Below, piece by piece: positions 1 to 64,000 of a DNA stretch of 64,000 nt. The stretch's first letter is position 1. The number at the start of each line of letters is the position of its first letter. The stretch spans positions 3,836 through 67,835 of the forward strand of contig WRJS01000002.1 of the NCBI GenBank assembly GCA_009778475.1. The letters run 5' to 3'. A program made the translations under genes and the position numbers. The notes below the pieces were generated by a model. The model ran no database searches. It had not been told where the DNA came from and worked only from the letters and a program-made list of their open reading frames with translations. The stretch is from Kiritimatiellota bacterium (GTDB lineage Bacteria; Verrucomicrobiota; Kiritimatiellia; RFP12; UBA1067).

Positions 1-426
1 CAGCTGCTGTTCGGCTTTGTGCTGGCGGAGGAGAAGGCGATGTTCGAGCGTCTCATCACCATCAGTGGCGTGGGCCCCAAGACCGCGCTGGGCATCCTGA
101 GCGGTCTGACCGTGACGGAGTTGACGGCGGCGATCGCGGACGGCGACGTGAAGCGCGTTAGCACCATCCGGGGTATCGGGAAGAAGACGGCAGAGCGTCT
201 GATTGTCGAGCTGCGCGACAAGGTGAATCCCTTGGAGGCGATGGCGGCGCGGACGGCTGGCGGCGGCGACCCTGCCGTGGCGATGTTGCGCGACACCGTC
301 CTTGCGCTGACCCAGCTCGGCTTCCCGCAAGATCAGGCGCGTAAGATGGCGCAAGCGGCGCTGGATGCCGATGCGTCCATCCGTGACGCGGAGACGCTCC
401 TGCGCAAATCCCTCAGTAGCAAGTGA
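1..426 (+). CDS. ruvA: Holliday junction DNA helicase RuvA (C-terminal part; 5' end outside window)
   Basis: Translation in frame 1 reads ...ITISGVGPKTALGILSG...IRGIGKKTAERLIVEL, the two helix-hairpin-helix motifs of RuvA domain II, followed by a C-terminal domain III-like tail. No start codon is present in the window. Confidence 0.85.
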   Translation, partial: QLLFGFVLAEEKAMFERLITISGVGPKTALGILSGLTVTELTAAIADGDVKRVSTIRGIGKKTAERLIVELRDKVNPLEAMAARTAGGGDPAVAMLRDTVLALTQLGFPQDQARKMAQAALDADASIRDAETLLRKSLSSK

Positions 427-822
427 AGCTTAGCCACTGATGCAATACGATACAGGCCCTTTTTAACCGCAGACGGCGCACATTACTGTCTTTTTGAATG
501 GATTGAGCCTAGGCAATATCTCCGTATCCCGTTCGCGTGATTTAACCTTGCGTTGTCATACAATGCCTCAAAAGATCGGGAGCCGTGCCGTTGTATTATG
601 GAGTGCGCGGCTTGCCGCCGCTTTTCCAATGGGGGCTTTCCCCGAAGGCGCCCGGGTGCCCCCCCGCCGGGCGCCGGCACATCTATTCCCTTGACGGGAG
701 CAGCGTTGGCCACCGCCTCTTCAGGCCCTCCCCCCGTGCCCCCCCGAAGACTGCGGGACACAGGCGGGGGCGCCGTCTTGTGCCTTGTTCAAGGCAAAAA
801 ATAGGCGATAATCGCACAGACA

Positions 823-1134
823 TTATTTCGGTGTAGCAAGTTCTGCGCCGATCTCGACACATCGGGCGCAGGGGGTCTTGCCCATCGAGCGGATTTCCTT
901 GCAGAACTCCGACCCCGCCTGTTCTCTAAATGTCGCCTTAATCGCCGCATGGCGTTCCGCGGGCGACAGCAACAATGCCACATGGAGCGCACCGCAACGT
1001 CCTTCGGGCGACCTCCCGCCGCCGTTTGCTTTGAGTGGCTCGAGCAAGTCCTCCCGTCCACACCCTGCCGCAACGGCTTGCGCACAATTATGTGTCTTGG
1101 GGATTCGTGAATAGATCTCGACAGCTCTGTTCAT
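823..1134 (-). CDS. small C_GCAxxG_C_C-family (putative redox-active) protein
   Basis: 103 aa containing NCAQAVAAGCG and GRCGALHVALLL plus C-terminal Cys pairs, as recalled for the C_GCAxxG_C_C family. Its start overlaps the ogt stop by 4 nt (ATGA coupling). Confidence 0.5.
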   Translation of the reverse strand: MNRAVEIYSRIPKTHNCAQAVAAGCGREDLLEPLKANGGGRSPEGRCGALHVALLLSPAERHAAIKATFREQAGSEFCKEIRSMGKTPCARCVEIGAELATPK

Positions 1135-1676
1135 GTTCGCGTTCCTTTCAAATGAAAAAACTGTGGCATATCGGCGCCTTCGAGTTCGAGCAGTTTAATT
1201 TTTTTGTCAATGCCGCCAGCGTAGCCGGTCAGGCTGCCGTTAGAGCCGACGACGCGGTGGCAGGGGATGATGATGGAGATGGGGTTGTGGCCGACAGCGC
1301 CGCCCACGGCTCGGGCGGAGATGGCCGCTTTCTTCATCTTCTGTGCCATCTTCTTGGCGATGTCGCTGTAGGTGGTGGTTTTGCCGTAGGGGATTTCACG
1401 CAAGATGTTCCATACGCCCTGACGGAACGCGCCTCCGATCGGGGCTAACGGCAATTCCGGAATGGCGGGTTTCTTGCCCGCGAAATACCTGTCCAGCCAT
1501 TTTCTGGCAACGGCGAATATCGGCATATCATCCCTCTCTTCCATTGCCCCCGGGATAGTGTCGCCATGATATTTTTGCGGGTTCAGCCACAGGCCGACAA
1601 GGTTGTCGTCACTGTCACACGCCAGTGTCATGCCCCCTATGGGCGAGGTGTAGAGCGTTGAGTAGTACATTTTCAA
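1131..1676 (-). CDS. ogt: methylated-DNA--protein-cysteine methyltransferase (O6-alkylguanine-DNA alkyltransferase)
   Basis: IPCHRVV active-site motif and a typical MGMT C-terminal DNA-binding domain. The track start is TTG; the first ATG is 2 codons downstream (MYYSTLY...). Confidence 0.85.
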   Translation of the reverse strand: MKMYYSTLYTSPIGGMTLACDSDDNLVGLWLNPQKYHGDTIPGAMEERDDMPIFAVARKWLDRYFAGKKPAIPELPLAPIGGAFRQGVWNILREIPYGKTTTYSDIAKKMAQKMKKAAISARAVGGAVGHNPISIIIPCHRVVGSNGSLTGYAGGIDKKIKLLELEGADMPQFFHLKGTRT

Positions 1677-1845
1677 AACGGTTTTCCTTGCACATAAAAC
1701 ACGATATTATTTTTACACATTGCCGTCGGATATGTCAATGAGGCAAGTGATTTTTTTAACGGCAACCGCTAAACATCATTTTGCTTGCCCTTGATTCTTT
1801 TGAGGTGTTAAGATATTCTTTTTCAAGCTCTATTAGGAGAAAAAT

Positions 1846-2955
1846 ATGTTGGTCATATTTTACACCCCAAGTTTTCGTTCGGCGGCCGGTTTGGCTGTTC
1901 TGGCGATTTGCTATGCAACGGTTGCCTTTGGGGGTTGGGCCGCAAATGTCTTCGACCACTCGGAAGGTCGTTCTTTTTCCCGCTTCCCTGTGTCTATTTA
2001 TTATGAGCCGGGAAAAGGGGATTTTACGACATTCGGGGAGGCGGTTGAGGCATTGAAAGGCAATAACAACATACAGCGGCTGGGGGAAGTCACGTTGCAG
2101 CACTTCTTCGTGTATGATTCCGTGTTTCAGCAGGAGTTTTGCGCCGCGCTCGAAAAACTTGCGCCCCGTGAGTTTGCCGAAGCCAAACGTTCGGCGGGCA
2201 ATATGCACAACCCGAAAATGATCGCACTCCGTGGGTTCTTCGGGCAAGCCGTGTTGGCAACGCCGACAGTCCAGAACATCAATGCGAAACTTGCGCCGTT
2301 CGATCTGCGGGTGACGGAAGCGGATGCTGGCGAGAAAATCTATTTTGACCGCATCGAGGAGCAGTTGCATTTCCACTGTTATTTTCGCCTCACCATTGCA
2401 CGCATCAATGAAACGCCATCCGCACAGAATAAGGTTCCGGACGCTGAAAACCCCATCGTTGTTGCCGCGCGGCGCCAAGTCGGCAAGACGCTTGCGTATG
2501 ACTCCGGGTATGTCCGCCTGACGTATCCGATGGGGGACATCCCCATTGAGCGAGGGGTCTGCACGGATGTGGTCATCCGCGCCTTGCGCGATGCATTGAA
2601 GATGGATTTGCAGCAGTTGGTCCACGAGGACATGACCTCCTCCTTCTCAGCCTATCCCAACAATTGGGGGCTTAAGCAACCGGACAGGAATATCGACCAT
2701 CGCCGAGTGCCGAACCTCAAAAAATATTTCGAGCGCAAGGGCTTTTCGGTTGCGGTTTCAAAAAAGCCGGGGGACTACCTGCCCGGCGATCTTGTGACCT
2801 GCACTGTGGCGGGGAACCGACCGCACATCATGATTGTGAGCGACAAGAAAACGCCCAAAGGCGTTCCCCTTGTTATCCACAACATCGGCCGTGGCACGCA
2901 AGAAGAAGACCGTCTTTTCTCTTTTCCGCTTACAGGGCATTATCGCATTAAATGA
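1846..2955 (+). CDS. DUF1287-domain protein with an N-terminal extra domain
   Basis: The C-terminal half shows ERGVCTDVVIRALRD...VHEDM...YPNNWGL...PDRNIDHRRVPNL...PGDLV...VIHNIG, the remembered signature of the DUF1287 family. The N-terminus has a hydrophobic segment. An AT-rich promoter-like region lies upstream. Confidence 0.55.
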   Translation: MLVIFYTPSFRSAAGLAVLAICYATVAFGGWAANVFDHSEGRSFSRFPVSIYYEPGKGDFTTFGEAVEALKGNNNIQRLGEVTLQHFFVYDSVFQQEFCAALEKLAPREFAEAKRSAGNMHNPKMIALRGFFGQAVLATPTVQNINAKLAPFDLRVTEADAGEKIYFDRIEEQLHFHCYFRLTIARINETPSAQNKVPDAENPIVVAARRQVGKTLAYDSGYVRLTYPMGDIPIERGVCTDVVIRALRDALKMDLQQLVHEDMTSSFSAYPNNWGLKQPDRNIDHRRVPNLKKYFERKGFSVAVSKKPGDYLPGDLVTCTVAGNRPHIMIVSDKKTPKGVPLVIHNIGRGTQEEDRLFSFPLTGHYRIK

Positions 2956-2986
2956 AGCATTTCGACGCTCGCGAGTCCTCTGTTAC

Positions 2987-4102
2987 TCATTCCTCATTTG
3001 CAAACAGCAGCGTCCCGAAGCCCGGCTGGTCGCGGTCGTGACCTTCGGGTCGGGTTTTGCCGAGGACCTGCGCGGTGTAGGGCATCGGGAGGCCTTTGCG
3101 CCCGGCGAAATGGTTGTGGGCGATTTCAAAGACGGGCATGAAGCGGCCGCGCCCGGACTCCGAGATTTCCGCCCAGCGGCAATACTTCCCCGTGACGTCC
3201 GTCCAGCGGGCGAACGGGACGTCGTGGCCGAGGTTGTAACGCGCCACATACTCGTAGCCTTTCATCAGGCGGTTGTCGAGCGCGAAGTAGAGGTCGTCAC
3301 CCTGCTGCCACGCCAACTCGCACACCGTCGCCATGGCGCCGAGGCCCAACATGCAGTGCGGCTGGTCGCGCCCGCTCTCCTGCACCTGCCCGGTCTCGCC
3401 GCTGATGTAATGCGCGATGGTCCCGTTGTCGCGGGCATGGAGGTAGAAGTCGCGGGCCTTGGCGTACATCGCCCGGTCGTCCAGGTGGATGGCCGCGGCC
3501 ATGTAGGCCTTGGTGACGACGGGGCCCCAGTTGCCGTTGGTGTACGGCTCACGCGCGTAGAAGCGCTCCATCACGGGGATGAAAATTGTCTTGAACATGC
3601 GGGCGGCGGCGGCGAGTTGCGCTGCGTCGGCACCGGGCCAAGTGTGCTTCAGCGCCTCCAGCGCATAGACTATCTTGAACCCCTCCAGTCCAGCCAGCAG
3701 GGGGGCATCGTTGGTGTCGGGAATCTCGCGCAGGGTGTCGGCATACGCGGCCAGGATGGCGAGCGACCTCTGCGCATGCGCCTCGTCGCCGGAGAGGATC
3801 CACATCAGGGCGTTCTGATAGGCCGCGCTGAAATCGGCCTCCATCTTGCCCTTGGTGTGACGGAACTCCCCGTCGCGCGAGATGGCCGCGAACGGGCCCT
3901 CCATCACATAATCAGACTGCGAGCACTTGTGCCCCGCGAGCAGGCGGTAAGAGCCGTAGGCCGGCTCCGCCTTGCCCGCCACCGACCGGCGCATCCTGTC
4001 CATGCCCTCGCGCGTGTGCAGCACACCGGGATGGGCGAACCCCTGCGCGAGCGCGGGAACGGCCGCAAGGCAGGACAGGAGGGCGATGGCAGAACGTTTC
4101 AT
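2987..4102 (-). CDS. secreted polysaccharide lyase-like protein (alginate-lyase-family-like; assignment tentative)
   Basis: Sec signal peptide MKRSAIALLSCLAAVPALA at the internal ATG (track ORF extends to 4168). An NGNWG motif resembles the NNHSYW motif of AlgL-type lyases. The overlapping + strand ORF is an Ala/Arg/Gly-rich shadow. Confidence 0.4.
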   Translation of the reverse strand: MKRSAIALLSCLAAVPALAQGFAHPGVLHTREGMDRMRRSVAGKAEPAYGSYRLLAGHKCSQSDYVMEGPFAAISRDGEFRHTKGKMEADFSAAYQNALMWILSGDEAHAQRSLAILAAYADTLREIPDTNDAPLLAGLEGFKIVYALEALKHTWPGADAAQLAAAARMFKTIFIPVMERFYAREPYTNGNWGPVVTKAYMAAAIHLDDRAMYAKARDFYLHARDNGTIAHYISGETGQVQESGRDQPHCMLGLGAMATVCELAWQQGDDLYFALDNRLMKGYEYVARYNLGHDVPFARWTDVTGKYCRWAEISESGRGRFMPVFEIAHNHFAGRKGLPMPYTAQVLGKTRPEGHDRDQPGFGTLLFANEE

Positions 4103-4124
4103 GGCAAACGATGTCCGATGGCAT

Positions 4125-4454
4125 TCATTTTGGGTAGATGAGTTTGTCCAGATACTGGATGAGCGCATCGTCCTTAATCAGATAGATGAGTGTCCTGTCT
4201 CTCGCCGTCCAGTCAGGACAGTATGAAATGGCTAATTTCGCGCCACCGATGCCGGCAACGCGAAAAGGGGTGTAATCATCCATGTTCTGCATGATGTGCC
4301 GTTTGGACACTTTCTGTGTCTCTTCATACTCGAAGCCTGTCAGGATTGTCACCTTGACGTTCCCAAAATCCCCACCCGCATAAAAATCCTCGTGGGCAGA
4401 GACAGTCCTAGACGCCAAGACAAAAACCAGCGCCAACAGATGCCTGTGTTTCAT
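4125..4454 (-). CDS. hypothetical small secreted protein (low-GC islet)
   Basis: 109 aa with an N-terminal signal peptide (MKHRHLLALVFVLASRTVSA). AT-rich codon usage unlike the flanking sequence. A 4-nt start/stop overlap with the next gene. Confidence 0.45.
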   Translation of the reverse strand: MKHRHLLALVFVLASRTVSAHEDFYAGGDFGNVKVTILTGFEYEETQKVSKRHIMQNMDDYTPFRVAGIGGAKLAISYCPDWTARDRTLIYLIKDDALIQYLDKLIYPK

Positions 4455-4753
4455 AACGTTCTTTCAACCTCTTTGGCGATTTCCAGCAGTTTTTTTCTAA
4501 TTACCTCTTCCCTCATGCAGGAATCGTCGGGTTCATATAAATCAAAATTATCGACATAATTCAAAAATGCCTCGCAAACACTAGGGGTGTCGTTTATGTT
4601 CAGAAATATCCATGTGTCCAATCCATCGAATCCGACCAAATCCTCTAGATCATATCCCGAAGGCTGTTCCTTGCCTTGGTCGATTTCGGAAACCTTGAAA
4701 TATTTTTTCAGGAGTTTAAGGGTTTCCCTGTCCCGTTTGGTCTTCTGAATCAT
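4451..4753 (-). CDS. hypothetical acidic protein (low-GC islet)
   Basis: 100-aa Asp/Glu-rich ORF, translationally coupled to 4125..4454 and immediately downstream of the HNH gene. Confidence 0.4.
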   Translation of the reverse strand: MIQKTKRDRETLKLLKKYFKVSEIDQGKEQPSGYDLEDLVGFDGLDTWIFLNINDTPSVCEAFLNYVDNFDLYEPDDSCMREEVIRKKLLEIAKEVERTL

Positions 4754-4781
4754 GTAACATACTCGCTTTCCATGATGTTTT

Positions 4782-5585
4782 TCATTTTACAAAGATGTTC
4801 TCGCGATGCCACGACAAGAACATCTGTGATGGTGGCTGTCCGTGATCAGGCATGAAAAGACATTCACCTTCGAATGCCCCGAAGTTCTGTTCAAGTAATT
4901 TTTGCTCAGAAAGCAAACTACTTAACTTGCCAGAGAGGCGAAGCCGTAAACCCTCGTCAAAAGTAACCAACCCAAGGTCGAAAGCCGCATCATGTAACCG
5001 AGAGAGGCAAATCCCGTTGCAGACATCAAGCCGATGTTCGGGATGTGTCGCCCAAGGTAATATGTGCGAAGCGATTAAAAATTCACGTACAGGAATCCGA
5101 GAAATCGCACATTGCTCCCCGTAATTATTCAGGACAACCGAACGAAAATAATCCTGCCCGCGCCGTTGCTTGATGTTCGTAACCGTCTCAGTAATGGAGG
5201 GCGGCGCAAACGTTCTTGGTGTCTTGCGAATACCCTCACGTGCCGAAACCTCGACCGTCTCATTCGCTGTCGCTTCAAAAACAGAATGTAGCAATTCCTC
5301 ACTTGTAGCAACGTTTTCTGTCGGGGAGGAGGTAAACTCATTCCACATTTCTGCGTCAAGTTTGCTTGCGCCAGGCAGTCCTGCGATACCGCGCAGTTTT
5401 AATACCGGGTCGAATGACGCAAGGTTTGAAAGCTTCATTGCTACACTAGATGGTGTTCGCCTCAATACCTGTGCAACCGCTTTCACAACCTTGTTTCGGT
5501 GGTCAAATTGCCCAAATTCAAGCTTGTGATAGATGTTTAACAAGATGAGCAGCTCGTCCCTTGTCCATTTCTTTCCAGCAGACAT
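4782..5585 (-). CDS. HNH endonuclease (HNH_2-type, restriction-endonuclease-like)
   Basis: GEQCAISRIPVREFLIASHILPWATHPEHRLDVCNGICLSRLHDAAFDLGLVTFDE is the typical PF13391-like HNH nuclease core. AT-rich. Confidence 0.7.
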   Translation of the reverse strand: MSAGKKWTRDELLILLNIYHKLEFGQFDHRNKVVKAVAQVLRRTPSSVAMKLSNLASFDPVLKLRGIAGLPGASKLDAEMWNEFTSSPTENVATSEELLHSVFEATANETVEVSAREGIRKTPRTFAPPSITETVTNIKQRRGQDYFRSVVLNNYGEQCAISRIPVREFLIASHILPWATHPEHRLDVCNGICLSRLHDAAFDLGLVTFDEGLRLRLSGKLSSLLSEQKLLEQNFGAFEGECLFMPDHGQPPSQMFLSWHRENIFVK

Positions 5586-6169
5586 CAGACCTCCGCTTCC
5601 TTCGTTTCAGTGAAGCGAGCTAATGGGCTGTTCCCTATATCCCATGTCTCTCCCACCTCAAACATATGCAATGCACGTGTTTCAATTTGCGCCAGCCATT
5701 GTTTGGCTTTCTCTGTCAAGTTGTGCGAAACCGTGAACACACACGCTTCATCAAGCGGAATCTTCATGTCTTCGCAAAATTCTTTCTGACTGTAGCAATG
5801 AAACGTGGCAGTTCCCCTTGTAGCATCCCCTGAAATATGTCCCCAGAAAAAGGATGTGTCTCCATTGTCCAAGTCACCGCCAATCTCCTCTGAGACTTTC
5901 ATCCACCGAAAGTATTGCCGATGGTCTGCATCCAAACAACCACGTTTCAGAAATGCGACCAGTTTACGGTCTGCATTTCCTTTCGGATGCTTCTCACACA
6001 AGCGCATAGCAGTTGGATGGTAGGTACGTTCCCATTTTTCACGACTGGTTTTCCACCATGCAATCGTTATGTGCGGACAGGCGCACCATTCAGCCCACAA
6101 CGAAAATTGAATCACCCGAGCAATGTCATGGGTAATCTCTTGATTGATGATTTTTTCGGTTACATTCAT
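5585..6169 (-). CDS. hypothetical protein (low-GC islet), translationally coupled to the HNH gene
   Basis: 194-aa ORF whose stop overlaps the HNH start by 1 nt. Trp/Cys-containing, no recognised motif. Confidence 0.45.
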   Translation of the reverse strand: MNVTEKIINQEITHDIARVIQFSLWAEWCACPHITIAWWKTSREKWERTYHPTAMRLCEKHPKGNADRKLVAFLKRGCLDADHRQYFRWMKVSEEIGGDLDNGDTSFFWGHISGDATRGTATFHCYSQKEFCEDMKIPLDEACVFTVSHNLTEKAKQWLAQIETRALHMFEVGETWDIGNSPLARFTETKEAEV

Positions 6170-6250
6170 ACTATTTAGAAATGGTGATGCCCCTGAAAGG
6201 GTAAGAAAATAAGTTCGTTTCCATTCTGCTTACACCTTGCAATGGCATTA

Positions 6251-6417
6251 CTAAACCTCGATGTCCCAGACGGTAGGGGTTTCGCCGCGTGCGCGGAGGA
6301 TGGGGGCGGCGATTTTCTGCAACGCCACCACAATCCGCACTTTCTCGGGCATAGGGAGTTTGCGCAACGCCTCGCGGTGAAGCGGTTTGCCGAACGGGAA
6401 CGGCGTCACGGCTCGGT

Positions 6418-6442
<25 letters not shown>
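6251..6442 (-). CDS. hypothetical small protein (or frameshifted C-terminus of the upstream gene)
   Basis: 63-aa ORF overlapping the 3' end of 6418..6921 by 25 nt in another frame. Confidence 0.25.
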
Positions 6443-8360
<1,918 letters not shown>

Positions 8361-8585
8361 TCAGAAAGTGATTATCATACCTGTTTTGCCCTGCTACCGC
8401 AAACAAAACCACAGAGGTCTCTCTATTTTTTTATCCACAGATGACAGCGTGTGTTGCCGCGAGATAAGGGTAACACCTCGAGCCTCTATGGAATGCGGCG
8501 GGTTCCCCTTTGACCTTTGTGCCTTTGTGTGAGATTATTCATCCACGTTTGGTCTCCGCGCGAAAACACCTTGGGCATGAAGGGC

Positions 8586-11500
8586 TTACTCGAAAAGAAT
8601 CTGCCCCCAGTTCTTGGGCTCGAGCTTGAGCTCGAACACGTCGTCGGCGACGATGCCGGTGGCTTGGTTGCTCCAGTGGCTGCGGAGGATGGTCTTGGCG
8701 CCTTCGGGGTCGCCGAAGGTCGCGCCGATGTCGCCGGTGTAGGTGGTGCCGGGCGCGGGGGTGAAGCCGATGTCTTTGAGGGGTATCGCGGCCTGGACGA
8801 TGTAGTCGCGGCCGGGGGTGGCCTTCACCTCGATCTTGGCGTTGTCGAGGGTCTTGACGCATTGCATCTCGTAGCCGTCGCGGATGACGCCGGAGTAGAA
8901 TTTGCGGGGGCGTTTCTCGTCGGACACGGGTTTGAACAGCACGGCGGCGGGGGTGCCTTTGAGGTTGCCGATGGAGATGCGGAGGTCGCCGAGGACGGGG
9001 GCGGTGCGCTTCCTGTCCGCGCTGGCGTCGGTGCCGAGCTGGAAGTCGACGGTGTCGCCGCGGGAGTACATCTCGGCGGCCTCGGAGGCGCCGTTGGTGG
9101 CCCAGGGGGTGGCGTCGGTGACTTTCCAGCCGAGGTAGAGCATGGCGTCGTCGTAGCCGATGGCGAACTCGACCCTGTCGGTGGGCTTCTTCTCGAATTT
9201 CATGAGCTCGCGCACGTTGAAGTCGCGGCGGATGTCGCCGGTGAAGTTGGTGACGGAGTGTTTCTTGGCGGTGGCGAGGCGCGCGCCGACGCCGGCCTGC
9301 GCGAGCTTGTCGCGGATCTCCATCACGCGGGGGAGGTCTTGGGCGGTGAGGGTGAGGGTGCCGCCTTGGAGCGCCCTCACGGTGTCGAGGCCGGTGACGC
9401 GGTGGTTGACGTAGGCGGTCTTGCCGGCCTGGAGGTAGAGGTGGCCGTCGTCGGCGATCGTGACGGAGCCGCCGAAGTCCTCCGCGCCCATGCCGGGGGG
9501 GATGTTGTCGGTGACGGCGCCGGGGACGGCGGCCTCGGGGAAACTAATCTTGGCGGCGTCGGACTCGAAAAGCTGGGTGAGGTAGAAGCCGCCCTCGGTG
9601 AGGATGTGCCACATCCCCTTGTCGGTGGCGATGACGAAGAAGTTGCCGATGGGCGCGGGGAGTTTGCCGACGCCGACGATGTCGTAGGCGGCGTTGATCA
9701 TGCCGGGCTGGGCGGGGGGGGCGTTGTGGCCGCCGTGCACGCCGACGTAGTTGTTGGGGTACGTCCATTTCAGTTTGCCGCTGGCGATGTCGTAGCAGGG
9801 GAAGTCGCTGTGGTTGACGCCGTAGTGGCCGTTGTAGAGGACGAGCGAGCCGTCGGCCGACCCGATGCCCCGTTGCGCCCCCATGCCGCCGCGCCGCTCG
9901 ATGTCCTCGGGCGCGGGCAGGCGGGTGGCCTTGGTGAGGTCGTAGCGCGGTGCGCCGCATTTCGTCCAGCCCGTGGGCGCGATGCGGTAGAGGCCGCCGT
10001 AGAACGTGAGGCCGGGGGTCATGGGCATATACCAGCCCGACACCCACCCGCCGAGTTCCACCATTTGCTCCGTGACCTCGCCGGGCTGCTCGATGCCGTC
10101 GCCGTTGGCGTCGCTCCAGATGCGGATGCCGCTGATTTTCCCGTTGGGATGGCCGTTGCCCCCGATCTTGTCCGCGAGCGCGTCGAGGCGCGCGCGGAGG
10201 CGGTAGTCGCCGGGGGCGAGGCGCTCGTAGATGTACACGGGCTGGTAGCCGTGGTAGTCGCCGCTGACCGCGACGTAGAGGCGGCCGTTGTCGCCGCGGG
10301 AGAAGCGGCAGGTGCCGCATTCGCCGCGGTGGAACACGCCGACGCATACGGCGCGACCCGTCGCCTTGTCGAGCTTCCATTCGCAGCCGCTGCCGGCCAT
10401 GACGAGCGGGTCGGCGGGCGAGATCGCGCCGCCGGGCGCGCCGTAGTGCGTGGGGCCGAAGAACTCGCGGATGAACTTGCCCGTCGCGGCGTCCCAGCAC
10501 GAGAAGCGCTTGGGGTGGTCGTCCTGCTCGGCGACCCAGAGCGTGCCGTGCTTGTCGAGGCGCACGGCCGCGATGAACCGCATCCCGTCTTTCTTCCATG
10601 GCCCGAACAGCGGGCGGCCGCCCTTCTTGCCGATGGCGCGTTTGGCCTTGCCGTCCTTGTTGAACACCTTGACCTGATTGTCGGGGTCGCGCACGCCGAC
10701 ATAGAAGTTGCCTTCCGCGTCCACGGTGAGGCACGTCGCGTTGATGATCCCCTCGATGCGCACGGCGGTCGTGCCGTCGGGCTTGACCTCGAGGACGCTC
10801 GCCTTGAACTCTTGGAACGTCGTCACGCCCTTCTTCGTCTCGAGGCGCATCTCGTCGTTCGCGAGCGCGTACAGCGTGCCGTCCGGCGCGACGGTCAGGT
10901 TGATGATGTCGCGCACGGGAATGCTCTTGGCCTGCTTGCCGGTCTTTGCGCTGAGCACGCGCACGGTGTTGCTCTGCGCGAGGTAGAGGTTGCCGTCGTA
11001 GGCGTCCAGCCCGACAAGCCCCTTGCCGACCGCCACCGTCGCGAGGCTCGAGCCCTCGAAGTTGATGTAGTCGCTCTTCGCCGTCGAGATGCGGTAGATG
11101 ACCCCGTCGTCCTGCCAGTCATAGACGTAGGCCATGCCGTTGTCGAGCGCGACGTGGGCCGCCCCGCCGAAGCCGCCGCGCTTGTGGCGCCACTTCACGT
11201 TACCCTCGAAGTCCGCGCACACGAGCGCCTTGCCCGCCTCCGAACAGTTCCAGCCCAAGTACATGCTCTCCCCGTCCGTCGCGAGTGCGCTGGGGTTGCC
11301 CATGTCGCCGCCCCAGTTGCCGCCCGGCGAGTCGTAGGGTGTCCTGCCCGCGTTGTCCGCCCACCCCACGAGGCGCAGGCCGATGCCCGTGTGGAAGATG
11401 GCCTCCCATGTGTACGCCCCCTCCGGCACGGGTTCGCCCGGCTTCAGGTGGCTCATGTTCGTCAGCCCGTCCCACGGCACGGTGTGCTTGCCCTTCGCAT

Positions 11501-12452
11501 AGAACTCGCCGTTGACCAGCTGCCGCACGACGTACCCCTCCGCGTCCCTGATGTTCAGCGAGACATACCCGTCCTCTGGTGCCTCAAACGTGATGTCGGT
11601 GAAACCCTCGCGCGCACCTTTCGCATCGAGCAGCCCCGTCCAGTCGATCACCGGCGCACCGCCCTCCATCGACACCTTGAACTCGCGGTTGTCCGCCAAG
11701 CGCAGCGGCTGCGGCTCCACGCCCCCCTTGTCCGCGAGCGTCGCGAACCCCCAGACCCCGCGCGCGTGGAACGTGAACACGCGATCCACCGTCACCCCCG
11801 GCCGGAAGATGTCCTTCAGCGAGATGCGGTAGCCCGCCGCCGTGTTGAAATTCGGCTCCACCGAGAAGAGTATCTTCATCCCCGCCTGCGCCGCCAGCCC
11901 GCCCTCGCGCAGGACTTTCCACGGCAGCGCGATCTCCTGCACATAGCCCTTGCCGTCCGCGTCCACGGTGAACGCCTGTTTCGCGCCCTTGGCCTTCGCG
12001 TCCTTCAGGGCTTCCCCGTTCTTGTTCGGGAAGTCGATGTCGATGACGTCCTTGCCGTCGCGGTCGCGCCACGCCGTGACCCAGCAGACCGGGGCCTCCT
12101 GCCGCTCGGGGTCCGCGACGATGCGCATCTGGAGCGCGTCGCCGCCCCAGCCGGGATCCCCCGCGACCGTCCCCGGGTTGCTCAGCGGCGTCTCATCCTT
12201 GAACCGCGCCAGCACATACAGGTTATCCTTGTCCCACATCGCGTGTATCCACACGGCGATCTTGTCGCGCTGCGTCTCCACGTCGCCGCAGACGAACACC
12301 CCCCCGCTCAAATCCCAGCCCTCGGCCGTGCCGTCGATTTTCAGCCCCCCCGGCGCCGGAAGCACGCGTATGTTCAGGTTCTCCGTCTCCGTCGCCCAAA
12401 GCCCCCCCGCAAGGCACACCCCCGCGATAAAACGCATCATAACGCTCTTCAT
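8586..12452 (-). CDS. large secreted protein with CBM9-like/DOMON-like terminal domains and a central beta-propeller region
   Basis: Signal peptide (MRFIAGVCLAGGLWA). The N-terminus (GWDLSGGVFVCGD...) and C-terminus (EFAIGYDDAMLYLGWKVTDATPW) resemble carbohydrate-binding family 9-like modules. Repeated Gly/Trp/Tyr-rich blades lie between. The + strand 1416-aa ORF is low-complexity shadow. Confidence 0.7.
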   Translation of the reverse strand: MKSVMMRFIAGVCLAGGLWATETENLNIRVLPAPGGLKIDGTAEGWDLSGGVFVCGDVETQRDKIAVWIHAMWDKDNLYVLARFKDETPLSNPGTVAGDPGWGGDALQMRIVADPERQEAPVCWVTAWRDRDGKDVIDIDFPNKNGEALKDAKAKGAKQAFTVDADGKGYVQEIALPWKVLREGGLAAQAGMKILFSVEPNFNTAAGYRISLKDIFRPGVTVDRVFTFHARGVWGFATLADKGGVEPQPLRLADNREFKVSMEGGAPVIDWTGLLDAKGAREGFTDITFEAPEDGYVSLNIRDAEGYVVRQLVNGEFYAKGKHTVPWDGLTNMSHLKPGEPVPEGAYTWEAIFHTGIGLRLVGWADNAGRTPYDSPGGNWGGDMGNPSALATDGESMYLGWNCSEAGKALVCADFEGNVKWRHKRGGFGGAAHVALDNGMAYVYDWQDDGVIYRISTAKSDYINFEGSSLATVAVGKGLVGLDAYDGNLYLAQSNTVRVLSAKTGKQAKSIPVRDIINLTVAPDGTLYALANDEMRLETKKGVTTFQEFKASVLEVKPDGTTAVRIEGIINATCLTVDAEGNFYVGVRDPDNQVKVFNKDGKAKRAIGKKGGRPLFGPWKKDGMRFIAAVRLDKHGTLWVAEQDDHPKRFSCWDAATGKFIREFFGPTHYGAPGGAISPADPLVMAGSGCEWKLDKATGRAVCVGVFHRGECGTCRFSRGDNGRLYVAVSGDYHGYQPVYIYERLAPGDYRLRARLDALADKIGGNGHPNGKISGIRIWSDANGDGIEQPGEVTEQMVELGGWVSGWYMPMTPGLTFYGGLYRIAPTGWTKCGAPRYDLTKATRLPAPEDIERRGGMGAQRGIGSADGSLVLYNGHYGVNHSDFPCYDIASGKLKWTYPNNYVGVHGGHNAPPAQPGMINAAYDIVGVGKLPAPIGNFFVIATDKGMWHILTEGGFYLTQLFESDAAKISFPEAAVPGAVTDNIPPGMGAEDFGGSVTIADDGHLYLQAGKTAYVNHRVTGLDTVRALQGGTLTLTAQDLPRVMEIRDKLAQAGVGARLATAKKHSVTNFTGDIRRDFNVRELMKFEKKPTDRVEFAIGYDDAMLYLGWKVTDATPWATNGASEAAEMYSRGDTVDFQLGTDASADRKRTAPVLGDLRISIGNLKGTPAAVLFKPVSDEKRPRKFYSGVIRDGYEMQCVKTLDNAKIEVKATPGRDYIVQAAIPLKDIGFTPAPGTTYTGDIGATFGDPEGAKTILRSHWSNQATGIVADDVFELKLEPKNWGQILFE

Positions 12453-12769
12453 AATCGATACTCCTTAATGAATACCGGCAAGTATATCAATACAACGCGC
12501 CGACAATCAAGGAGTAAGTGGCGGAGGAGGAAGGAAGCGAGTAAGGCCCCCGCCCACAGTCAGGAATACGGTAACGGGAAAAACAGCGGAAAGTGTTGTT
12601 TTCTGTTGGCGATGTGCGTCGGGCCGGGGCGATGCCGGACTTCCCGCACCCTTTCCGAGGGGGCATTTAATATTTGGGATTTCCGCCTCAAAACGGTGTT
12701 GACAACACACTCAGAAAAGCGCATACTTTCATCATGCTTTAAATTCGCATTTCGAGAAAGGGTGTAAGT

Positions 12770-15700
12770 ATGAACATGAAGTGTATGGTGGTGTGCGGTG
12801 TGTTGGCGTGTGCGTTGCTTGCGGATGCGCAGGTCTTGACGTGGGACGGGGCGGGCGGCGCGAAGTGGGATGCGTCGTCGGTGAATTGGCTGGATGAGAG
12901 CAGCCAGCCGTCGGCGTGGGTGCCGGGGGCGGTGGCGAAGTTCGACGGCGGCGGAGGGTTCGTGGAGGTGGCCGCGGATGTGTCGGCGGGCGGCATCACG
13001 TTCGCGTCGGGCGGCTACACGCTGGCGGGGTATGGGCGCATCCGGCTGGAGGGCGATCTCTTCGTCGCGGGGGGCGCGACGAACAGCGTGGGCGCGGAAA
13101 TTTTCTCGGCAAGCGGCATCGCGAAAACGGGCCTGGGCGCGGTGGCGCTGGGGCAGTGCGTGGGCAAGGTGACGGTGAGCGCGGGCGACTTGCTGGCGAT
13201 GGCGTCGCAGTTCGCGGACGCGCAGGTGGCGGTGTCGGCGGGGGCGCGGATCGTGACGGCGGGCGCGCCGCGCGCGGGGAACCTCGTGCTGGACGGCGGC
13301 TTCGAGATGTTCGGCCTTGATGACGGCACGTTCCGTTATGCCGACAATGCGGCGGGGCTGAATTTGGGCGCGTGGGTCACCGCGATGCCGGATCTGGTGG
13401 CGGGGCAGAACGTCGCCACGAAGGCGGCGCTGAACTCGCCCGGGACCGCGACGGAGGGGGTCCATGCGCTGGCCCTGCAGTATAACGGCGTGGTGGCGCA
13501 GACGGTGGCGGTGGCGCAGGGGGGATGGCATCAGATCGCGTTCGATCATTTCCTGCGCAGGGGTTACGCGGAGACGCTTGTTTTTGTGACGCTGGATGAT
13601 GCGCCGGTGGCGTTGCTGCTCAACGACGCGGTGGAGTCGAACGCGTGCCGCTTCGTGAGCGTGCCGTTCTGGCTGGCGCCGGGGGCGCACACGCTGGGGC
13701 TCGCGGGGGAGGGGTTCTGGGGCGACCGCATGTCGATAATTGACGACGTGGTGCTGGCGCCCGCGTTCGCGTCGGCGGCGGCGTGCCTGTCGCTGGGCGG
13801 TGATTCGGAGGTGGCGCTCGCGGCGGGCGCGGCGGCGGTGCTGGGGCATAGCGGCACGCTGGGCGTCGCGAGACTGGATGTCAATGGCGGCGCGTCGGTC
13901 ACGGGCGCGGGCGCATGGGCGGAGACGGTGACGGGGCTGTGGTTCGAGTACGCGAACAGCGCGTGGGCACCGCCGCTGGCGATGGGCGAGGACGCGCTCC
14001 TGCGTTTCCGCGAGGACGCTTCGGAGGAGGTCGAGGGCGTGGCGCGGCGCGTGTGGGTGTCGGGCGCGCCGGGGGGCGTGGCGCTCACGGGCGAGGGCCT
14101 GACGCTGATGAACACGGCGGCGGCGGGGTCGGTGCATTGCACGGTCAGCGATTTGAGCGCGGTGACGGTGGGGGCGCCGATGACGCTGAGCATGCCGACC
14201 CTATTCGACATTTTCGGCTCGCTGACGTTTGCGGATAACGTCTCGTCGAATATGCCGTTCTTCAAGCGCGGCTTCGGGGAGATGACCCTCACGCAGCCGA
14301 TCATGCAGCAGGTGGGGCGCTTCACCGTGCTGGAGGGGCGCGTGAGCCTCAACCACATCAACGCGCAGGCCGGCACCTCTACGCCGACGGACCGTTTCTT
14401 CGGCGGCTACATCTGGGCGCAGTCCCAGCCGGGGCGCGTGGCGGAGGTGCGCCTGACGCAACCGGACGTGACGCACGCGCTGGGCGTGGTGTTCGCCGGT
14501 TCGGGCCGGGCCGTGGTCACGACCGCGCTCGGCGGCAGGACGGTCAGCATCGGCCACCCGCGCTCGCTGATGCCCACGCCCGCGGAGTTCCTCGTGCCGG
14601 GCGGCGACACGCTGAGCATCCGCCAGTTGCTCTACCCTTACAGTTTCGGGCGGGACAGGTCGGGCGGCCTGCTCAAATCGGGCCCCGGCGTGCTGGAGAT
14701 CCGCGAGGGCGGTTACGACACGGGGAACAGCCGCGCGCACACCGGCCGCGTCATCCTGCGCAACGGGACGCTGCGCGTGCTGGCGGACGATGTCGGCAAC
14801 CTGAACGGCGGCACGCTGGCGTACAACGGCATGGCGCCGAGCGGGCGCGGCGGCTCGCTGGGCCTGACCCCGTTCTCCACGGCGATGTGGATCGGCGACG
14901 ACGAGACCCAGCCGCTGGACGACCTGACCTTCACCGCCGCCGGCAACAAGCGCTACATCGGCCGCGACATCGAGGTGTTCGACGTCGGCAACGACGTGCG
15001 CTTCGAGGTGGAGAACAGCACGGACACGCTGTTCGACGGGACGCTCACCCTGCATCGCGGCGTGACGTTCGCGGGGGCCAACGACGCGCACCTGCGCCTG
15101 AACCGCGTCACGGGCGCGGGATCGGCGGTCGCGCTCGCGCTCGAGGGCTTCTCGCACGTCACCGTCTCCGACACGCTGGACGGCGGCATCGACCTGGACA
15201 TCGGCGGCAGGACGCTGGTCATCGGCCCGGAGCAAGTGGCCGTCGCGGCCCTCGGCGCGTTCGCGGCGAACGGCGCGACGCTGGACATCAATCTCGCGGG
15301 CGGGACGTGCAGCCGCATCGAGGCGGGCGACGCCACGCTCGGCGCGGTCGCGTTCAACCTGTACTATCTAGGCTCGAAGGTGCCGTTCGCCGAGCCCGGC
15401 GTCTATACGCTGGTGACCTGCTCCGGCACGTTGACGGTGAACATCAACGCCCTGTCCGTGGCGAACGAGATGCCGGGATTCGCGTATGCGTTCAGCGCGG
15501 CGGGCGGCGCGCTCACCCTCACGATACAGAGCGACACCCCGGCCACCTTCACGGCATGGGCGCACGCCGAGGGCGGCCCGTGGGACACGGGCGCGAACTG
15601 GAACCCCGCGACCGCGCCGGACGACGCGGCGCTGTCCGTGCTGATGGGCGGGGCCATCACCAATGCTGCGGAGGTCGTGCTCAACGCGCCCTACACCGTC

Positions 15701-18700
15701 GGCTCGCTGATGTTCAACAACCCGCTGCTGGGCTACACGCTGGACGGCGACGCGCTCACGCTCGGGCGGATCGACGTGCTGACCGGCCCGCACACCATCA
15801 AGAACGCGCTGGTCAATTCCGGCCCGCTGGCCGTCGCGGTGGCGGGCGGCAAGTTGACGCTCGGCGGCTCGGCGACGGTGCTGCCGCAGGTGCTGCTGGA
15901 GCAGGGCACGCTGACCGTCGGCGGCGCGGACGTCACGCTCGCCGCCAGCATCGAGGGCGCGGCCGGCACGGCGCTCGCGTTCGAGGACGGCGCGAAAGCG
16001 ACCGTGAGCCTGCCCGCGGGCGGGACGTTCAGCGGCGCACTCAAAGGCCCGGCGGGCGCGGCGCTCGTCAAGGACGGCCCCGGCCTCTGGACGCTGGACG
16101 GTTACGACTCGCTCTATTTCGGCGCGTTCAGCCAGGCCCTCGGCAACACAAGGCTGGAGGGCGTGTCGCTGTTCGGGCCGGTCACGACTGAGGCCGGCAC
16201 GGCGCTCACCGTCGCGCCCGCCGCCACGGACGGCCTGATGGGCTACTACTACCACATCGGCGACCGGACCACCCTCAATTCATACTCCAACGCGTTCCTC
16301 TCGGTCGCGACGCTGGAGGCGGTCATCGCCACGCGCACGCCCGACCTGATCTCCCCGAGCGGGCTGGACGGCGAGAACTTCGACTACCCCATCGCGGAGA
16401 ACCTGACCCTGAGGTTACCCTACCCGTTCGGCACCGACGGCGTCTCGCCCGGCCCGTGCCAGTACGACTTCATCGCGGTCTGGCGCGGCAGCATCACGCT
16501 CCCCGAATCGGGCCGCTACAGTTTCACGCTGCAAGCGGACGACTTCCCCCTCGTGGTGATCGACGGCAACGTCCTCTTCTCCAACAACCGCTGTGAGAAC
16601 GCCACCACCACCTACGCCAGCGCCGTCGAACTCGGGGCCGGCCGCCACGACATCTTCATCGGGCTGGGGCAGGGCGGCGGCGTTGCGGGCATCCGCCTCC
16701 TCGTGCATTGCCCGTCGGACGAGATCGGCCAGGCGCACATCCCCATCCCGAACAGTTGGCTCTCACCTGTGTCCGCGCTCGGCTCCATCAACGGCGCGGG
16801 CGCCGTGGCCGTGCAGGCCAACGCCAGCGCGATTGTCGGCGCGAAGGGCGCCAGCGTCGTGAACGGGACGCTGACCACGGGCGCGGGCAGCCTCCTCACG
16901 AAGGCGGGCGGCGACCTGCTCGACCTCCCCAACGGCGCGGCGAACCAGATCGCGGGCGCAATGACCGTCCTCGGCGGCAAGGTCACCCTCACCGCGCAGG
17001 GCCAGTTGGCCGCGGCCAGCCGCGTGGTCGTGGGCAGCGGCGCCACCCTCGCCGTGCAGGCCCCGCAGGCCATCAGCGGCCTCGAAGGCCGCGGGAACGC
17101 CTCGCTCGGCGGCGCAGACGAGGTGTGCGTGGATATGTTCGCGTTCACCGACGAGAGCGACAGCGGCATCTCGGACCAGAAGACCTACACCCACGCCGTG
17201 AGCATGCCCACGAGCGAGGCGGGCGTGACCGTCAACGGCGTACCCTTCACCACCGGCGACGCGGGCTGGGTGCGGGGGCCGAACTTCCCCACCTCCACGG
17301 CAGGGCCCAACGGCGGCAACACATCCATGGAGCAACTGCTCAACCGCCTCTACTACAACCAGACAGACTACACCTTCACCCTCACGGGCCTGCAGCCCTT
17401 CACGGCGCACGAGTTCCGCATCTACAACCGCGCCTACACCCTCAACGACATGCGCATGGCCACCTACACGTTCAGCGTCAACGAGGCCGTGCTCGGCTCG
17501 GTCTCCTACAACGAGGACAGCATCGTGCGCAGCATCGTGCGCTGCCGCTACATCACCGACGCGGCCGGGACGCTCACCGTGCGCGTGCAGTCCTTCAGCA
17601 CGGCGACCGCCCACCTCTACGCATTCTCGAACGAGGTCATCGGCCGCAACATCCAGGCCCCCGGCGAGGTGACGCTCACGCTGTCGCCCCCGGCGGGCGC
17701 TGAACTCTCCACCGCCGCCCCATTCTTCGGCAGTGGCACGGTCGTGAAGGACGGCGCCGGCCTCCAGCGCTTCGGCGGCGCGAACACCGCGCACGGCGGC
17801 CTGACCGTGCTGGACGGCGAGGCCGTGCTGAGCGCGGGCGCGTCCGTCGCCAGCGGCCTGTCCATCGCGCCGGGCGCGGGCGTCACCGTGCCGAACGGCC
17901 ATGTCGCGCTCGGCGGCCTGAGCGGCGGCGGCGGCACGTTCGACCTGCCGAGCGACACCATCGTCCGCGCGCAGGGCATCTACATCCATTACTTCACGAA
18001 CGACGTGCAGACCCAAATCTCGCCCGCCAAAACCTACACCCACGCGCTGGACTTCGGCAACAGGGATGGTCTGCCGGCCGATGTCCCCGGCGCGGAGGTG
18101 AACGGCGTGACCTTCCTGAAGGCCAGAAACAGCGGCTCATCCAGCGGCTATGGCTGGAGCGGCATCGGCAGGCAATTCAATCACGTCGGGAACACCGCGC
18201 ACGGGAACGTGATCGCGGACGACCAGGCGGTGTACCAGTTGCTGAGGGACATGGTGTGGGAGAACGTGGCGGGCGACGTCGGCACCCTCACGGGCCTGAC
18301 CCCCGGCAAAACATACGAGGTGCGCTTCTACAATCGCTGGTGGGGGGTCGGCGGCAACCGCTCGCAGACCGTCCACTTTGTCACCGACGCTACGGAGAAC
18401 ACCGTCTCCTTCAACGTGGACGGCTTGTACCCGCACTTCCTCGCCTATCGCTACACCGCGCCCGCCTCCGGCACGCTGAACATCATCTTCTACCCGGAAG
18501 TTTCCGGCAGCACCTGGCACATCTACGCGCTCACCAACGAGGAGGTCGATGAGCACACCGAGCCGTTGCCCGCCGAGACCGCCACCGTACCCCAGTGGGA
18601 GTACCCCGAGGAGACGCTCTACCAGCGCTTCTTCACGTGCGACGCGGACACCCAGATATCCACCCTGAAACGCTACACGCACAAACTCGACTTCGGGGTC

Positions 18701-19831
18701 CGGGGCGGAACCACGCAAGGGAAACCCGGCGCGACTGTCAACGGCGTGACCTTCGTCAAGGGCGGGCCCTACGGCACGACCTTCACCGAAGGCCGCCTCT
18801 ACGGCTGGCGCGGCTTCGGGGGGGGCAACGGCAACCACGGCGGCGGGAATGCAGGCTACAGCGGGATTGCGCAATCGCAAGGCCTCTACGCCCTCCTCAC
18901 GGACATGACGCACAATACGCAGAACGCCACCGCCTACCTCACCGGACTGACCCCCGGCAAACAGTACGAGGTGCGCATCTACAACCGCACATGGGATATG
19001 GGTAACGTCCGCACGCAGACCGCCACCTTCACCGCCGGGCCCGGGACATCTGAAACCATCACCTTCGACTTGGACCGTCTGGCGGCGCACTTCCTCGCCT
19101 ACCGCTACACCGCGCCCGCCGACGGCCGCCTGACCATCCAGTACACCTCCGCCACCGTCGCCACGTGGCACATCTACGCGCTCACCAACGAGGAGGTCTA
19201 TGACCCCGCCAAGGACATCGTCATCATCGACGTGGCGAACCGCACCGACACCTTCGGCGGCGACGTGACCGGCGGCCAGCGCTGGGAGAAGCGCGGCAAC
19301 GGCACCCTCCTGCTCACCGGCAACAGCACCGCCACCGGCCCGCTCACCGTGCGCGGCGGCGCCCTCGGCGTGGACCTCAACGGCATCGCCACCCTCGGCC
19401 CCGTCCTCGTGCAGGACGCCCTGCTCTTCGGCCACGGCACCTTCGGCGGCGACGTGTTCATCGCCTCCAACGCATGGCTGCACGCCGGGACGCCCGCCGC
19501 GTGCGGGCTGCTCACCGTCGGCGGCCGCCTGACCCTCGAGGACGATGCGCGGCTCGACTGGCGCTACGGCGCAAAGCCCGCCGCCGACACCTTCGCCGTC
19601 GGCGCCCTGACCCTGCCCGCTGAAGGGACGTTCCACACCGCCCCCCTCGCCCCCGGCGCGACCCCGCCCGCCAAGCACGTCGTCTTCGACTCCGCCACCC
19701 CCATCAACGGCCCCGCCGACCTCTCCGGCTGGGACATCACCGACATCAAAGGCGCGAAACTCGAATACAACACCGCCCGCACCCAAATCCTCTTCCGCAG
19801 TTCACGCGGGACGATCATCATGCTGCGGTGA
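12770..19831 (+). CDS. giant secreted protein (2353 aa): PATR-type N-terminus, PA14-like domain, three ~190-aa tandem repeats, shared C-terminal domain
   Basis: Signal peptide, then VLTWDGAGGAKWD...NW...PGAVAKFDGGG (autotransporter-associated beta-strand-repeat pattern). PA14-like GRYSFTLQADDFPLVVIDGNVLF. Three diverged repeats each ending HIYALTNEEV. Ends ...SRGTIIMLR. Confidence 0.8.
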   Translation: MNMKCMVVCGVLACALLADAQVLTWDGAGGAKWDASSVNWLDESSQPSAWVPGAVAKFDGGGGFVEVAADVSAGGITFASGGYTLAGYGRIRLEGDLFVAGGATNSVGAEIFSASGIAKTGLGAVALGQCVGKVTVSAGDLLAMASQFADAQVAVSAGARIVTAGAPRAGNLVLDGGFEMFGLDDGTFRYADNAAGLNLGAWVTAMPDLVAGQNVATKAALNSPGTATEGVHALALQYNGVVAQTVAVAQGGWHQIAFDHFLRRGYAETLVFVTLDDAPVALLLNDAVESNACRFVSVPFWLAPGAHTLGLAGEGFWGDRMSIIDDVVLAPAFASAAACLSLGGDSEVALAAGAAAVLGHSGTLGVARLDVNGGASVTGAGAWAETVTGLWFEYANSAWAPPLAMGEDALLRFREDASEEVEGVARRVWVSGAPGGVALTGEGLTLMNTAAAGSVHCTVSDLSAVTVGAPMTLSMPTLFDIFGSLTFADNVSSNMPFFKRGFGEMTLTQPIMQQVGRFTVLEGRVSLNHINAQAGTSTPTDRFFGGYIWAQSQPGRVAEVRLTQPDVTHALGVVFAGSGRAVVTTALGGRTVSIGHPRSLMPTPAEFLVPGGDTLSIRQLLYPYSFGRDRSGGLLKSGPGVLEIREGGYDTGNSRAHTGRVILRNGTLRVLADDVGNLNGGTLAYNGMAPSGRGGSLGLTPFSTAMWIGDDETQPLDDLTFTAAGNKRYIGRDIEVFDVGNDVRFEVENSTDTLFDGTLTLHRGVTFAGANDAHLRLNRVTGAGSAVALALEGFSHVTVSDTLDGGIDLDIGGRTLVIGPEQVAVAALGAFAANGATLDINLAGGTCSRIEAGDATLGAVAFNLYYLGSKVPFAEPGVYTLVTCSGTLTVNINALSVANEMPGFAYAFSAAGGALTLTIQSDTPATFTAWAHAEGGPWDTGANWNPATAPDDAALSVLMGGAITNAAEVVLNAPYTVGSLMFNNPLLGYTLDGDALTLGRIDVLTGPHTIKNALVNSGPLAVAVAGGKLTLGGSATVLPQVLLEQGTLTVGGADVTLAASIEGAAGTALAFEDGAKATVSLPAGGTFSGALKGPAGAALVKDGPGLWTLDGYDSLYFGAFSQALGNTRLEGVSLFGPVTTEAGTALTVAPAATDGLMGYYYHIGDRTTLNSYSNAFLSVATLEAVIATRTPDLISPSGLDGENFDYPIAENLTLRLPYPFGTDGVSPGPCQYDFIAVWRGSITLPESGRYSFTLQADDFPLVVIDGNVLFSNNRCENATTTYASAVELGAGRHDIFIGLGQGGGVAGIRLLVHCPSDEIGQAHIPIPNSWLSPVSALGSINGAGAVAVQANASAIVGAKGASVVNGTLTTGAGSLLTKAGGDLLDLPNGAANQIAGAMTVLGGKVTLTAQGQLAAASRVVVGSGATLAVQAPQAISGLEGRGNASLGGADEVCVDMFAFTDESDSGISDQKTYTHAVSMPTSEAGVTVNGVPFTTGDAGWVRGPNFPTSTAGPNGGNTSMEQLLNRLYYNQTDYTFTLTGLQPFTAHEFRIYNRAYTLNDMRMATYTFSVNEAVLGSVSYNEDSIVRSIVRCRYITDAAGTLTVRVQSFSTATAHLYAFSNEVIGRNIQAPGEVTLTLSPPAGAELSTAAPFFGSGTVVKDGAGLQRFGGANTAHGGLTVLDGEAVLSAGASVASGLSIAPGAGVTVPNGHVALGGLSGGGGTFDLPSDTIVRAQGIYIHYFTNDVQTQISPAKTYTHALDFGNRDGLPADVPGAEVNGVTFLKARNSGSSSGYGWSGIGRQFNHVGNTAHGNVIADDQAVYQLLRDMVWENVAGDVGTLTGLTPGKTYEVRFYNRWWGVGGNRSQTVHFVTDATENTVSFNVDGLYPHFLAYRYTAPASGTLNIIFYPEVSGSTWHIYALTNEEVDEHTEPLPAETATVPQWEYPEETLYQRFFTCDADTQISTLKRYTHKLDFGVRGGTTQGKPGATVNGVTFVKGGPYGTTFTEGRLYGWRGFGGGNGNHGGGNAGYSGIAQSQGLYALLTDMTHNTQNATAYLTGLTPGKQYEVRIYNRTWDMGNVRTQTATFTAGPGTSETITFDLDRLAAHFLAYRYTAPADGRLTIQYTSATVATWHIYALTNEEVYDPAKDIVIIDVANRTDTFGGDVTGGQRWEKRGNGTLLLTGNSTATGPLTVRGGALGVDLNGIATLGPVLVQDALLFGHGTFGGDVFIASNAWLHAGTPAACGLLTVGGRLTLEDDARLDWRYGAKPAADTFAVGALTLPAEGTFHTAPLAPGATPPAKHVVFDSATPINGPADLSGWDITDIKGAKLEYNTARTQILFRSSRGTIIMLR
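17144..19198 (+). repeat. three tandem ~500-570-nt coding repeats (A 17144-17642, B 17991-18547, C 18628-19198)
   Basis: Protein repeats are about 190 aa. Each starts [FY]FT.D..TQIS..K.YTH.LDFG and ends LTGLTPGK.YEVR.YNR.W...QT..F...HFLAYRYTAPA.G.L.I....WHIYALTNEEV. Confidence 0.7.
19380..19831 (+). other. shared C-terminal ~120-150-aa domain ending ...SRGTIIMLR (paralogous copy at about 23620..24022 ending ...SRGTILMLK)
   Basis: Alignable blocks: ARLDWRYG..DTFAVGALTL vs ARLAVDYSGGLRPLVFASGELTL; GWDITDIKGAKLEYNTARTQILFRSSRGTIIMLR vs GWTLTGGINGATFRLDPAAYRVNLKLSRGTILMLK. Confidence 0.6.
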
Positions 19832-20038
19832 CGGCTGGGCAGCAGGCCGACGGGGTGGTTCCAGATGGGTGGTTCCCGTGGGCGAGGCGTTCTCGCGTGA
19901 CACCATCAGGTTAAACCACAATAAAACCCACTGCATTTAAAAAGTGCGGGGCGAGCGTTTTTTGCTTTTCAGTTCGCGGGAATGTAGTACACTACTCCCG
20001 TGTAACTTGGCAAAGATTGAACTGAAGTGAGGTGAGCG

Positions 20039-23000
20039 ATGAAATCGATTCCGTTTGTGAATGTGTGCGTTGGGTTGGCGGTGCTGGCGTGTGGCGGGAG
20101 GACGGCTGTTGCGGCGGATGTGTTCTGGTGCGGCGCGGAGGGGCCGGACTGGCACGCCGCGGCCAACTGGGAGGACGGCGCCGTGCCGGGGGTGTCGGAT
20201 GTGGCGGTCTTCGATCCGGGGCAGTGCGCGATCGGCTGCTGGGCGTTTAACGTGAGCAACCGCGTGGAGGTGGCGGGGCTGAGGTTCGCGGGGCTGCCGC
20301 GCGCGGTGCTGGGCAGGGGCGTGGGGGACGGCGCGTTGGCGATCGGCGCGGGTGGCGTCGTCGTCGCGGACGGGATGGTCACGCTGGAGATGCCGCTGGA
20401 GCTGGGCGCGTCGCAGGCGTGGACGGTGGCGGAGGGCGCGGAACTTTTGGCGACGGGGGCGATGTCGCTGTACGGCGAGCCGGTGCTGACGAAGGACGGC
20501 GGGGGGCGCGTGTGGCTGACGGGGCCGGGGGCGCTCGCGGGGCGTTTCCGCGTCGCGGCCGGGACGCTGAAAACGTCGCGGGACGCGGAGGCGCCGGTGA
20601 CGGAGGGGCTGGCGGTGTGGCTGGACGCGGCGGCGACGGATACGGTGGTCACGAACGGCGCGGGGGAGATGACGGCGTGGCTGAGCCGCGTGGGCGGGTC
20701 GGCGATGGCGGCGGTGCCGGGCGGCGGGCCGCGGTGGGTGGCGGACGCGCTGGCGGGGCGGCCGGCGGCGCGGTTCAGCAACGCCTCCAATCAGGGGATG
20801 GTGATGGAGGCGGGGTACGCGAACACCACGAATTGCGCGACGGCGTTCATCGTGGTCCAGCGCCGCCCGGAGCAGAAGGACAACGCGGGCCTGCTGTCAA
20901 TCTACAGGGGCGGGGAGCAGGATTACGACCAGTACCACGCGGGGGTCTTTTTCCACCTTCCGGGCGCGGCCCCGCACCGCTCGGTGAAGGGGTACAGGAA
21001 GAGCGAGGACGGGGGGCACGCGTATTTCCCGTTCGAGACGCCGGTCTGCTTCATGTCGCGGTATGACGGCGTGTCGCACGTCATCGCGCAGGACAACCCG
21101 TTTCAGCGCGGGACGACTGGCACGCACACGAACATGTTCCTCCCGTTCGATGCCGACCGCGTGGTGCTGGCGAACCGCGCGGCGCCGGCCAACGGCTTCA
21201 ACTACCCGTTCAACGGCGACATCTCGGAGGTGCTGCTGTACAACCGCGTGCTGACCGAGGCGGAGGAGCGCCACGTGTTCGCGTACCTCAACGGGAAGTG
21301 GGGCGTGGCGCCGTCGCTGGAGGCGACGCTGAAGAAGGCGGCGGCGCATTTCGACGCGTCGCAGCCGGAGACGGTCGCGACGAACACGCTGGGCGAGGTG
21401 CTGGCGTGGACGAACCTCGTCTCGCTGGAGAACAGTGAACTGGTGCCGGTGACGGAGGGGCAGAACCCGCTGTATGTGGAGGGGACCATTCCGGCGGTGC
21501 GGTTCGACAAGAACCTGACGAACGCGCTGCACATGCGGCCGAACTGGGGCTACCTGAACGGCTCGCGGACGGCGACGCTGTTCGCCGTGGTGACGCCGCG
21601 CGGGGAGCAGATCTCGTATGCGGGGGTCGCCTCCATCGGGCGGCTGGCGGGGGGCACTTCGGATCACGGGACGGCGGGGTGCGCGGCCTTCCTGCGGCTC
21701 GATAACCAGAATAACGAGATCTGGATGGGCGAGCAGGGCGGGCGGAGCCTGGGCGGCGCGCATGTGCCGCCAGGGCGGGTGTCGGTCGTGATGTCCAGTT
21801 TCGACAATGGGATGCACGCGGTGTGCGTCAACGGTGCGCTCGGGAGGGCGCCGAGCATGAAGGACGTGACGTTCGAGGCGAATTACCTGCGGCTGGGCAA
21901 CCGCATTGCGGGCAACGCGGGCGACGGCGTCTTCACGTTCAACGGCGATGTCCACGAGGTGCTGGTTTTCAACTGCCCGCTGTCGGAGGGCGAGATCGCG
22001 GAGATCACGGCGCTCCTGAATGAGAAGTGGCGCGGGCTGGACGAGATTGAGGATCTGCTCGCGGATGCGGAGGTGCGTTTCGATGCGTCGGACGAGGGGT
22101 CGGTGACGACGAACGCGCTGGGGGTCGTGACGGCGCTGCGCAACCTGAACGCGGATTCCGTCGCGGAGATTCCCGCGTTCGGCGCGTGCGACGGGCCGCT
22201 GTATGTGGACGACGCGATGAACGGGCTGCCCGTGCTGAGGTTCAGGGGCGCGCTGAGCAACGCGCTGCTGATGACCTCCGGCTACGCGAACACGAATGCG
22301 GCCCTGACGGCGTTTGCGGTCGTGCGCTGCACCGAGAACAGCAGCACGGACGCGGGCCTGCTGACGATCGTGCGGCACGATATGCTGGACTATCGCTACG
22401 CGAACAGCGCGGTGGTCATGTTCAACCGCACGGGCAGGTACGACGGCTGGGCGGGGTACCGCGACAACGAGGAGCGGGCGAAAATCAACGACGTGCCGTT
22501 CGGCGCCCCGTTCCTGCTCATGTCGCGCTTCGACGGCATGAAACACACGCTCATGCTGAACAACGGCCACAGCGCGAGCGTGGCGATGGTCGGGCGCTTC
22601 GACGCGGACCGCCTCCTGCTGGGCGCGCGGCAACTTTACGGCCCGGACGACGTTGTGGAGTTCCGCTCTTTCCTGTCCTGCGATCTGGCCGAGATGCTGG
22701 TGTACAACCGCGTCGTCACGCCGACGGAGGCCGACGCCATCCATGCGTACCTGCGCGAGAAGTGGTACCCCGAGATGCTCCCGGACGCGCTGCCGGAATT
22801 GCTGGACACCGCGCTCGTGTGGCTCGACGCTTCCGACGCGGCCACCGTGACGGCCGCGCCTGACGGCCGCGTGACCGCATGGGCCAACCGCAACGACGGC
22901 GCCGCCGTGTTCGTCCCGCCGCCGGGATGTGGCGGCCCCGCCCTCGTCACCGACAACATGAACGGCCGCCCGGTGCTGCGCTTCGACAAAGACCTCGCGC

Positions 23001-24022
23001 CGCAACAGATGCTGTGGTGCGACTCGGGGTATGCGCTCACCACGACCGCCGTCACCGCCGTCGTCCTGATGCGGCCGCGCGAGGACCTGCTCAACAACGG
23101 GCGCCTCATGGCCACATGGCGCGACACCGGCCCCGACTTCAACTCCCTCGACGGCGCGACGCTCCTCTACTACACCGCCGGAAACGGGGGGCGCTGGCAG
23201 ACCCACCACATGAACCAATCGAAATCATACTGCACAAACGTGCTCCCCGAAACCCCCACCTGCCTCATCTCGCGCTTCGACGGCTACAACCACCGCATCA
23301 TCAAGGACGGCACGGAACTGTGCTCCGTCGAGACGGCCGTGAGCGCGTTCAACGCGAACCGCCTCGCCATCGGCGGCCGCCGCTCCGCACAACAGAACGA
23401 GAACGAGTGGTACAACGGCGACGTGGCCGAGGTGCTGGTCTTCGACTACGCGCTCACGCCCGGCCAGTACCAGACCCTGATGAAATACCTGACGCAAAAA
23501 TGGCTCGCGCCGACGCCGCCCGAGCCATGGGATGCCGGGAAGGACATCGAGGTCTGCGCGGACGCGCTGCTCGACACGCGCGGCGCGGCGGCCCTCGCCC
23601 TCTCCGGCGGCGACGCGCTGTACGGCGCCGGAACAATCCTCGGCGACGTGACCGTGGGCGACGGCGGCCGACTGTCCGCCACCGGCCCGCAGCTGACCAT
23701 TGACGGCGACTTGGCGATGCAGGGCGGCGCGCGTCTGGCGGTCGATTACAGCGGCGGTCTGCGCCCGCTGGTCTTCGCCTCCGGGGAACTGACACTGGCG
23801 GATCTGAACGTCCTCGCCAGCGCGATGGAGCAGGTCGCCGGCGCCTCGACGCTCACCCTCCTGCAAGGCGGCACCGGCTGGAGCGACGGCGACGGCAACG
23901 CCCCCGACCCCGCTGGCTGGACGCTCACCGGCGGCATCAACGGCGCCACCTTCCGCCTCGACCCCGCCGCCTACCGCGTCAACCTCAAACTCTCACGCGG
24001 CACGATCCTGATGCTGAAATAG
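20039..24022 (+). CDS. secreted protein (1327 aa): PATR-type N-terminus, four LamG-like (concanavalin A-like) domains, shared C-terminal domain
   Basis: Signal peptide. DVFWCGAEGPDWHAAANWEDGAVPGVSDVAVFDPG. Four domains ending FNGDISEVLLYNRVLTEAEERHVFAYLNGKW, ...LLNEKW, ...YLREKW, ...YLTQKW (the Laminin_G_3 signature). Ends ...SRGTILMLK. Confidence 0.8.
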   Translation: MKSIPFVNVCVGLAVLACGGRTAVAADVFWCGAEGPDWHAAANWEDGAVPGVSDVAVFDPGQCAIGCWAFNVSNRVEVAGLRFAGLPRAVLGRGVGDGALAIGAGGVVVADGMVTLEMPLELGASQAWTVAEGAELLATGAMSLYGEPVLTKDGGGRVWLTGPGALAGRFRVAAGTLKTSRDAEAPVTEGLAVWLDAAATDTVVTNGAGEMTAWLSRVGGSAMAAVPGGGPRWVADALAGRPAARFSNASNQGMVMEAGYANTTNCATAFIVVQRRPEQKDNAGLLSIYRGGEQDYDQYHAGVFFHLPGAAPHRSVKGYRKSEDGGHAYFPFETPVCFMSRYDGVSHVIAQDNPFQRGTTGTHTNMFLPFDADRVVLANRAAPANGFNYPFNGDISEVLLYNRVLTEAEERHVFAYLNGKWGVAPSLEATLKKAAAHFDASQPETVATNTLGEVLAWTNLVSLENSELVPVTEGQNPLYVEGTIPAVRFDKNLTNALHMRPNWGYLNGSRTATLFAVVTPRGEQISYAGVASIGRLAGGTSDHGTAGCAAFLRLDNQNNEIWMGEQGGRSLGGAHVPPGRVSVVMSSFDNGMHAVCVNGALGRAPSMKDVTFEANYLRLGNRIAGNAGDGVFTFNGDVHEVLVFNCPLSEGEIAEITALLNEKWRGLDEIEDLLADAEVRFDASDEGSVTTNALGVVTALRNLNADSVAEIPAFGACDGPLYVDDAMNGLPVLRFRGALSNALLMTSGYANTNAALTAFAVVRCTENSSTDAGLLTIVRHDMLDYRYANSAVVMFNRTGRYDGWAGYRDNEERAKINDVPFGAPFLLMSRFDGMKHTLMLNNGHSASVAMVGRFDADRLLLGARQLYGPDDVVEFRSFLSCDLAEMLVYNRVVTPTEADAIHAYLREKWYPEMLPDALPELLDTALVWLDASDAATVTAAPDGRVTAWANRNDGAAVFVPPPGCGGPALVTDNMNGRPVLRFDKDLAPQQMLWCDSGYALTTTAVTAVVLMRPREDLLNNGRLMATWRDTGPDFNSLDGATLLYYTAGNGGRWQTHHMNQSKSYCTNVLPETPTCLISRFDGYNHRIIKDGTELCSVETAVSAFNANRLAIGGRRSAQQNENEWYNGDVAEVLVFDYALTPGQYQTLMKYLTQKWLAPTPPEPWDAGKDIEVCADALLDTRGAAALALSGGDALYGAGTILGDVTVGDGGRLSATGPQLTIDGDLAMQGGARLAVDYSGGLRPLVFASGELTLADLNVLASAMEQVAGASTLTLLQGGTGWSDGDGNAPDPAGWTLTGGINGATFRLDPAAYRVNLKLSRGTILMLK
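20600..23503 (+). other. four consecutive LamG-like domains within the 20039..24022 gene
   Basis: Domain ends at about 21305, 22030, 22765 and 23503, marked by NG[DK]..E[VM]L[LV][YF]N..L[ST]..E...[LY]...W. Confidence 0.65.
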
Positions 24023-24176
24023 TTTTACGGGAAACAACTGTCCTGATAATGGAGGGCGAGCGTCCCCGCGAGCCGCCACGCGATTCAAATTACGATAGTG
24101 ACGTTACTCAACATTAGTACACAAGGGGCGAAGCCCCGCAAGCAGTAGCGTAGGGCAGAGCCCTAGCCCTGTAGAG

Positions 24177-25217
24177 TCAGAATGCGTGGCCTGCTTCCGT
24201 GCTGACCGTCCGCCCGAGCGCGGTGAGGCGTTCGCAGGTGCGGCGGAAGCTGGCGTCACCGCCCTCGTCCACGCTGGGCTTGCCGGGGTAGAGCTGGTAG
24301 AGGCGGCGGTATTTCGCGGGCGTGATGTTCGGCATGAAGATGTTTGCGCCGCACTGCATCACGCGGTCGCGGCCGTCGGGGTCGAGCGCGTCGAACGCGG
24401 TGGTCGAAGGGATATGCGCGTGCGGGTTCAGGATGCGGAGCAGGGCCATGGCCGCGTAATAGACGCTGCGGTGCTCGAGCGTGGGCTTGCCCGCCAGCGG
24501 CGTGCCGGGGTGTGCGAGGAACGGACCGCAGCCGATCATCTGGAGGTTCAGTTGTGTCGTGAACGCGATGTCGCGCGCGATCTGCTCCAATGGCGCATCG
24601 GGCAGTCCGATCATAAAGCCGCTCCCGACCTGATACCCCAGTTCGCGTAAGTCTTGGAGACAGGCGATGCGCTCCGCAAATGCGCAGTCAGGATGGATGG
24701 CGTTAAACAGCGTTTCGGAGGAGGTCTCGAAACGCAGGAGGTAGCGGTCGCACCCGGCCGCTTTCAGTTCCGCAAGCTCCCCGCGTGTCCGCACGCCGAC
24801 GGACAACGTGACCGCAAGCCCCGTCTCGTTTTTGATACGGCAGATGATTGCGCTCAGCACAGGCGCGGTGAAGAAGGGGTCTTCGCCCGACTGCAACACG
24901 ACCGTGCCGCACCCGAGGCGTTTGGCGGTGAGTGCGGTCTCGAGAATTTCGTCCGCGCTCATGCGGTAGCGCGTGATGGCGCTGTTGCTGCAGCGGATGC
25001 CGCAATAGAGGCAGTCGTTACGGCAATGGTTGGAGAACTCGATGATGCCGCGAATGTGCACCGTGTCCCCGAAGACGCGCGCGCGGATCTGGTCCGCCTC
25101 CGCGCACAACGCGCCGAACGCGGCGGGGTCGGTGGCGGCCTGCGAGAGAACCTCCGTTAACGCGCATGGGGTTAGCTTGGCGGGGTCGATGGGGTCTGTG
25201 GAGTGGTTTAGCATCAT
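24177..25217 (-). CDS. radical SAM protein, HydE/PylB/BioB-like
   Basis: CRNDCLYCG (CX3CX2C) motif and C-terminal MPNITPAKYRRLYQLYPGK, which is characteristic of HydE/PylB. Start chosen at the internal MM (25217), because the upstream track extension translates repeat element B1. Confidence 0.65.
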   Translation of the reverse strand: MMLNHSTDPIDPAKLTPCALTEVLSQAATDPAAFGALCAEADQIRARVFGDTVHIRGIIEFSNHCRNDCLYCGIRCSNSAITRYRMSADEILETALTAKRLGCGTVVLQSGEDPFFTAPVLSAIICRIKNETGLAVTLSVGVRTRGELAELKAAGCDRYLLRFETSSETLFNAIHPDCAFAERIACLQDLRELGYQVGSGFMIGLPDAPLEQIARDIAFTTQLNLQMIGCGPFLAHPGTPLAGKPTLEHRSVYYAAMALLRILNPHAHIPSTTAFDALDPDGRDRVMQCGANIFMPNITPAKYRRLYQLYPGKPSVDEGGDASFRRTCERLTALGRTVSTEAGHAF

Positions 25218-25369
25218 GGTTGGTTTTGGGTTGGTTTGGTTGGTTTGGTCGGTTTGGTTTTTCGACTGATGGCGACTGATACCGACTGACTTCGACTTAA
25301 GTCGAACATTCGATTTCAATCGACATCAGTCGGCATCAATCGACATCAGTCGAAAAAACGATCCCTCCA
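25218..25369. repeat. family-B composite repeat element B1: (GGTT(T)G)n microsatellite + imperfect palindrome of TCGAYTGA 10-bp units centred on CTTAAG
   Basis: ggttggttttgggttggtttggttggtttggtcggtttggttttt, then cgactgatggcgactgataccgactgacttcgaCTTAAGtcgaacattcgatttcaatcgacatcagtcggcatcaatcgacatcagtcgaaaaaa. Confidence 0.75.
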
Positions 25370-26092
25370 TCAATCAATCCCCTTTGTCCCTTTGCAGTCC
25401 GGGTAGCCTGTGCACCCCCAGAACAGGCCTTTTGCGGATTTGCGTTTCTTCATGGGTTTTCCGCAGGAGGGGCAGGCGGGGGCGTCTTCTTGGCTTGCCC
25501 TTGCTTCGACACGGATTGCTGTCAGCTTTTCACGGAAGCCGCCTTCTTCTTTGAAACGTCTGCCCTGCGCTTCCAGTTGATGGCTCAGCATGTTCAATGT
25601 CCGCGCGCTCAAGATCAGCAGGGTGTTAGCAACCGTCGTGGCATCTTCCGCGTTGAGCCATTGGGCAAACCTGCGCTTCTGCTCGAGGATGTGTGAGCAA
25701 GCGTCATGCACGATGTCCGGACCATAAGCTGGCGCATCTAAGCGGAGTGCAAAAATGGTCTGCGCCTCGCCCGAGTCTTTGCGCCACGGGACATGGCCAT
25801 GACGCATCAGCCAGTTCAAGAAGTCGCCGTGAAGTTCCGTCAGGCTCGCGCGCGCCACGTCTGTGAGTTTCATTTCGGTTTCCTTGGATGTCGCGCCACG
25901 GGCAGAGCCCTCTGCGATATTTGCGCATCCTGAGCGCGCCGCCTGGGTCATCTGGTCAGACAGGCGACCGCAAGGGTCATTCGTGCGGTTCAGGAAACGG
26001 AGGCAGAAGTCCTGCGTCGCCAGATAGACGACATTCGCCAGCACCCACGAATCCAGCCGGAAGTGCCCGACGGTTCCGCCAAACATACTCAT
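25370..26092 (-). CDS. four-helix-bundle protein (23S rRNA-intervening-sequence/Avd-like fold) fused to a C-terminal topoisomerase-type C4 zinc ribbon
   Basis: ANIAEGSAR and surrounding helices match the 'four helix bundle protein' family. C-terminal CPSCGKPMKKRKSAKGLFWGCTGYPDC matches zf-C4_Topoisom. Start at internal MSMFGG (AGGAAC RBS). The upstream track extension translates element B2. Confidence 0.6.
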   Translation of the reverse strand: MSMFGGTVGHFRLDSWVLANVVYLATQDFCLRFLNRTNDPCGRLSDQMTQAARSGCANIAEGSARGATSKETEMKLTDVARASLTELHGDFLNWLMRHGHVPWRKDSGEAQTIFALRLDAPAYGPDIVHDACSHILEQKRRFAQWLNAEDATTVANTLLILSARTLNMLSHQLEAQGRRFKEEGGFREKLTAIRVEARASQEDAPACPSCGKPMKKRKSAKGLFWGCTGYPDCKGTKGID

Positions 26093-26099
26093 GGTCTTG

Positions 26100-26262
26100 T
26101 TCCTTTCTTTTTCGTTTTGGGTTGGGGTTGATTGTTTTTTTCGATTGAAATCGACTGATGGCGACGGATGTCGATTGAAATCGAATACTCGGCTTAAGCC
26201 GAAGTCAGTCGCCATCAGTCGATTTCAGTCGAAAAAAACAATCCCCAGCGTCTCCGCCGTCC
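26100..26262. repeat. family-B composite repeat element B2 (near-perfect palindrome including flanking T7/A7 runs), overlapping the rnhB stop
   Basis: gggttggggttgattgtttttttcgattgaaatcgactgatggcgacggatgtcgattgaaatcgaatactcggCTTAAGccgaagtcagtcgccatcagtcgatttcagtcgaaaaaaacaatc. The rnhB stop (26205-26207) lies about 10 nt from the palindrome centre. Confidence 0.75.
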
Positions 26263-26909
26263 CATCCGCCAAACCCCGGCAGCCGCTGCTCAACATCCTG
26301 CACGGGGCGGAAGGTGCGGCGGTGTTCGGGGCAGGGGCCGTGCTTGTGGAGGGCGGCGATATGCTCGCTCACGCCGTAGCCTTTGTTCGCGTCGAAGCCG
26401 TAGTGCGGGTATTGCGCGTGGAGGCCGCGCATGAGGCGGTCGCGGGAGACTTTGGCGATGACGCTGGCGGCGGCGATGAGGAAACTCTTGGAGTCGCCGC
26501 GCACAATCGGCGTGGAGGGACAAGGCAGGCCCTTCACGGCAAGGCCGTCAACCAGCGCATGGTCGGCCTTCACCGGCAACGCCGCGATCGCGCGGCGCAT
26601 GGCGGTGTGGGTGGCGACGAGGATGTTGAGGCGGTCGATCTCCTGCGCGGTGGCGGCGCCGACGCCCCATGCCACGCCGTCGGCCTGCGTCAGTTGCGCG
26701 AAGAACTGCTCGCGCTGGGCGGGCGTGAGTTGCTTGGAGTCCGTGAGCCCCGCGAGCGGGCCGGCGTACAATTCTTCGGCCCGTTCGGGGGGCATGGAGA
26801 CCGCGCCCGCGACAACGGGACCTGCGAGGCAACCACGCCCAGCTTCGTCCACCCCGGCGAGGATGATGGCGGGCGACGATGCCCAGAGTCTTCGTTCGTA
26901 GCTCAGCAT
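26205..26909 (-). CDS. rnhB: ribonuclease HII
   Basis: ILAGVDEAGRGCLAGPVVAGAV N-terminal catalytic motif and DSK...RNase HII core. The last ~15 codons run into repeat element B2. Confidence 0.85.
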   Translation of the reverse strand: MLSYERRLWASSPAIILAGVDEAGRGCLAGPVVAGAVSMPPERAEELYAGPLAGLTDSKQLTPAQREQFFAQLTQADGVAWGVGAATAQEIDRLNILVATHTAMRRAIAALPVKADHALVDGLAVKGLPCPSTPIVRGDSKSFLIAAASVIAKVSRDRLMRGLHAQYPHYGFDANKGYGVSEHIAALHKHGPCPEHRRTFRPVQDVEQRLPGFGGWDGGDAGDCFFRLKSTDGD

Positions 26910-27017
26910 GAGAGAATGATTGATTTTAGATTTGAGAATGAAAATTCACCCTGTTAATCCTGTCGGAAATAAATGCCCGTTTTAATTGAACCGTTGGGTA
27001 GAAGGCAGACCTTGCCT

Positions 27018-28397
27018 CTATTCTGCCAGCGCGCTCAGCATCAGGCTCGCCCACGTCATCACCTGCGTGAACTGGTCGAGGCCGAAGGACTCGTTGGGGC
27101 AGTGTATCTTGTCCTCCTCGCGGCCGAAGCCCACCAGCAGGGGCGCGGCGCCGGAGATGTGGCGGAGGGTCGCGATGACGGGGATGGAGGCCCCCTCCCA
27201 GCGGAACACCGCGCCGCGCCCGTCCATCTGCCCCAGCACGTCCGCCGCCAAGCGGAACACGGGCGAGGCCAGCGGCAGGCGGAACCCCGGCGCACCACGG
27301 CAGGCATCCGAAAGCGTCAGCCTCATGCCCCGCGGGCAACGCGCCTCCAAGTGCTTCTTCACCGCCGCGAACGTCTCGGACGGCACTTGGCGCGGCACCA
27401 GCCTCATGCTCAGTTTCGCCACCGCCGCCGCAGGGATGACGGTCTTCGACCCCGGCCCGCCGTAACCCGAGTGGATGCCGTTGATTTCAATCGTCGGCTG
27501 GAAACTGCCGCGCGTCACCGCGTCCTCGCCCTGCGCCCCTCCGGCGGGCGGGCAACCCACCTCCGCGCGGTACTGCTCTTCCGAGGACGCCGATGCCGAC
27601 GCACGTTCATGCTCCTCTGCCGTCGGCGGCTCCACGAGGTCGGCGAATCCCTTCACCGCGATGCTCCCGTCCGCGTTGTGCAGCGAGGCCAGCAGCCGCG
27701 CCATGCCCTGCGCCGGGTTCGGCGCGACGCCCCCGTGCACGCCCGAATGCAGGTCGTGCGACGGCCCCTCCAGCGTCACCGTGAAATGCTGCACGCCCCG
27801 GAGCCCGGCCACGATGGCCGGCCGCCCGTCGGGACCGCACGACGTGTCACATGCCATCAGCACATCCGCCTGGAGGCGCGGCGCCAGCGCATGGGCCAGT
27901 GCCGACAACACCTCGCTCCCGCTCTCCTCCTGGCCTTCGACGACAACCTTCAGCGTCGGCAGCGGCTCGCCCGCCTCGACCATCGCGCGCACCCCCATGA
28001 GGAAGCCCATCATCTGCCCCTTGTTGTCCTGCGCCCCCCGCGCATACACGCGGCCATCCGCGAGCGTCGGCTCGAACGGCGGCGTCTGCCACTCCGTCAG
28101 GGGGTCTTCGGGCTGCACGTCATAATGGCCATAGAACAGCACCGTCATTCCCGTGCGCTCCCCCTGCCGCTCCGCGAACACCACCGGCACGGGCAGCCCA
28201 GCCCCCTCCGCCGTCATGATCTCCACCTCGAACCCCAGCGGGCGCAGGAAGTGTTTCAGCCCCGCCGCCGCGCGCGCGCAATCGCCCAGCCGCCTCGGGT
28301 CCGCCCCCATCGTCGGCAGTTTCAGGAGCGTGAACCATTCCTCCAGCACCGCATCCCTGTTGGCATCAAAATACGCCCTCGCAAATGTACCATCCAT
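27018..28397 (-). CDS. M20-family metallopeptidase (dipeptidase-like)
   Basis: HYDVQP, ARGAQDNKG and EGQEESGS metal-binding/catalytic motifs with an M20 dimerisation-domain architecture. 459 aa. Confidence 0.75.
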   Translation of the reverse strand: MDGTFARAYFDANRDAVLEEWFTLLKLPTMGADPRRLGDCARAAAGLKHFLRPLGFEVEIMTAEGAGLPVPVVFAERQGERTGMTVLFYGHYDVQPEDPLTEWQTPPFEPTLADGRVYARGAQDNKGQMMGFLMGVRAMVEAGEPLPTLKVVVEGQEESGSEVLSALAHALAPRLQADVLMACDTSCGPDGRPAIVAGLRGVQHFTVTLEGPSHDLHSGVHGGVAPNPAQGMARLLASLHNADGSIAVKGFADLVEPPTAEEHERASASASSEEQYRAEVGCPPAGGAQGEDAVTRGSFQPTIEINGIHSGYGGPGSKTVIPAAAVAKLSMRLVPRQVPSETFAAVKKHLEARCPRGMRLTLSDACRGAPGFRLPLASPVFRLAADVLGQMDGRGAVFRWEGASIPVIATLRHISGAAPLLVGFGREEDKIHCPNESFGLDQFTQVMTWASLMLSALAE

Positions 28398-28436
28398 AAA
28401 ACAACCCTTTCTTGCATTCAGTATTGGAGTAACCGG

Positions 28437-30428
28437 TCACTCCTTCTCCTTCAACTTTTTTAGCCGCTCCGTTGCCGTCTTGCGGACAACATCGCTTCTG
28501 TCTTGCGCCGCAATCTGCGCAAGCAGCGCGAGGTCATCTATATTCTCCAGTGCCGCCCCGCGCACGTATTGGTCATCCCTTGTGTTCCTCACGATTCCCG
28601 CAAGGACCGCCTGATCCGTGATCTTGGACACGGCCTCGCGGCGACCGATCATTGCCCTCGCCTCATCCTTCGCAATTTCCGCAAGGAGTGTCTGGTTGGT
28701 AAGCTCCCGCACGGCCGTGGAAGCCAACCTCGGTTCTTTGTCATTTTTTGCAAGTTCCGCGAGAAGCGCCTGATCCGTGAGTTTGCGTATTGCCATTAGG
28801 CGCACATGAATATCATACGCGTCACGTTGCGCGATTTCCGCAAGGACCGCCTGATCCGTAATCTTGCCCATGACGATGTTGCACACACTCGGCTCCTTTT
28901 CACCCTTCACGACTTCCGCAAGGGCCGCCTGATCGGTGAGTTTCGTGATTATCATACCGCGCACCTGCCCGTCCTTTTCATCTTTCGCGATTCCCGCAAG
29001 GACGGCCTGATCCGTGATTTTACTTATTGCCGTGCCGCGCACCTGCTTGTTCGTTTGCTTCTTCATGACTTCCGCAAGGGCGGCTTGATCCGTGAGTTTC
29101 CGCACGGCAATGTGACGCACCAGATCGTCCTTGTCACTTTTCGCGATACGCGCGAGGGCGGTCTGATTGTTGAGCCTGCTTGTCGCCTCCGCGCGCGCGT
29201 CTCGGTCTGTGCTTTCCTTCGCGGTTTTCAAAAGTTGTTCTTGGTCGGCGGCTTTTTCAGGGGCCGCGGGAGCAACACCCGCGCCCTCCTCCTCGGTTTG
29301 CACAGGAAGTGCGACACCCTTCTTCAATTGCTCCAGCCGTGACGCCGCCCGTAGGCGCATTTCTCTGCTTTTGTCATCCTTGGCTAATTGCGCGAGAAGA
29401 GCCTGATCTTCTAATCTCACGACAGCCTCCCAACGTATCGACCATTCTTTTTCTTTTGTCATGATTTCCGCAAGGGCGGCTTGGTCGGTGAGTTTCCGCA
29501 CGGCCGCCGAGCGTACCTGCGAGTCCTTGTCTGTCTTTGCAATCTCGGCAAGAAGCACTTGGTCTTTCAACAGTTTCACAGCCTCCCGGCGAACACTTGA
29601 ATGTTCGTCGTTTTTCGCAATCCGCGCAAGGAGAGCCTGATCCGTGAGCCTTGCCGTAGCCTCCCAGCGCATCCAAGGGTTCTTGTCCTCCGTTGCCATC
29701 TGCGTGAGGAACGCTTGGTCATCGAGTTTGGATGCCGCCTCTATGCGCACAAACACGTCCCGGTCAGTCATGAAGATCTCTTCAAGAACCGCCCGGCTAT
29801 CCAGTCTTGCCACAACCGCCCGGCGCACATCCCTATCTTCCTTCGTATCCTTGGCGATCTGCGCGAGAAACGCCTGATCCGTGATTCGAGGCAAAACCTC
29901 TAGGCGTACATCATTGTTTTTCCCGTCCCTCGCGATTTCCAGAAGAAGCGCCTCGTCCGTGATTTTGGATAACGCCTCAAAAGCAACGGGCAGACTCGAA
30001 TCGCTCTTCGCAATCTGCACAAGGAGCGCGGTGTCTTTGAGCCTGCGCACCGCCGACTGGCGCACGTTTGAATCCCCGTGCCGCTTCGCGATGTCCGCGA
30101 GAATCGCCTGGTCTTTAATCTGAAAGACCGCATGCACACGCGTCTCACTGACGTCACGCGCGGGTGTCTCCGCGACCTCTATGTTCCACACGATGTCCGC
30201 AAGGAGTGCTTGGTCTTTGATTTGGCTTACCGCAAATTGGCGCACTAAATAATCCTTGTCCGTTTTCGCGATTTGCGCAAGGCGTTTTTCATCCCTGATT
30301 GTGTGCAACTCCTCGAAACGCGCCTCCCAGCCCTCGTCATGCGTCGGGTACGGGTGGCTCCTCGCCATGCACTCGGAAGCCCCTGCCAGCAGAGCGAAGA
30401 GCAGCAGCAGATGTGTGAAGCGTCTCAC
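28437..30428 (-). CDS. secreted HEAT-repeat (PBS-lyase HEAT-like) protein with about 20 tandem ~31-aa repeats
   Basis: Signal peptide MRRFTHLLLLFALLAGA. Repeats of the form ...VR.AAV.KLTDQALLAEIAKNDK.... Confidence 0.7.
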   Translation of the reverse strand: MRRFTHLLLLFALLAGASECMARSHPYPTHDEGWEARFEELHTIRDEKRLAQIAKTDKDYLVRQFAVSQIKDQALLADIVWNIEVAETPARDVSETRVHAVFQIKDQAILADIAKRHGDSNVRQSAVRRLKDTALLVQIAKSDSSLPVAFEALSKITDEALLLEIARDGKNNDVRLEVLPRITDQAFLAQIAKDTKEDRDVRRAVVARLDSRAVLEEIFMTDRDVFVRIEAASKLDDQAFLTQMATEDKNPWMRWEATARLTDQALLARIAKNDEHSSVRREAVKLLKDQVLLAEIAKTDKDSQVRSAAVRKLTDQAALAEIMTKEKEWSIRWEAVVRLEDQALLAQLAKDDKSREMRLRAASRLEQLKKGVALPVQTEEEGAGVAPAAPEKAADQEQLLKTAKESTDRDARAEATSRLNNQTALARIAKSDKDDLVRHIAVRKLTDQAALAEVMKKQTNKQVRGTAISKITDQAVLAGIAKDEKDGQVRGMIITKLTDQAALAEVVKGEKEPSVCNIVMGKITDQAVLAEIAQRDAYDIHVRLMAIRKLTDQALLAELAKNDKEPRLASTAVRELTNQTLLAEIAKDEARAMIGRREAVSKITDQAVLAGIVRNTRDDQYVRGAALENIDDLALLAQIAAQDRSDVVRKTATERLKKLKEKE

Positions 30429-30446
30429 GGCACCTCCCTTGCCCCG

Positions 30447-31436
30447 CTACTTTTTCGCGGGCGGCTGGCTGCACAACTGGACGAAGGCTTCGGTGATGCG
30501 GATGATCTGCTCGCGTGTGAGGGTCAGGAAGCGGTGCGGGCCGTTCGCGTCGGGCGTGAACGCGGTGACGCCCTCATCCGTGACCGTCACGCGGTGCGGC
30601 TCGGACACGCCGAAGTAGTTGCGGTCGGGGAACACCGCGTACAGCACGCTCGTCAAGTCCCATGTCGGGCGGTCGTGCGGCGGCGGCGAGTAGCGGATGT
30701 AACCCTCCTTCACGATGTGGTGCGGGACATAGTCGTAGTCGCGCAGGATGCTCTCCGAGGGGTAGCCCATCGCCTGCCCGATCTCGTAGCCGCTGAACAC
30801 GATCGGCACGGGGCATTTCTCCACGAGTTTCTTGGCGGAGGGGATGTCCTCCACCACGTTGTACTCGCGGTGCGGCTTCTCGTCGCCCGAGACCTTCTTG
30901 AAGTACCCCGCCATCACGGACAGCATACGGACCTTCGCCTTGACTAGGTCAACGCCCTCCTGCGTGTCGAGTAGCCGTGCGAGGTTGGTGGAGAACCCGA
31001 CCTGCACGATGACCACCGAGCCGTCGGGCGACTCCGCCAGCACCTGACGCAGGACGCTCACCGCGTCCGGCACGTCCTCGCCACTCTTGACCGTGTGCGG
31101 GTAGCGCGGCTTGCCGTCGTCCATCTCCCGCACCAGCCCGAGGTACTTCCCCTCGTCCTTGGTCACGCCGTTACGCACCGCGCCCAGCGGGACGCGCTTG
31201 CCGTAGAACGTGTTCGCCGCGTCGCAGAACGGGATGGAGAGCGGGTTGTCCTTCGTGGACGTCACCGCGATCAGGCGGCAATGCCCGCGCGCCTCCAGTG
31301 TGTGAATCAGCGCAAGCGCCATGAGGTCGTCGATGTCGTTGCCCATGTCCGTGTCGAAGATAATCAGCGGCGCGTCAGCGGCGACGGCACACAGGACGGA
31401 ACACACAACAGCACACGTAATCAGTAACTTTTTCAT
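30447..31436 (-). CDS. inosine-uridine-preferring nucleoside hydrolase family protein (secreted)
   Basis: Signal peptide, then IIFDTDMGNDIDDLMALAL (the DXDXXXDD nucleoside hydrolase fingerprint). Confidence 0.75.
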   Translation of the reverse strand: MKKLLITCAVVCSVLCAVAADAPLIIFDTDMGNDIDDLMALALIHTLEARGHCRLIAVTSTKDNPLSIPFCDAANTFYGKRVPLGAVRNGVTKDEGKYLGLVREMDDGKPRYPHTVKSGEDVPDAVSVLRQVLAESPDGSVVIVQVGFSTNLARLLDTQEGVDLVKAKVRMLSVMAGYFKKVSGDEKPHREYNVVEDIPSAKKLVEKCPVPIVFSGYEIGQAMGYPSESILRDYDYVPHHIVKEGYIRYSPPPHDRPTWDLTSVLYAVFPDRNYFGVSEPHRVTVTDEGVTAFTPDANGPHRFLTLTREQIIRITEAFVQLCSQPPAKK

Positions 31437-31463
31437 TTCTCGTTTTCTCCTTTACACACGTTA

Positions 31464-32492
31464 TCACGACTTCGACGCGACGAGGCAAGCAAGCCCCGCG
31501 ACGAACAGCACGAACATCGCCGCGAGCAGCCTGTTGACCGCCGACGGCGCACCCTTGAACTCCTTCCAGATGAACACGCCCCAGACTGCGCTGACCAGCG
31601 TCGCGCCCTGCCCCAGCGCGTATGACAACGCCGCCCCTGCCGCGCTCGCCGCAATCAGGCTGAACGCCATCCCGATGTTCCAGATCGTCCCCCCGAGGAT
31701 GCCGACCGCGTGCAACCGCGCACTCCCCTTGGTAACGTAATTCGACAACGGCACCGGCTCGCCGCGCACAGGCTTGAGCGAGACGATCGTGTTCCACAAA
31801 AAGTTGGAGATGAACAGCCCCGCCGCGAACACCACAAGTGCCGTGTAAGGCGTCATCTTCCCCGCTTCGGGTACGGCGAAGTTCTCCACCATCCCTTTGG
31901 TCACGAGACCGAAAAACCCGCCGCCCATCAGCACGCCCGCGATGACCGAAATCACGATGCCCAGCGCAGAACCGCCGCCCTTGCCCGCGCCGCCCTTCGC
32001 CGCGACGAACTTCTTGAAGGCGACCGCGTTCATCACAATCGCGCACACGATGAGCGCAACGCCCGCGTACAGCAATGTGCTATTGCCCACCTCGCCGGGA
32101 CGGAACATCGCCGTCTGCAACGTGCCAAGCACCAGCGCAAGCCCGACCCCCACGGGGAACGCCACCGCCAGCCCCGCGATGTCAATCGCGATCACCAGCA
32201 GGATGTTCGCGAGGTTGAACAGCACCCCGCCCAAGAACGCCAGCCCCAACGCCTTGCCCCCCGCCTGCGCGATGTCCGCGAGGAACCCGCGCCCGCCCTC
32301 GCCGAAACTGCCGAGCGTGAACGCAATCACCAGCGAACTCAGCAAGATGCCCAGCCCGTAATCCCAGTAGAACAACTGATACTTCCACCTGTCGCCGGAA
32401 ACCAGCTTCTGCGTGTTCCCCCACGACCCCCAGCACATCATCGTCACCACGCAGAACGCCACCGCCAACGCATAATTCTCAACAATGAACAT
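31464..32492 (-). CDS. DMT-superfamily sugar:H+ symporter-like membrane protein (RhaT/GRP-like)
   Basis: About 10 predicted TM segments and a Gly-rich central loop. Start at internal MFIVEN preceded by GGAGG; the track N-terminal extension is Arg-rich and non-membrane. Confidence 0.45.
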   Translation of the reverse strand: MFIVENYALAVAFCVVTMMCWGSWGNTQKLVSGDRWKYQLFYWDYGLGILLSSLVIAFTLGSFGEGGRGFLADIAQAGGKALGLAFLGGVLFNLANILLVIAIDIAGLAVAFPVGVGLALVLGTLQTAMFRPGEVGNSTLLYAGVALIVCAIVMNAVAFKKFVAAKGGAGKGGGSALGIVISVIAGVLMGGGFFGLVTKGMVENFAVPEAGKMTPYTALVVFAAGLFISNFLWNTIVSLKPVRGEPVPLSNYVTKGSARLHAVGILGGTIWNIGMAFSLIAASAAGAALSYALGQGATLVSAVWGVFIWKEFKGAPSAVNRLLAAMFVLFVAGLACLVASKS

Positions 32493-32602
32493 ACGACCTC
32501 CTTTTAGTGTGAGAGATATGTTATACGGATTAGCCCGGCGTGTACAGGTTTTTCTGCGCCTTTGTCCCCTTCCGAATGCGGGCAGGAATGCCCGCACCAC
32601 CT

Positions 32603-34522
32603 TTACTCCAGCCGGATATGCTCGATCTCGATCTTCACGCCCGCCGTGGAGACGGGGTCGAGGCGCAGCTCGATGATACGGCCTTGCCAGCCGGTCGCGC
32701 CCTTCAGGGGGAAAACGTATTCGACGAAATCCGCGGACGGGCGCACGGGCAGGCGGATGGAATGCTCTTCGGAAAACTGCGGCACCTGCTCGGTTTTCCA
32801 GAATATCTGGATCATGTCGTCCGCCGTGACGCTCGTTTTCATCCGCACGATCATTCGCTCGAAGCGGGAGGCGCGGGCGTAGTCCTGCCGGACGCCGAGC
32901 GCGGGGTCGAAGGTCGTCGATTCAAAGGTCAGGCACTGGCCGACGTTCCTGAAATCCTTGACGTGCATCATGGCCCGCCAGTCCTGCGAGGGGCTGAACT
33001 CGCGCTTCCAGTTGTCGTAGTCGCTCCCCCGGAACGTCCACGAGGTGCGGTTCTCGAACATCGTCTTGGGGAGGCTGTAGGGGCCCATGCCGATGTCCTC
33101 GGGGAGGAGGTCGTCATGCGCCTCGGGGGCGTCGGAGAACACGCGCCGCACGGCGTCGAGGTAGCCGAACCCGTGCTCGCGGTAGGGCGCGATGTAATGC
33201 CCCTCGCTCCATTCGTTCCAGTTGTCGAGGATGAGCATCTTGCTGCCGAGCTCGTCCTTCGGGATGTTCGCCTCGATGAAATCCTTGCCGCGCCGCAGCA
33301 GCGTCTCCCAGTCCGCGGGCGGCAGTTTCCAGATGCTGCCCTCGTCCTTCCAGCCGCTCCACGCCTGCGAGAGCGTCACGATCTGCGGGAGGATGTCGCG
33401 CTTGTCCTGCATGGCCTTGATCTGCGCCATCTGGTTCTCGATGACGGCGGGCGGCGGCGGGCTGTGGTGGACGAACCAGCAGTAGGCGAACGTGTAGTCC
33501 AGCCCCATGGCCTTGTAGCGGCGCAGGTGGTTCGCGTCCGAGCCGCGGTACTCGCCCAAGAGGTACAGCCCGTCGAACCCGGCGGCCTTGGCCATCTCGC
33601 GCATCAGGTCGAACGCGGCCTTGGCCTTGTCGTCGCCGCCGAGGTCCCGCGCCACGTCATGCGGCTGATAGACGAAGAGCAGCGGCTTGTTGTCGACCTT
33701 CATGTAATTCTCGCGCTTGAAGAACTTCTCGATCCAGTACGGCATCAGGTTCTCCTGCAAGTCCTTCATGTCGGCGATGCCCGCGATGCCCCGCCGCTGG
33801 TTCTCCCACATGATGGTGAACTTCATCTGCTTGTCGAAGCGCGACTTGAACAGCGCGTCGTCGAAGATGCTCTGCTCGAACATCGTCGTCACCGGCCCGC
33901 CCTGACTGGTGCGGTACCAGCAGTAGATGAAAAACGAGACGCCATGCTCGACCGCCCACTTCGTCTCCCAGTCCGCGAGCTCGGGGTTGTCCTGCGAATA
34001 GATGCCCAGCGCGGGCGTGCGCTCCTGATGCTTCTTCACCACCTGATTCCAGAGCTCGGCGCGGTCGGTCTCCCAGAGCGGGCAATTGTGCGCGCCGACC
34101 AGCAGGCTCGTCTTGACGGGCTTCGGCGCGGGGATGTAATCCAGTTTCTCGATCGTGCGCGGCGGCAGCACGGCCTGCGAGATGACCACCTTCTGCACCA
34201 CCTCCCCGCCTGCGACGAGCTCCAGCGTGAACGCGACCTGCCCCGGCTCGCGGCAGACCACCTGCCACGACTCCTCCGCGCTGTCTTTCGCGAGCGACCG
34301 CTTGTTGTCCGAGACGACGCAATGCTCCGGCGCCGTCAGGCGGCACTCGAAATCACCCGGTGCCTCGATGTCGATGACCGCCGCGAGCCTGAACGGACGT
34401 TCCGCGCGGATGACCGGGCAATCGCTCTGGAAACTGTTCTCGCGGATACTGACGCCCGCCGCCGCAAACACGGCCATCCCCGCGCCCAGCAGCGCGCACA
34501 CACACACAACCAACTGCCTCAT
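32603..34522 (-). CDS. secreted putative glycoside hydrolase (TIM-barrel-like; NEWSEGH motif)
   Basis: Signal peptide MRQLVVCVCALLGAGMAVFAAAG at an internal start. LILDNWNEWSEGHYIAPY resembles the NEWHEG-type motif of GH99/GH71-like families (recollection, not verified). Confidence 0.4.
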   Translation of the reverse strand: MRQLVVCVCALLGAGMAVFAAAGVSIRENSFQSDCPVIRAERPFRLAAVIDIEAPGDFECRLTAPEHCVVSDNKRSLAKDSAEESWQVVCREPGQVAFTLELVAGGEVVQKVVISQAVLPPRTIEKLDYIPAPKPVKTSLLVGAHNCPLWETDRAELWNQVVKKHQERTPALGIYSQDNPELADWETKWAVEHGVSFFIYCWYRTSQGGPVTTMFEQSIFDDALFKSRFDKQMKFTIMWENQRRGIAGIADMKDLQENLMPYWIEKFFKRENYMKVDNKPLLFVYQPHDVARDLGGDDKAKAAFDLMREMAKAAGFDGLYLLGEYRGSDANHLRRYKAMGLDYTFAYCWFVHHSPPPPAVIENQMAQIKAMQDKRDILPQIVTLSQAWSGWKDEGSIWKLPPADWETLLRRGKDFIEANIPKDELGSKMLILDNWNEWSEGHYIAPYREHGFGYLDAVRRVFSDAPEAHDDLLPEDIGMGPYSLPKTMFENRTSWTFRGSDYDNWKREFSPSQDWRAMMHVKDFRNVGQCLTFESTTFDPALGVRQDYARASRFERMIVRMKTSVTADDMIQIFWKTEQVPQFSEEHSIRLPVRPSADFVEYVFPLKGATGWQGRIIELRLDPVSTAGVKIEIEHIRLE

Positions 34523-34872
34523 AACCCTCCCCTCTTCTTCGTTTGACAAGAAAATATATTTATACCAAAAAACATACGCCCTGTCAACACGGTCTCCGTT
34601 CTTCACCCGTGGTGCAAATTGCAATATTAAATGAACCACCCCGTGAAGGGCGTAGGGGGGGAAGACGAGAGGACGGCGGGGCGGCACTCCAACCCTTGCC
34701 TGAAGGCAAGCCCAATGGGGATGTTGCGTGGCGCGGGTGTTCCTGCCCGCCGCCGTCACGCCGCCGTCACGGGCGGGAATGCCTGTGCCATCTTTTGCTG
34801 TTTTAAGAAAAACTGGGGGAGCCGAAAAAAACGCTTGTGGGGTGCGGTCGGGTTTGATATTTTAGAAGCGGA

Positions 34873-36039
34873 ATGAAACAAGTAATTGGTACGACTTGTA
34901 GTAGAAAAGCGTGGGCGCATGAATGCGTGTTCGGCTTGGACGGGGAGGAGCCTTATCCAAGGGTTTCGGTCTCCACTGGTTTGTTTTATCCGCAGTGTTC
35001 CTGTCCGTATCGGGTTAATTTTCAAGGCAACGCGTCCGCCGACCTGGAGGGGTTTGTCGCCGCGTTGTCGGGCGGGGGGGGGCTGCCGTGGCAAAACCCG
35101 GACGCCGCCGCCGCCGCCATTGCTGACCCTTCCGTGCGGCTGGTCAGCGAGGAGTGGCTCGCTTATCTGCGCGGCGACTTTGAACGGGTGAAGCGGAGTT
35201 TCCGCGCCATTGAGGGCGGGGGCGCGCGGCTTTACGCCTGTTCCCATGCTGCGCTGGCGGCGGTCAGCACGGGGGATTGGCCGCTGCTGCGGGAGATCGA
35301 GGGCTATTGCAAAAAGCAGATGGTCCAGGGCGCGGGCGCGTTGGCGGGCGTTGTCGCGGAATGGGCGCTGACTATCGTTTACACCGGGGCGCACATTCCC
35401 TCCATGATCCCGGGATGGGTGAAGAGCGGGGATTTTGGCTTCCTCCCCCCCGCATTGAGGTGGGAGGTTTTTTACCGGTATGCCAAGTGGCTGCAACACG
35501 AGAAAAAGTATGAGGCCGCCCTTGCCGCGGCGCGGGCGGGTCTGGTGTTTTACGAGCGAAACCATGGCGTCACATGTGCGGGCACGTATCTGCGGGTCAG
35601 CGCCGCCATGGCCTGCGTGCAACTGGGGCGTCTGGCAAAGGCGCGCGAGTATCTCGCGGATGTGATGGCCGATTGTATGCCCCTGGGGTTCATCACCCCC
35701 TTTGCCGAGAACAGCCCGCACTTGGGCGGTCTGGTGGAGCAGCTTGCCGAGCAGCAGTATCCGGGCGTTCATAGCGCGATCGCGCGGCAGACCCGGCTGT
35801 CCATTCCGAACTGGATGGATTTCCACAACCGCTACTCCAAGAAACACCTCACGCCGCTCCTCACCCCGCGGGAGTACCAGATCGCGAAGGCGGTGCTGTC
35901 GGGCGCCTCGCGCAAGGAGATCGCGGAGCGGTTCCACCTGTCGCAGGGCACGGTCAAGAACGAGATGAGCAGGATTTACCAGACGTTGTTCATCTCCGGC
36001 AAAAACAGGAACGCGCAGTTGGCGAGGCACATCTTGTAG
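34873..36039 (+). CDS. LuxR-family transcriptional regulator (C-terminal HTH_LuxR/GerE domain)
   Basis: C-terminus LTPREYQIAKAVLSGASRKEIAERFHLSQGTVKNEMSRIYQTL is a canonical LuxR-type HTH. Directly upstream of, and co-directional with, tpsB. Confidence 0.7.
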   Translation: MKQVIGTTCSRKAWAHECVFGLDGEEPYPRVSVSTGLFYPQCSCPYRVNFQGNASADLEGFVAALSGGGGLPWQNPDAAAAAIADPSVRLVSEEWLAYLRGDFERVKRSFRAIEGGGARLYACSHAALAAVSTGDWPLLREIEGYCKKQMVQGAGALAGVVAEWALTIVYTGAHIPSMIPGWVKSGDFGFLPPALRWEVFYRYAKWLQHEKKYEAALAAARAGLVFYERNHGVTCAGTYLRVSAAMACVQLGRLAKAREYLADVMADCMPLGFITPFAENSPHLGGLVEQLAEQQYPGVHSAIARQTRLSIPNWMDFHNRYSKKHLTPLLTPREYQIAKAVLSGASRKEIAERFHLSQGTVKNEMSRIYQTLFISGKNRNAQLARHIL

Positions 36040-36091
36040 TGGAGGGCGTTTTGAGGCACAGGATTAATTTAACAGGATTGGCTTTTTACCA

Positions 36092-36141
36092 CAATGGACA
36101 CGATGGTTTTCACATGATAGGCACAAGAATCGTGTCCATTG
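36092..36141. promoter_or_regulatory. perfect 13-bp inverted repeat CAATGGACACGAT-N24-ATCGTGTCCATTG between the LuxR gene and tpsB
   Basis: Read directly; candidate regulator operator or terminator of the LuxR gene. Confidence 0.45.
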
Positions 36142-36166
36142 CGGTTAGAAGAAAACGGGGGATTTT

Positions 36167-36184
36167 TTGACAGGGTTGACAGGG
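36167..36184 (+). promoter_or_regulatory. tandem direct repeat TTGACAGGG TTGACAGGG (two -35-like hexamers)
   Basis: Read directly, upstream of tpsB. Confidence 0.35.
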
Positions 36185-36239
36185 TTGGTTTTACACGGCG
36201 ATGGGCGCAATGGAGGCGCGCGGCGTGTCTTGAAAAAAA

Positions 36240-36263
36240 TGACTTTTTCGAGGTGAAAAGTCA
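36240..36263 (+). promoter_or_regulatory. perfect 8-bp stem hairpin TGACTTTT-N8-AAAAGTCA flanked by A-tracts
   Basis: Read directly, about 25 nt upstream of the -10 element. Confidence 0.4.
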
Positions 36264-36287
36264 CTCAAAAAAAATGCGCTCTCCATC

Positions 36288-36293
36288 TATAAT
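36288..36293 (+). promoter_or_regulatory. consensus -10 hexamer TATAAT about 47 nt upstream of the tpsB ATG
   Basis: ctccatcTATAATaaaagg. No strong -35 at 17 bp. Confidence 0.4.
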
Positions 36294-36340
36294 AAAAGGC
36301 GTTTTTATTTTTTGACCGGTAGGGAGCATCAGGAAACACT

Positions 36341-38758
36341 ATGAATGTATTTTCTCGTGGACGGTGGACGTGGGGCGTCGGCGCCCGTTTGATGGGGGCG
36401 CTGGCGTGTGTGTGTTTGGGCGCGGTGGCGCTGGCGGCGGCGAAGGCGCCGGAGCGTGAGGAGGTGGCGCAGGCGCTGGAGGGGACGCAGCATAAGCGGC
36501 TGGACGCGAAGTCGGCGCTGCGGTTCTTCCAGTTGGTGACGGCGTTCGACGAGGCGACGAACAAGGTCGCGGTCGCGGCGGCGGCGTATGCGGAGGCGGC
36601 GGTGAAGGCCCAGTCGCTGGAGGCGGAGCACGCGGAGCGGTTCGGGCTGGACCCGTCGAAGCAATACCTCTATGAGCACGCGAGCGGGAAACTGTTCCGG
36701 CTGGAGGTGCAGGACGGCAGGCCGCCGAAGGTGGTGCGCATCGCGGAGCGGCGGATGGAGCCGGAGGAGGGCAAGGCGTACCTCGCGGCGCAGGGCGCGC
36801 GGGTGGAGGCGATCGCGGGCCAGCAGGCGGCGACGGAGGTCATCGCGGCGGAGGAGGCCGCGGCGGCGGCGGCGCTGGTGGCGCTGCGCAAGGAGTTCGG
36901 CGTGGATGACCATGCGTGGGCGGACCTGTACCTCGTGCCGGGGCGCACGGATGTGATGCTGGTGCAGGGGCGGTACCCGGTGCTGCCGCCGGTGCCGGTG
37001 GTGCCGACGAAGGACGGGGAGGTTCCGGCGGGGACGTTCTGGGTGCATGGCGTGAATTTCGCGTTCCCGGAGGGGAGCGGGCGGGTGATGGCGCGGCTGG
37101 CGGATGCGGCGGCGCGGCTGGACGCGGCGGCCCCGGCGGAGCTGACGCATGAGTCTGAGGAGTGGGGCAAGGAGCAGGTGGAGGTCGCGGACTTGGCGGC
37201 GGTGCTGCGCAAGGGGCGCGTGTCGGTGGGCGAGGGCGCGGTGGCGGTGCGCTCGCAGGTGCGCAACGGGGAGTTCGTCGCGCCGGGGTCGGTGATGCCG
37301 GCGGTGTCGAACCTGCTGGAGTCGGTGCGCGCGTCGGGCTTCTACATCGCGGGGCTGAGCCGCCCGATCGAGCCGCCGGTGGACGGCGTGCTGACGGTGC
37401 ATCTGGACCCGGGCAGGGTAGGGGACGTGACGGTGGCGTTTCAGGGCAAGGACGGCGAGGAGGGCGAGCCGTCGGAGACGGGGCGCTGGTTCTCGGGCGA
37501 TCAGATCCGGCGCAACTTCGAGCGTTCGGCGCCGGGGCGGCCGTTCAATTACGGTGCGCTCTATGACGCGCTGGCCGGGGTGAACGAGAACCCGGACCTT
37601 GCGGTGGACACGGATGTGAAGGTCCGGCAGGAGCAGGGCGAGGACGGCGCGGTGTCGCGCGTGGCGGACCTGAAGTTGGACGTGCGCGAGTCGATGCCGA
37701 TCCACGGGGCGGTGCAGGTGGGCAACGACGGGAGCAAGCAGTCGGGCAACTGGTGGGCGGGCGCGTCGCTGCGGCACCACAACCTGACGCGGCACGAGGA
37801 TATCCTTTCGGTGGAGGCGCAGGTGGCGCTGAAAGACGCGTCGATGTGGGCGGTGCAGGGCAGTTACCTCTTGCCGCACAGCCTGTGGCTCGGCGGGACG
37901 ATCGGGGTCTATGGCGGGTATTCGGAACTGAACATCAATGACTTGGTGCCGGACATCGGCGTGAGCGGGATGGGCAAGTACGTGGGCCTGCGCTTGTCGC
38001 AGCGTCTGCTGGAGACGCGGATGCACCGCATTGAGTTGGCGCTCGGGCAGACGTTCCGCTGGACGACGGAGAATCTGGAGTTCGCCGGGTACGCCGTGGA
38101 CAAGCGCGACGCGATGATCGCGCCGTATTATGTGCAGTTGCTCTGGCAGCAGAAGATGCTGGACGCGCTGGCGGGGCGTACGTTCGCGATGCTGGAGGCG
38201 TCGCACAATTTCAAGGGCTGGCTCGGCACGCCGTCGGATCTGGATTCGCTGCGCATCGGGGCGGACGGGGATTATACGGTCGGGCGCGCGCAGGTGGCGC
38301 GTCTGCAGGCCCTGAGCAAGGGGTCGGGCGACGGGCTGGATTCGCGCTGGACGCTGTTCGCGCGGGCGACGGGGCAGGCCTCGGATTCGCCGCTGGTGGC
38401 GATGGAGCAGTTCGGGCTGGGCGGGATGTCCACGGTGCGCGGTTATGCGGAGCGCGAGTTGCTGGGCGACAGCGCGTTGTTCGCGTCGCTCGAGGTGCGC
38501 ACGCCGGTGCTGCGCCTGTTTGACGACCTGAAGGACCGCTTGCAGTTCGTGGCGTTCCTCGACTCGGGCTGGGCGGACCTGCGCAACACCCAGCCGGGCG
38601 AGGACGGCGACACGTACCTGCTGAGCGCGGGCCTCGGGCTGCGCTACGCGGTGTGGAAGAACGCGATGCTGCGTTTCGACTGGGGCTTCCCGCTCGAGAA
38701 GACGTTTGACTCGGACAGCAAGGGGCGCGGGCACCTGAACCTGCAACTTCAATTTTAA
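36341..38758 (+). CDS. two-partner secretion outer-membrane transporter TpsB (ShlB/FhaC family) with an unusual ~260-aa Ala-rich N-terminal extension
   Basis: POTRA-like region, GGMSTVRGY signature, beta-barrel with alternating hydrophobics, terminal ...LNLQLQF (C-terminal Phe). Signal peptide present. The minus-strand 807-aa ORF is shadow. Confidence 0.8.
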   Translation: MNVFSRGRWTWGVGARLMGALACVCLGAVALAAAKAPEREEVAQALEGTQHKRLDAKSALRFFQLVTAFDEATNKVAVAAAAYAEAAVKAQSLEAEHAERFGLDPSKQYLYEHASGKLFRLEVQDGRPPKVVRIAERRMEPEEGKAYLAAQGARVEAIAGQQAATEVIAAEEAAAAAALVALRKEFGVDDHAWADLYLVPGRTDVMLVQGRYPVLPPVPVVPTKDGEVPAGTFWVHGVNFAFPEGSGRVMARLADAAARLDAAAPAELTHESEEWGKEQVEVADLAAVLRKGRVSVGEGAVAVRSQVRNGEFVAPGSVMPAVSNLLESVRASGFYIAGLSRPIEPPVDGVLTVHLDPGRVGDVTVAFQGKDGEEGEPSETGRWFSGDQIRRNFERSAPGRPFNYGALYDALAGVNENPDLAVDTDVKVRQEQGEDGAVSRVADLKLDVRESMPIHGAVQVGNDGSKQSGNWWAGASLRHHNLTRHEDILSVEAQVALKDASMWAVQGSYLLPHSLWLGGTIGVYGGYSELNINDLVPDIGVSGMGKYVGLRLSQRLLETRMHRIELALGQTFRWTTENLEFAGYAVDKRDAMIAPYYVQLLWQQKMLDALAGRTFAMLEASHNFKGWLGTPSDLDSLRIGADGDYTVGRAQVARLQALSKGSGDGLDSRWTLFARATGQASDSPLVAMEQFGLGGMSTVRGYAERELLGDSALFASLEVRTPVLRLFDDLKDRLQFVAFLDSGWADLRNTQPGEDGDTYLLSAGLGLRYAVWKNAMLRFDWGFPLEKTFDSDSKGRGHLNLQLQF

Positions 38759-38916
38759 GGGACGCGGGGACTATGATGATGGCGATGGGACTACAGGACT
38801 ACGGGACACCGGGACTACGGGGCGGGGACTGCGGGACGCGGGGACACACGTTCCGTCGTCCCGAAATCGCAGTCCTGTCGTCCAGAGTCCGTCGTCCCCA
38901 AAATGAGGAGAACAAA
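38759..38916. repeat. family-A intergenic element A1 (GGGAC-tract / GTCCC-tract imperfect palindrome)
   Basis: gggacgcggggac...gggactacaggactacgggacaccgggactacgggg...ccgtcgtcccgaaatcgcagtcctgtcgtccagagtccgtcgtcccc, followed by GAGGAG-N7-ATG of tpsA. Confidence 0.7.
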
Positions 38917-41900
38917 ATGAAGGTTTTCAATTTCTTTCGTGGACGGATGTCGCGCGTCATTGCCGCGCTGGCGCTGTGGGGCCTGCTGGCGCCGATGGGC
39001 GCGTTCGCGTTGCCGCAGGGCGGCAGCGTCCGCTCGGGCGATGTGTCGTGGGGCAGTTCAGGCGGCACGATGACGGTCAACCAGCAGTCGGCGCGCGCGA
39101 TCATCAACTGGAACACGTTCAGCATCGGCAGCACGGAGACGGTGCAGTTCAACCAGCCCGACGCGAGCGCGGCCATCCTGAACCGCGTGACGGGGCCGTA
39201 CTCGAGCGACATTTTCGGCAGCCTGCTGGCGAACGGCAACGTCTATCTCATCAACCCCAACGGCATCCTCTTCGGGGCGGGCGCGCGCATCAACGTGGGC
39301 GGGCTCGTGGCCTCGACGTTCGACATCTCGGACGATGACTTCAACCTCGGGAAACTCGACTTCAAGAACACGGGCAATTCCGGCAAGGTGGTGAACCGCG
39401 GCAGCATCTCGGCCGCGTCGTTCGCGTACCTGATCGGCGCGGGCGTGGAGAACCACGGCACGATCACAACCCCGGCCGCCGCGCTGGCCGCGGGGCACAG
39501 CCGGATCGTGATCGACCGCACGGCCATGGGCGGCGAGATCCGCCTGAGCGTGGACGCGGACATGGCGCCGATCTCCTTCACGACGTTCGACGCGCCGCAG
39601 GGCATGGCCAACGTCATCAACACGGGCGTGATTGACGCCTCGGGCGCGACGGGCGGCGACGTGGCCTTGCAGGGCGTGAACGTCGTGCAGTCCGGCACGA
39701 TCCGCGCAGACGGCATCGAGGGCGACGGCGGGCGCGTGCGCCTCTTCGGCGAACGCCTCGTCACGCTGGGCAGTGACAGCGTGACCACCGCGAACGCGGG
39801 GCGCGCGGGCGACGGCGGGCGCATCGAACTCATCTCCAGGGATTTCCTCGGCGTGTACGAGCGCGCCTACATCGCGGCGCGGGGCGGGACCCTGCGCGGC
39901 AACGGCGGCTTCGTGGAGACGAGCGGCCACGAGCGTTTCGTCATCGAGGCCGCGCCGGACGTGGGCGCGTACAACGGGCGCGGCGGCGAGTGGCTGATCG
40001 ACCCGCGCGACATCACGATCGTCGCGGTCGGCGACGAGGGGTGGGTGTGGAACGACAACGATATGTTCGCCCTCTGGGACAACACGAAGATTAAGGTCGC
40101 GGACATCCTCTCGGGCTTGGCGAACGGCGACGTGACCATCCACACGGGGACGGACGGAACGGCGGACGGCGACATCCATGTGAACGCGGACATCGGCTAT
40201 GCCATCCATCCCGGCACCACGCTGACGCTGGACGCGGCGCGGGACGTCAACCTCAACGCCAACGTCACGGCCGGCGCGGACAACACGCTCGGCCTCACCG
40301 CCGGGCGCGACGTGAACCAGAACAACGGCAACGTGCAGGTCGGCACGGTGGATTTCGACGTGGCGGGCGATGTCACGATGACAAGGCCGGACAACCGCAT
40401 CGGGACGCTCACGGGGACGGTCGGTGGCAACCTCGACCTCGCCAACAACCGCACGCTCAACCTCGACGGCCTGCGCGTCGCGGACGGCACGACCACGCTC
40501 AACGTCAACGGCGACCTCACGGATGCGGGCGCGAACACGCTTGCGGATCTGACCGTGCGCACGACGGGCGACATCGTCCTCGACGCGGCCAACGACTTGG
40601 GCGCGGTCACCGCCAACGCCAACAACGGCAAGGGCAGCATCACGCTCCGCGACGCGGCGGGCGACCTCAACGACGACGGCATCGTCCTGCGCAACATCGA
40701 CGGCGGCACGCTCACCGTCATCGCGGACGACGGCAGCATCACCCAGCAGGGCGGCACGCGCGTCCAGATTCTGGCGGACGCGGACGCGGGGATTTCGGGC
40801 GCGACCGACCTGACCGCGGCCGACCAGATCACTCTCTTTAATAGGAGAAACGATTTCGGCGGGCCCGTGAGCGCACGCGCGGCGGGCATCCAGTTGCGCG
40901 ACCGCAACAGCATCGTCCTCGACGAGATCGTCGCGGGCGTGGACGGGCTGACGGTGCGCACGGACCGCGGCGCCATCACGCAGATGGACGGTTACCCGGC
41001 CATCAGCGTCTTGGGCGAGACGCGCCTCACCGCGCGTAACGGTCGGCGCCCGGCGGACATTCTCCTCGAGAACGGGTTCAACAATTTCGTCGGCGCGGTC
41101 CATGCCGACGGCCGCAACATCGCGCTCACGGATGTGGACAGCATCCGCCTCGGGCGCATCGACGCCACGCGCACGCTCACCGTCCATGCGGACGGCGGCG
41201 ACATCACGCAGACGCCCGACGGCGTGCGGGTGCGGGGCGAGACCACGCTCTTCGCCACGGGCGACATCACGCTCGACAACCCCGTCAACGATTTCATCAA
41301 CGGCCCCGTCCACGCCAAGGGCATCAACATCGCGCTCACCGACGCCAACGACATCCTGCTCGGGCGCGTCGAGGCCGGCAACGCCGACGTGCGCGGCACG
41401 CTCGACGTGATCGCGCTCGACGGCGACATCACGCAGACGGCCGACGGCATCCTCGCGACGGGCGAGGCCACCTTCACCGCCGAGGGCAACGCCATCGCGC
41501 TCGGCGAGGCCGCGAACGATTTCCAGGACACCGTGAACGCCTACGCCAACGACGTCACCCTCACCGACGGCGCGGGCGGCATCAGCATCGGCCGCGTCAA
41601 GGCGCTGGCCGACCCCGGCGACGAGACGGCCGCGGAGACGGTCGTCATCACCGCGCTCAACGGCGGCATCACGGACGCGCAGCAGGAGACCGTCGGGCAT
41701 GACGCGGAGGGCTTCGCCACGATGGACGGGCCGCGCATCGTCAACATCATCGCCAACAACCTGCTGCTGCTCGCGGACGGCGACATCGGCGCGGTCGGCA
41801 CACCGCTGGACATCAACGCCGGGACATTGGCGGCGCGTTCGCTCGGCGGCAGCATCTGGCTGTTCGACTCCGGCGCGCTGACCCTCGGCACGGTCAACGG

Positions 41901-44802
41901 CATCGCGGGGCTCACGGCGGCGAACCATGCGAAGGTGGAGACCCTCAACGGGCCGCTCACGGTTGACCAGCGCGTTCTGGCGGGTGGCGACGTGTTGCTC
42001 GCCGCCAACGGCCCCGGCTCGGACGTGACGCTCAACGCCTTGGCTGCGGCGGTCGGGAACCTCACGGTGCTGGCGGCGCGGGACGTCGCGCAAAATGCGC
42101 TTCTGGCGGCACGGCAGACGGTTGACGTCGAGGCCAAGGGCGGGGCCGTCACCATGGGCGGCGGCGCCGCGACGGTCGGCGGCACGGTCGCCTACTACAC
42201 GGCGGGCGACATGGCCGTGACGCGCATCGCGGGCGGCAACGTCCGCCTCGAGGCGGAAGGCAGCATCACGGACGCGAACCTGAACAACGCGCCGAACATC
42301 CTCGCGCAGAACGCCCAACTCGTGGCGGGCGGCTCGGTCGGCGGCGCGGGCGGCACGGAGAGCGACGCCAACCCGCAGGCGCTCAACACCATCGTCGGCA
42401 CGCTGGCGGTGGACGCGGGCCAGAGCGCTTACATCCGCAACACGGGCAATCTGGAAATCGGCGCGGTCGCGCCCATCAACGTCAACCGCGTCGCGCTGGA
42501 CAGCACCACCACGCCGCTTGCGGGGGACGCGCTGTCCGGCGCGACCGCCGGGAACAACCTGAAAATCCTCAACACGCGCGGCGCACTCAACGTGACCTCC
42601 GGCGTGACCGCGCGGGACGGCGACCTCCTGCTGTGGGCGCAGCGCGGCGCGTTGGACATCGGCGCGGACGTGACGGCGGGGAACCTGCTCACGCTCGCGG
42701 GCGAGGGCGTCCGCCTCGGCGCGGGCCTGCTGGCGGGCGGCGACCTGTCCGTGAACGCCGGGGGCGGCAGCCTCACGCTCGGCGCGGGCTATTCGATTGA
42801 CGCGGGGAGCGCGCGCCTGACGGCCGACGGCGACATCGCGCTCGACCGCATCACCGCGCGTGACGTGGTGAGCGTCGTGGCGGGCGGCGACATCACCGAC
42901 GCGAACGCGGACGACACCGCGAACATCACGGCGGCGCGCGTGCGCCTGCAGGCGAGCGGCAGCATCGGCTCGGGCGACGGCGAGGAGAGCGACGCGAACC
43001 CCACGGCGGTGAACGTTGCGGCGGGCAACCTCGAGGCCATCGCCGAAGGCAACATCTATCTGCAGGCGGAGGGCGGCCTGACCATCGGCGGGGTAGGGGA
43101 CGTGACCCTCTCCGAGGCGCGGTTTGACAGCGGCGCCACCATGGCCGTGCGCGACACGGACCTGACGGGCGTGACGGCGGTCAACGGCGTGGCGAAGATC
43201 AAGGCCGGCGCGTTGACGGTGGACGAGGGCGTCACCGCCGGGACCGACGCGCTGCTGCTCACGACCGAGGGCGACCTCACGCTGAACGCGGCGCTGAACG
43301 CGGTCGGCATGGCGTCGCTCTTCGCGGCGGGCAACCTCAACCAGAACGCCGACATCACCGCGGGCGGCGACATCTTCCTCAGCGGCGCGAGCATCCTGAC
43401 GGCCAGCGGCATCGCGCTCCACGGCGACAACGTGCGCTATGCGTCCACGCTCGACGCGCTCATCGGCAACATCACCGCGAACGGCCTCGTGAACATCGTC
43501 GCCGGGCGCGACATCATCGACGCCAACCACGACAACGCGGCGAACATCGTAGCCGACCGCATCCGCCTCGAGGCGGGCGGCTCTGTCGGCAGCGCGGCCG
43601 ACGCGCTGGACATCGAGGCCAACACCGTCGCCGTGCAGGCTACGGGCGAGGCGTACCTGCGCTCACAAGGCGACATCACCATCGGCCGCATCGAGCAGGT
43701 GGAGACCGACTACGCGCGCTTCGACAGCGGCACCACGACCGTGATCGACCCGCCGCTGGCGGGCCTCACGACGGGCGGCAACGCCTCGCTGGTCTCCGTC
43801 AACGGCAACATCGGCCAGACGACGGGCGGCGATGTGTTTGTCGGCGGCACGACGCGGCTGGAGGCCCGCAACGGCGACGTCACGCTGGAGAACGCGAACA
43901 ACGATTTCGTCGGCCAGGTGGACGGCGTGGCGCGGAACATCTACCTGCGCGACCGCAACGACCTCTTCGTCGGGCAACTCGCCGCCAACGGTCACGTCCG
44001 CCTCACGGCCGCGGGCAGCATCCTCGCGGCGCAGGGCTACCCCAACGTGATCGCCGGGACCGCGGAGTTTTACTCGGGCCGCGACATCGGCCACCCGCTC
44101 TACATCAGCGTGGGCACGATCATCAACGCCATCGCCGGGGGCAACATCTCCCTCACGCAGGTCTCGGGCAACATGAACATCCTCGGCCAGGTCTATGCCG
44201 GGGGCAACGTGCGCCTCGACGTGCTGCACGGCGGCATCGTTGACGCCGACGGCGACGGCTACGTGCCGCCGTGGCGCGTCACGCCCGACAACGCCGACAT
44301 CTATTCCGGCGGCACCATGACGCTGATCGCGGACTTCGTCGGGACGCTGCGCGAGCCGGTGGAGATCATCGCGGGCCGCGGGCTGTGGCTGGGGTCGCAC
44401 CGCCCGCCCGCGCCGCCAAACGGCGCGTTCCCGTGGGTGGTCGTCAACGGCCGCGTCGGCGGCGGCGCACGCAACATCCACGTCAACCAGAGCGGCGTGC
44501 CGGGGCTGGTGATTTACAACGGCCAGCCGATCTGGGGGCCGTGGTGGACGATGCGGCAGTTCCAACTGGCCCAGCGCTCGCTCGCGGACAACGACCAGCC
44601 CAACCTGCTGGACAGCGGCATCGTCAAGTTGCCGTGGTTCCTGCACCCCGACATGAGCCTCCTCTCCCCCGCCCCCGTGCGCGACGACCTGCGCGAGGCC
44701 GAGGAGAAGGGGATCACGGGGCTGGACGAGGACCTCCCCGAGGACGCGCCGCGCACAAAGGCCCTCGGCCTGCCCGTGACGATGATGGGGGGAGGACGGT
44801 AG
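38917..44802 (+). CDS. TpsA-type exoprotein (filamentous haemagglutinin-like) with N-terminal TPS secretion domain
   Basis: Extended signal peptide, then PQGGSVRSGDVSWG...ARAIINWNTFSIGSTETVQFNQP...ILNRVTG...ANGNVYLINPNGILFGAGARINVGGLVAST, a near-textbook FhaB/ShlA TPS domain. About 1700 aa of beta-helical Gly/Asp/Asn-rich repeats follow. No VENN motif. Confidence 0.88.
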   Translation: MKVFNFFRGRMSRVIAALALWGLLAPMGAFALPQGGSVRSGDVSWGSSGGTMTVNQQSARAIINWNTFSIGSTETVQFNQPDASAAILNRVTGPYSSDIFGSLLANGNVYLINPNGILFGAGARINVGGLVASTFDISDDDFNLGKLDFKNTGNSGKVVNRGSISAASFAYLIGAGVENHGTITTPAAALAAGHSRIVIDRTAMGGEIRLSVDADMAPISFTTFDAPQGMANVINTGVIDASGATGGDVALQGVNVVQSGTIRADGIEGDGGRVRLFGERLVTLGSDSVTTANAGRAGDGGRIELISRDFLGVYERAYIAARGGTLRGNGGFVETSGHERFVIEAAPDVGAYNGRGGEWLIDPRDITIVAVGDEGWVWNDNDMFALWDNTKIKVADILSGLANGDVTIHTGTDGTADGDIHVNADIGYAIHPGTTLTLDAARDVNLNANVTAGADNTLGLTAGRDVNQNNGNVQVGTVDFDVAGDVTMTRPDNRIGTLTGTVGGNLDLANNRTLNLDGLRVADGTTTLNVNGDLTDAGANTLADLTVRTTGDIVLDAANDLGAVTANANNGKGSITLRDAAGDLNDDGIVLRNIDGGTLTVIADDGSITQQGGTRVQILADADAGISGATDLTAADQITLFNRRNDFGGPVSARAAGIQLRDRNSIVLDEIVAGVDGLTVRTDRGAITQMDGYPAISVLGETRLTARNGRRPADILLENGFNNFVGAVHADGRNIALTDVDSIRLGRIDATRTLTVHADGGDITQTPDGVRVRGETTLFATGDITLDNPVNDFINGPVHAKGINIALTDANDILLGRVEAGNADVRGTLDVIALDGDITQTADGILATGEATFTAEGNAIALGEAANDFQDTVNAYANDVTLTDGAGGISIGRVKALADPGDETAAETVVITALNGGITDAQQETVGHDAEGFATMDGPRIVNIIANNLLLLADGDIGAVGTPLDINAGTLAARSLGGSIWLFDSGALTLGTVNGIAGLTAANHAKVETLNGPLTVDQRVLAGGDVLLAANGPGSDVTLNALAAAVGNLTVLAARDVAQNALLAARQTVDVEAKGGAVTMGGGAATVGGTVAYYTAGDMAVTRIAGGNVRLEAEGSITDANLNNAPNILAQNAQLVAGGSVGGAGGTESDANPQALNTIVGTLAVDAGQSAYIRNTGNLEIGAVAPINVNRVALDSTTTPLAGDALSGATAGNNLKILNTRGALNVTSGVTARDGDLLLWAQRGALDIGADVTAGNLLTLAGEGVRLGAGLLAGGDLSVNAGGGSLTLGAGYSIDAGSARLTADGDIALDRITARDVVSVVAGGDITDANADDTANITAARVRLQASGSIGSGDGEESDANPTAVNVAAGNLEAIAEGNIYLQAEGGLTIGGVGDVTLSEARFDSGATMAVRDTDLTGVTAVNGVAKIKAGALTVDEGVTAGTDALLLTTEGDLTLNAALNAVGMASLFAAGNLNQNADITAGGDIFLSGASILTASGIALHGDNVRYASTLDALIGNITANGLVNIVAGRDIIDANHDNAANIVADRIRLEAGGSVGSAADALDIEANTVAVQATGEAYLRSQGDITIGRIEQVETDYARFDSGTTTVIDPPLAGLTTGGNASLVSVNGNIGQTTGGDVFVGGTTRLEARNGDVTLENANNDFVGQVDGVARNIYLRDRNDLFVGQLAANGHVRLTAAGSILAAQGYPNVIAGTAEFYSGRDIGHPLYISVGTIINAIAGGNISLTQVSGNMNILGQVYAGGNVRLDVLHGGIVDADGDGYVPPWRVTPDNADIYSGGTMTLIADFVGTLREPVEIIAGRGLWLGSHRPPAPPNGAFPWVVVNGRVGGGARNIHVNQSGVPGLVIYNGQPIWGPWWTMRQFQLAQRSLADNDQPNLLDSGIVKLPWFLHPDMSLLSPAPVRDDLREAEEKGITGLDEDLPEDAPRTKALGLPVTMMGGGR

Positions 44803-45220
44803 GGAGAGTGTGGAGAGTGGAGGGTGGAGAGTGGAGTTGCGAAGGGACGATGGGACAAGGGGACGCAAGGACGATGATGATGGCGGATTTGGGGACTACG
44901 GACTACAGGACTACAGGACTACGGATTGGGGACGAAGGGACGCAAGGACAGTGATGATGGCGGAGGGACTACAGGACTACGGGACTACGGGACTACGGCT
45001 TTCGGGACGTGGGGACGCGGGGACATGGGGACAGCGGCTGCTTAAAAGCCGTTGTCCCGTTGTCCCGTGTCCCGTCGTCCCGAAAGCCGCCGCCGCCGTC
45101 CCCTCGTCCCCTCGTCCCCCCACAACTCCACTCTCCACACTCCACTCTCCACACTCCTCTTTCCACACTCCACTCTCCACCCTCCACTCTCAACACTCGC
45201 CCCACCGTCCCCTCGTCCCG
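44803..45220. repeat. family-A element A2: ~400-bp composite imperfect palindrome (GGAGAGTGGAG arms, GGGACTACGG repeats, G4 motif, 12-bp stem hairpin, CCCGT tracts)
   Basis: Left arm gagagtgtggagagtggagggtggagagtggag pairs with right arm ctccactctccacactccactctccacactcc. Core gggacgtggggacgcggggacatggggacagcggctgcttaaaagccgttgtcccgttgtccc. Internal duplication of a gatgatggcgga..ggactacgg module. Confidence 0.8.
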
Positions 45221-45223
45221 ATA

Positions 45224-47533
45224 CTGCTGGCGGTCGTGTTGGCGACCCACGTCGCCAGCGCGGAGCCAGACTGGTTCTTTGAGACTACGGCGCGGACGTT
45301 TGTCACGAACAGCGCGGGGTGGCGGTTTGCGGCGACGGCGAATGCCGGGGCGGGGACGCTCAACGTCGGCGTGTGCAGCCGTGCGCCGGACGTGGCGGGG
45401 GTGCTGGATTTCTCGGGCGGGGTCTCGGACGAGGTCAACGGCACGGGCAACACGTTTGACATCGTGGCCATCAACGGCTCGGTGCTGGGCTCGGCCTCTT
45501 CGGCGTACATCCCGAAGGCGTCGGGGCTCGTCCTGCCCTCCACGCTCACGAACCTCGCCGCCAACGCCTTCAACGCCTGTACCAACATGACGGGTTCGCT
45601 CGTCCTCCCCGACGGCGTGGTCTCCATCGGCAACTACGCCTTCCAGAACTGCCGCTTCACGGGTGCGCTCGTCCTCCCCGACAGCGTGACCTCCATCGGC
45701 AACTCCGCCTTCAGCGGCTGCGCCTTCGGTGGCTCGCTCGTCATCCCCGACAGCGTGACCTCCATCGGCAACTACGCCTTCAGCGGCTGCCCCTTCGGCG
45801 GCTCGCTCGTCATCGGCGACGGCGTGACCTCCATCGGCTACAGCGCCTTCAATGGCAACACCTTCTCGGGCAGCGTCACCTTCGGGGCGGGCCTCGTGGA
45901 CTTCGGCAACTATATTTTCTGCAACACCACCTTCGACGTCCGCACGCTCACCTTCCCCGACACCGCCAAGAGCATCGGCAACGCCTTCAACCTTAGCGGC
46001 AACGCGAACCTCCACGCCACGTTCGTCAACACCTCCCTCGTCCTCGGCGACGGCGTGACGAACATCGCCGCGTATGCGTTCCACACCACCGGGCTGACGG
46101 GGACGCTGACGCTCGGCACCAACCTCCACGCCATCGGCGACTACGCCTTCCGCGACTGCAAGATTACGGGCGGCCTCGCCGTCCCCGACAGCGTGAGGAC
46201 TGTCGGCTCCTACGCCTTCAGCGGTGGTGGCTACACGGGGACGCTGACGTTCGGCACGAACCTCCTTGCCATCGGCAACAACGCCTTCCAGAACTGCAAG
46301 TTCACGGGCGACCTCGTCCTCCCCGACAGCGTGACCTCCATCGGCAACAACGCCTTCGACGGTTGCGCGTTCAACGGGAAACTCCACATCGGCTCCACCG
46401 CGACCTGCGCCATCGGCACCTACGCCTTCCAGAACAGCCCCTTCGGCGGCTCGCTTCTCATCGGCGACGGCGTGACCTCCATCGGAACGCGCGCCTTCAA
46501 CGGCAACACGTTCTCCGGCTCCGTCACCTTCGGGGCAGGCCTCGTGAACTTCAACAACACCATCTTCTGCAACACCGCCTTCGACATCCCCCTGCTCGTC
46601 ATCCCCGATACCGTCAAGAGCATCGGCGACGCCTTCAGCAGTGGCAGCACCTCGTCCTACCGCGCCACGTTCAACGGCGCCACCCTCTTCCTCGGCGACG
46701 GCGTGACCAACGTCGCCGCGAGCGCGTTCCGCTATTGCACCGGGCTCGAGCGCATCTCCTCCCCCTCCACCGACATCGCCATCGGCAACTACGCCTTCCA
46801 AGCGACATCGTTGCGGGGAGTCTACTACCGGGGCGGCTACCCCAAGAGCGTCGGGGCGACCCTCTACTACGGTTCCTCCGCCTGCACCTCCTACGTCACC
46901 CGCGCCAGCGTCGCCGACTGGGAATGGTTCACGGGGCTCGACATCCTCGGCGGCGCCGCGACATGGCAAGCCAAGCCCATCCGCGTCGCCGACGCCGACG
47001 ACCTCCCCGGCATCCTCGCCCTCGACCCCATGGGCGGCTACGGCGGCGCCACCACCGCCCGCCTCGGCGGCGACGGGCAACTGCCCCCCGGCCTCGCCGC
47101 CCCACGGCGCGACAACATGATCTTTGACGGCTACTGGGATGCGCCGCAAGGTAGCACTATGTACCTCGCGCCCGACATGACGCCGTGCGCCGCGTGGCCC
47201 GACCCCAACGGCGGCAAACTCTACGCCCGCTGGACTGACCTCGAAGACGAGGACTTCCAGTCGATATGCATTGAGGCGATCGAGGTCTTGGAGGACGGCG
47301 ACGTGGCGCTTTTCTGGAACCGCGACCGCGTGAAGTTCACGTACACGAAGGAGCCTTACACGGTCGTCGTTCAGGGCGCGGAGGACCTTGCCGGGTGGAA
47401 TGTGTTGGAGGAGGGCGGCGACTACACCCTCGACACCGCGCCGAACCCGCGCCGCCTCCACAAGGCGCGGGTCACGCCCCCCGCCGGAGCGACGAGGGGG
47501 TTCTTCAAGGCTTGGGCGCAGAGGGATGAATGA
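45224..47533 (+). CDS. BspA-type leucine-rich-repeat surface protein (start codon uncertain)
   Basis: Repeated LVLPDSVTSIGNYAFSGC / LVIPDSVTSIGN.AF.GC units (LRR_5/BspA-like). A hydrophobic LVPILLAVVLATHVASA segment precedes them. No in-frame ATG after the palindrome (candidate CTG/GTG/TTG at 45224-45241). The in-frame ORF back to GTG 44810 would translate the repeat element. Confidence 0.6.
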   Translation: MLAVVLATHVASAEPDWFFETTARTFVTNSAGWRFAATANAGAGTLNVGVCSRAPDVAGVLDFSGGVSDEVNGTGNTFDIVAINGSVLGSASSAYIPKASGLVLPSTLTNLAANAFNACTNMTGSLVLPDGVVSIGNYAFQNCRFTGALVLPDSVTSIGNSAFSGCAFGGSLVIPDSVTSIGNYAFSGCPFGGSLVIGDGVTSIGYSAFNGNTFSGSVTFGAGLVDFGNYIFCNTTFDVRTLTFPDTAKSIGNAFNLSGNANLHATFVNTSLVLGDGVTNIAAYAFHTTGLTGTLTLGTNLHAIGDYAFRDCKITGGLAVPDSVRTVGSYAFSGGGYTGTLTFGTNLLAIGNNAFQNCKFTGDLVLPDSVTSIGNNAFDGCAFNGKLHIGSTATCAIGTYAFQNSPFGGSLLIGDGVTSIGTRAFNGNTFSGSVTFGAGLVNFNNTIFCNTAFDIPLLVIPDTVKSIGDAFSSGSTSSYRATFNGATLFLGDGVTNVAASAFRYCTGLERISSPSTDIAIGNYAFQATSLRGVYYRGGYPKSVGATLYYGSSACTSYVTRASVADWEWFTGLDILGGAATWQAKPIRVADADDLPGILALDPMGGYGGATTARLGGDGQLPPGLAAPRRDNMIFDGYWDAPQGSTMYLAPDMTPCAAWPDPNGGKLYARWTDLEDEDFQSICIEAIEVLEDGDVALFWNRDRVKFTYTKEPYTVVVQGAEDLAGWNVLEEGGDYTLDTAPNPRRLHKARVTPPAGATRGFFKAWAQRDE

Positions 47534-47725
47534 GGCATGAGAAGTGTGGAGAGTGGAGTTGCGCAGGGACGAAAGGATGATGACGATGACGATGACGGAT
47601 TTTGGGATTACGGACTACAGGACACCGGGACTACGGCTTTCGGGGCGTGGGGACGCGGGGACATGGGGACAGCGGCTGCTTAAAAGCCGTTGTCCCGTTG
47701 TCCCGCCGTCCCAGCGTCCCAAACC
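47534..47725. repeat. family-A element A3; ~90-bp core nearly identical to A2 (44985-45073 vs 47620-47708)
   Basis: gaagtgtggagagtggagttgcgcagggacga...gggactacggctttcggggcgtggggacgcggggacatggggacagcggctgcttaaaagccgttgtcccgttgtcccg, then AGGAG-N8-ATG of the next gene. Confidence 0.8.
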
Positions 47726-47750
47726 CTGTTAATTTTTAGGAGAAAACGTT

Positions 47751-48743
47751 ATGAAGAAAATGCTGATAATCGTGACGACCGCTCTGCTGTCCTGCGCCGC
47801 TTCGGCGCAGACGCGGGTGCAGACCGTGGCGTTGGAGAAGGGGTGGAACGCGGTGTGGCTGGAGGTCCAGCCGGAGTTCGCGTCGCCGGGGGATGTGTTC
47901 GGGGACGCGCCCGTGGACATCGTGGCGGGGTATGTGAAGCCGGTGTCGGAGGCGCAGTTCGCGAAGAGCACGGCCGTCAATGTCCAGTCGCTCTCGGGGT
48001 GGAACGTGTGGTACGCGCCGCACCGCGCGGACGCGCCGCTCTCGCGCCTGCGGCAGTTGCGCGGGGACATGGGCTACCTCGTCCATGCGCTCGCGCCCGC
48101 GACGGTGACGGTGCGCGGCACGGTCAGCGGGGCGGCGTTCTGCTGGACGCCCAACCGCTTCAACCTCGCGGGGTTCACGGTCGCGGCGCAGGGTGCGCCG
48201 ACGTTCCGGCAGTTCTTCCAGGGCTCCCCGGCGCACAACCACAACAAGGTCTATCGCCTGGCGGAGGGCGTCTGGCGGCAGGTGCTGAACCCTGACGCGG
48301 AGGCGATGCGGCCGGGCGAGGCGTTCTGGGTTTTCTGCGCGGGCGGGTCGGACTGGCAGGGACCGCTGGCGGTCGCGGCCAACGCCTCGGCCGGGCTGAT
48401 GCTGGTGGGCGCGCTGCCGGGCGAGGTCACGTTCAAGAACGCCTCGCCGCACCCGCTGGGCGTCACGCTCGCGCTGGTGACGGAGGACGGCAATGCCGCG
48501 CTGCCGCTGGCCGCGGTCATCAAGGCCGTGCTGCCGGACACGGCGGGGGTGACGGATGTGCCGATCGATTTCCCGGACGGCGCGTGGTCGCAGGACTTCC
48601 CGGCGCTCGAGGCGGGCGGGGGGCTGAAACTGCCGTTCGCGCTGCGCATCAAGGAGGCCGCGCAGGGCGGTTCGACGGGCCTGCTGAAAGTGACGACGGA
48701 CCTCGGCACGGAGACGTGGGTGCCGGTGCGGGCGGTGAATTGA
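47751..48743 (+). CDS. hypothetical secreted protein (330 aa)
   Basis: AGGAG RBS, signal peptide MKKMLIIVTTALLSCAASA, no recognised domain. Confidence 0.6.
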   Translation: MKKMLIIVTTALLSCAASAQTRVQTVALEKGWNAVWLEVQPEFASPGDVFGDAPVDIVAGYVKPVSEAQFAKSTAVNVQSLSGWNVWYAPHRADAPLSRLRQLRGDMGYLVHALAPATVTVRGTVSGAAFCWTPNRFNLAGFTVAAQGAPTFRQFFQGSPAHNHNKVYRLAEGVWRQVLNPDAEAMRPGEAFWVFCAGGSDWQGPLAVAANASAGLMLVGALPGEVTFKNASPHPLGVTLALVTEDGNAALPLAAVIKAVLPDTAGVTDVPIDFPDGAWSQDFPALEAGGGLKLPFALRIKEAAQGGSTGLLKVTTDLGTETWVPVRAVN

Positions 48744-48805
48744 TGGGTTGATTTTTCGACTGAAGTCGAGTGAAATCGACTGAGGGCGACTGAAATCGGG
48801 TTAAG
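48744..48805. repeat. family-B element B3 (truncated: GGGTTGATTTTT + TCGACTGA units + GTTAAG centre, right arm missing)
   Basis: gggttgatttttcgactgaagtcgagtgaaatcgactgagggcgactgaaatcgggttaagtcgag. Confidence 0.65.
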
Positions 48806-48826
48806 TCGAGCATTTGGAGAGAAATT

Positions 48827-50605
48827 ATGAAAAAGGCATTGGTGATGATGATGGCCGCGGCGACGGGAGCCGCCGCAATGGCGGAGGTGAGCCCTTATGC
48901 GGGGCTGTGGGTCGGGAGCGTGGGCCTGACGACGGTGAACGAGGTTTCGATCCCGCTGGACGCGGATAATGTGCCGCGCGCGCCGGACCCGCTGAAGCCG
49001 ACGGTCACGGGCAGCCGCGCGGACCTGCGCCTCATCATCCATGTGGACGCGGCGGGGCGGGCGAGCCTGCTGAAGGATGTGGCGGTCGTCAACCGCAACC
49101 CGTCGGGCGACGCGTCCGCCACCATCGCGGACATCGCGGCGGCGGGGTCGGATGAGTTCGCGCTCTCGCTGGTCACGGACCCCGCGCTGTACGCCGAGTA
49201 CCCGATGCAGAAGGCCACGCGCATCTCGAGCGTCGCGTTTGACTTCGGCGACGCGCAGGCCACGCTCGTGCTGGACGCGCTGGTGGGCCGGGTCGTCGGC
49301 GCGGCGGTGGATGTCGTGAGCGGCAAACCGGCCTCGGCGATTGACACGGCCGCGAAGCGCAACCAGATTATTGAGGACATCGTGGCCGCGGCGCAGGGGA
49401 TGGCGATGCCGCCGGACAATGTCGCGTCCACGTATCAGGCGTTCCTGGATTCGGTGAAGGATGCGGTCCCGGCGATCGCGTCGTCGCCCTCGCCCTCGGC
49501 GGGCGCGGCGGCGCTGTGGATGAACACGGCGAACATCCTGTTCAACGGCTCGTCGTTCGGCGACACCCGTGCGCAGGATCTCGTCCGCGCGGTGCAGGCC
49601 GCGGGCATGGCGAACGGCGGGGCGGACGCGTGGAACGCGGCCTCCGGTTTCGCGGACACGTCCGCCACGGTGACGCGCCTGCTCGTGGGCAAGGCGGTGG
49701 GCGACGCGCTGGCCGGCGCGGCCCAGCACGCGGCCAACACCCCCGGCGCGACGGCGGGGGGGCTGAAGGGGCTGGACACGTCGGCGGACGCGGTCGCGGC
49801 GGCGTTGGCGTCGAAGTGGCACGACAACGACACCCGCGCCACGGGTGCGCTGGACGCGATGTTCGCGGCCATTGCTGCGACGGCCGCGGATGGCCATGCG
49901 GCGGGGGATCTGATCGCGCTGGAGATTCAGGAGCAGGCTTACGCCGCCGGGGCGGCGGCGCTGACGGCGGCGTTGGCGCAGTACCCCGCGCCGCGCAACG
50001 CGCCGACCGACGGCTACACGGCGTTCGTCACGTCCGCCGACTATGCGGCCGTCCCCGAGAAGGCGGCGCGCGCGGCGGCGGCGGCCGCGCTGACCGAGCG
50101 CGTGGAGAACCCGCTGACCTACACGCTGACCCTGCCGTCCGTGGCGAAGGCGGCGGCGATGAACGCGCTCCAGGCCACCTACGCGGCGGCGGCGCGGGCG
50201 AAGTTGAACGAACTGCCGCTGGCGGGCGTGTTCGCGCTGGGCGAGGGCGACCCGCGTTTCGCGGTGGACGTGGAGACGGGCGATATGCTGGGCGCGGCGG
50301 GCCTGACGGGGCGGCTCCTGCTGCCCGCGAACTTCCCGACGAACCCGTTCCGCCACCGCCGCCACCCGGACCACACGCAGGGGTACGACGTGACGCGGAA
50401 CATCCGCATCGATTTTGACGCGCCGGAGGAGCCGGGGAAAATCCCGTCGGTCACGCGCGGCGTGAAGCAGGTGAGCGGGCTGTACCGCGAGGAGGTCTTC
50501 GGGCTGCACAAGCCGCTCGGGCCGGGGCAGGACGTCGGCCTGCGCACGGAGGGGCGGTTTGAACTGAACCGCATCAGCACGATCAGCACGTTGAACGGGA
50601 AGTAG
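48827..50605 (+). CDS. hypothetical secreted Ala-rich protein (592 aa)
   Basis: Signal peptide MKKALVMMMAAATGAAAMA. Long Ala-rich helical-looking regions. No recognised domain. Confidence 0.6.
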   Translation: MKKALVMMMAAATGAAAMAEVSPYAGLWVGSVGLTTVNEVSIPLDADNVPRAPDPLKPTVTGSRADLRLIIHVDAAGRASLLKDVAVVNRNPSGDASATIADIAAAGSDEFALSLVTDPALYAEYPMQKATRISSVAFDFGDAQATLVLDALVGRVVGAAVDVVSGKPASAIDTAAKRNQIIEDIVAAAQGMAMPPDNVASTYQAFLDSVKDAVPAIASSPSPSAGAAALWMNTANILFNGSSFGDTRAQDLVRAVQAAGMANGGADAWNAASGFADTSATVTRLLVGKAVGDALAGAAQHAANTPGATAGGLKGLDTSADAVAAALASKWHDNDTRATGALDAMFAAIAATAADGHAAGDLIALEIQEQAYAAGAAALTAALAQYPAPRNAPTDGYTAFVTSADYAAVPEKAARAAAAAALTERVENPLTYTLTLPSVAKAAAMNALQATYAAAARAKLNELPLAGVFALGEGDPRFAVDVETGDMLGAAGLTGRLLLPANFPTNPFRHRRHPDHTQGYDVTRNIRIDFDAPEEPGKIPSVTRGVKQVSGLYREEVFGLHKPLGPGQDVGLRTEGRFELNRISTISTLNGK

Positions 50606-50751
50606 GGGGAGACTTTATGGAAAGCGGGACTACGGGACGACGGACGACGGGACTACGGCTGGGGACGATGGGACGCGAGGACGCGGGGACTGTTTGTCGT
50701 CCCGTAGTCCCGGCGTCCTGTGTCCCGAGAAATCGAATTTGGAGGAAAAAC
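50606..50751. repeat. family-A element A4
   Basis: gggactacgggacgacggacgacgggactacggctggggacgatgggacgcgaggacgcggggactgtttgtcgtcccgtagtcccggcgtcctgtgtccc. The left gggactacgggacgac pairs with the right gtcgtcccgtagtccc. Confidence 0.7.
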
Positions 50752-53700
50752 ATGAGCAAGCGATGGATGATAATGCTGGCGGCGCTGCCGCTGTGTGTGT
50801 TGGCGGGTGAGTTGCCGTTCACGGCGGTGCTGAGGCCTTACATGGGCCCGCAGCACAGTTCCTATGTGAACCAGAACATGGTTAATTTCAAAATCATCAA
50901 CGACTCGCCGGAGACCATCACGGGCATCATCGTGACGCGCAACAACGGCGCCCCCGACAACACGCGGTTCAACTACGTGATCCCGGGGTCGGCGGGCGTG
51001 GGCGGCATGATCCTCACGCCGAACGTCGTGGCCAGCAGCGCGGACGCGTCGGGCATCGGCTACATCCGCGAATACTGGCAGTACCCCGCCGGGTTCGTCC
51101 TGCCGAGCATGTACCCGGTGATAGAGGCGTCGTATGTGTCGTCGGACTCGGTGACCGGGCGCAGCATCCAGCGCACGGGCAACTTCGGCGACTTCCTGAA
51201 CGTCGGCGATTATTTCATGGCGCGGATGCACGGGTACCTGACGGTTCCGCAGGCGGGGAAGTACCATTTCCAGATGCGGGTGGACGACTGCGGGTATGTG
51301 CTTTACCGCCGCTCCGACGGCTCGGCGGGCTTCCTGTTCAACGAGAGGTGGAATGACAATCAAGGGAAATGGCACACCAGCGACACGACGCTGACGTTCG
51401 CGGCGGGCGAGGTGATCTATCTGGATGCGTTCCACCTGGAGGCCGCGGGGAACGACTACCTGAACCTGGAGTGGGCGCGCGAGGAGGTGCTCGTGCCGGA
51501 ACTGGAGACGGAGTCTGAGCGGCACATTGCCCTTTTGTCGGCTGACTGGCTGTACCATTTTTCCTCTTTTCTGTTGCTTCCCCTTCCCCCGGATTACCAA
51601 AACAAGAGTTACGGGCCCGATCTGTCGTTCGGCATCAACACAATCACGTGGAAGGGTAAGACGATGACGGCCAGCAATTTTTACTGGGAGGATTATTTTG
51701 ATGTCTGTGACTACATCAACCATGCGGTCACCTGGACGTTTCAACCGATCCCCTCGATGGCGTTTTCGACCAAGAGGCCGGTGGCGGGCTCGCCGTGGTT
51801 TTGGGACTCGTTCCCGACCTTGAACGACACCACCATCACCGACAACGGCGGGGCGAACAAGAGCATCCGCATCGCGGGGCTCGCGCTCACGTCCGGCAAC
51901 GAGATGCAATTCGCCGCGTCGCTGGAGGACTGGATATTGGTGAACGCCATACACCCCGAGGGCTACAACTACGCGCCGGAGGTGCTGTGGAACCTGCCCG
52001 CCTCGCAGCCGAAGGCAACGATCACGGTGTTCGGCTCGTTCGGCAACTCCAGCACGATCACGCTCGGCGCGACCCCGGACATCGCGCCAGACAGGGACTA
52101 CACCTTCAAGTCTGATGCGCGGCCGCTGAAACTGAAGGTGCGGAGCATCGGCGAGGACGGCAACCCCAACAAGCGCGCGGCGCGTTTCCGCGTGACCATC
52201 ACGGACCCGACCAGCGACGAGGCCCCGCTGGTGCGGGACAACATCGACCTTGCCAACGAGGAGGACCTGGTGGCGTCGTTCGAGTTCAACGAACTCCGCG
52301 CCGGGATGCAGGTGCTGTTCGAGGCGGTGGAGGAGAGTTATTTCGACAAGAGCATGGGTTTCCTCTTCCACACGTTCAACCAGGTCACGGAGGCGAGCAA
52401 GATCGCCGAGGCGGTGGAGCGGTACGTCGCCTCGGGCCTGAGCGTGAACGACACGGCGCAGACGGGCGACCCGACGCAGTATTCCTTCGAGATACGCGGC
52501 GACACGCGGATCGACTTCCGCACGCGCCACGAGTACGCGCTGGACGTGTCGAGCGACTTCACGAAGACGGAGGGCAAACTGCTGAACGTCGCGGGCAAGC
52601 CGTGGACGGGCCCGCTGACCTCCGCCGCGTCCGGTGCGCCGGACCCCGCCGCCGGGGTCGGCAACGAGCGCGTCCGCCACTGGATCGAGGAGGGCACGCA
52701 GGTCACGGCGCAGATTGACGCGGAGGTTCAGGACATCGCGCTCAGCGCGCAGTTGCTGAACGTGCGCTACGTCCCGTATGAGTACCACGCCAAGGGCGCG
52801 GCGCGGGGCGACGTGCCGTTCGTGCTGGACGAGGTCTCCGTCAACGCGCTGCCGCCCCCGGACCTGCTGGGCCTGCGCCACCAGATCAATTTCAAGATGA
52901 CGAGCCCGGGCAGCATCGACTACCTCTGGAAGATCCAGTTTGGCGCCTACGCGCAGAGCCCGGAGGGCAACCTGCGCAAGGTCCAGCGCTACAACAGCGA
53001 CGGCGCGGTGTGGGAGGAGGTCCCGCCCCTCGGCGCGGTCTATTGGTTCGACCAGGGCGACGGCGTGCGCGTCCTGACCGCCGCGAACAAGGACTCCGTG
53101 GACTCCAAGGCGCTCACGGGCTGGGTGCTGGGCGACGGCTACTACTTCGCGTCCGAGTGCAACATCAACACGGACACGGGCGAGCCGGTGGGCATGGCCA
53201 TCACGCTCGACGTGAACAACAACCCCGTGGCGCAGTGGGTCACCGAGACGATCGGCGGGAAGGCCTATCGCGGGCTGGAGATCGCCAACCTGCTGCGCCC
53301 GGCCGCGGTGACGTGGAGTTACGGCCGGCAGGTCTTCTACGACCCGATGCTGACGCTGGGCGAGTATATGCTGCAAGGGCGCTCCGACCCCATCGAGAAG
53401 AAGTACCCGGCCGTGGCGGCGCGGCTCTTCGACCCGCCCACGAGCGTGGACCCGCCGGACGCGGCGATCTGGGACCCGAACGCCAAGGTGCTCTTCCCCA
53501 TCAAGCCCGGCCTCATGAAGGCCATCTACACGGGCGACACGCCGGACAGCGGCTTCGAGGTGCACGTCACCGCGAAGTGGCCCGCCAAGCCGCACTACGC
53601 GCACGTCGCGGACACGCCGCCCGTGCAGTTGTCGCCCGACCCGAACGGCAGTTTCCTCTTCGTGGAGAAGTCGTATGAGGAGGACGGCGTGCAGGTCGTC

Positions 53701-56700
53701 ATCCAGAACAACAGCGAGTTCACGGCCGCTGGCACCGGGTGGTCGCTCCTGCGCTTCAAGGAGATCAAGCGCGTGGGCCGCTCCGACCCGAAGGAATACA
53801 TCACGCTGCGCACGGTGCGGACGCAGCCCCTCCAGTCGGTGCTTTCCGCCGAGGGCGAGGCGGTCATCGGCCGCGCCGTCCGCGACCCGCTCGACCTCGC
53901 GGGCTTCGGCACGGGCTATCTCTTCTATCAGGAGGGCGTGCGCTACAACGCCTCGATCTACGACAGCGAGAAACTCGCCGCCCTGCGCAGCACCGACGTC
54001 TATGACATGGCGAAACTGAAGGCGCTCTACCCCGAGCGCGTCATCCTCGACCGCTCCCGCCTGCCCGGCCCGATCATCCCGGTCAACGAGTACCCTGCGG
54101 CGGTGGACGACATTCTCCGCATCGCCGTCGTGTGGTACGACGACCCCGTGCGCACGGACGGCCTGCTGTGGCCCTACGCGGCGCGGCGCTACCGCCTGCG
54201 CTGGCCGGTCTCCCCGGCGGAGGGCCTCGGGCGCATCGTCATCGCGAGCGAGTGGGGCAGCGAGAGCCTCGGCGCGGACGCCTTCGACCAGGTCATCGCG
54301 TTTGCCGACGGCGCCATCCCCGAGGAGCGCACCTTCAACCCGACGCGCTTTGCGGAGTTGAAGGTCTATTCGCAGGGCAACCCCGCGCTCGCGGGCTACA
54401 ACCCCAACGAGGAGCACGCGCTCATCGCGCCGTCGCTGCGCTATGCGGCGGTGTCGCCGCGGCCGAACGCGGTGTATGCGCTGCGCGCGGGCGACCTCAA
54501 CAATTACGGCGGCGTCGCGACGTCCAAGCCGTTCGTGCTGGCGCAGTTCTTCGACAACGTGCTGGGCGAGTACGCCATGCGCGTCTTCTCCATCGTGAAG
54601 GAGGACCCGAACCTGCCGGGTCATTCGTTCGCCGAGCCGTCCATGCTGGTCGTCAACTCCGGCACGGGCATGAGCCCCGCGACGCCGACGCAGTTGATCG
54701 CGCAGCCGCACAAGACCATGGAGGCGGGCGAGCCGGTGATCCCGTTCTACCCGATCGGCGTGGTGGAGGGCGCGGTGCCGTGCCCCGAGTCCACGGGCGA
54801 GAACCTGCGCGGCCAGACCACGTTCTGGAAGGATCACAAATACACGCGCTGGTCCGTCTCCGGCGGGCCGGAGGCGTGGTTCGCGGTCAAGGGCTTCTAC
54901 CCGCTCCAGCCCGACTTCTGGTGGCCCGAGGGCCTGACGGGCGCGACGCTGCTGGACGGCAAGGTCGTGCCGCCGCAGATCAGCGCGAGCGTGGCGTTCC
55001 TGCCGCCGAACCTCAACACCGACAAGATCGTGCCCACGCGCATCCTGTACAAGTCCGACTGGCCGCGCATCGCGCCGATCCTGAAGGCGGGCGAGACGCT
55101 GACCTTCTCCGGCGGCGAGTTCCGCGCCGACCACCCCACGCAGGTCGTGCCGACCAAGGACGGCGGCGGCGTGGAGACCATCCAGACGCCGGGGCTTCCC
55201 GCCGCCGCGGCCTTCGCGGTGGGCGAGGTCATCTTCGACGCGCTCAACCCGAAGAACGAGGAGGCGAAGTTGCAGACCGACTGGACGGTGCGCATGGCGC
55301 AGGTCATGGAGACCCGCCGCGTGCGCCTCTCCGCGCAGGCCTACCCCGCCATCCTCCAGCCCGCGAACGGCAAGGTGCGCCTGTATCAGGGCAAGTACAT
55401 CTTCAAGGACCTGCCCGCGTCGTTGCAGAAGCGCCTGCGCTACGACCCCATCGCGCAGGAACTCGAGATGCGCGGTGTGCTAAACGACAAGACGATTGAC
55501 GACGCGACGCTCACCGCCTCGCCCGCGGCCGTCTATACGCTGGAGCCGAACATCATCACCGAGGGCGACGCGGCGGAACTCTACGCGCTCGCCGATGATG
55601 AGGCGTGGCACACGGCGGTGGACACCCTCCGCAGCCTCACGCTCAACCCCAACGGCCTGACCAACGCGCTCTACACCGGCAACCAGTACGTCGTGGGCCT
55701 CCAGCCCAAGGTGTCGCGTGACGAGTACGGCATCGCGCAGACGAAGATGGTCGGCGGCTTCCTCGAATACGTGACCGACCCGGCGGTCGCCGAGAACGCG
55801 CGCGCCTTCGGCGTGGGCCTCGCGGTGATCCCCAATGGGAAGTTCCTCGACCCCGACTCCGACTATCCCGACGTGAGTTGGGTCACGGTCGCGGAGAACA
55901 ACGACCCCTCCATGGGCGGCTCGCCCGTCGCGCTGCACGTCATCAAGGTGGATCGCCGCGAGCGTTACCGCGGGGCCATCAAGGTCGTGCTGTCCGACAA
56001 CGTGTTCGACGAGAACGTCGTGCTGCGCCACACGGGCGACTTCGGCGCGAACGGCGACGACCTCGTGTATGAGTGGTGGTACCGCCCGGACGACGGCGCG
56101 CTCAACGTGCTGCCGCCGTATGTGCGCGACCCCGCCTCCGCCGGCGACTGGAAACTCTTCCCCGACCTCTCGGGCAAGGGTGGCCTCGGCCTCAACGAGA
56201 TCCTCTTGAAGGGCGACCCCAACGCGCCGGAGACCCTGCTGGCGGATTCGTGGTGGTTCGTGCGCTACCGCCACAAGAACGACCTGGTGAGCGGCGCGGA
56301 CTGGAACGTCAAGCAGCCCGACAACTCGCCGAAGGTCAATTACGAGTGGGCCGGCGCGGGCAACAGCGACCCGTTCCACGATTACAACCTCGACGGCTAC
56401 CCCGACTACAAGGCGCAACTCTCCATGGGCTGGATCAAGCGCGTGCTAGACGCGGTGAACCCCTACGAGGCGCGTATCCGCGACTTCACGGGCGACGCGC
56501 CCGCGACGGGCTCCTCCATGCTCCAGCAACTGGGGCCGCGCTACGAGGGCGCCGTCGCGCTCAACCCGGACAAGAACGTGATCGAGAACGTCGGCCTGAT
56601 CGAACTCTACCAGACCGTCCTCAACCGCGCCTCCGACCTGAGCATCAACCTCTCCACGCCCGTCTCCACCCCGGCCATCGCCAACGCGCTGCAACTCGCC

Positions 56701-64000: not shown

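Follow-up and report, generated by a model that had tools for sequence, protein, structure and literature searches.

A G-quadruplex motif beside a hairpin in a Kiritimatiellia secretion operon probably reflects a fast-evolving family of intergenic repeats

Introduction

Does a G-quadruplex (G4) motif that runs directly into a hairpin between two bacterial cistrons constitute an RNA switch, or can it arise without being selected as one? The question is raised by a locus in a 64,000-nucleotide stretch of a Kiritimatiellia genome (hereafter, the window), in which GGGACGTGGGGACGCGGGGACATGGGG and a 12-bp hairpin occupy positions 45004-45058 and recur, with one substitution, at 47642-47696. A preliminary description made from the sequence alone proposed that the G-tracts either pair with downstream C-tracts or form an RNA G4 (rG4), thereby providing a structural switch between the stop and start codons of highly expressed secreted proteins. 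Our analysis points, with modest confidence, to a different explanation: the motif probably belongs to a lineage-specific, fast-evolving family of intergenic repeats, and is not a dedicated RNA switch.

Results

The motif and its two copies

The G4 motif and hairpin together form a 55-nt string (GGGACGTGGGGACGCGGGGACATGGGGACAGCGGCTGCTTAAAAGCCGTTGTCCC) that is found exactly at 45004-45058 (copy A) and with a single mismatch, GGGAC to GGGGC, at 47642-47696 (copy B); it had no matches in shuffled versions of the window. This result confirms the two near-identical copies of the preliminary description, at positions which differ by one base from those given there. G4 prediction was also borne out, with the canonical pattern (G3+N1-7 x4) present on the sense strand at 45004-45030 and 47642-47668. 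The principal features are as follows.

45004..45030, plus strand: canonical G4 motif of copy A, G3 N4 G4 N4 G4 N4 G4, in the inner part of the 5' arm
45028..45058, plus strand: apical hairpin of copy A, 12 bp including one G-U pair, with a 7-nt loop (GCUUAAA)
47642..47668, plus strand: G4 motif of copy B, four GGGG runs, a 4-layer G4 of -27.6 kcal/mol by model

The hairpin does overlap the G4 motif, and its C-rich arm competes for the same G-tracts. In copy A the apical stem is formed by 45028-45039 paired with 45047-45058. The A-to-B substitution converts an A-U pair to G-U and, in the ViennaRNA gquad model, lifts the G4 from three layers (isolated energy -6.2 kcal/mol in copy A) to four. 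The "second G4-capable run" reported nearby reads AGGACTACGGGACTACGGGACTACGG (44973-44998) and contains two G3 runs only, so that it has no canonical G4 of its own. The window as a whole holds 14 canonical G4 motifs on its two strands, compared with 4.8 +/- 2.2 in dinucleotide shuffles, and six of the 14 fall within the repeat elements described below.

The motif lies at the tip of long imperfect palindromes

The two copies flank a gene of a two-partner-secretion/BspA-LRR operon, defined by TpsB and TpsA (36341..44802, plus strand).

36341-38758, plus strand: TpsB (ShlB/FhaC-type)
38917-44802, plus strand: TpsA (TPS domain)
45224..47533, plus strand: BspA-type LRR protein gene, flanked by elements A and B

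The flanking genes encode secreted or surface proteins, as had been stated, but the description of these as highly expressed found no support from any tool. At both sites the G-run makes up the inner 5' arm of a much longer imperfect palindrome (44803-45223 and 47534-47750), in which 8-nt units are repeated in tandem, as GGGACNNN in the left arm and as NNNGTCCC in the right, together with 7/14-nt GGAGAGT/CTCCACT units.

44803..45223, plus strand: composite palindrome A, ~420 nt, -250.7 kcal/mol, z = -9.1
45001..45085, plus strand: core hairpin of copy A, ~33 bp, -67.8 kcal/mol, z = -10.6
47534..47750, plus strand: element B, from the LRR gene stop to the start of a 330-aa gene, homologous to A
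47642..47720, plus strand: core hairpin of copy B, -65.5 kcal/mol, z = -9.3

The octamer reads GGGACTAC or GGGGACGN and is arranged in period-8 head-to-tail arrays with a G3-4 tract per unit and no internal pairing within units. Palindrome A takes up the whole interval from the TpsA stop codon to the signal-peptide h-region of the LRR gene. Its left arm comprises GGAGAGT units, two 77-nt higher-order modules (each GGGACNNN x3, GATGATGATGGCGGA and GGACTACN x4) and GGGGACNN x4, and its right arm NNNGTCCC units, GAAAGCC and CCACACTCCACTCT x5.6. The core hairpin of copy A is a succession of short helices (mostly 3-12 bp) with small internal loops between them. Relative to A, element B is without one 74-nt module and the distal right arm. 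The arrangement first described is thus the tip of an imperfect hairpin of 33 bp (B) or ~160 bp (A). Because the arms of palindrome A are imperfectly complementary (78-93%), an assembly artefact is unlikely; copy A was seen in one assembly alone. Copy B was found unchanged in L006, an independent 2.1-kb ENA contig recovered by exact-protein lookup with the 330-aa protein.

Related elements occur elsewhere in the window, and not all of them are G-rich.

38759..38916, plus strand: GGGAC/GTCCC palindrome in the TpsB-TpsA gap, G4 motif at 38803-38827, z = -4.2
50606..50751, plus strand: GGGAC/GTCCC palindrome between a 592-aa gene and a ~3100-aa gene, z = -4.8
60058..60144, plus strand: short GGGAC array, hairpin not significant (z = +0.7)
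62598..62710, plus strand: GGGAC/GTCCC palindrome in the signal peptide of a PPIase lipoprotein, G4 motif at 62621-62648, z = -5.6
48744..48826, plus strand: array whose 10-nt units are of the TCGACTGAAG type, in the gap from the 330-aa to the 592-aa gene, hairpin not significant (z = -1.8)
25218..25369, minus strand: TCGACTGA/TCAGTCGA palindrome plus TGGTT array separating two minus-strand genes, sense-strand z = -9.5
36083..36190, plus strand: CACAATGGACAC palindrome plus TTGACAGGG repeats upstream of TpsB, z = -4.9
8337-8585: CCTTTGTG-type element

The elements at 38759, 44803, 47534, 50606, 60058 and 62598 are of the GGGAC type, while those at 25218, 36083, 48744 and 8337-8585 are built from other units. 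Rfam covariance models returned only miRNA-precursor look-alikes at the elements, below threshold. A scan for intrinsic terminators detected no terminator-like site or U-run at any element, and A-rich linkers follow the hairpins. Complementarity of GGACTAC to 16S rRNA (~800-806) was rejected as coincidence, since this stretch, presumably helix 24, is base-paired.

Repeat arrays are found at every junction of the two-partner-secretion/BspA-LRR operon and in three other co-directional gaps. Across the 64-kb window elements occupy 10/13 co-directional gaps versus 0/5 divergent or convergent gaps (Fisher p = 0.0065), and their position inside transcription units suggests that they are probably transcribed with the operon. 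A Shine-Dalgarno sequence and ATG lie 5-17 nt past the hairpins, and at four of the six GGGAC-type junctions (38759, 47534, 50606 and 60058) the tract sits between the stop codon and the Shine-Dalgarno sequence. The remaining two run into coding 5' ends: element A into the LRR gene, and the 62598 palindrome, in frame, into the N-terminal region of the lipoprotein signal peptide.

The elements turn over rapidly among relatives

At the TpsA to 330-aa gene junction, no G-tracts are present in L007, L009, L134 or L011. This position is instead taken in L009 by a 450-nt palindrome of CACAGATTA/TAATCTGTG units and in L134 by CACAGAG/CCTTTGTG units, and there is no such repeat in L007 or L011. The G-tracts, whose conservation at orthologous loci the preliminary description had made a touchstone of its proposal, are thus not conserved. 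Compared junctions in relatives have either a 10-57 nt spacer, a longer repeat-free spacer, or palindromes of unrelated A/T-rich units; the TpsB-TpsA gap is 158 nt in the window versus 10-15 nt in L009 and L134, and the gap from the 592-aa gene to the giant gene is 146 nt versus 24-41 nt in L007, L009, L134 and L011. The close strains L010 and L009 encode an identical 333-aa protein next to repeat regions of ~1080 and ~450 nt, respectively. Element B is identical in L006, and the 48744..48826 array has the same sequence in L006 and L133, showing that these elements are not hypermutable on short time scales.

The same types of element also appear at non-orthologous sites. The CACAATGGA type is present in the window and in L060, which holds a homologue of the 36083 palindrome, and the CCTTTGTG type is shared by the window (8337-8585) and L134. 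Two metagenome contigs, L018 and L073, have a GGCTTT-GGGGACG junction in common. Scanning the contigs of representative genomes for the GGACNNNGGGACTACGGCTTT pattern gave only 5 matches, which were single and unrelated. Within the window, 79 nt of B (47627-47705) differ from A (44989-45067) at one position, inside ~200 nt of collinear homology, which suggests copying or gene conversion besides slippage in situ.

These observations would also be expected of a non-autonomous mobile element (REP/REPIN- or MITE-like) that would spread from one intergenic site to another through a transposase whose gene lies elsewhere in the genome. The near-identity of A and B, the recurrence of element types at non-orthologous sites and in other metagenome contigs, and the presence of differing families at the same junction in relatives are all consistent with this idea, as is the intrusion of two elements into coding 5' ends, which resembles the behaviour of REPs and RPEs. 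Parallels are offered by the GTAG- and CGTC-tagged REP/BIME and REPIN sequences (Di Nocera et al. 2013; PMC3733652), which are likewise intergenic palindromes located mainly between co-directional or convergent genes, in clustered and inverted arrangements with occasional in-frame insertion into genes, and with G-T pairing that suggests structure at the RNA level. The complementary-strand units GTAGTCCC and CGTCCCC even contain the GTAG and CGTC tags (PMC3733652), but here they appear in every unit rather than as one terminal tag. Moreover, a REP is 20-40 bp long with its own stem-loop, whereas the 8-nt units have none and a hairpin arises only from opposed arrays. The elements are without defined termini, target-site duplications or constant length, copy-number differences amount to differences in unit number, as slippage predicts, and Pfam identified no Y1/RAYT or other transposase among the scanned window ORFs, although a RAYT gene may be present in another part of the genome. 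We consider a mobile element of this kind unlikely, even if occasional site-to-site copying forms part of the repeat-family explanation that we prefer.

Competition between the hairpin and the G4

A second alternative is that the elements are functional bistable RNAs, in which the G-tracts would pair with the C-arm or form an rG4 and so tune translation or stability of the secreted-protein cistrons. A broader form of the same idea treats the GGGAC-octamer arrays as functional RNA modules, either a bistable rG4 or a platform for a GGA/GGAC-binding protein, that would set how much each cistron yields relative to the others in giant adhesin operons. Mechanistically, the surplus of G-units would permit a 3-4-layer rG4 while the C-arm re-pairs with back-up units.

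The folding calculations depend strongly on the element and on the sequence included. For the core alone, the hairpin is ahead of the G4 by 47 (A) and 21 (B) kcal/mol, from which it first appeared that the hairpin always wins. This view was dropped after whole spacers were folded with the G-run sequestered, although the energy of a 4-layer G4 is itself an extrapolation in this model. In the full spacer the G4 state lies +17.8 (A) and +0.6 (B) kcal/mol above the hairpin, the latter because the C-arm re-pairs with spare upstream GGACUAC units. Comparable values were obtained for 38759 (+1.3 kcal/mol) and for L073 (+0.9 kcal/mol), and in the L137 spacer the G4 state is the minimum-energy fold. 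By this model the two states of B are within 0.6 kcal/mol of each other, and in A the hairpin leads by 17.8-47 kcal/mol; the full-spacer model favours the hairpin by 10-23 kcal/mol in A, 50606 and 62598.

Several further observations suit a bistable RNA. Canonical G4 motifs are on the sense strand in four of the six GGGAC elements, the one difference between A and B happens to take the G4 from 3 to 4 layers, and similar repeats from Xanthomonas and Nostoc form G4 in vitro (PMC4692102). The sense strand also carries an excess of G-units at 8/9 junctions (G:C unit counts of 9:5, 19:9, 7:4, 8:4, 2:1 and 4:4 in the window, and 13:0, 18:0 and 5:2 in relatives). Hairpin formation by itself gives no account of this asymmetry, so that the G-array may have a role of its own. 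The repeat-family explanation, for its part, draws support from the strand of the structure: in 6/7 window elements RNA of the sense strand folds more stably than the antisense RNA. L009, in which the antisense strand folds better, counts against it.

Set against this, the G-rich strand is sense in 17 and antisense in 16 cases among the >120 metagenomic GGGACTAC arrays, and conservation does not single out the G-tracts, with 37/49 G3 runs intact as against 22/27 C3 runs in the partner arm (p = 0.77). The orthologous junction is free of G-tracts in four relatives, spacers of 10-57 nt are the rule at most other compared junctions, and unit families which are not G-rich share the architecture at equivalent sites. 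Control of the translation start also fares poorly: the minimum-energy hairpin of copy B leaves the downstream Shine-Dalgarno sequence and start codon unpaired, and in the modelled G4 state the Shine-Dalgarno sequence is again unpaired with only a weak outer 5-bp helix reaching the start codon, such that a switch would have no clear output. We regard the bistable RNA as rather improbable, and hold the broader proposal of functional modules to be equally doubtful.

Reading frames and gene order

Simple-sequence contingency loci of surface-protein genes offer another comparison, since here as there adhesin and lipoprotein genes carry short tandem units at their 5' ends. By analogy, gain or loss of 8-nt or 7-nt units, whose sizes are not multiples of 3, could shift the frame, so that the LRR adhesin and the lipoprotein, both surface proteins, would be phase-variable. 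The LRR gene has neither a start codon nor a Shine-Dalgarno sequence adjoining its signal-peptide h-region; where its homologue P0140 starts with MKLMDTRIASVAVAVLL, the window ORF passes straight from the repeat into the h-region. (P0140 was the only informative homologue for the signal peptide, the search with the LRR N-terminus being swamped by LRR-repeat matches.) The LRR frame is open upstream to ATG 44953 and GTG 44810, the lipoprotein ATG at 62598 precedes its palindrome in frame, and repeat lengths differ between L009 and L010. An open frame nevertheless carries little information here, because the repeats are open in all frames. For the same reason the upstream in-frame ATGs (38773, 44953, 50617, 62598) are uninformative, and the three or four of five that are in frame do not reach significance. 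It is improbable that an extension of 90-130 aa ahead of a signal peptide would function, neither B nor 48744 varies from sample to sample, and four of the six GGGAC-type arrays lie outside both ORF and promoter, between a stop codon and a normal Shine-Dalgarno/ATG, where unit number would not switch the frame. Unit number could set the frame only at 62598 and possibly in the LRR gene. Phase variation is accordingly very unlikely to be what these repeats are for.

A DNA-level recombination site (attC-like or inverton-like) for cargo exchange between TpsA and the 330-aa gene is the least probable reading: the slot does differ in content (the LRR gene in the window, a 2976-aa protein in L007, none in L009 or L134, and a KilA-N gene as upstream neighbour in L137), A and B are homologous and bracket the LRR gene in direct orientation, and structure is kept where sequence is not, as in attC sites, but the same elements occupy junctions with invariant gene order, no integrase, invertase or recombinase domain was detected among the scanned window ORFs, and no attC core sites were noticed in the sequences read.

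Discussion

A repeat family as the probable source of the motif

The explanation that we favour is an intergenic repeat family in which tandem 8-nt GGGACNNN units would be followed by a shorter inverted NNNGTCCC array, as one of several families with differing units that appear to fill the co-directional gaps of this Kiritimatiellia genome. Slippage, unequal recombination and occasional copying from site to site may have generated them, and they would not be conserved regulators. The G4 motif follows from unit composition, each unit having GGG or GGGG. With about twice as many units in the G-arm as in the C-arm there are spare G-units, and a G4 becomes possible in some copies without being a selected feature.

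What the elements do at the RNA level we can only infer. They are probably cotranscribed with the operon, and the structures predicted for them are long, imperfect intercistronic hairpins that leave the downstream ribosome-binding site free, except for the two elements running into coding sequence. The most likely effect would be a generic one, as a barrier to 3'-exonucleases or a substrate for a double-strand RNase, uncoupling neighbouring cistrons; equally, they may have no effect. Intercistronic processing and stabiliser hairpins include the RNase III sites of phage T7 and the malE-malF REP stabiliser. These resemble our elements in being imperfect hairpins with internal loops between cistrons, upstream of a free ribosome-binding site, but the hairpins here are far longer and are not conserved, so the analogy is functional only.

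Relationship to known repeats

Among known repeats, the nearest to these elements are the G-rich, G4-capable heptamer simple sequence repeats (SSRs) that occur, inverted pairs included, in Xanthomonas (GGGAATC) and in Nostoc (GGGGA(C/T)T, STRR type) (Rehm et al. 2015; PMC4692102). Both they and the Kiritimatiellia repeats consist of tandem short units with a G3-4 tract each, dispersed between genes (as judged in the window only for our elements), mostly between aligned ORFs and near the upstream stop, and rarely between divergent ORFs. They share frequent convergent inverted pairs in which a stem-loop could compete with the G4, a competition already raised for the inverted repeats of Xanthomonas (PMC4692102), and strong variation in length and sequence among close relatives. 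Because the unit is an octamer (GGGACNNN) and not the 7-nt GGGAATC or GGGGAYT, we class the Kiritimatiellia repeats as a variant and not a member of this group. They differ further in their host, a member of the PVC group, in their 77-nt higher-order modules and arrays of up to ~420 nt, in coexisting with non-G-rich families of the same architecture, and in the extension of two elements into signal-peptide coding sequence. The sense-strand excess of G-units at 8/9 junctions is also unlike the heptamers, which show no preference for the coding strand, being about evenly distributed in Xanthomonas and preferring the non-coding strand in Nostoc (PMC4692102).

Pneumococcal BOX elements (boxA-boxB(n)-boxC; Croucher et al. 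2011; PMC3049150) are similar in being intergenic, modular and variable in how many internal modules they contain, and in having transcripts predicted to form long stable hairpins. However, BOX modules are 45-59 nt long, unrelated in sequence and bounded by defined terminal modules, whereas the elements described here have no fixed ends. Literature searches on short-unit palindrome families in uncultured Kiritimatiellia found nothing, and several such families are, it appears, documented here for the first time.

Implications

If the repeat-family explanation is correct, this locus exemplifies how repeat families can mimic designed RNA switches, since a G-rich tandem unit with an inverted copy automatically gives a "G4 next to a hairpin". 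Should the bistable alternative prove true, copy B would be a tractable natural system for testing the use of an rG4 switch in bacteria, and if the arrays are functional modules then stable rG4s would be tolerated, or even put to use, by bacterial mRNAs here. In relatives the operon junctions which the palindromes fill measure only 10-60 nt, and the palindromes vary more than two-fold in length between strains with identical flanking proteins, which matters for models of how operon mRNA is processed and for breaks in metagenome assemblies. It matters equally for gene calling, through false N-terminal extensions and missing starts.

A 323-aa ORF called within the L010 repeats was rejected as a coding repeat; it is of low complexity and stays open only through the 9-nt periodicity.

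The flagged motif lies at the centre of two long palindromes

The 55-nt string given in the preliminary description, in which a canonical G-quadruplex (G4) motif adjoins a hairpin, was found exactly at 45004-45058 and recurs at 47642-47696 with a single substitution (GGGAC to GGGGC). In a motif scan both copies, A and B, fit the G3+N1-7 x4 definition; the apical stem comprises 12 bp, including one G-U pair, with a 7-nt loop. The supposed second G4-capable run fared less well: the true string (AGGACTAC...) is one base off that reported and alone is not a canonical G4. Both strands of the window hold 14 canonical G4 motifs (4.8 +/- 2.2 in dinucleotide shuffles), 6 of them within the repeat elements. 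Every base of copy B is the same in an independent ENA contig (L006); palindrome A is known from one assembly.

The region 44790-45240 folds as a single long imperfect hairpin (-250.7 kcal/mol, z = -9.1), with the G-run of copy A as its inner 5' arm. Copy B also gives a long imperfect hairpin (-90.6 kcal/mol, z = -4.9), and the core hairpins folded alone reach z = -10.6 (A) and -9.3 (B). The arms are tandem repeats of period-8 units (GGGACNNN left, NNNGTCCC right) and period-7/14 units (GGAGAGT left, CTCCACT right), and the left arm contains 2.3 copies of a 77-nt higher-order module. Homology between A and B spans ~200 nt; a single 74-nt module is missing from B, as is the distal right arm. 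Their 79-nt centres differ at one base, where pairing is retained as G-U.

Short-unit arrays occupy gaps between co-directional genes

A Pfam scan of the products of the two-partner-secretion operon other than its ~3100-aa protein identified a ShlB-type TpsB, a TPS-domain TpsA and a BspA-type LRR protein, and gave no family for two other operon proteins; further products are a cadherin-like protein and a PPIase lipoprotein. A short-unit array is present at all junctions of this operon, and three more lie in other co-directional gaps.

Short-unit arrays at operon junctions
38759-38916, GGGAC units
44803-45223, GGGAC units (element A)
47534-47750, GGGAC units (element B)
48744-48826, TCGACTGAAG units
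50606-50751, GGGAC units
60058-60144, GGGAC units
62598-62710, GGGAC units

Short-unit arrays in other co-directional gaps
8337-8585, CCTTTGTG units
25218-25369, TCGACTGA/TCAGTCGA palindrome and TGGTT array
36083-36190, CACAATGGA palindrome, upstream of TpsB

Within the 64-kb window, which sets the genomic scope here, arrays occur in 10 of 13 co-directional gaps and in 0 of 5 divergent or convergent ones (p = 0.0065). Hairpins are significant for most arrays (z = -4.2 to -10.6), those at 48744 and 60058 being not significant by folding z. Where elements are wholly intergenic, the following gene has its Shine-Dalgarno sequence and ATG 5-17 nt past the hairpin.

Two elements run into coding 5' ends. 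In the BspA-LRR gene at 45224 the h-region of the signal peptide is entered straight from the repeat, with neither a start codon nor a Shine-Dalgarno sequence adjoining it (44803-45240). The homologue P0140 has the N-terminus MKLMDTRIASVAVAVLL...; its ~10 first codons are absent from the window gene, where the repeat takes their place, and the LRR frame is open upstream through the entire palindrome, to ATG 44953 and GTG 44810. The GGGAC/GTCCC palindrome at 62598-62710 lies in frame in the n-region of the PPIase lipoprotein signal peptide, before the lipobox LLICGC, and the ATG of this gene overlaps the upstream stop codon (TGATG).

A GATGATGATGGCGG(A)-like motif, which offers an ATG or a TGA depending on the frame, recurs on the left side of GGGAC elements (38773-38785, 44875-44887, 44951-44964 and 47574-47597, and in the compared contigs L073 and L137, in the latter immediately after a stop codon). 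Ahead of the radical-SAM gene (minus strand, start 25217) the sense strand carries a C/A-rich, (AACC)n-like repeat ~45 nt long (25218-25262), and no Shine-Dalgarno sequence is visible there.

Architecture recurs in relatives

Going by the source names of its homologues, the 330-aa protein places the organism in Kiritimatiellia. The TpsB-TpsA spacer is 158 nt in the window and 10-15 nt in contigs L009 and L134. Between the 330-aa and 592-aa genes the window has 83 nt as against 16-26 nt in L007, L009 and L011; L134 has 56 nt with related TCGAGTGCA units, and L137 a GGGAC array. The 592-aa/giant gene spacer measures 146 nt against 24-41 nt (L007, L009, L134, L011), and in L073, where the flanking gene is 78% identical, this junction holds a G-rich array without a C-arm. 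At the junction from TpsA to the 330-aa gene, where the window carries A and B on either side of the LRR gene, no repeat of this kind was found in L007 and L011; L009 has a 450-nt palindrome of CACAGATTA/TAATCTGTG units and L134 has CACAGAG/CTTCGTG/CCTTTGTG units. On this comparison the architecture recurs, and the sequence and G-tracts do not; the G-tracts are not kept at orthologous loci, which counts against the proposed switch.

The same slot varies in its cargo: the LRR gene in the window (44803-47750), a 2976-aa FGE-sulfatase/RCC1 protein in L007 (590-10001) and no cargo gene in L009 and L134, while in L137 (114-1192) a KilA-N gene instead precedes a 329-aa gene. L009 and L010 encode an identical 333-aa protein downstream of repeat palindromes of ~450 nt (9549-10001) and ~1080 nt (1486-2565), with two and four core hairpin copies, respectively. 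The gene caller rendered the longer region as a 323-aa 'protein'.

Competition between G4 and hairpin

The preliminary description read the motif as a potential RNA structural switch. With the ViennaRNA G4 model, whose parameters are approximate, above all for four layers, the G4 state of the core alone is worse than the hairpin by 47 (A) and 21 (B) kcal/mol. Because the G-arm has about twice the units of the C-arm (GGAC:GTCC = 9:5, 19:9, 7:4, 8:4), the C-arm can re-pair with spare G-units in the whole spacer.

Energy of the best G4-containing structure minus that of the minimum-energy fold (kcal/mol, approximate parameters)
Whole spacer B, +0.6 (4-layer G4 within the loop of an alternative hairpin)
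Whole spacer 38759, +1.3
Whole spacer 50606, +9.7
Whole spacer A, +17.8
Whole spacer 62598, +23.0
L073, +0.9
L137, -6.3

These gaps make competition plausible for B and not for A. The switch reading is partly supported, through the plausible physical competition in copy B; signs that such a switch is conserved or regulates anything were not found. G3 runs are not better kept than C3 runs (37/49 vs 22/27, p = 0.77). The sense RNA fold is more stable than the antisense in six of seven window elements; the reverse holds in L009. G-rich units outnumber C-rich ones on the sense strand in 38759-38916, 44803-45223, 47534-47750, 50606-50751, L073 and L137, with totals of 49 GGAC vs 27 GTCC in the window and 13:0 and 18:0 in relatives, an excess accounted for by none of the explanations tested.

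Most likely the elements form a family of short-unit inverted repeats, specific to the lineage and quick to evolve, whose transcripts are predicted to fold into hairpins between cistrons; the composition of the repeat units would give rise to the G4 motif incidentally.

Relation to known repeats

An Rfam search and terminator scan of the elements returned no family and no terminator signature, and the scanned ORFs of the window yielded neither a transposase nor a recombinase. The closest description, by Rehm et al. 2015 (PMC4692102), concerns G-rich heptamer repeats of Xanthomonas and Nostoc, which are intergenic, mainly between aligned ORFs, form G4 in vitro, vary among close species and are without known function; Xanthomonas has 70-75 convergent inverted pairs per genome, and competition between stem-loop and G4 was raised explicitly (PMC4692102). 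REPs resemble the window elements in their location, in G-T pairing and in being inserted within genes, but are 20-40 bp stem-loop units (PMC3733652), which the window repeat units are not.

A metagenome scan with GGGACTACGGGACTACGG gave at least 120 loci, for which gene calls are crude. Most of the matches listed are tandem arrays that are non-coding and lack a C-rich counterpart, and ~12 are palindromes, G-first or C-first, frequently adjoined by arrays of other units; the G-rich strand is sense or antisense about equally (17 vs 16).

Tandem GGGACTAC arrays occur in >120 contigs (L013-L132; G+C 42% to 70%), mostly non-coding, with CAAAGTC, GGTCAGA, GCTGAAA and GGGCAGA units as frequent neighbours. 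A TTTTTACCACAATGGACAC... palindrome type is common to window 36083-36150, upstream of TpsB, and the unrelated contig L060 (100-190), where it adjoins C-first GTCCC/GGGAC palindromes duplicated ~370 nt apart.

Other features of the window

A low-G+C island at 4001-6200 (0.48 vs ~0.66 elsewhere) codes for a protein with an HNH endonuclease domain, alongside ORFs that have no Pfam family, and is probably acquired DNA. A 78-nt tandem repeat (28894-29101, 2.7 copies) lies within the minus-strand gene of a HEAT-repeat protein. The protein encoded at 25370-26215 (minus strand) carries a topoisomerase-type zinc ribbon and matches, below threshold, the domain of the 23S rRNA intervening-sequence protein.

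Follow-up and report, generated by a model that had tools for sequence, protein, structure and literature searches.

An LRR gene without its native start among the hairpin repeats of a two-partner-secretion operon

The two repeats flanking a BspA-type LRR gene of an uncultured Kiritimatiellia bacterium, A2 and A3, belong to a lineage-specific family of hairpins that lie between cistrons, and the gene between them lacks its native translation start. It occupies a slot whose contents vary among related operons; the right arm of A2, a mirror copy of the left one, stands where the start would be expected, and the gene frame is open through the repeat. Judged from the DNA, the LRR gene must be either silent or translated from a start inside A2. 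Positions are those of the whole 64-kb stretch analyzed, referred to as the window, and the features are collected in Table 1.

Table 1. Features of the operon and its repeats, in order of position.
Feature	Position	Strand	Basis or remark
tpsB	36341-38758		PF03865 + PF01103 (ShlB/Omp85)
E38, family copy, tpsB/tpsA spacer	38760-38900	+	
tpsA, FHA-like two-partner-secretion exoprotein, 1961 aa	38917-44802	+	Pfam TPS (PF05860) + DUF5649 (PF18886)
A2, compound imperfect palindrome, ~420 nt	44794-45220	+	inverted/tandem repeat analysis, folding
A2 left heptamer arm	44794-44837		
ORF through A2 into LRR gene	44810-47533	+	
A2 tandem duplication	44852-45025		period 77, 2.3 copies, 82% matches
A2 core hairpin	44996-45089		
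A2 right heptamer/14-mer array	45120-45198		5.6 copies
A2 outer right arm	45167-45210		mirror of left arm including tpsA stop region
LRR protein body, BspA-type	45221-47533	+	PF13306
Start candidates near the hydrophobic segment	ATA 45221, CTG 45224/45227, GTG 45236, TTG 45239		
A3, single-copy element of A2's family	47540-47725	+	repeat and alignment analysis, BLASTN
Conserved 330-aa operon gene, synteny anchor	47751-48743	+	229 homologues in Kiritimatiellia
Decamer-type (TCGACTGANN) hairpin, second family, spacer after 330-aa gene	48750-48815	+	
E50, family copy, upstream of 3101-aa gene	50620-50730	+	
E62, family copy, inside annotated 5' end of PpiC-like lipoprotein gene	62605-62700	+	

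A hairpin-repeat family in the operon

The Pfam content of the locus, with tpsB preceding a tpsA whose product carries a TPS domain, is that of a two-partner-secretion operon. Five family copies lie in it, four in spacers and one at the 5' end of the last, PpiC-like gene. The arms of their hairpins are tandem arrays of the octamers GGGACNNN and NNNGTCCC, to which outer GGAGAGT/ACTCTCC heptamer arms are optionally added. An alignment of six copies revealed a common order of parts: a Shine-Dalgarno-like purine stretch, a ATGATGATGGCG box, (GGACTACN)3-4, GGCTTT, (GGGACNNN)n, a loop and (NNNGTCCC)n. The elements are compound and variable, ranging from about 100 to 420 nt. Overall, the window holds 5 octamer-type and 3 decamer-type copies, and tandem arrays of period 7, 8 or 10 were detected by TRF at 8 sites. 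Family motifs are strongly enriched (20 occurrences against 0.13 expected for one and 10 against 0.04 for another), and the decamer hairpin behind the 330-aa gene is identical in a sister-strain contig (L122).

A2 and A3 had been described as about 97% identical over about 90 bp, and this proved accurate: the direct repeat 44974-45067 / 47612-47705 shares 96% identity over 94 nt, with a longest exact match of 60 nt (45008-45067 = 47646-47705). BLASTN aligned the two at 91% over 122 nt and their left parts additionally at 78% over 131 nt. A 32-mer core occurs in the window solely at A2 and A3 (chance expectation 0.00). The two are each other's closest relatives, either of them matching E38, E50 and E62 at only 78-84% over about 60 nt. 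The original prediction that the LRR gene is bracketed thus stands in part; the repeats on both sides are real, but further family members lie at those three sites.

The internal tandem duplication predicted for A2 was recovered (Table 1), as were arms that make a palindrome of about 400 bp. The left heptamer arm pairs with the outer right arm at 93% complementarity, including GGACGGTAG of tpsA, so that the last codons and TAG stop of that gene form the base of the palindrome; the best local alignment of the arms joins 44806-44860 with 45102-45156. GGAG occurs five times in the left arm and CTCC eight times in the right. The 436-nt region around A2 is predicted to fold at -238.8 kcal/mol, against -176.6 +/- 7.5 kcal/mol in shuffled sequences (z = -8.3).

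In 6 of 7 window elements the sense-strand RNA is predicted to fold better than the antisense one, which is suggestive of structure at the RNA level. Among elements of relatives the asymmetry was mixed (two favoring sense, two equal, one favoring antisense), and we did not accept it as proof of RNA function because of this inconsistency. Rfam 15 at the gathering threshold gave no matches across the window, and an E-value scan of 44700-47800 returned just sub-threshold look-alikes of miRNA precursors, which are generic long hairpins. A promoter and terminator scan of 38500-51000 placed neither at A2 or A3, with counts not above those of shuffles, which argues that the elements are neither sigma-70 promoters nor classical intrinsic terminators. 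Measured by eye from an element-internal ATG, the GGACTACGG array ends at a multiple of three nucleotides in 5 of 6 copies. A conserved upstream ORF from that ATG was considered and dropped, as related sequences were too few. Our literature search found no specific description of octamer-hairpin repeats in Kiritimatiellia or Verrucomicrobia.

A variable slot and an LRR gene without its own start

The LRR gene lies between tpsA and the 330-aa gene, and in related operons this slot is filled in several ways. It is a short spacer of 14-31 nt in some (about 15 nt in L132 and L133, 31 nt in L129), which suggests that the hairpin elements are a secondary insertion into the operon. Other hairpin repeats fill it in L126 (264 nt, unit CACAGAGN) and in L130 and L131 (451 and about 1080 nt, the L130 unit being CACAGATT), and L123-L125 carry an unrelated gene of 2976 aa. 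L130 and L131 share an identical 333-aa protein and flanks of 99% identity, so their differing spacers point to unstable arrays. Among the related operons compared, the LRR gene was found in the window only, and the varying contents of the slot mark it as an accessory insertion. Together, these comparisons support the slot as a hot spot of gain and loss.

The repeats had also been taken to delimit a recombination-prone cassette. The gain and loss at this site and the 60-nt exact match, long enough for homologous recombination, agree with that, but the repeats are dispersed through the operon, occupying most of its junctions, rather than forming a bracket specific to a cassette. Two metagenome scans yielded no empty-site or copy-number variant of the LRR locus: a 23-nt core gave 0 matches, and the N-terminal 140 aa of the LRR protein gave 417 pattern matches, 0 of them confirmed. 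No recombinase gene was found within the 64-kb window.

The BspA-type identity of the protein was upheld, with five stretches matching PF13306 (LRR_5; E = 4.4e-84, 279 bits). The gene body has a GC3 of 0.92 and the codon usage of its neighbors, and a foreign origin by composition was rejected on these grounds. An antisense ORF of 822 aa runs across the region (44993-47461). The body opens directly in the h-region of a signal peptide (ILLAVVLATHVASA, followed after the cleavage site by EPDW), its own Shine-Dalgarno sequence, ATG and about six N-terminal codons being absent. What the native N-terminus looks like is defined by one homologue only, P0002, the sole close one (47% identity), which starts with GGAG-N7-ATG and MKKSTA and continues as MKKSTAISTVIMLLGAAQLAHA, with GWYFEN after cleavage. 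In BLASTP the residue encoded at 45221 aligns with P0002 residue 7 and the alignment runs onward; at the homologous position the h-region and ASA/E site of a Sec signal peptide are kept, and the Met and n-region are missing. The native ribosome-binding site and first codons have been replaced by the A2 outer right arm. By comparison, the 330-aa gene has a canonical Shine-Dalgarno sequence and ATG (47751) directly after A3.

As had been stated, no ATG lies between the palindrome and the hydrophobic segment, nor does any GTG or TTG; the first are GTG 45236 and TTG 45239, both inside that segment. The companion claim that GTG 44810 is the only upstream in-frame ATG or GTG was mistaken, because other in-frame starts exist in A2: GTG 44831, TTG 44837, GTG 44951, ATG 44954 and ATG 44957, the last being the start in the NCBI annotation (P0001, 858 aa). 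AAGGA precedes ATG 44954/44957. GTG 44831 and TTG 44837, 29-35 nt past the tpsA stop, have GGAG at 7-8 nt, the spacing usual for real starts of this operon. Across A2 the gene frame is free of stops, whereas the other frames contain 2 and 3. This openness is weak evidence of translation, since it would arise by chance about 30% of the time, motif inspection having found three stop-prone motifs only. When the 89-aa presequence was searched against 1.84 billion representative proteins, only itself and low-complexity noise were returned, which indicates that it is no conserved peptide or domain.

A precedent for such an arrangement is found in the PpiC-like gene, annotated from ATG 62601 and running through E62. 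That ATG overlaps the upstream stop, and the right arm of E62 encodes part of the signal peptide. The order of upstream start, hairpin and signal peptide is shared by this gene and three relatives. In two orthologues, L134 and L135, ATG, GTG and TTG are all absent from the stretch between hairpin and lipobox, and in L134, with a GC content of 0.32, the gene frame has no stops against 3 and 4 in the others. Seen beside these genes, read-through translation of the hairpin into the LRR protein appears plausible.

Proposed history and alternative explanations

With moderate confidence, we favor the following history. The hairpin family would have colonized the operon, and the LRR gene would then have been inserted into the hot-spot slot, leaving the resident element on both sides. 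Subsequently A2 may have grown in place, probably by template switching, first gaining its 77-nt tandem duplication and then extending and tandemly duplicating its right arm as an inverted copy of the left one, tpsA stop region included. This growth would have overwritten the ribosome-binding site, ATG and about six first codons of the LRR gene. Translation, if any, would begin inside A2, possibly at ATG 44954/44957, GTG 44831 or TTG 44837, and a ribosome reading through the hairpin would add a presequence of 88-130 residues (137 from GTG 44810) ahead of the retained h-region and signal-peptidase site. What speaks against read-through is that normal Sec n-regions are far shorter than a presequence of 88-137 residues, and that the candidate starts lie within very stable stems.

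A tentative alternative sees in the LRR gene a remnant truncated at its 5' end and no longer translated, its start lost to palindrome growth and the open frame being the default at high GC3. The missing Shine-Dalgarno sequence, ATG and n-region relative to P0002 would fit, as would the lack of a conserved presequence peptide and the probability of chance openness; at this GC3 spurious long ORFs are common, the antisense ORF being one example. However, the 770-codon body is intact with neighbor-like GC3 and codon usage, the h-region and ASA cleavage site are kept, and the same start-less arrangement recurs in PpiC orthologues from several lineages, which are conserved and presumably functional.

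Campbell-type integration is possible to a similar, limited degree. A circle carrying the LRR gene and one element would have recombined with a resident element, and could be re-excised through the 60-nt repeats. A2 and A3 are in direct orientation and, over 122 nt, far closer to each other than to E38, E50 or E62; the slot varies in relatives, and after deletion a single element would remain, with the Shine-Dalgarno sequence and ATG of the 330-aa gene intact behind it. Yet gene conversion among neighboring family members would homogenize copies as well, and we found neither an allele with an empty site nor a circle junction, and neither a further LRR copy nor, in the window, a recombinase gene.

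Two further proposals, both unlikely in our judgment, assign the repeats a regulatory role. In the first, the elements would be translated 5' modules that double as a switch, a design selected across lineages. The GGAG-rich left arm would be masked by the CTCC-rich right arm until a ribosome that terminates at the stop of the preceding gene opens the base of the stem and exposes the masked start, and translation would continue through the hairpin into the signal peptide. If this were true, expression of secreted-protein genes in the clade would depend on coupling to the gene upstream, adding or losing units of 7 or 8 nt could turn such genes on or off, and the succession of upstream ATG, hairpin and lipobox in PpiC orthologues with unrelated units would be selected rather than tolerated junk. 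In the second, slipped-strand changes in the 7- and 8-nt units would make a surface antigen phase-variable, as in Neisseria opa. In favor of this, neither unit length is divisible by three, and the units separate the in-frame starts from the signal peptide; analogous arrays also differ by hundreds of nucleotides between strains with identical flanking proteins. However, the variation seen consists of higher-order blocks of about 100 nt in a non-coding spacer rather than single units, and interruptions and imperfect units (79-95% matches) would lower the slippage rate of the arrays.

Initiation beside the hydrophobic segment, with no N-terminal extension, seems less probable still. The candidate codons (Table 1) are in frame where the signal peptide of the homologue lies, but the sequence ahead of them, CCCACCGTCCCCTCGTCCCG, contains nothing resembling a Shine-Dalgarno motif, ATA and CTG seldom serve as starts, and with GTG 45236 or TTG 45239 only about 8 residues would precede the cleavage site, too few for export. 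We consider it highly improbable that the palindrome is an assembly artefact, a chimeric fold-back or collapsed repeat: the source is a MAG contig and sister-strain contigs break near the elements, but the complementarity of the arms (78-93%) and the matches among the 77-nt copies (82%) fall short of the exactness expected of fold-back artefacts, and comparable elements occur in independent assemblies of relatives.

Under the favored history, the locus would be a clear natural case in which in-place growth of a quasi-palindrome wiped out the translation signals of a gene. Gene callers, including the NCBI pipeline, extend ORFs through such elements into long, meaningless-looking N-termini, as in the LRR and PpiC-like proteins here and in several orthologues; knowledge of the family would improve the calling of starts in Kiritimatiellia, and probably the same holds for other PVC genomes. 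The slot behind tpsA, a hot spot for accessory surface proteins, bears on surface variation of these uncultured bacteria. If the hairpins are translated, one may ask how Sec export tolerates repeat-encoded presequences of about 100 residues and whether the repeats give phase variation.

Comparison with known systems

Several known systems share part of this organization. Integron cassettes likewise combine a promoterless gene with an imperfect palindrome, and their contents vary at a fixed site. In contrast to integrons, there is no GTTRRRY/RYYYAAC core site here (a GTT in the A3 stem precedes GTCC, not RRRY), and the other hairpin-separated genes are conserved, syntenic members of the operon. 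Absent core sites, together with a window in which we found no integrase, led us to reject an integron cassette or attC site. A MITE was also rejected, as no duplicated flanking bases were seen at E38, A3 or E50 and lengths span about 100-420 nt. The opa genes of Neisseria are contingency loci with CTCTT repeats in the region coding for the signal peptide. There, as here, short repeats of a length not divisible by three separate the start codon from the signal-peptide hydrophobic core; the arrays here are instead imperfect and palindromic, and the extension would be of about 100 residues.

REP and BIME elements of Enterobacteria and Pseudomonas are similarly dispersed, imperfect and mostly extragenic palindromes, found between cistrons of one operon, where their stem-loops can stabilize upstream mRNA and uncouple expression. 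A REP is a single hairpin, 20-40 nt long, whose head reads GTAG or CGTC, and REPs are associated with RAYT transposases (PMC3733652). The elements described here are not uniform palindromes of that size; at 100-420 nt, they are built of tandem 7-10-nt units, highly variable in length and devoid of a defined head, CGTAG and CGTCG occurring inside the units and not at a terminus. Membership in the RAYT-REP group was set aside on length, and within the window neither RAYT nor Y1_Tnp was found among the 28 proteins.

The STRR heptamers of Cyanobacteria and the TAACTGA repeats, the latter present in Beggiatoaceae, Cyanobacteria and Bacteroidetes (PMC4679880), resemble our family in that one unit of 7-10 nt recurs in tandem at many intergenic sites. 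As here, they often sit immediately before a start codon, where they overlap the ribosome-binding site or take its place. They are one-armed direct arrays, whereas the family described here pairs complementary arrays into long hairpins. GGGAC-type octamer arrays were found at 120 or more loci of other genomes from many phyla, and complementary GTCCC arrays lay nearby at 4 of the 120 such loci listed. At one cyanobacterial locus the GGGGACT heptamers match STRR1.

Finally, the cip-cel operon of Clostridium cellulolyticum is reported to be a long operon for secreted proteins that likewise carries intercistronic stem-loops (PMC4423207). Those stem-loops have no sequence relationship to the hairpins described here, which are much larger and repetitive. 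By analogy, selective RNA processing or stabilization is the most likely mode by which the elements would act at the RNA level.

Hairpin repeats along one gene string

Runs of GGACTAC-type octamers recur at five sites in the window, where the octamer motif has 20 matches against 0.13 expected and the heptamer motif 10 against 0.04. All five elements lie on the sense strand of a single gene string. An alignment of six family copies, with two left halves both taken from A2 (the palindrome 5' of the LRR gene), gave a common order: an optional (GGAGAGT)n array, a purine-rich GGGACGCAAGGAC stretch, a ATGATGATGGCG box, (GGACTACN)3-4, GGCTTT, (GGGACNNN)n, a loop and (NNNGTCCC)n. A second family, built of TCGACTGANN decamers, forms three further hairpins.

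Genes and repeats in the window, by position
Feature	Position	Description
TGGTT/TGGTTGGTT array	25217-25260	~9 copies of 5-mer, between T25 and start of minus-strand radical-SAM gene
T25	25246-25369	decamer hairpin
Small gene (-)	25370-26092	23S_rRNA_IVP and Top1-type zinc-ribbon domains
Decamer hairpin	26130-26243	
78-nt tandem repeat	28894-29101	2.7 copies, 75% matches, within minus-strand 663-aa HEAT-repeat ORF
tpsB	36341-38758	first in gene string
E38	38760-38900	octamers at ~38790
tpsA	38917-44802	after tpsB
A2	44794-45220	octamers at 44900-45000
LRR		third, between tpsA and 330-aa gene
A3	47540-47725	single-copy element 3' of LRR; octamers at 47612
330-aa gene	47751-48743	after LRR
T48	48750-48815	decamer hairpin
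592-aa gene		after 330-aa gene
E50	50620-50730	octamers at 50627
3101-aa PA14 protein gene		after 592-aa gene
818-aa cadherin-like protein gene		after 3101-aa gene
PpiC/SurA-like lipoprotein gene	62601-63608	last in gene string
E62	62605-62700	octamers at 62623

Sense RNA folds more strongly than antisense at E38, A3, E50, E62 and T48, and also at T25 in its minus-strand operon; A2 is neutral, and the same comparison on relatives' elements gave mixed results. This bias hints at RNA-level structure. Within the window no Rfam family matched and no transposase, integrase or RAYT gene was found, and a scan for promoter- or terminator-like sites returned none at A2 or A3.

At E38 and E50 (38773-38916 and 50617-50751) an ATG 12-15 nt past the upstream stop opens a frame through the hairpin, in frame with downstream genes that nonetheless possess an SD and ATG of their own. 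In five of six family copies, the ATG inside the element is separated from the end of the GGACTACGG array by a multiple of 3 nt. The small minus-strand gene is the second window gene between two hairpins of the same family; on the sense strand, each of its decamer hairpins is preceded by a T-run and followed by an A-run.

Outside the lineage, a contig scan of genomes for tandem GGGACNNN octamer arrays of at least four units (L002-L121) found such GGGAC arrays at no fewer than 120 loci in many phyla, the matches listed including Cyanobacteria, Acidobacteriota, Gemmatimonadota, Planctomycetota, Verrucomicrobiota (Akkermansia among them), Alistipes and Streptomyces. Most were one-armed, complementary GTCCC arrays lying nearby at only 4 of the 120 loci listed, and this marks the hairpin form as a characteristic of the window's lineage. 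Every GGGACNNN array fits the canonical G-quadruplex motif G3N5G3N5G3N5G3 as well.

The junction between tpsA and the 330-aa gene

A search found 229 homologues of the 330-aa gene; where a source is named, it is Kiritimatiellia. We fetched the contigs of six of them for operon comparison.

Content of the tpsA/330-aa junction in the window and in relatives
Contig	330-aa homologue identity	Junction
Window		A2, LRR, A3
L123-L125	78%	2976-aa FGE-sulfatase/RCC1 protein with normal start
L126	75%	264 nt of hairpins, units CACAGAGN/CNTTTGTG and CGCAGAGG/CTTCGTGN
L129	69%	31-nt spacer; upstream ORF cut by contig start, tpsA inferred from position
L130	69%	451 nt of CACAGATT/AATCTGTG hairpin arrays (9550-10000)
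L131	69%; 333-aa protein identical to L130's	~1080 nt (1486-2565) with extra ~100-nt blocks; flanks 99% identical to L130
L132/L133	65%	15-nt spacer; following two spacers 14 and 21 nt

From this synteny we conclude that the hairpin arrays arose secondarily, are specific to lineages and are highly unstable, that repeat growth and gene insertion share a hot spot at the junction, and that the LRR gene is an accessory of the window's lineage only. The idea of an LRR cassette has partial support from the synteny, but the flanking repeats are not cassette-specific, as the family fills the operon. In L131 the gene caller had made a 323-aa 'gene' of the longer CACAGATT spacer.

A sister strain (L122, JGI sample 3300002505) has a 330-aa protein 98% identical to the window's and an identical decamer hairpin downstream. 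Its contig begins 2 nt before a shorter, different signal-peptide start (TGATGACCGTGATGCTGGGTGCGAGT) that overlaps a stop (TGATG), and positions 1-45 depart from window 47751-47800 within the codons of the signal peptide. The A3 side may therefore vary between strains, but the contig is too short to interpret.

A2, A3 and the start of the LRR gene

The original prediction described near-identical direct repeats around a BspA-LRR gene, one of them expanded by internal tandem duplication and extended by arms into a large palindrome. We read 44500-48100 directly, and these features held up; the prediction is confirmed in part, its claim on in-frame starts (below) being wrong. A repeat search aligned 44974-45067 with 47612-47705 (94 nt, 96% identity), BLASTN matched the core at 91% across 122 nt and the left parts at 78% across 131 nt, and a 32-nt loop-proximal core occurs at two window sites only, A2 and A3 (0.00 expected by chance). 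Within A2, Tandem Repeats Finder reported a 77-nt unit in 2.3 copies (44852-45025) and heptamer/14-mer arrays (44806-44836 and 45120-45198), the outer arms pair at 93% complementarity (44794-44837 with 45167-45210), and a 436-nt segment folds at -238.8 kcal/mol against -176.6 +/- 7.5 for shuffles (z = -8.3), its opposite strand folding equally well.

The enclosed gene is of BspA-type (PF13306, E = 4e-84). Since its GC3 (0.92) and codon usage match those of its neighbours, we rejected recent import from a compositionally different donor. Its GC skew over 45600-47000 is strongly negative (about -0.23, against about 0 to +0.2 in neighbours) at the same GC3, and its amino-acid or codon choice is therefore unlike the rest of the operon. 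A protein search found one close match, P0002 (47% identity, 662 aa), which starts canonically with GGAG-N7-ATG and has the N-terminus MKKSTAISTVIMLLGAAQLAHA|GWYFEN. In BLASTP the window residue encoded at 45221 (I of ILLAVVLATHVASA|EPDWFFE) pairs with P0002 residue 7; by this alignment, therefore, the LRR gene keeps its h-region and signal-peptidase site and is missing its ribosome-binding site, ATG and about 6 codons. In their place stands the outer right arm of A2 (45167-45220), a second tandem copy of the heptamer block. The arm is a mirror image of 44794-44837, taking in the final tpsA codons and stop (GGACGGTAG, which reappears as CCACCGTCC), and was therefore made at this locus, not delivered by a mobile element. 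Inverted, template-switch-like copying is the likely cause, and A2 growth would have overwritten the native LRR start.

GTG 44810, previously taken as the only upstream in-frame ATG or GTG, is joined by GTG 44831, GTG 44951, ATG 44954 and ATG 44957, and by TTG 44837. The NCBI protein P0001 (858 aa, 'Kiritimatiellaeota bacterium') begins at ATG 44957, and AAGGA precedes ATG 44954/44957. As predicted, no ATG lies between the palindrome and the hydrophobic segment, nor does GTG or TTG. GTG 44831 and TTG 44837 have GGAG 7-8 nt upstream, the spacing of the operon's real starts (38917, 47751, 48827, 50752), and as they lie 29-35 nt past the tpsA stop, coupling to tpsA termination is conceivable. Because five GGAG on the left arm of A2 face eight CTCC on the right, the arms could mask candidate start sites. 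The LRR frame has no stop across 418 nt of A2 (2 and 3 in the other frames); since just three motifs there are stop-prone, two GATGATGATGG boxes and CTTAAAAG, we estimate from the sequence a probability of about 30% that chance alone would leave it open.

The PpiC-like gene shows a similar arrangement and offers a precedent for hairpin read-through. Its NCBI start, ATG 62601, overlaps the upstream stop (TGATG), and the frame runs through E62 into ...LVLLSLALSLLICGC with no other start ahead of the lipobox LICGC; the outer stem of E62 pairs GGCCAGCG with CGCTGAGCC, which encodes part of the h-region. We inspected 19 orthologues: in 11 the lipoprotein signal peptide is short, with 16-29 residues ahead of the lipobox Cys, and the other 8 carry long, repeat-like N-terminal extensions. 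In L134 (32% GC) the ATG overlaps the stop of a PDDEXK_3 gene, a CACAGATT/AATCTGTG hairpin encodes the entire signal peptide including the lipobox, and no stop falls in the gene frame, against 3 and 4 in the others. L135 has no ATG, GTG or TTG after the hairpin, and L136 has SD and ATG within the loop. As these orthologues are conserved operon genes, a hairpin running through the 5' end is probably compatible with expression. The lipobox-coding ATCTGTGG-TGC of PpiC orthologues is almost identical to the AATCTGTG unit of the hairpins in low-GC relatives (L134 2330-2375, L135 790-830, L136 2100-2130, window 62700-62725): either local sequence seeded the arrays, or the arrays insert at places that already match their unit.

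From these directly observed parts we infer an order of events and a start, and the account as a whole seems to us slightly better than an even bet. An unstable intercistronic hairpin-repeat family would have colonised the operon; the LRR gene would have been inserted into the variable slot, where the resident element now stands on both sides of it; A2 would then have grown in place, erasing the LRR start; and LRR expression, if any, would begin inside A2. Against read-through, the presequence would reach 88-137 residues, the candidate starts lie within very stable stems, and no relative of the presequence turned up in 1.84 billion representative proteins. That the LRR is a dead, 5'-truncated gene is a lesser but real possibility. 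About as likely is that A2 and A3 are Campbell-type junctions, the cassette being excisable through their longest exact match (60 nt, 45008-45067 = 47646-47705), which is compatible with the main account. Slipped-strand phase variation appears unlikely. Still more doubtful is non-canonical initiation at 45221-45241. An assembly artefact is very improbable, as the arms are imperfect.

Comparison with known repeat systems

The elements differ from REP in size and seem to lack its head, and no RAYT gene was found among 28 window proteins; they have neither the target-site duplication nor the constant length of a MITE, and lack the core sites of attC/integron systems, with no integrase in the window. 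A literature search returned no description of paired-array hairpins in Kiritimatiellia. The apparent consequence of the family is that repeat hairpins lie within the 5' ends of secreted-protein genes or take their place. By analogy, their closest likeness in function would be to REP/BIME (PMC3733652) and to the operon stem-loops of selective RNA processing and stabilisation (PMC4423207). Their sequence organisation is similar to that of cyanobacterial STRR and TAACTGA-type short tandem intergenic repeats, some of which likewise replace ribosome-binding sites (PMC4679880). The elements are a variant, not described before as far as we found, of known intergenic-repeat kinds.
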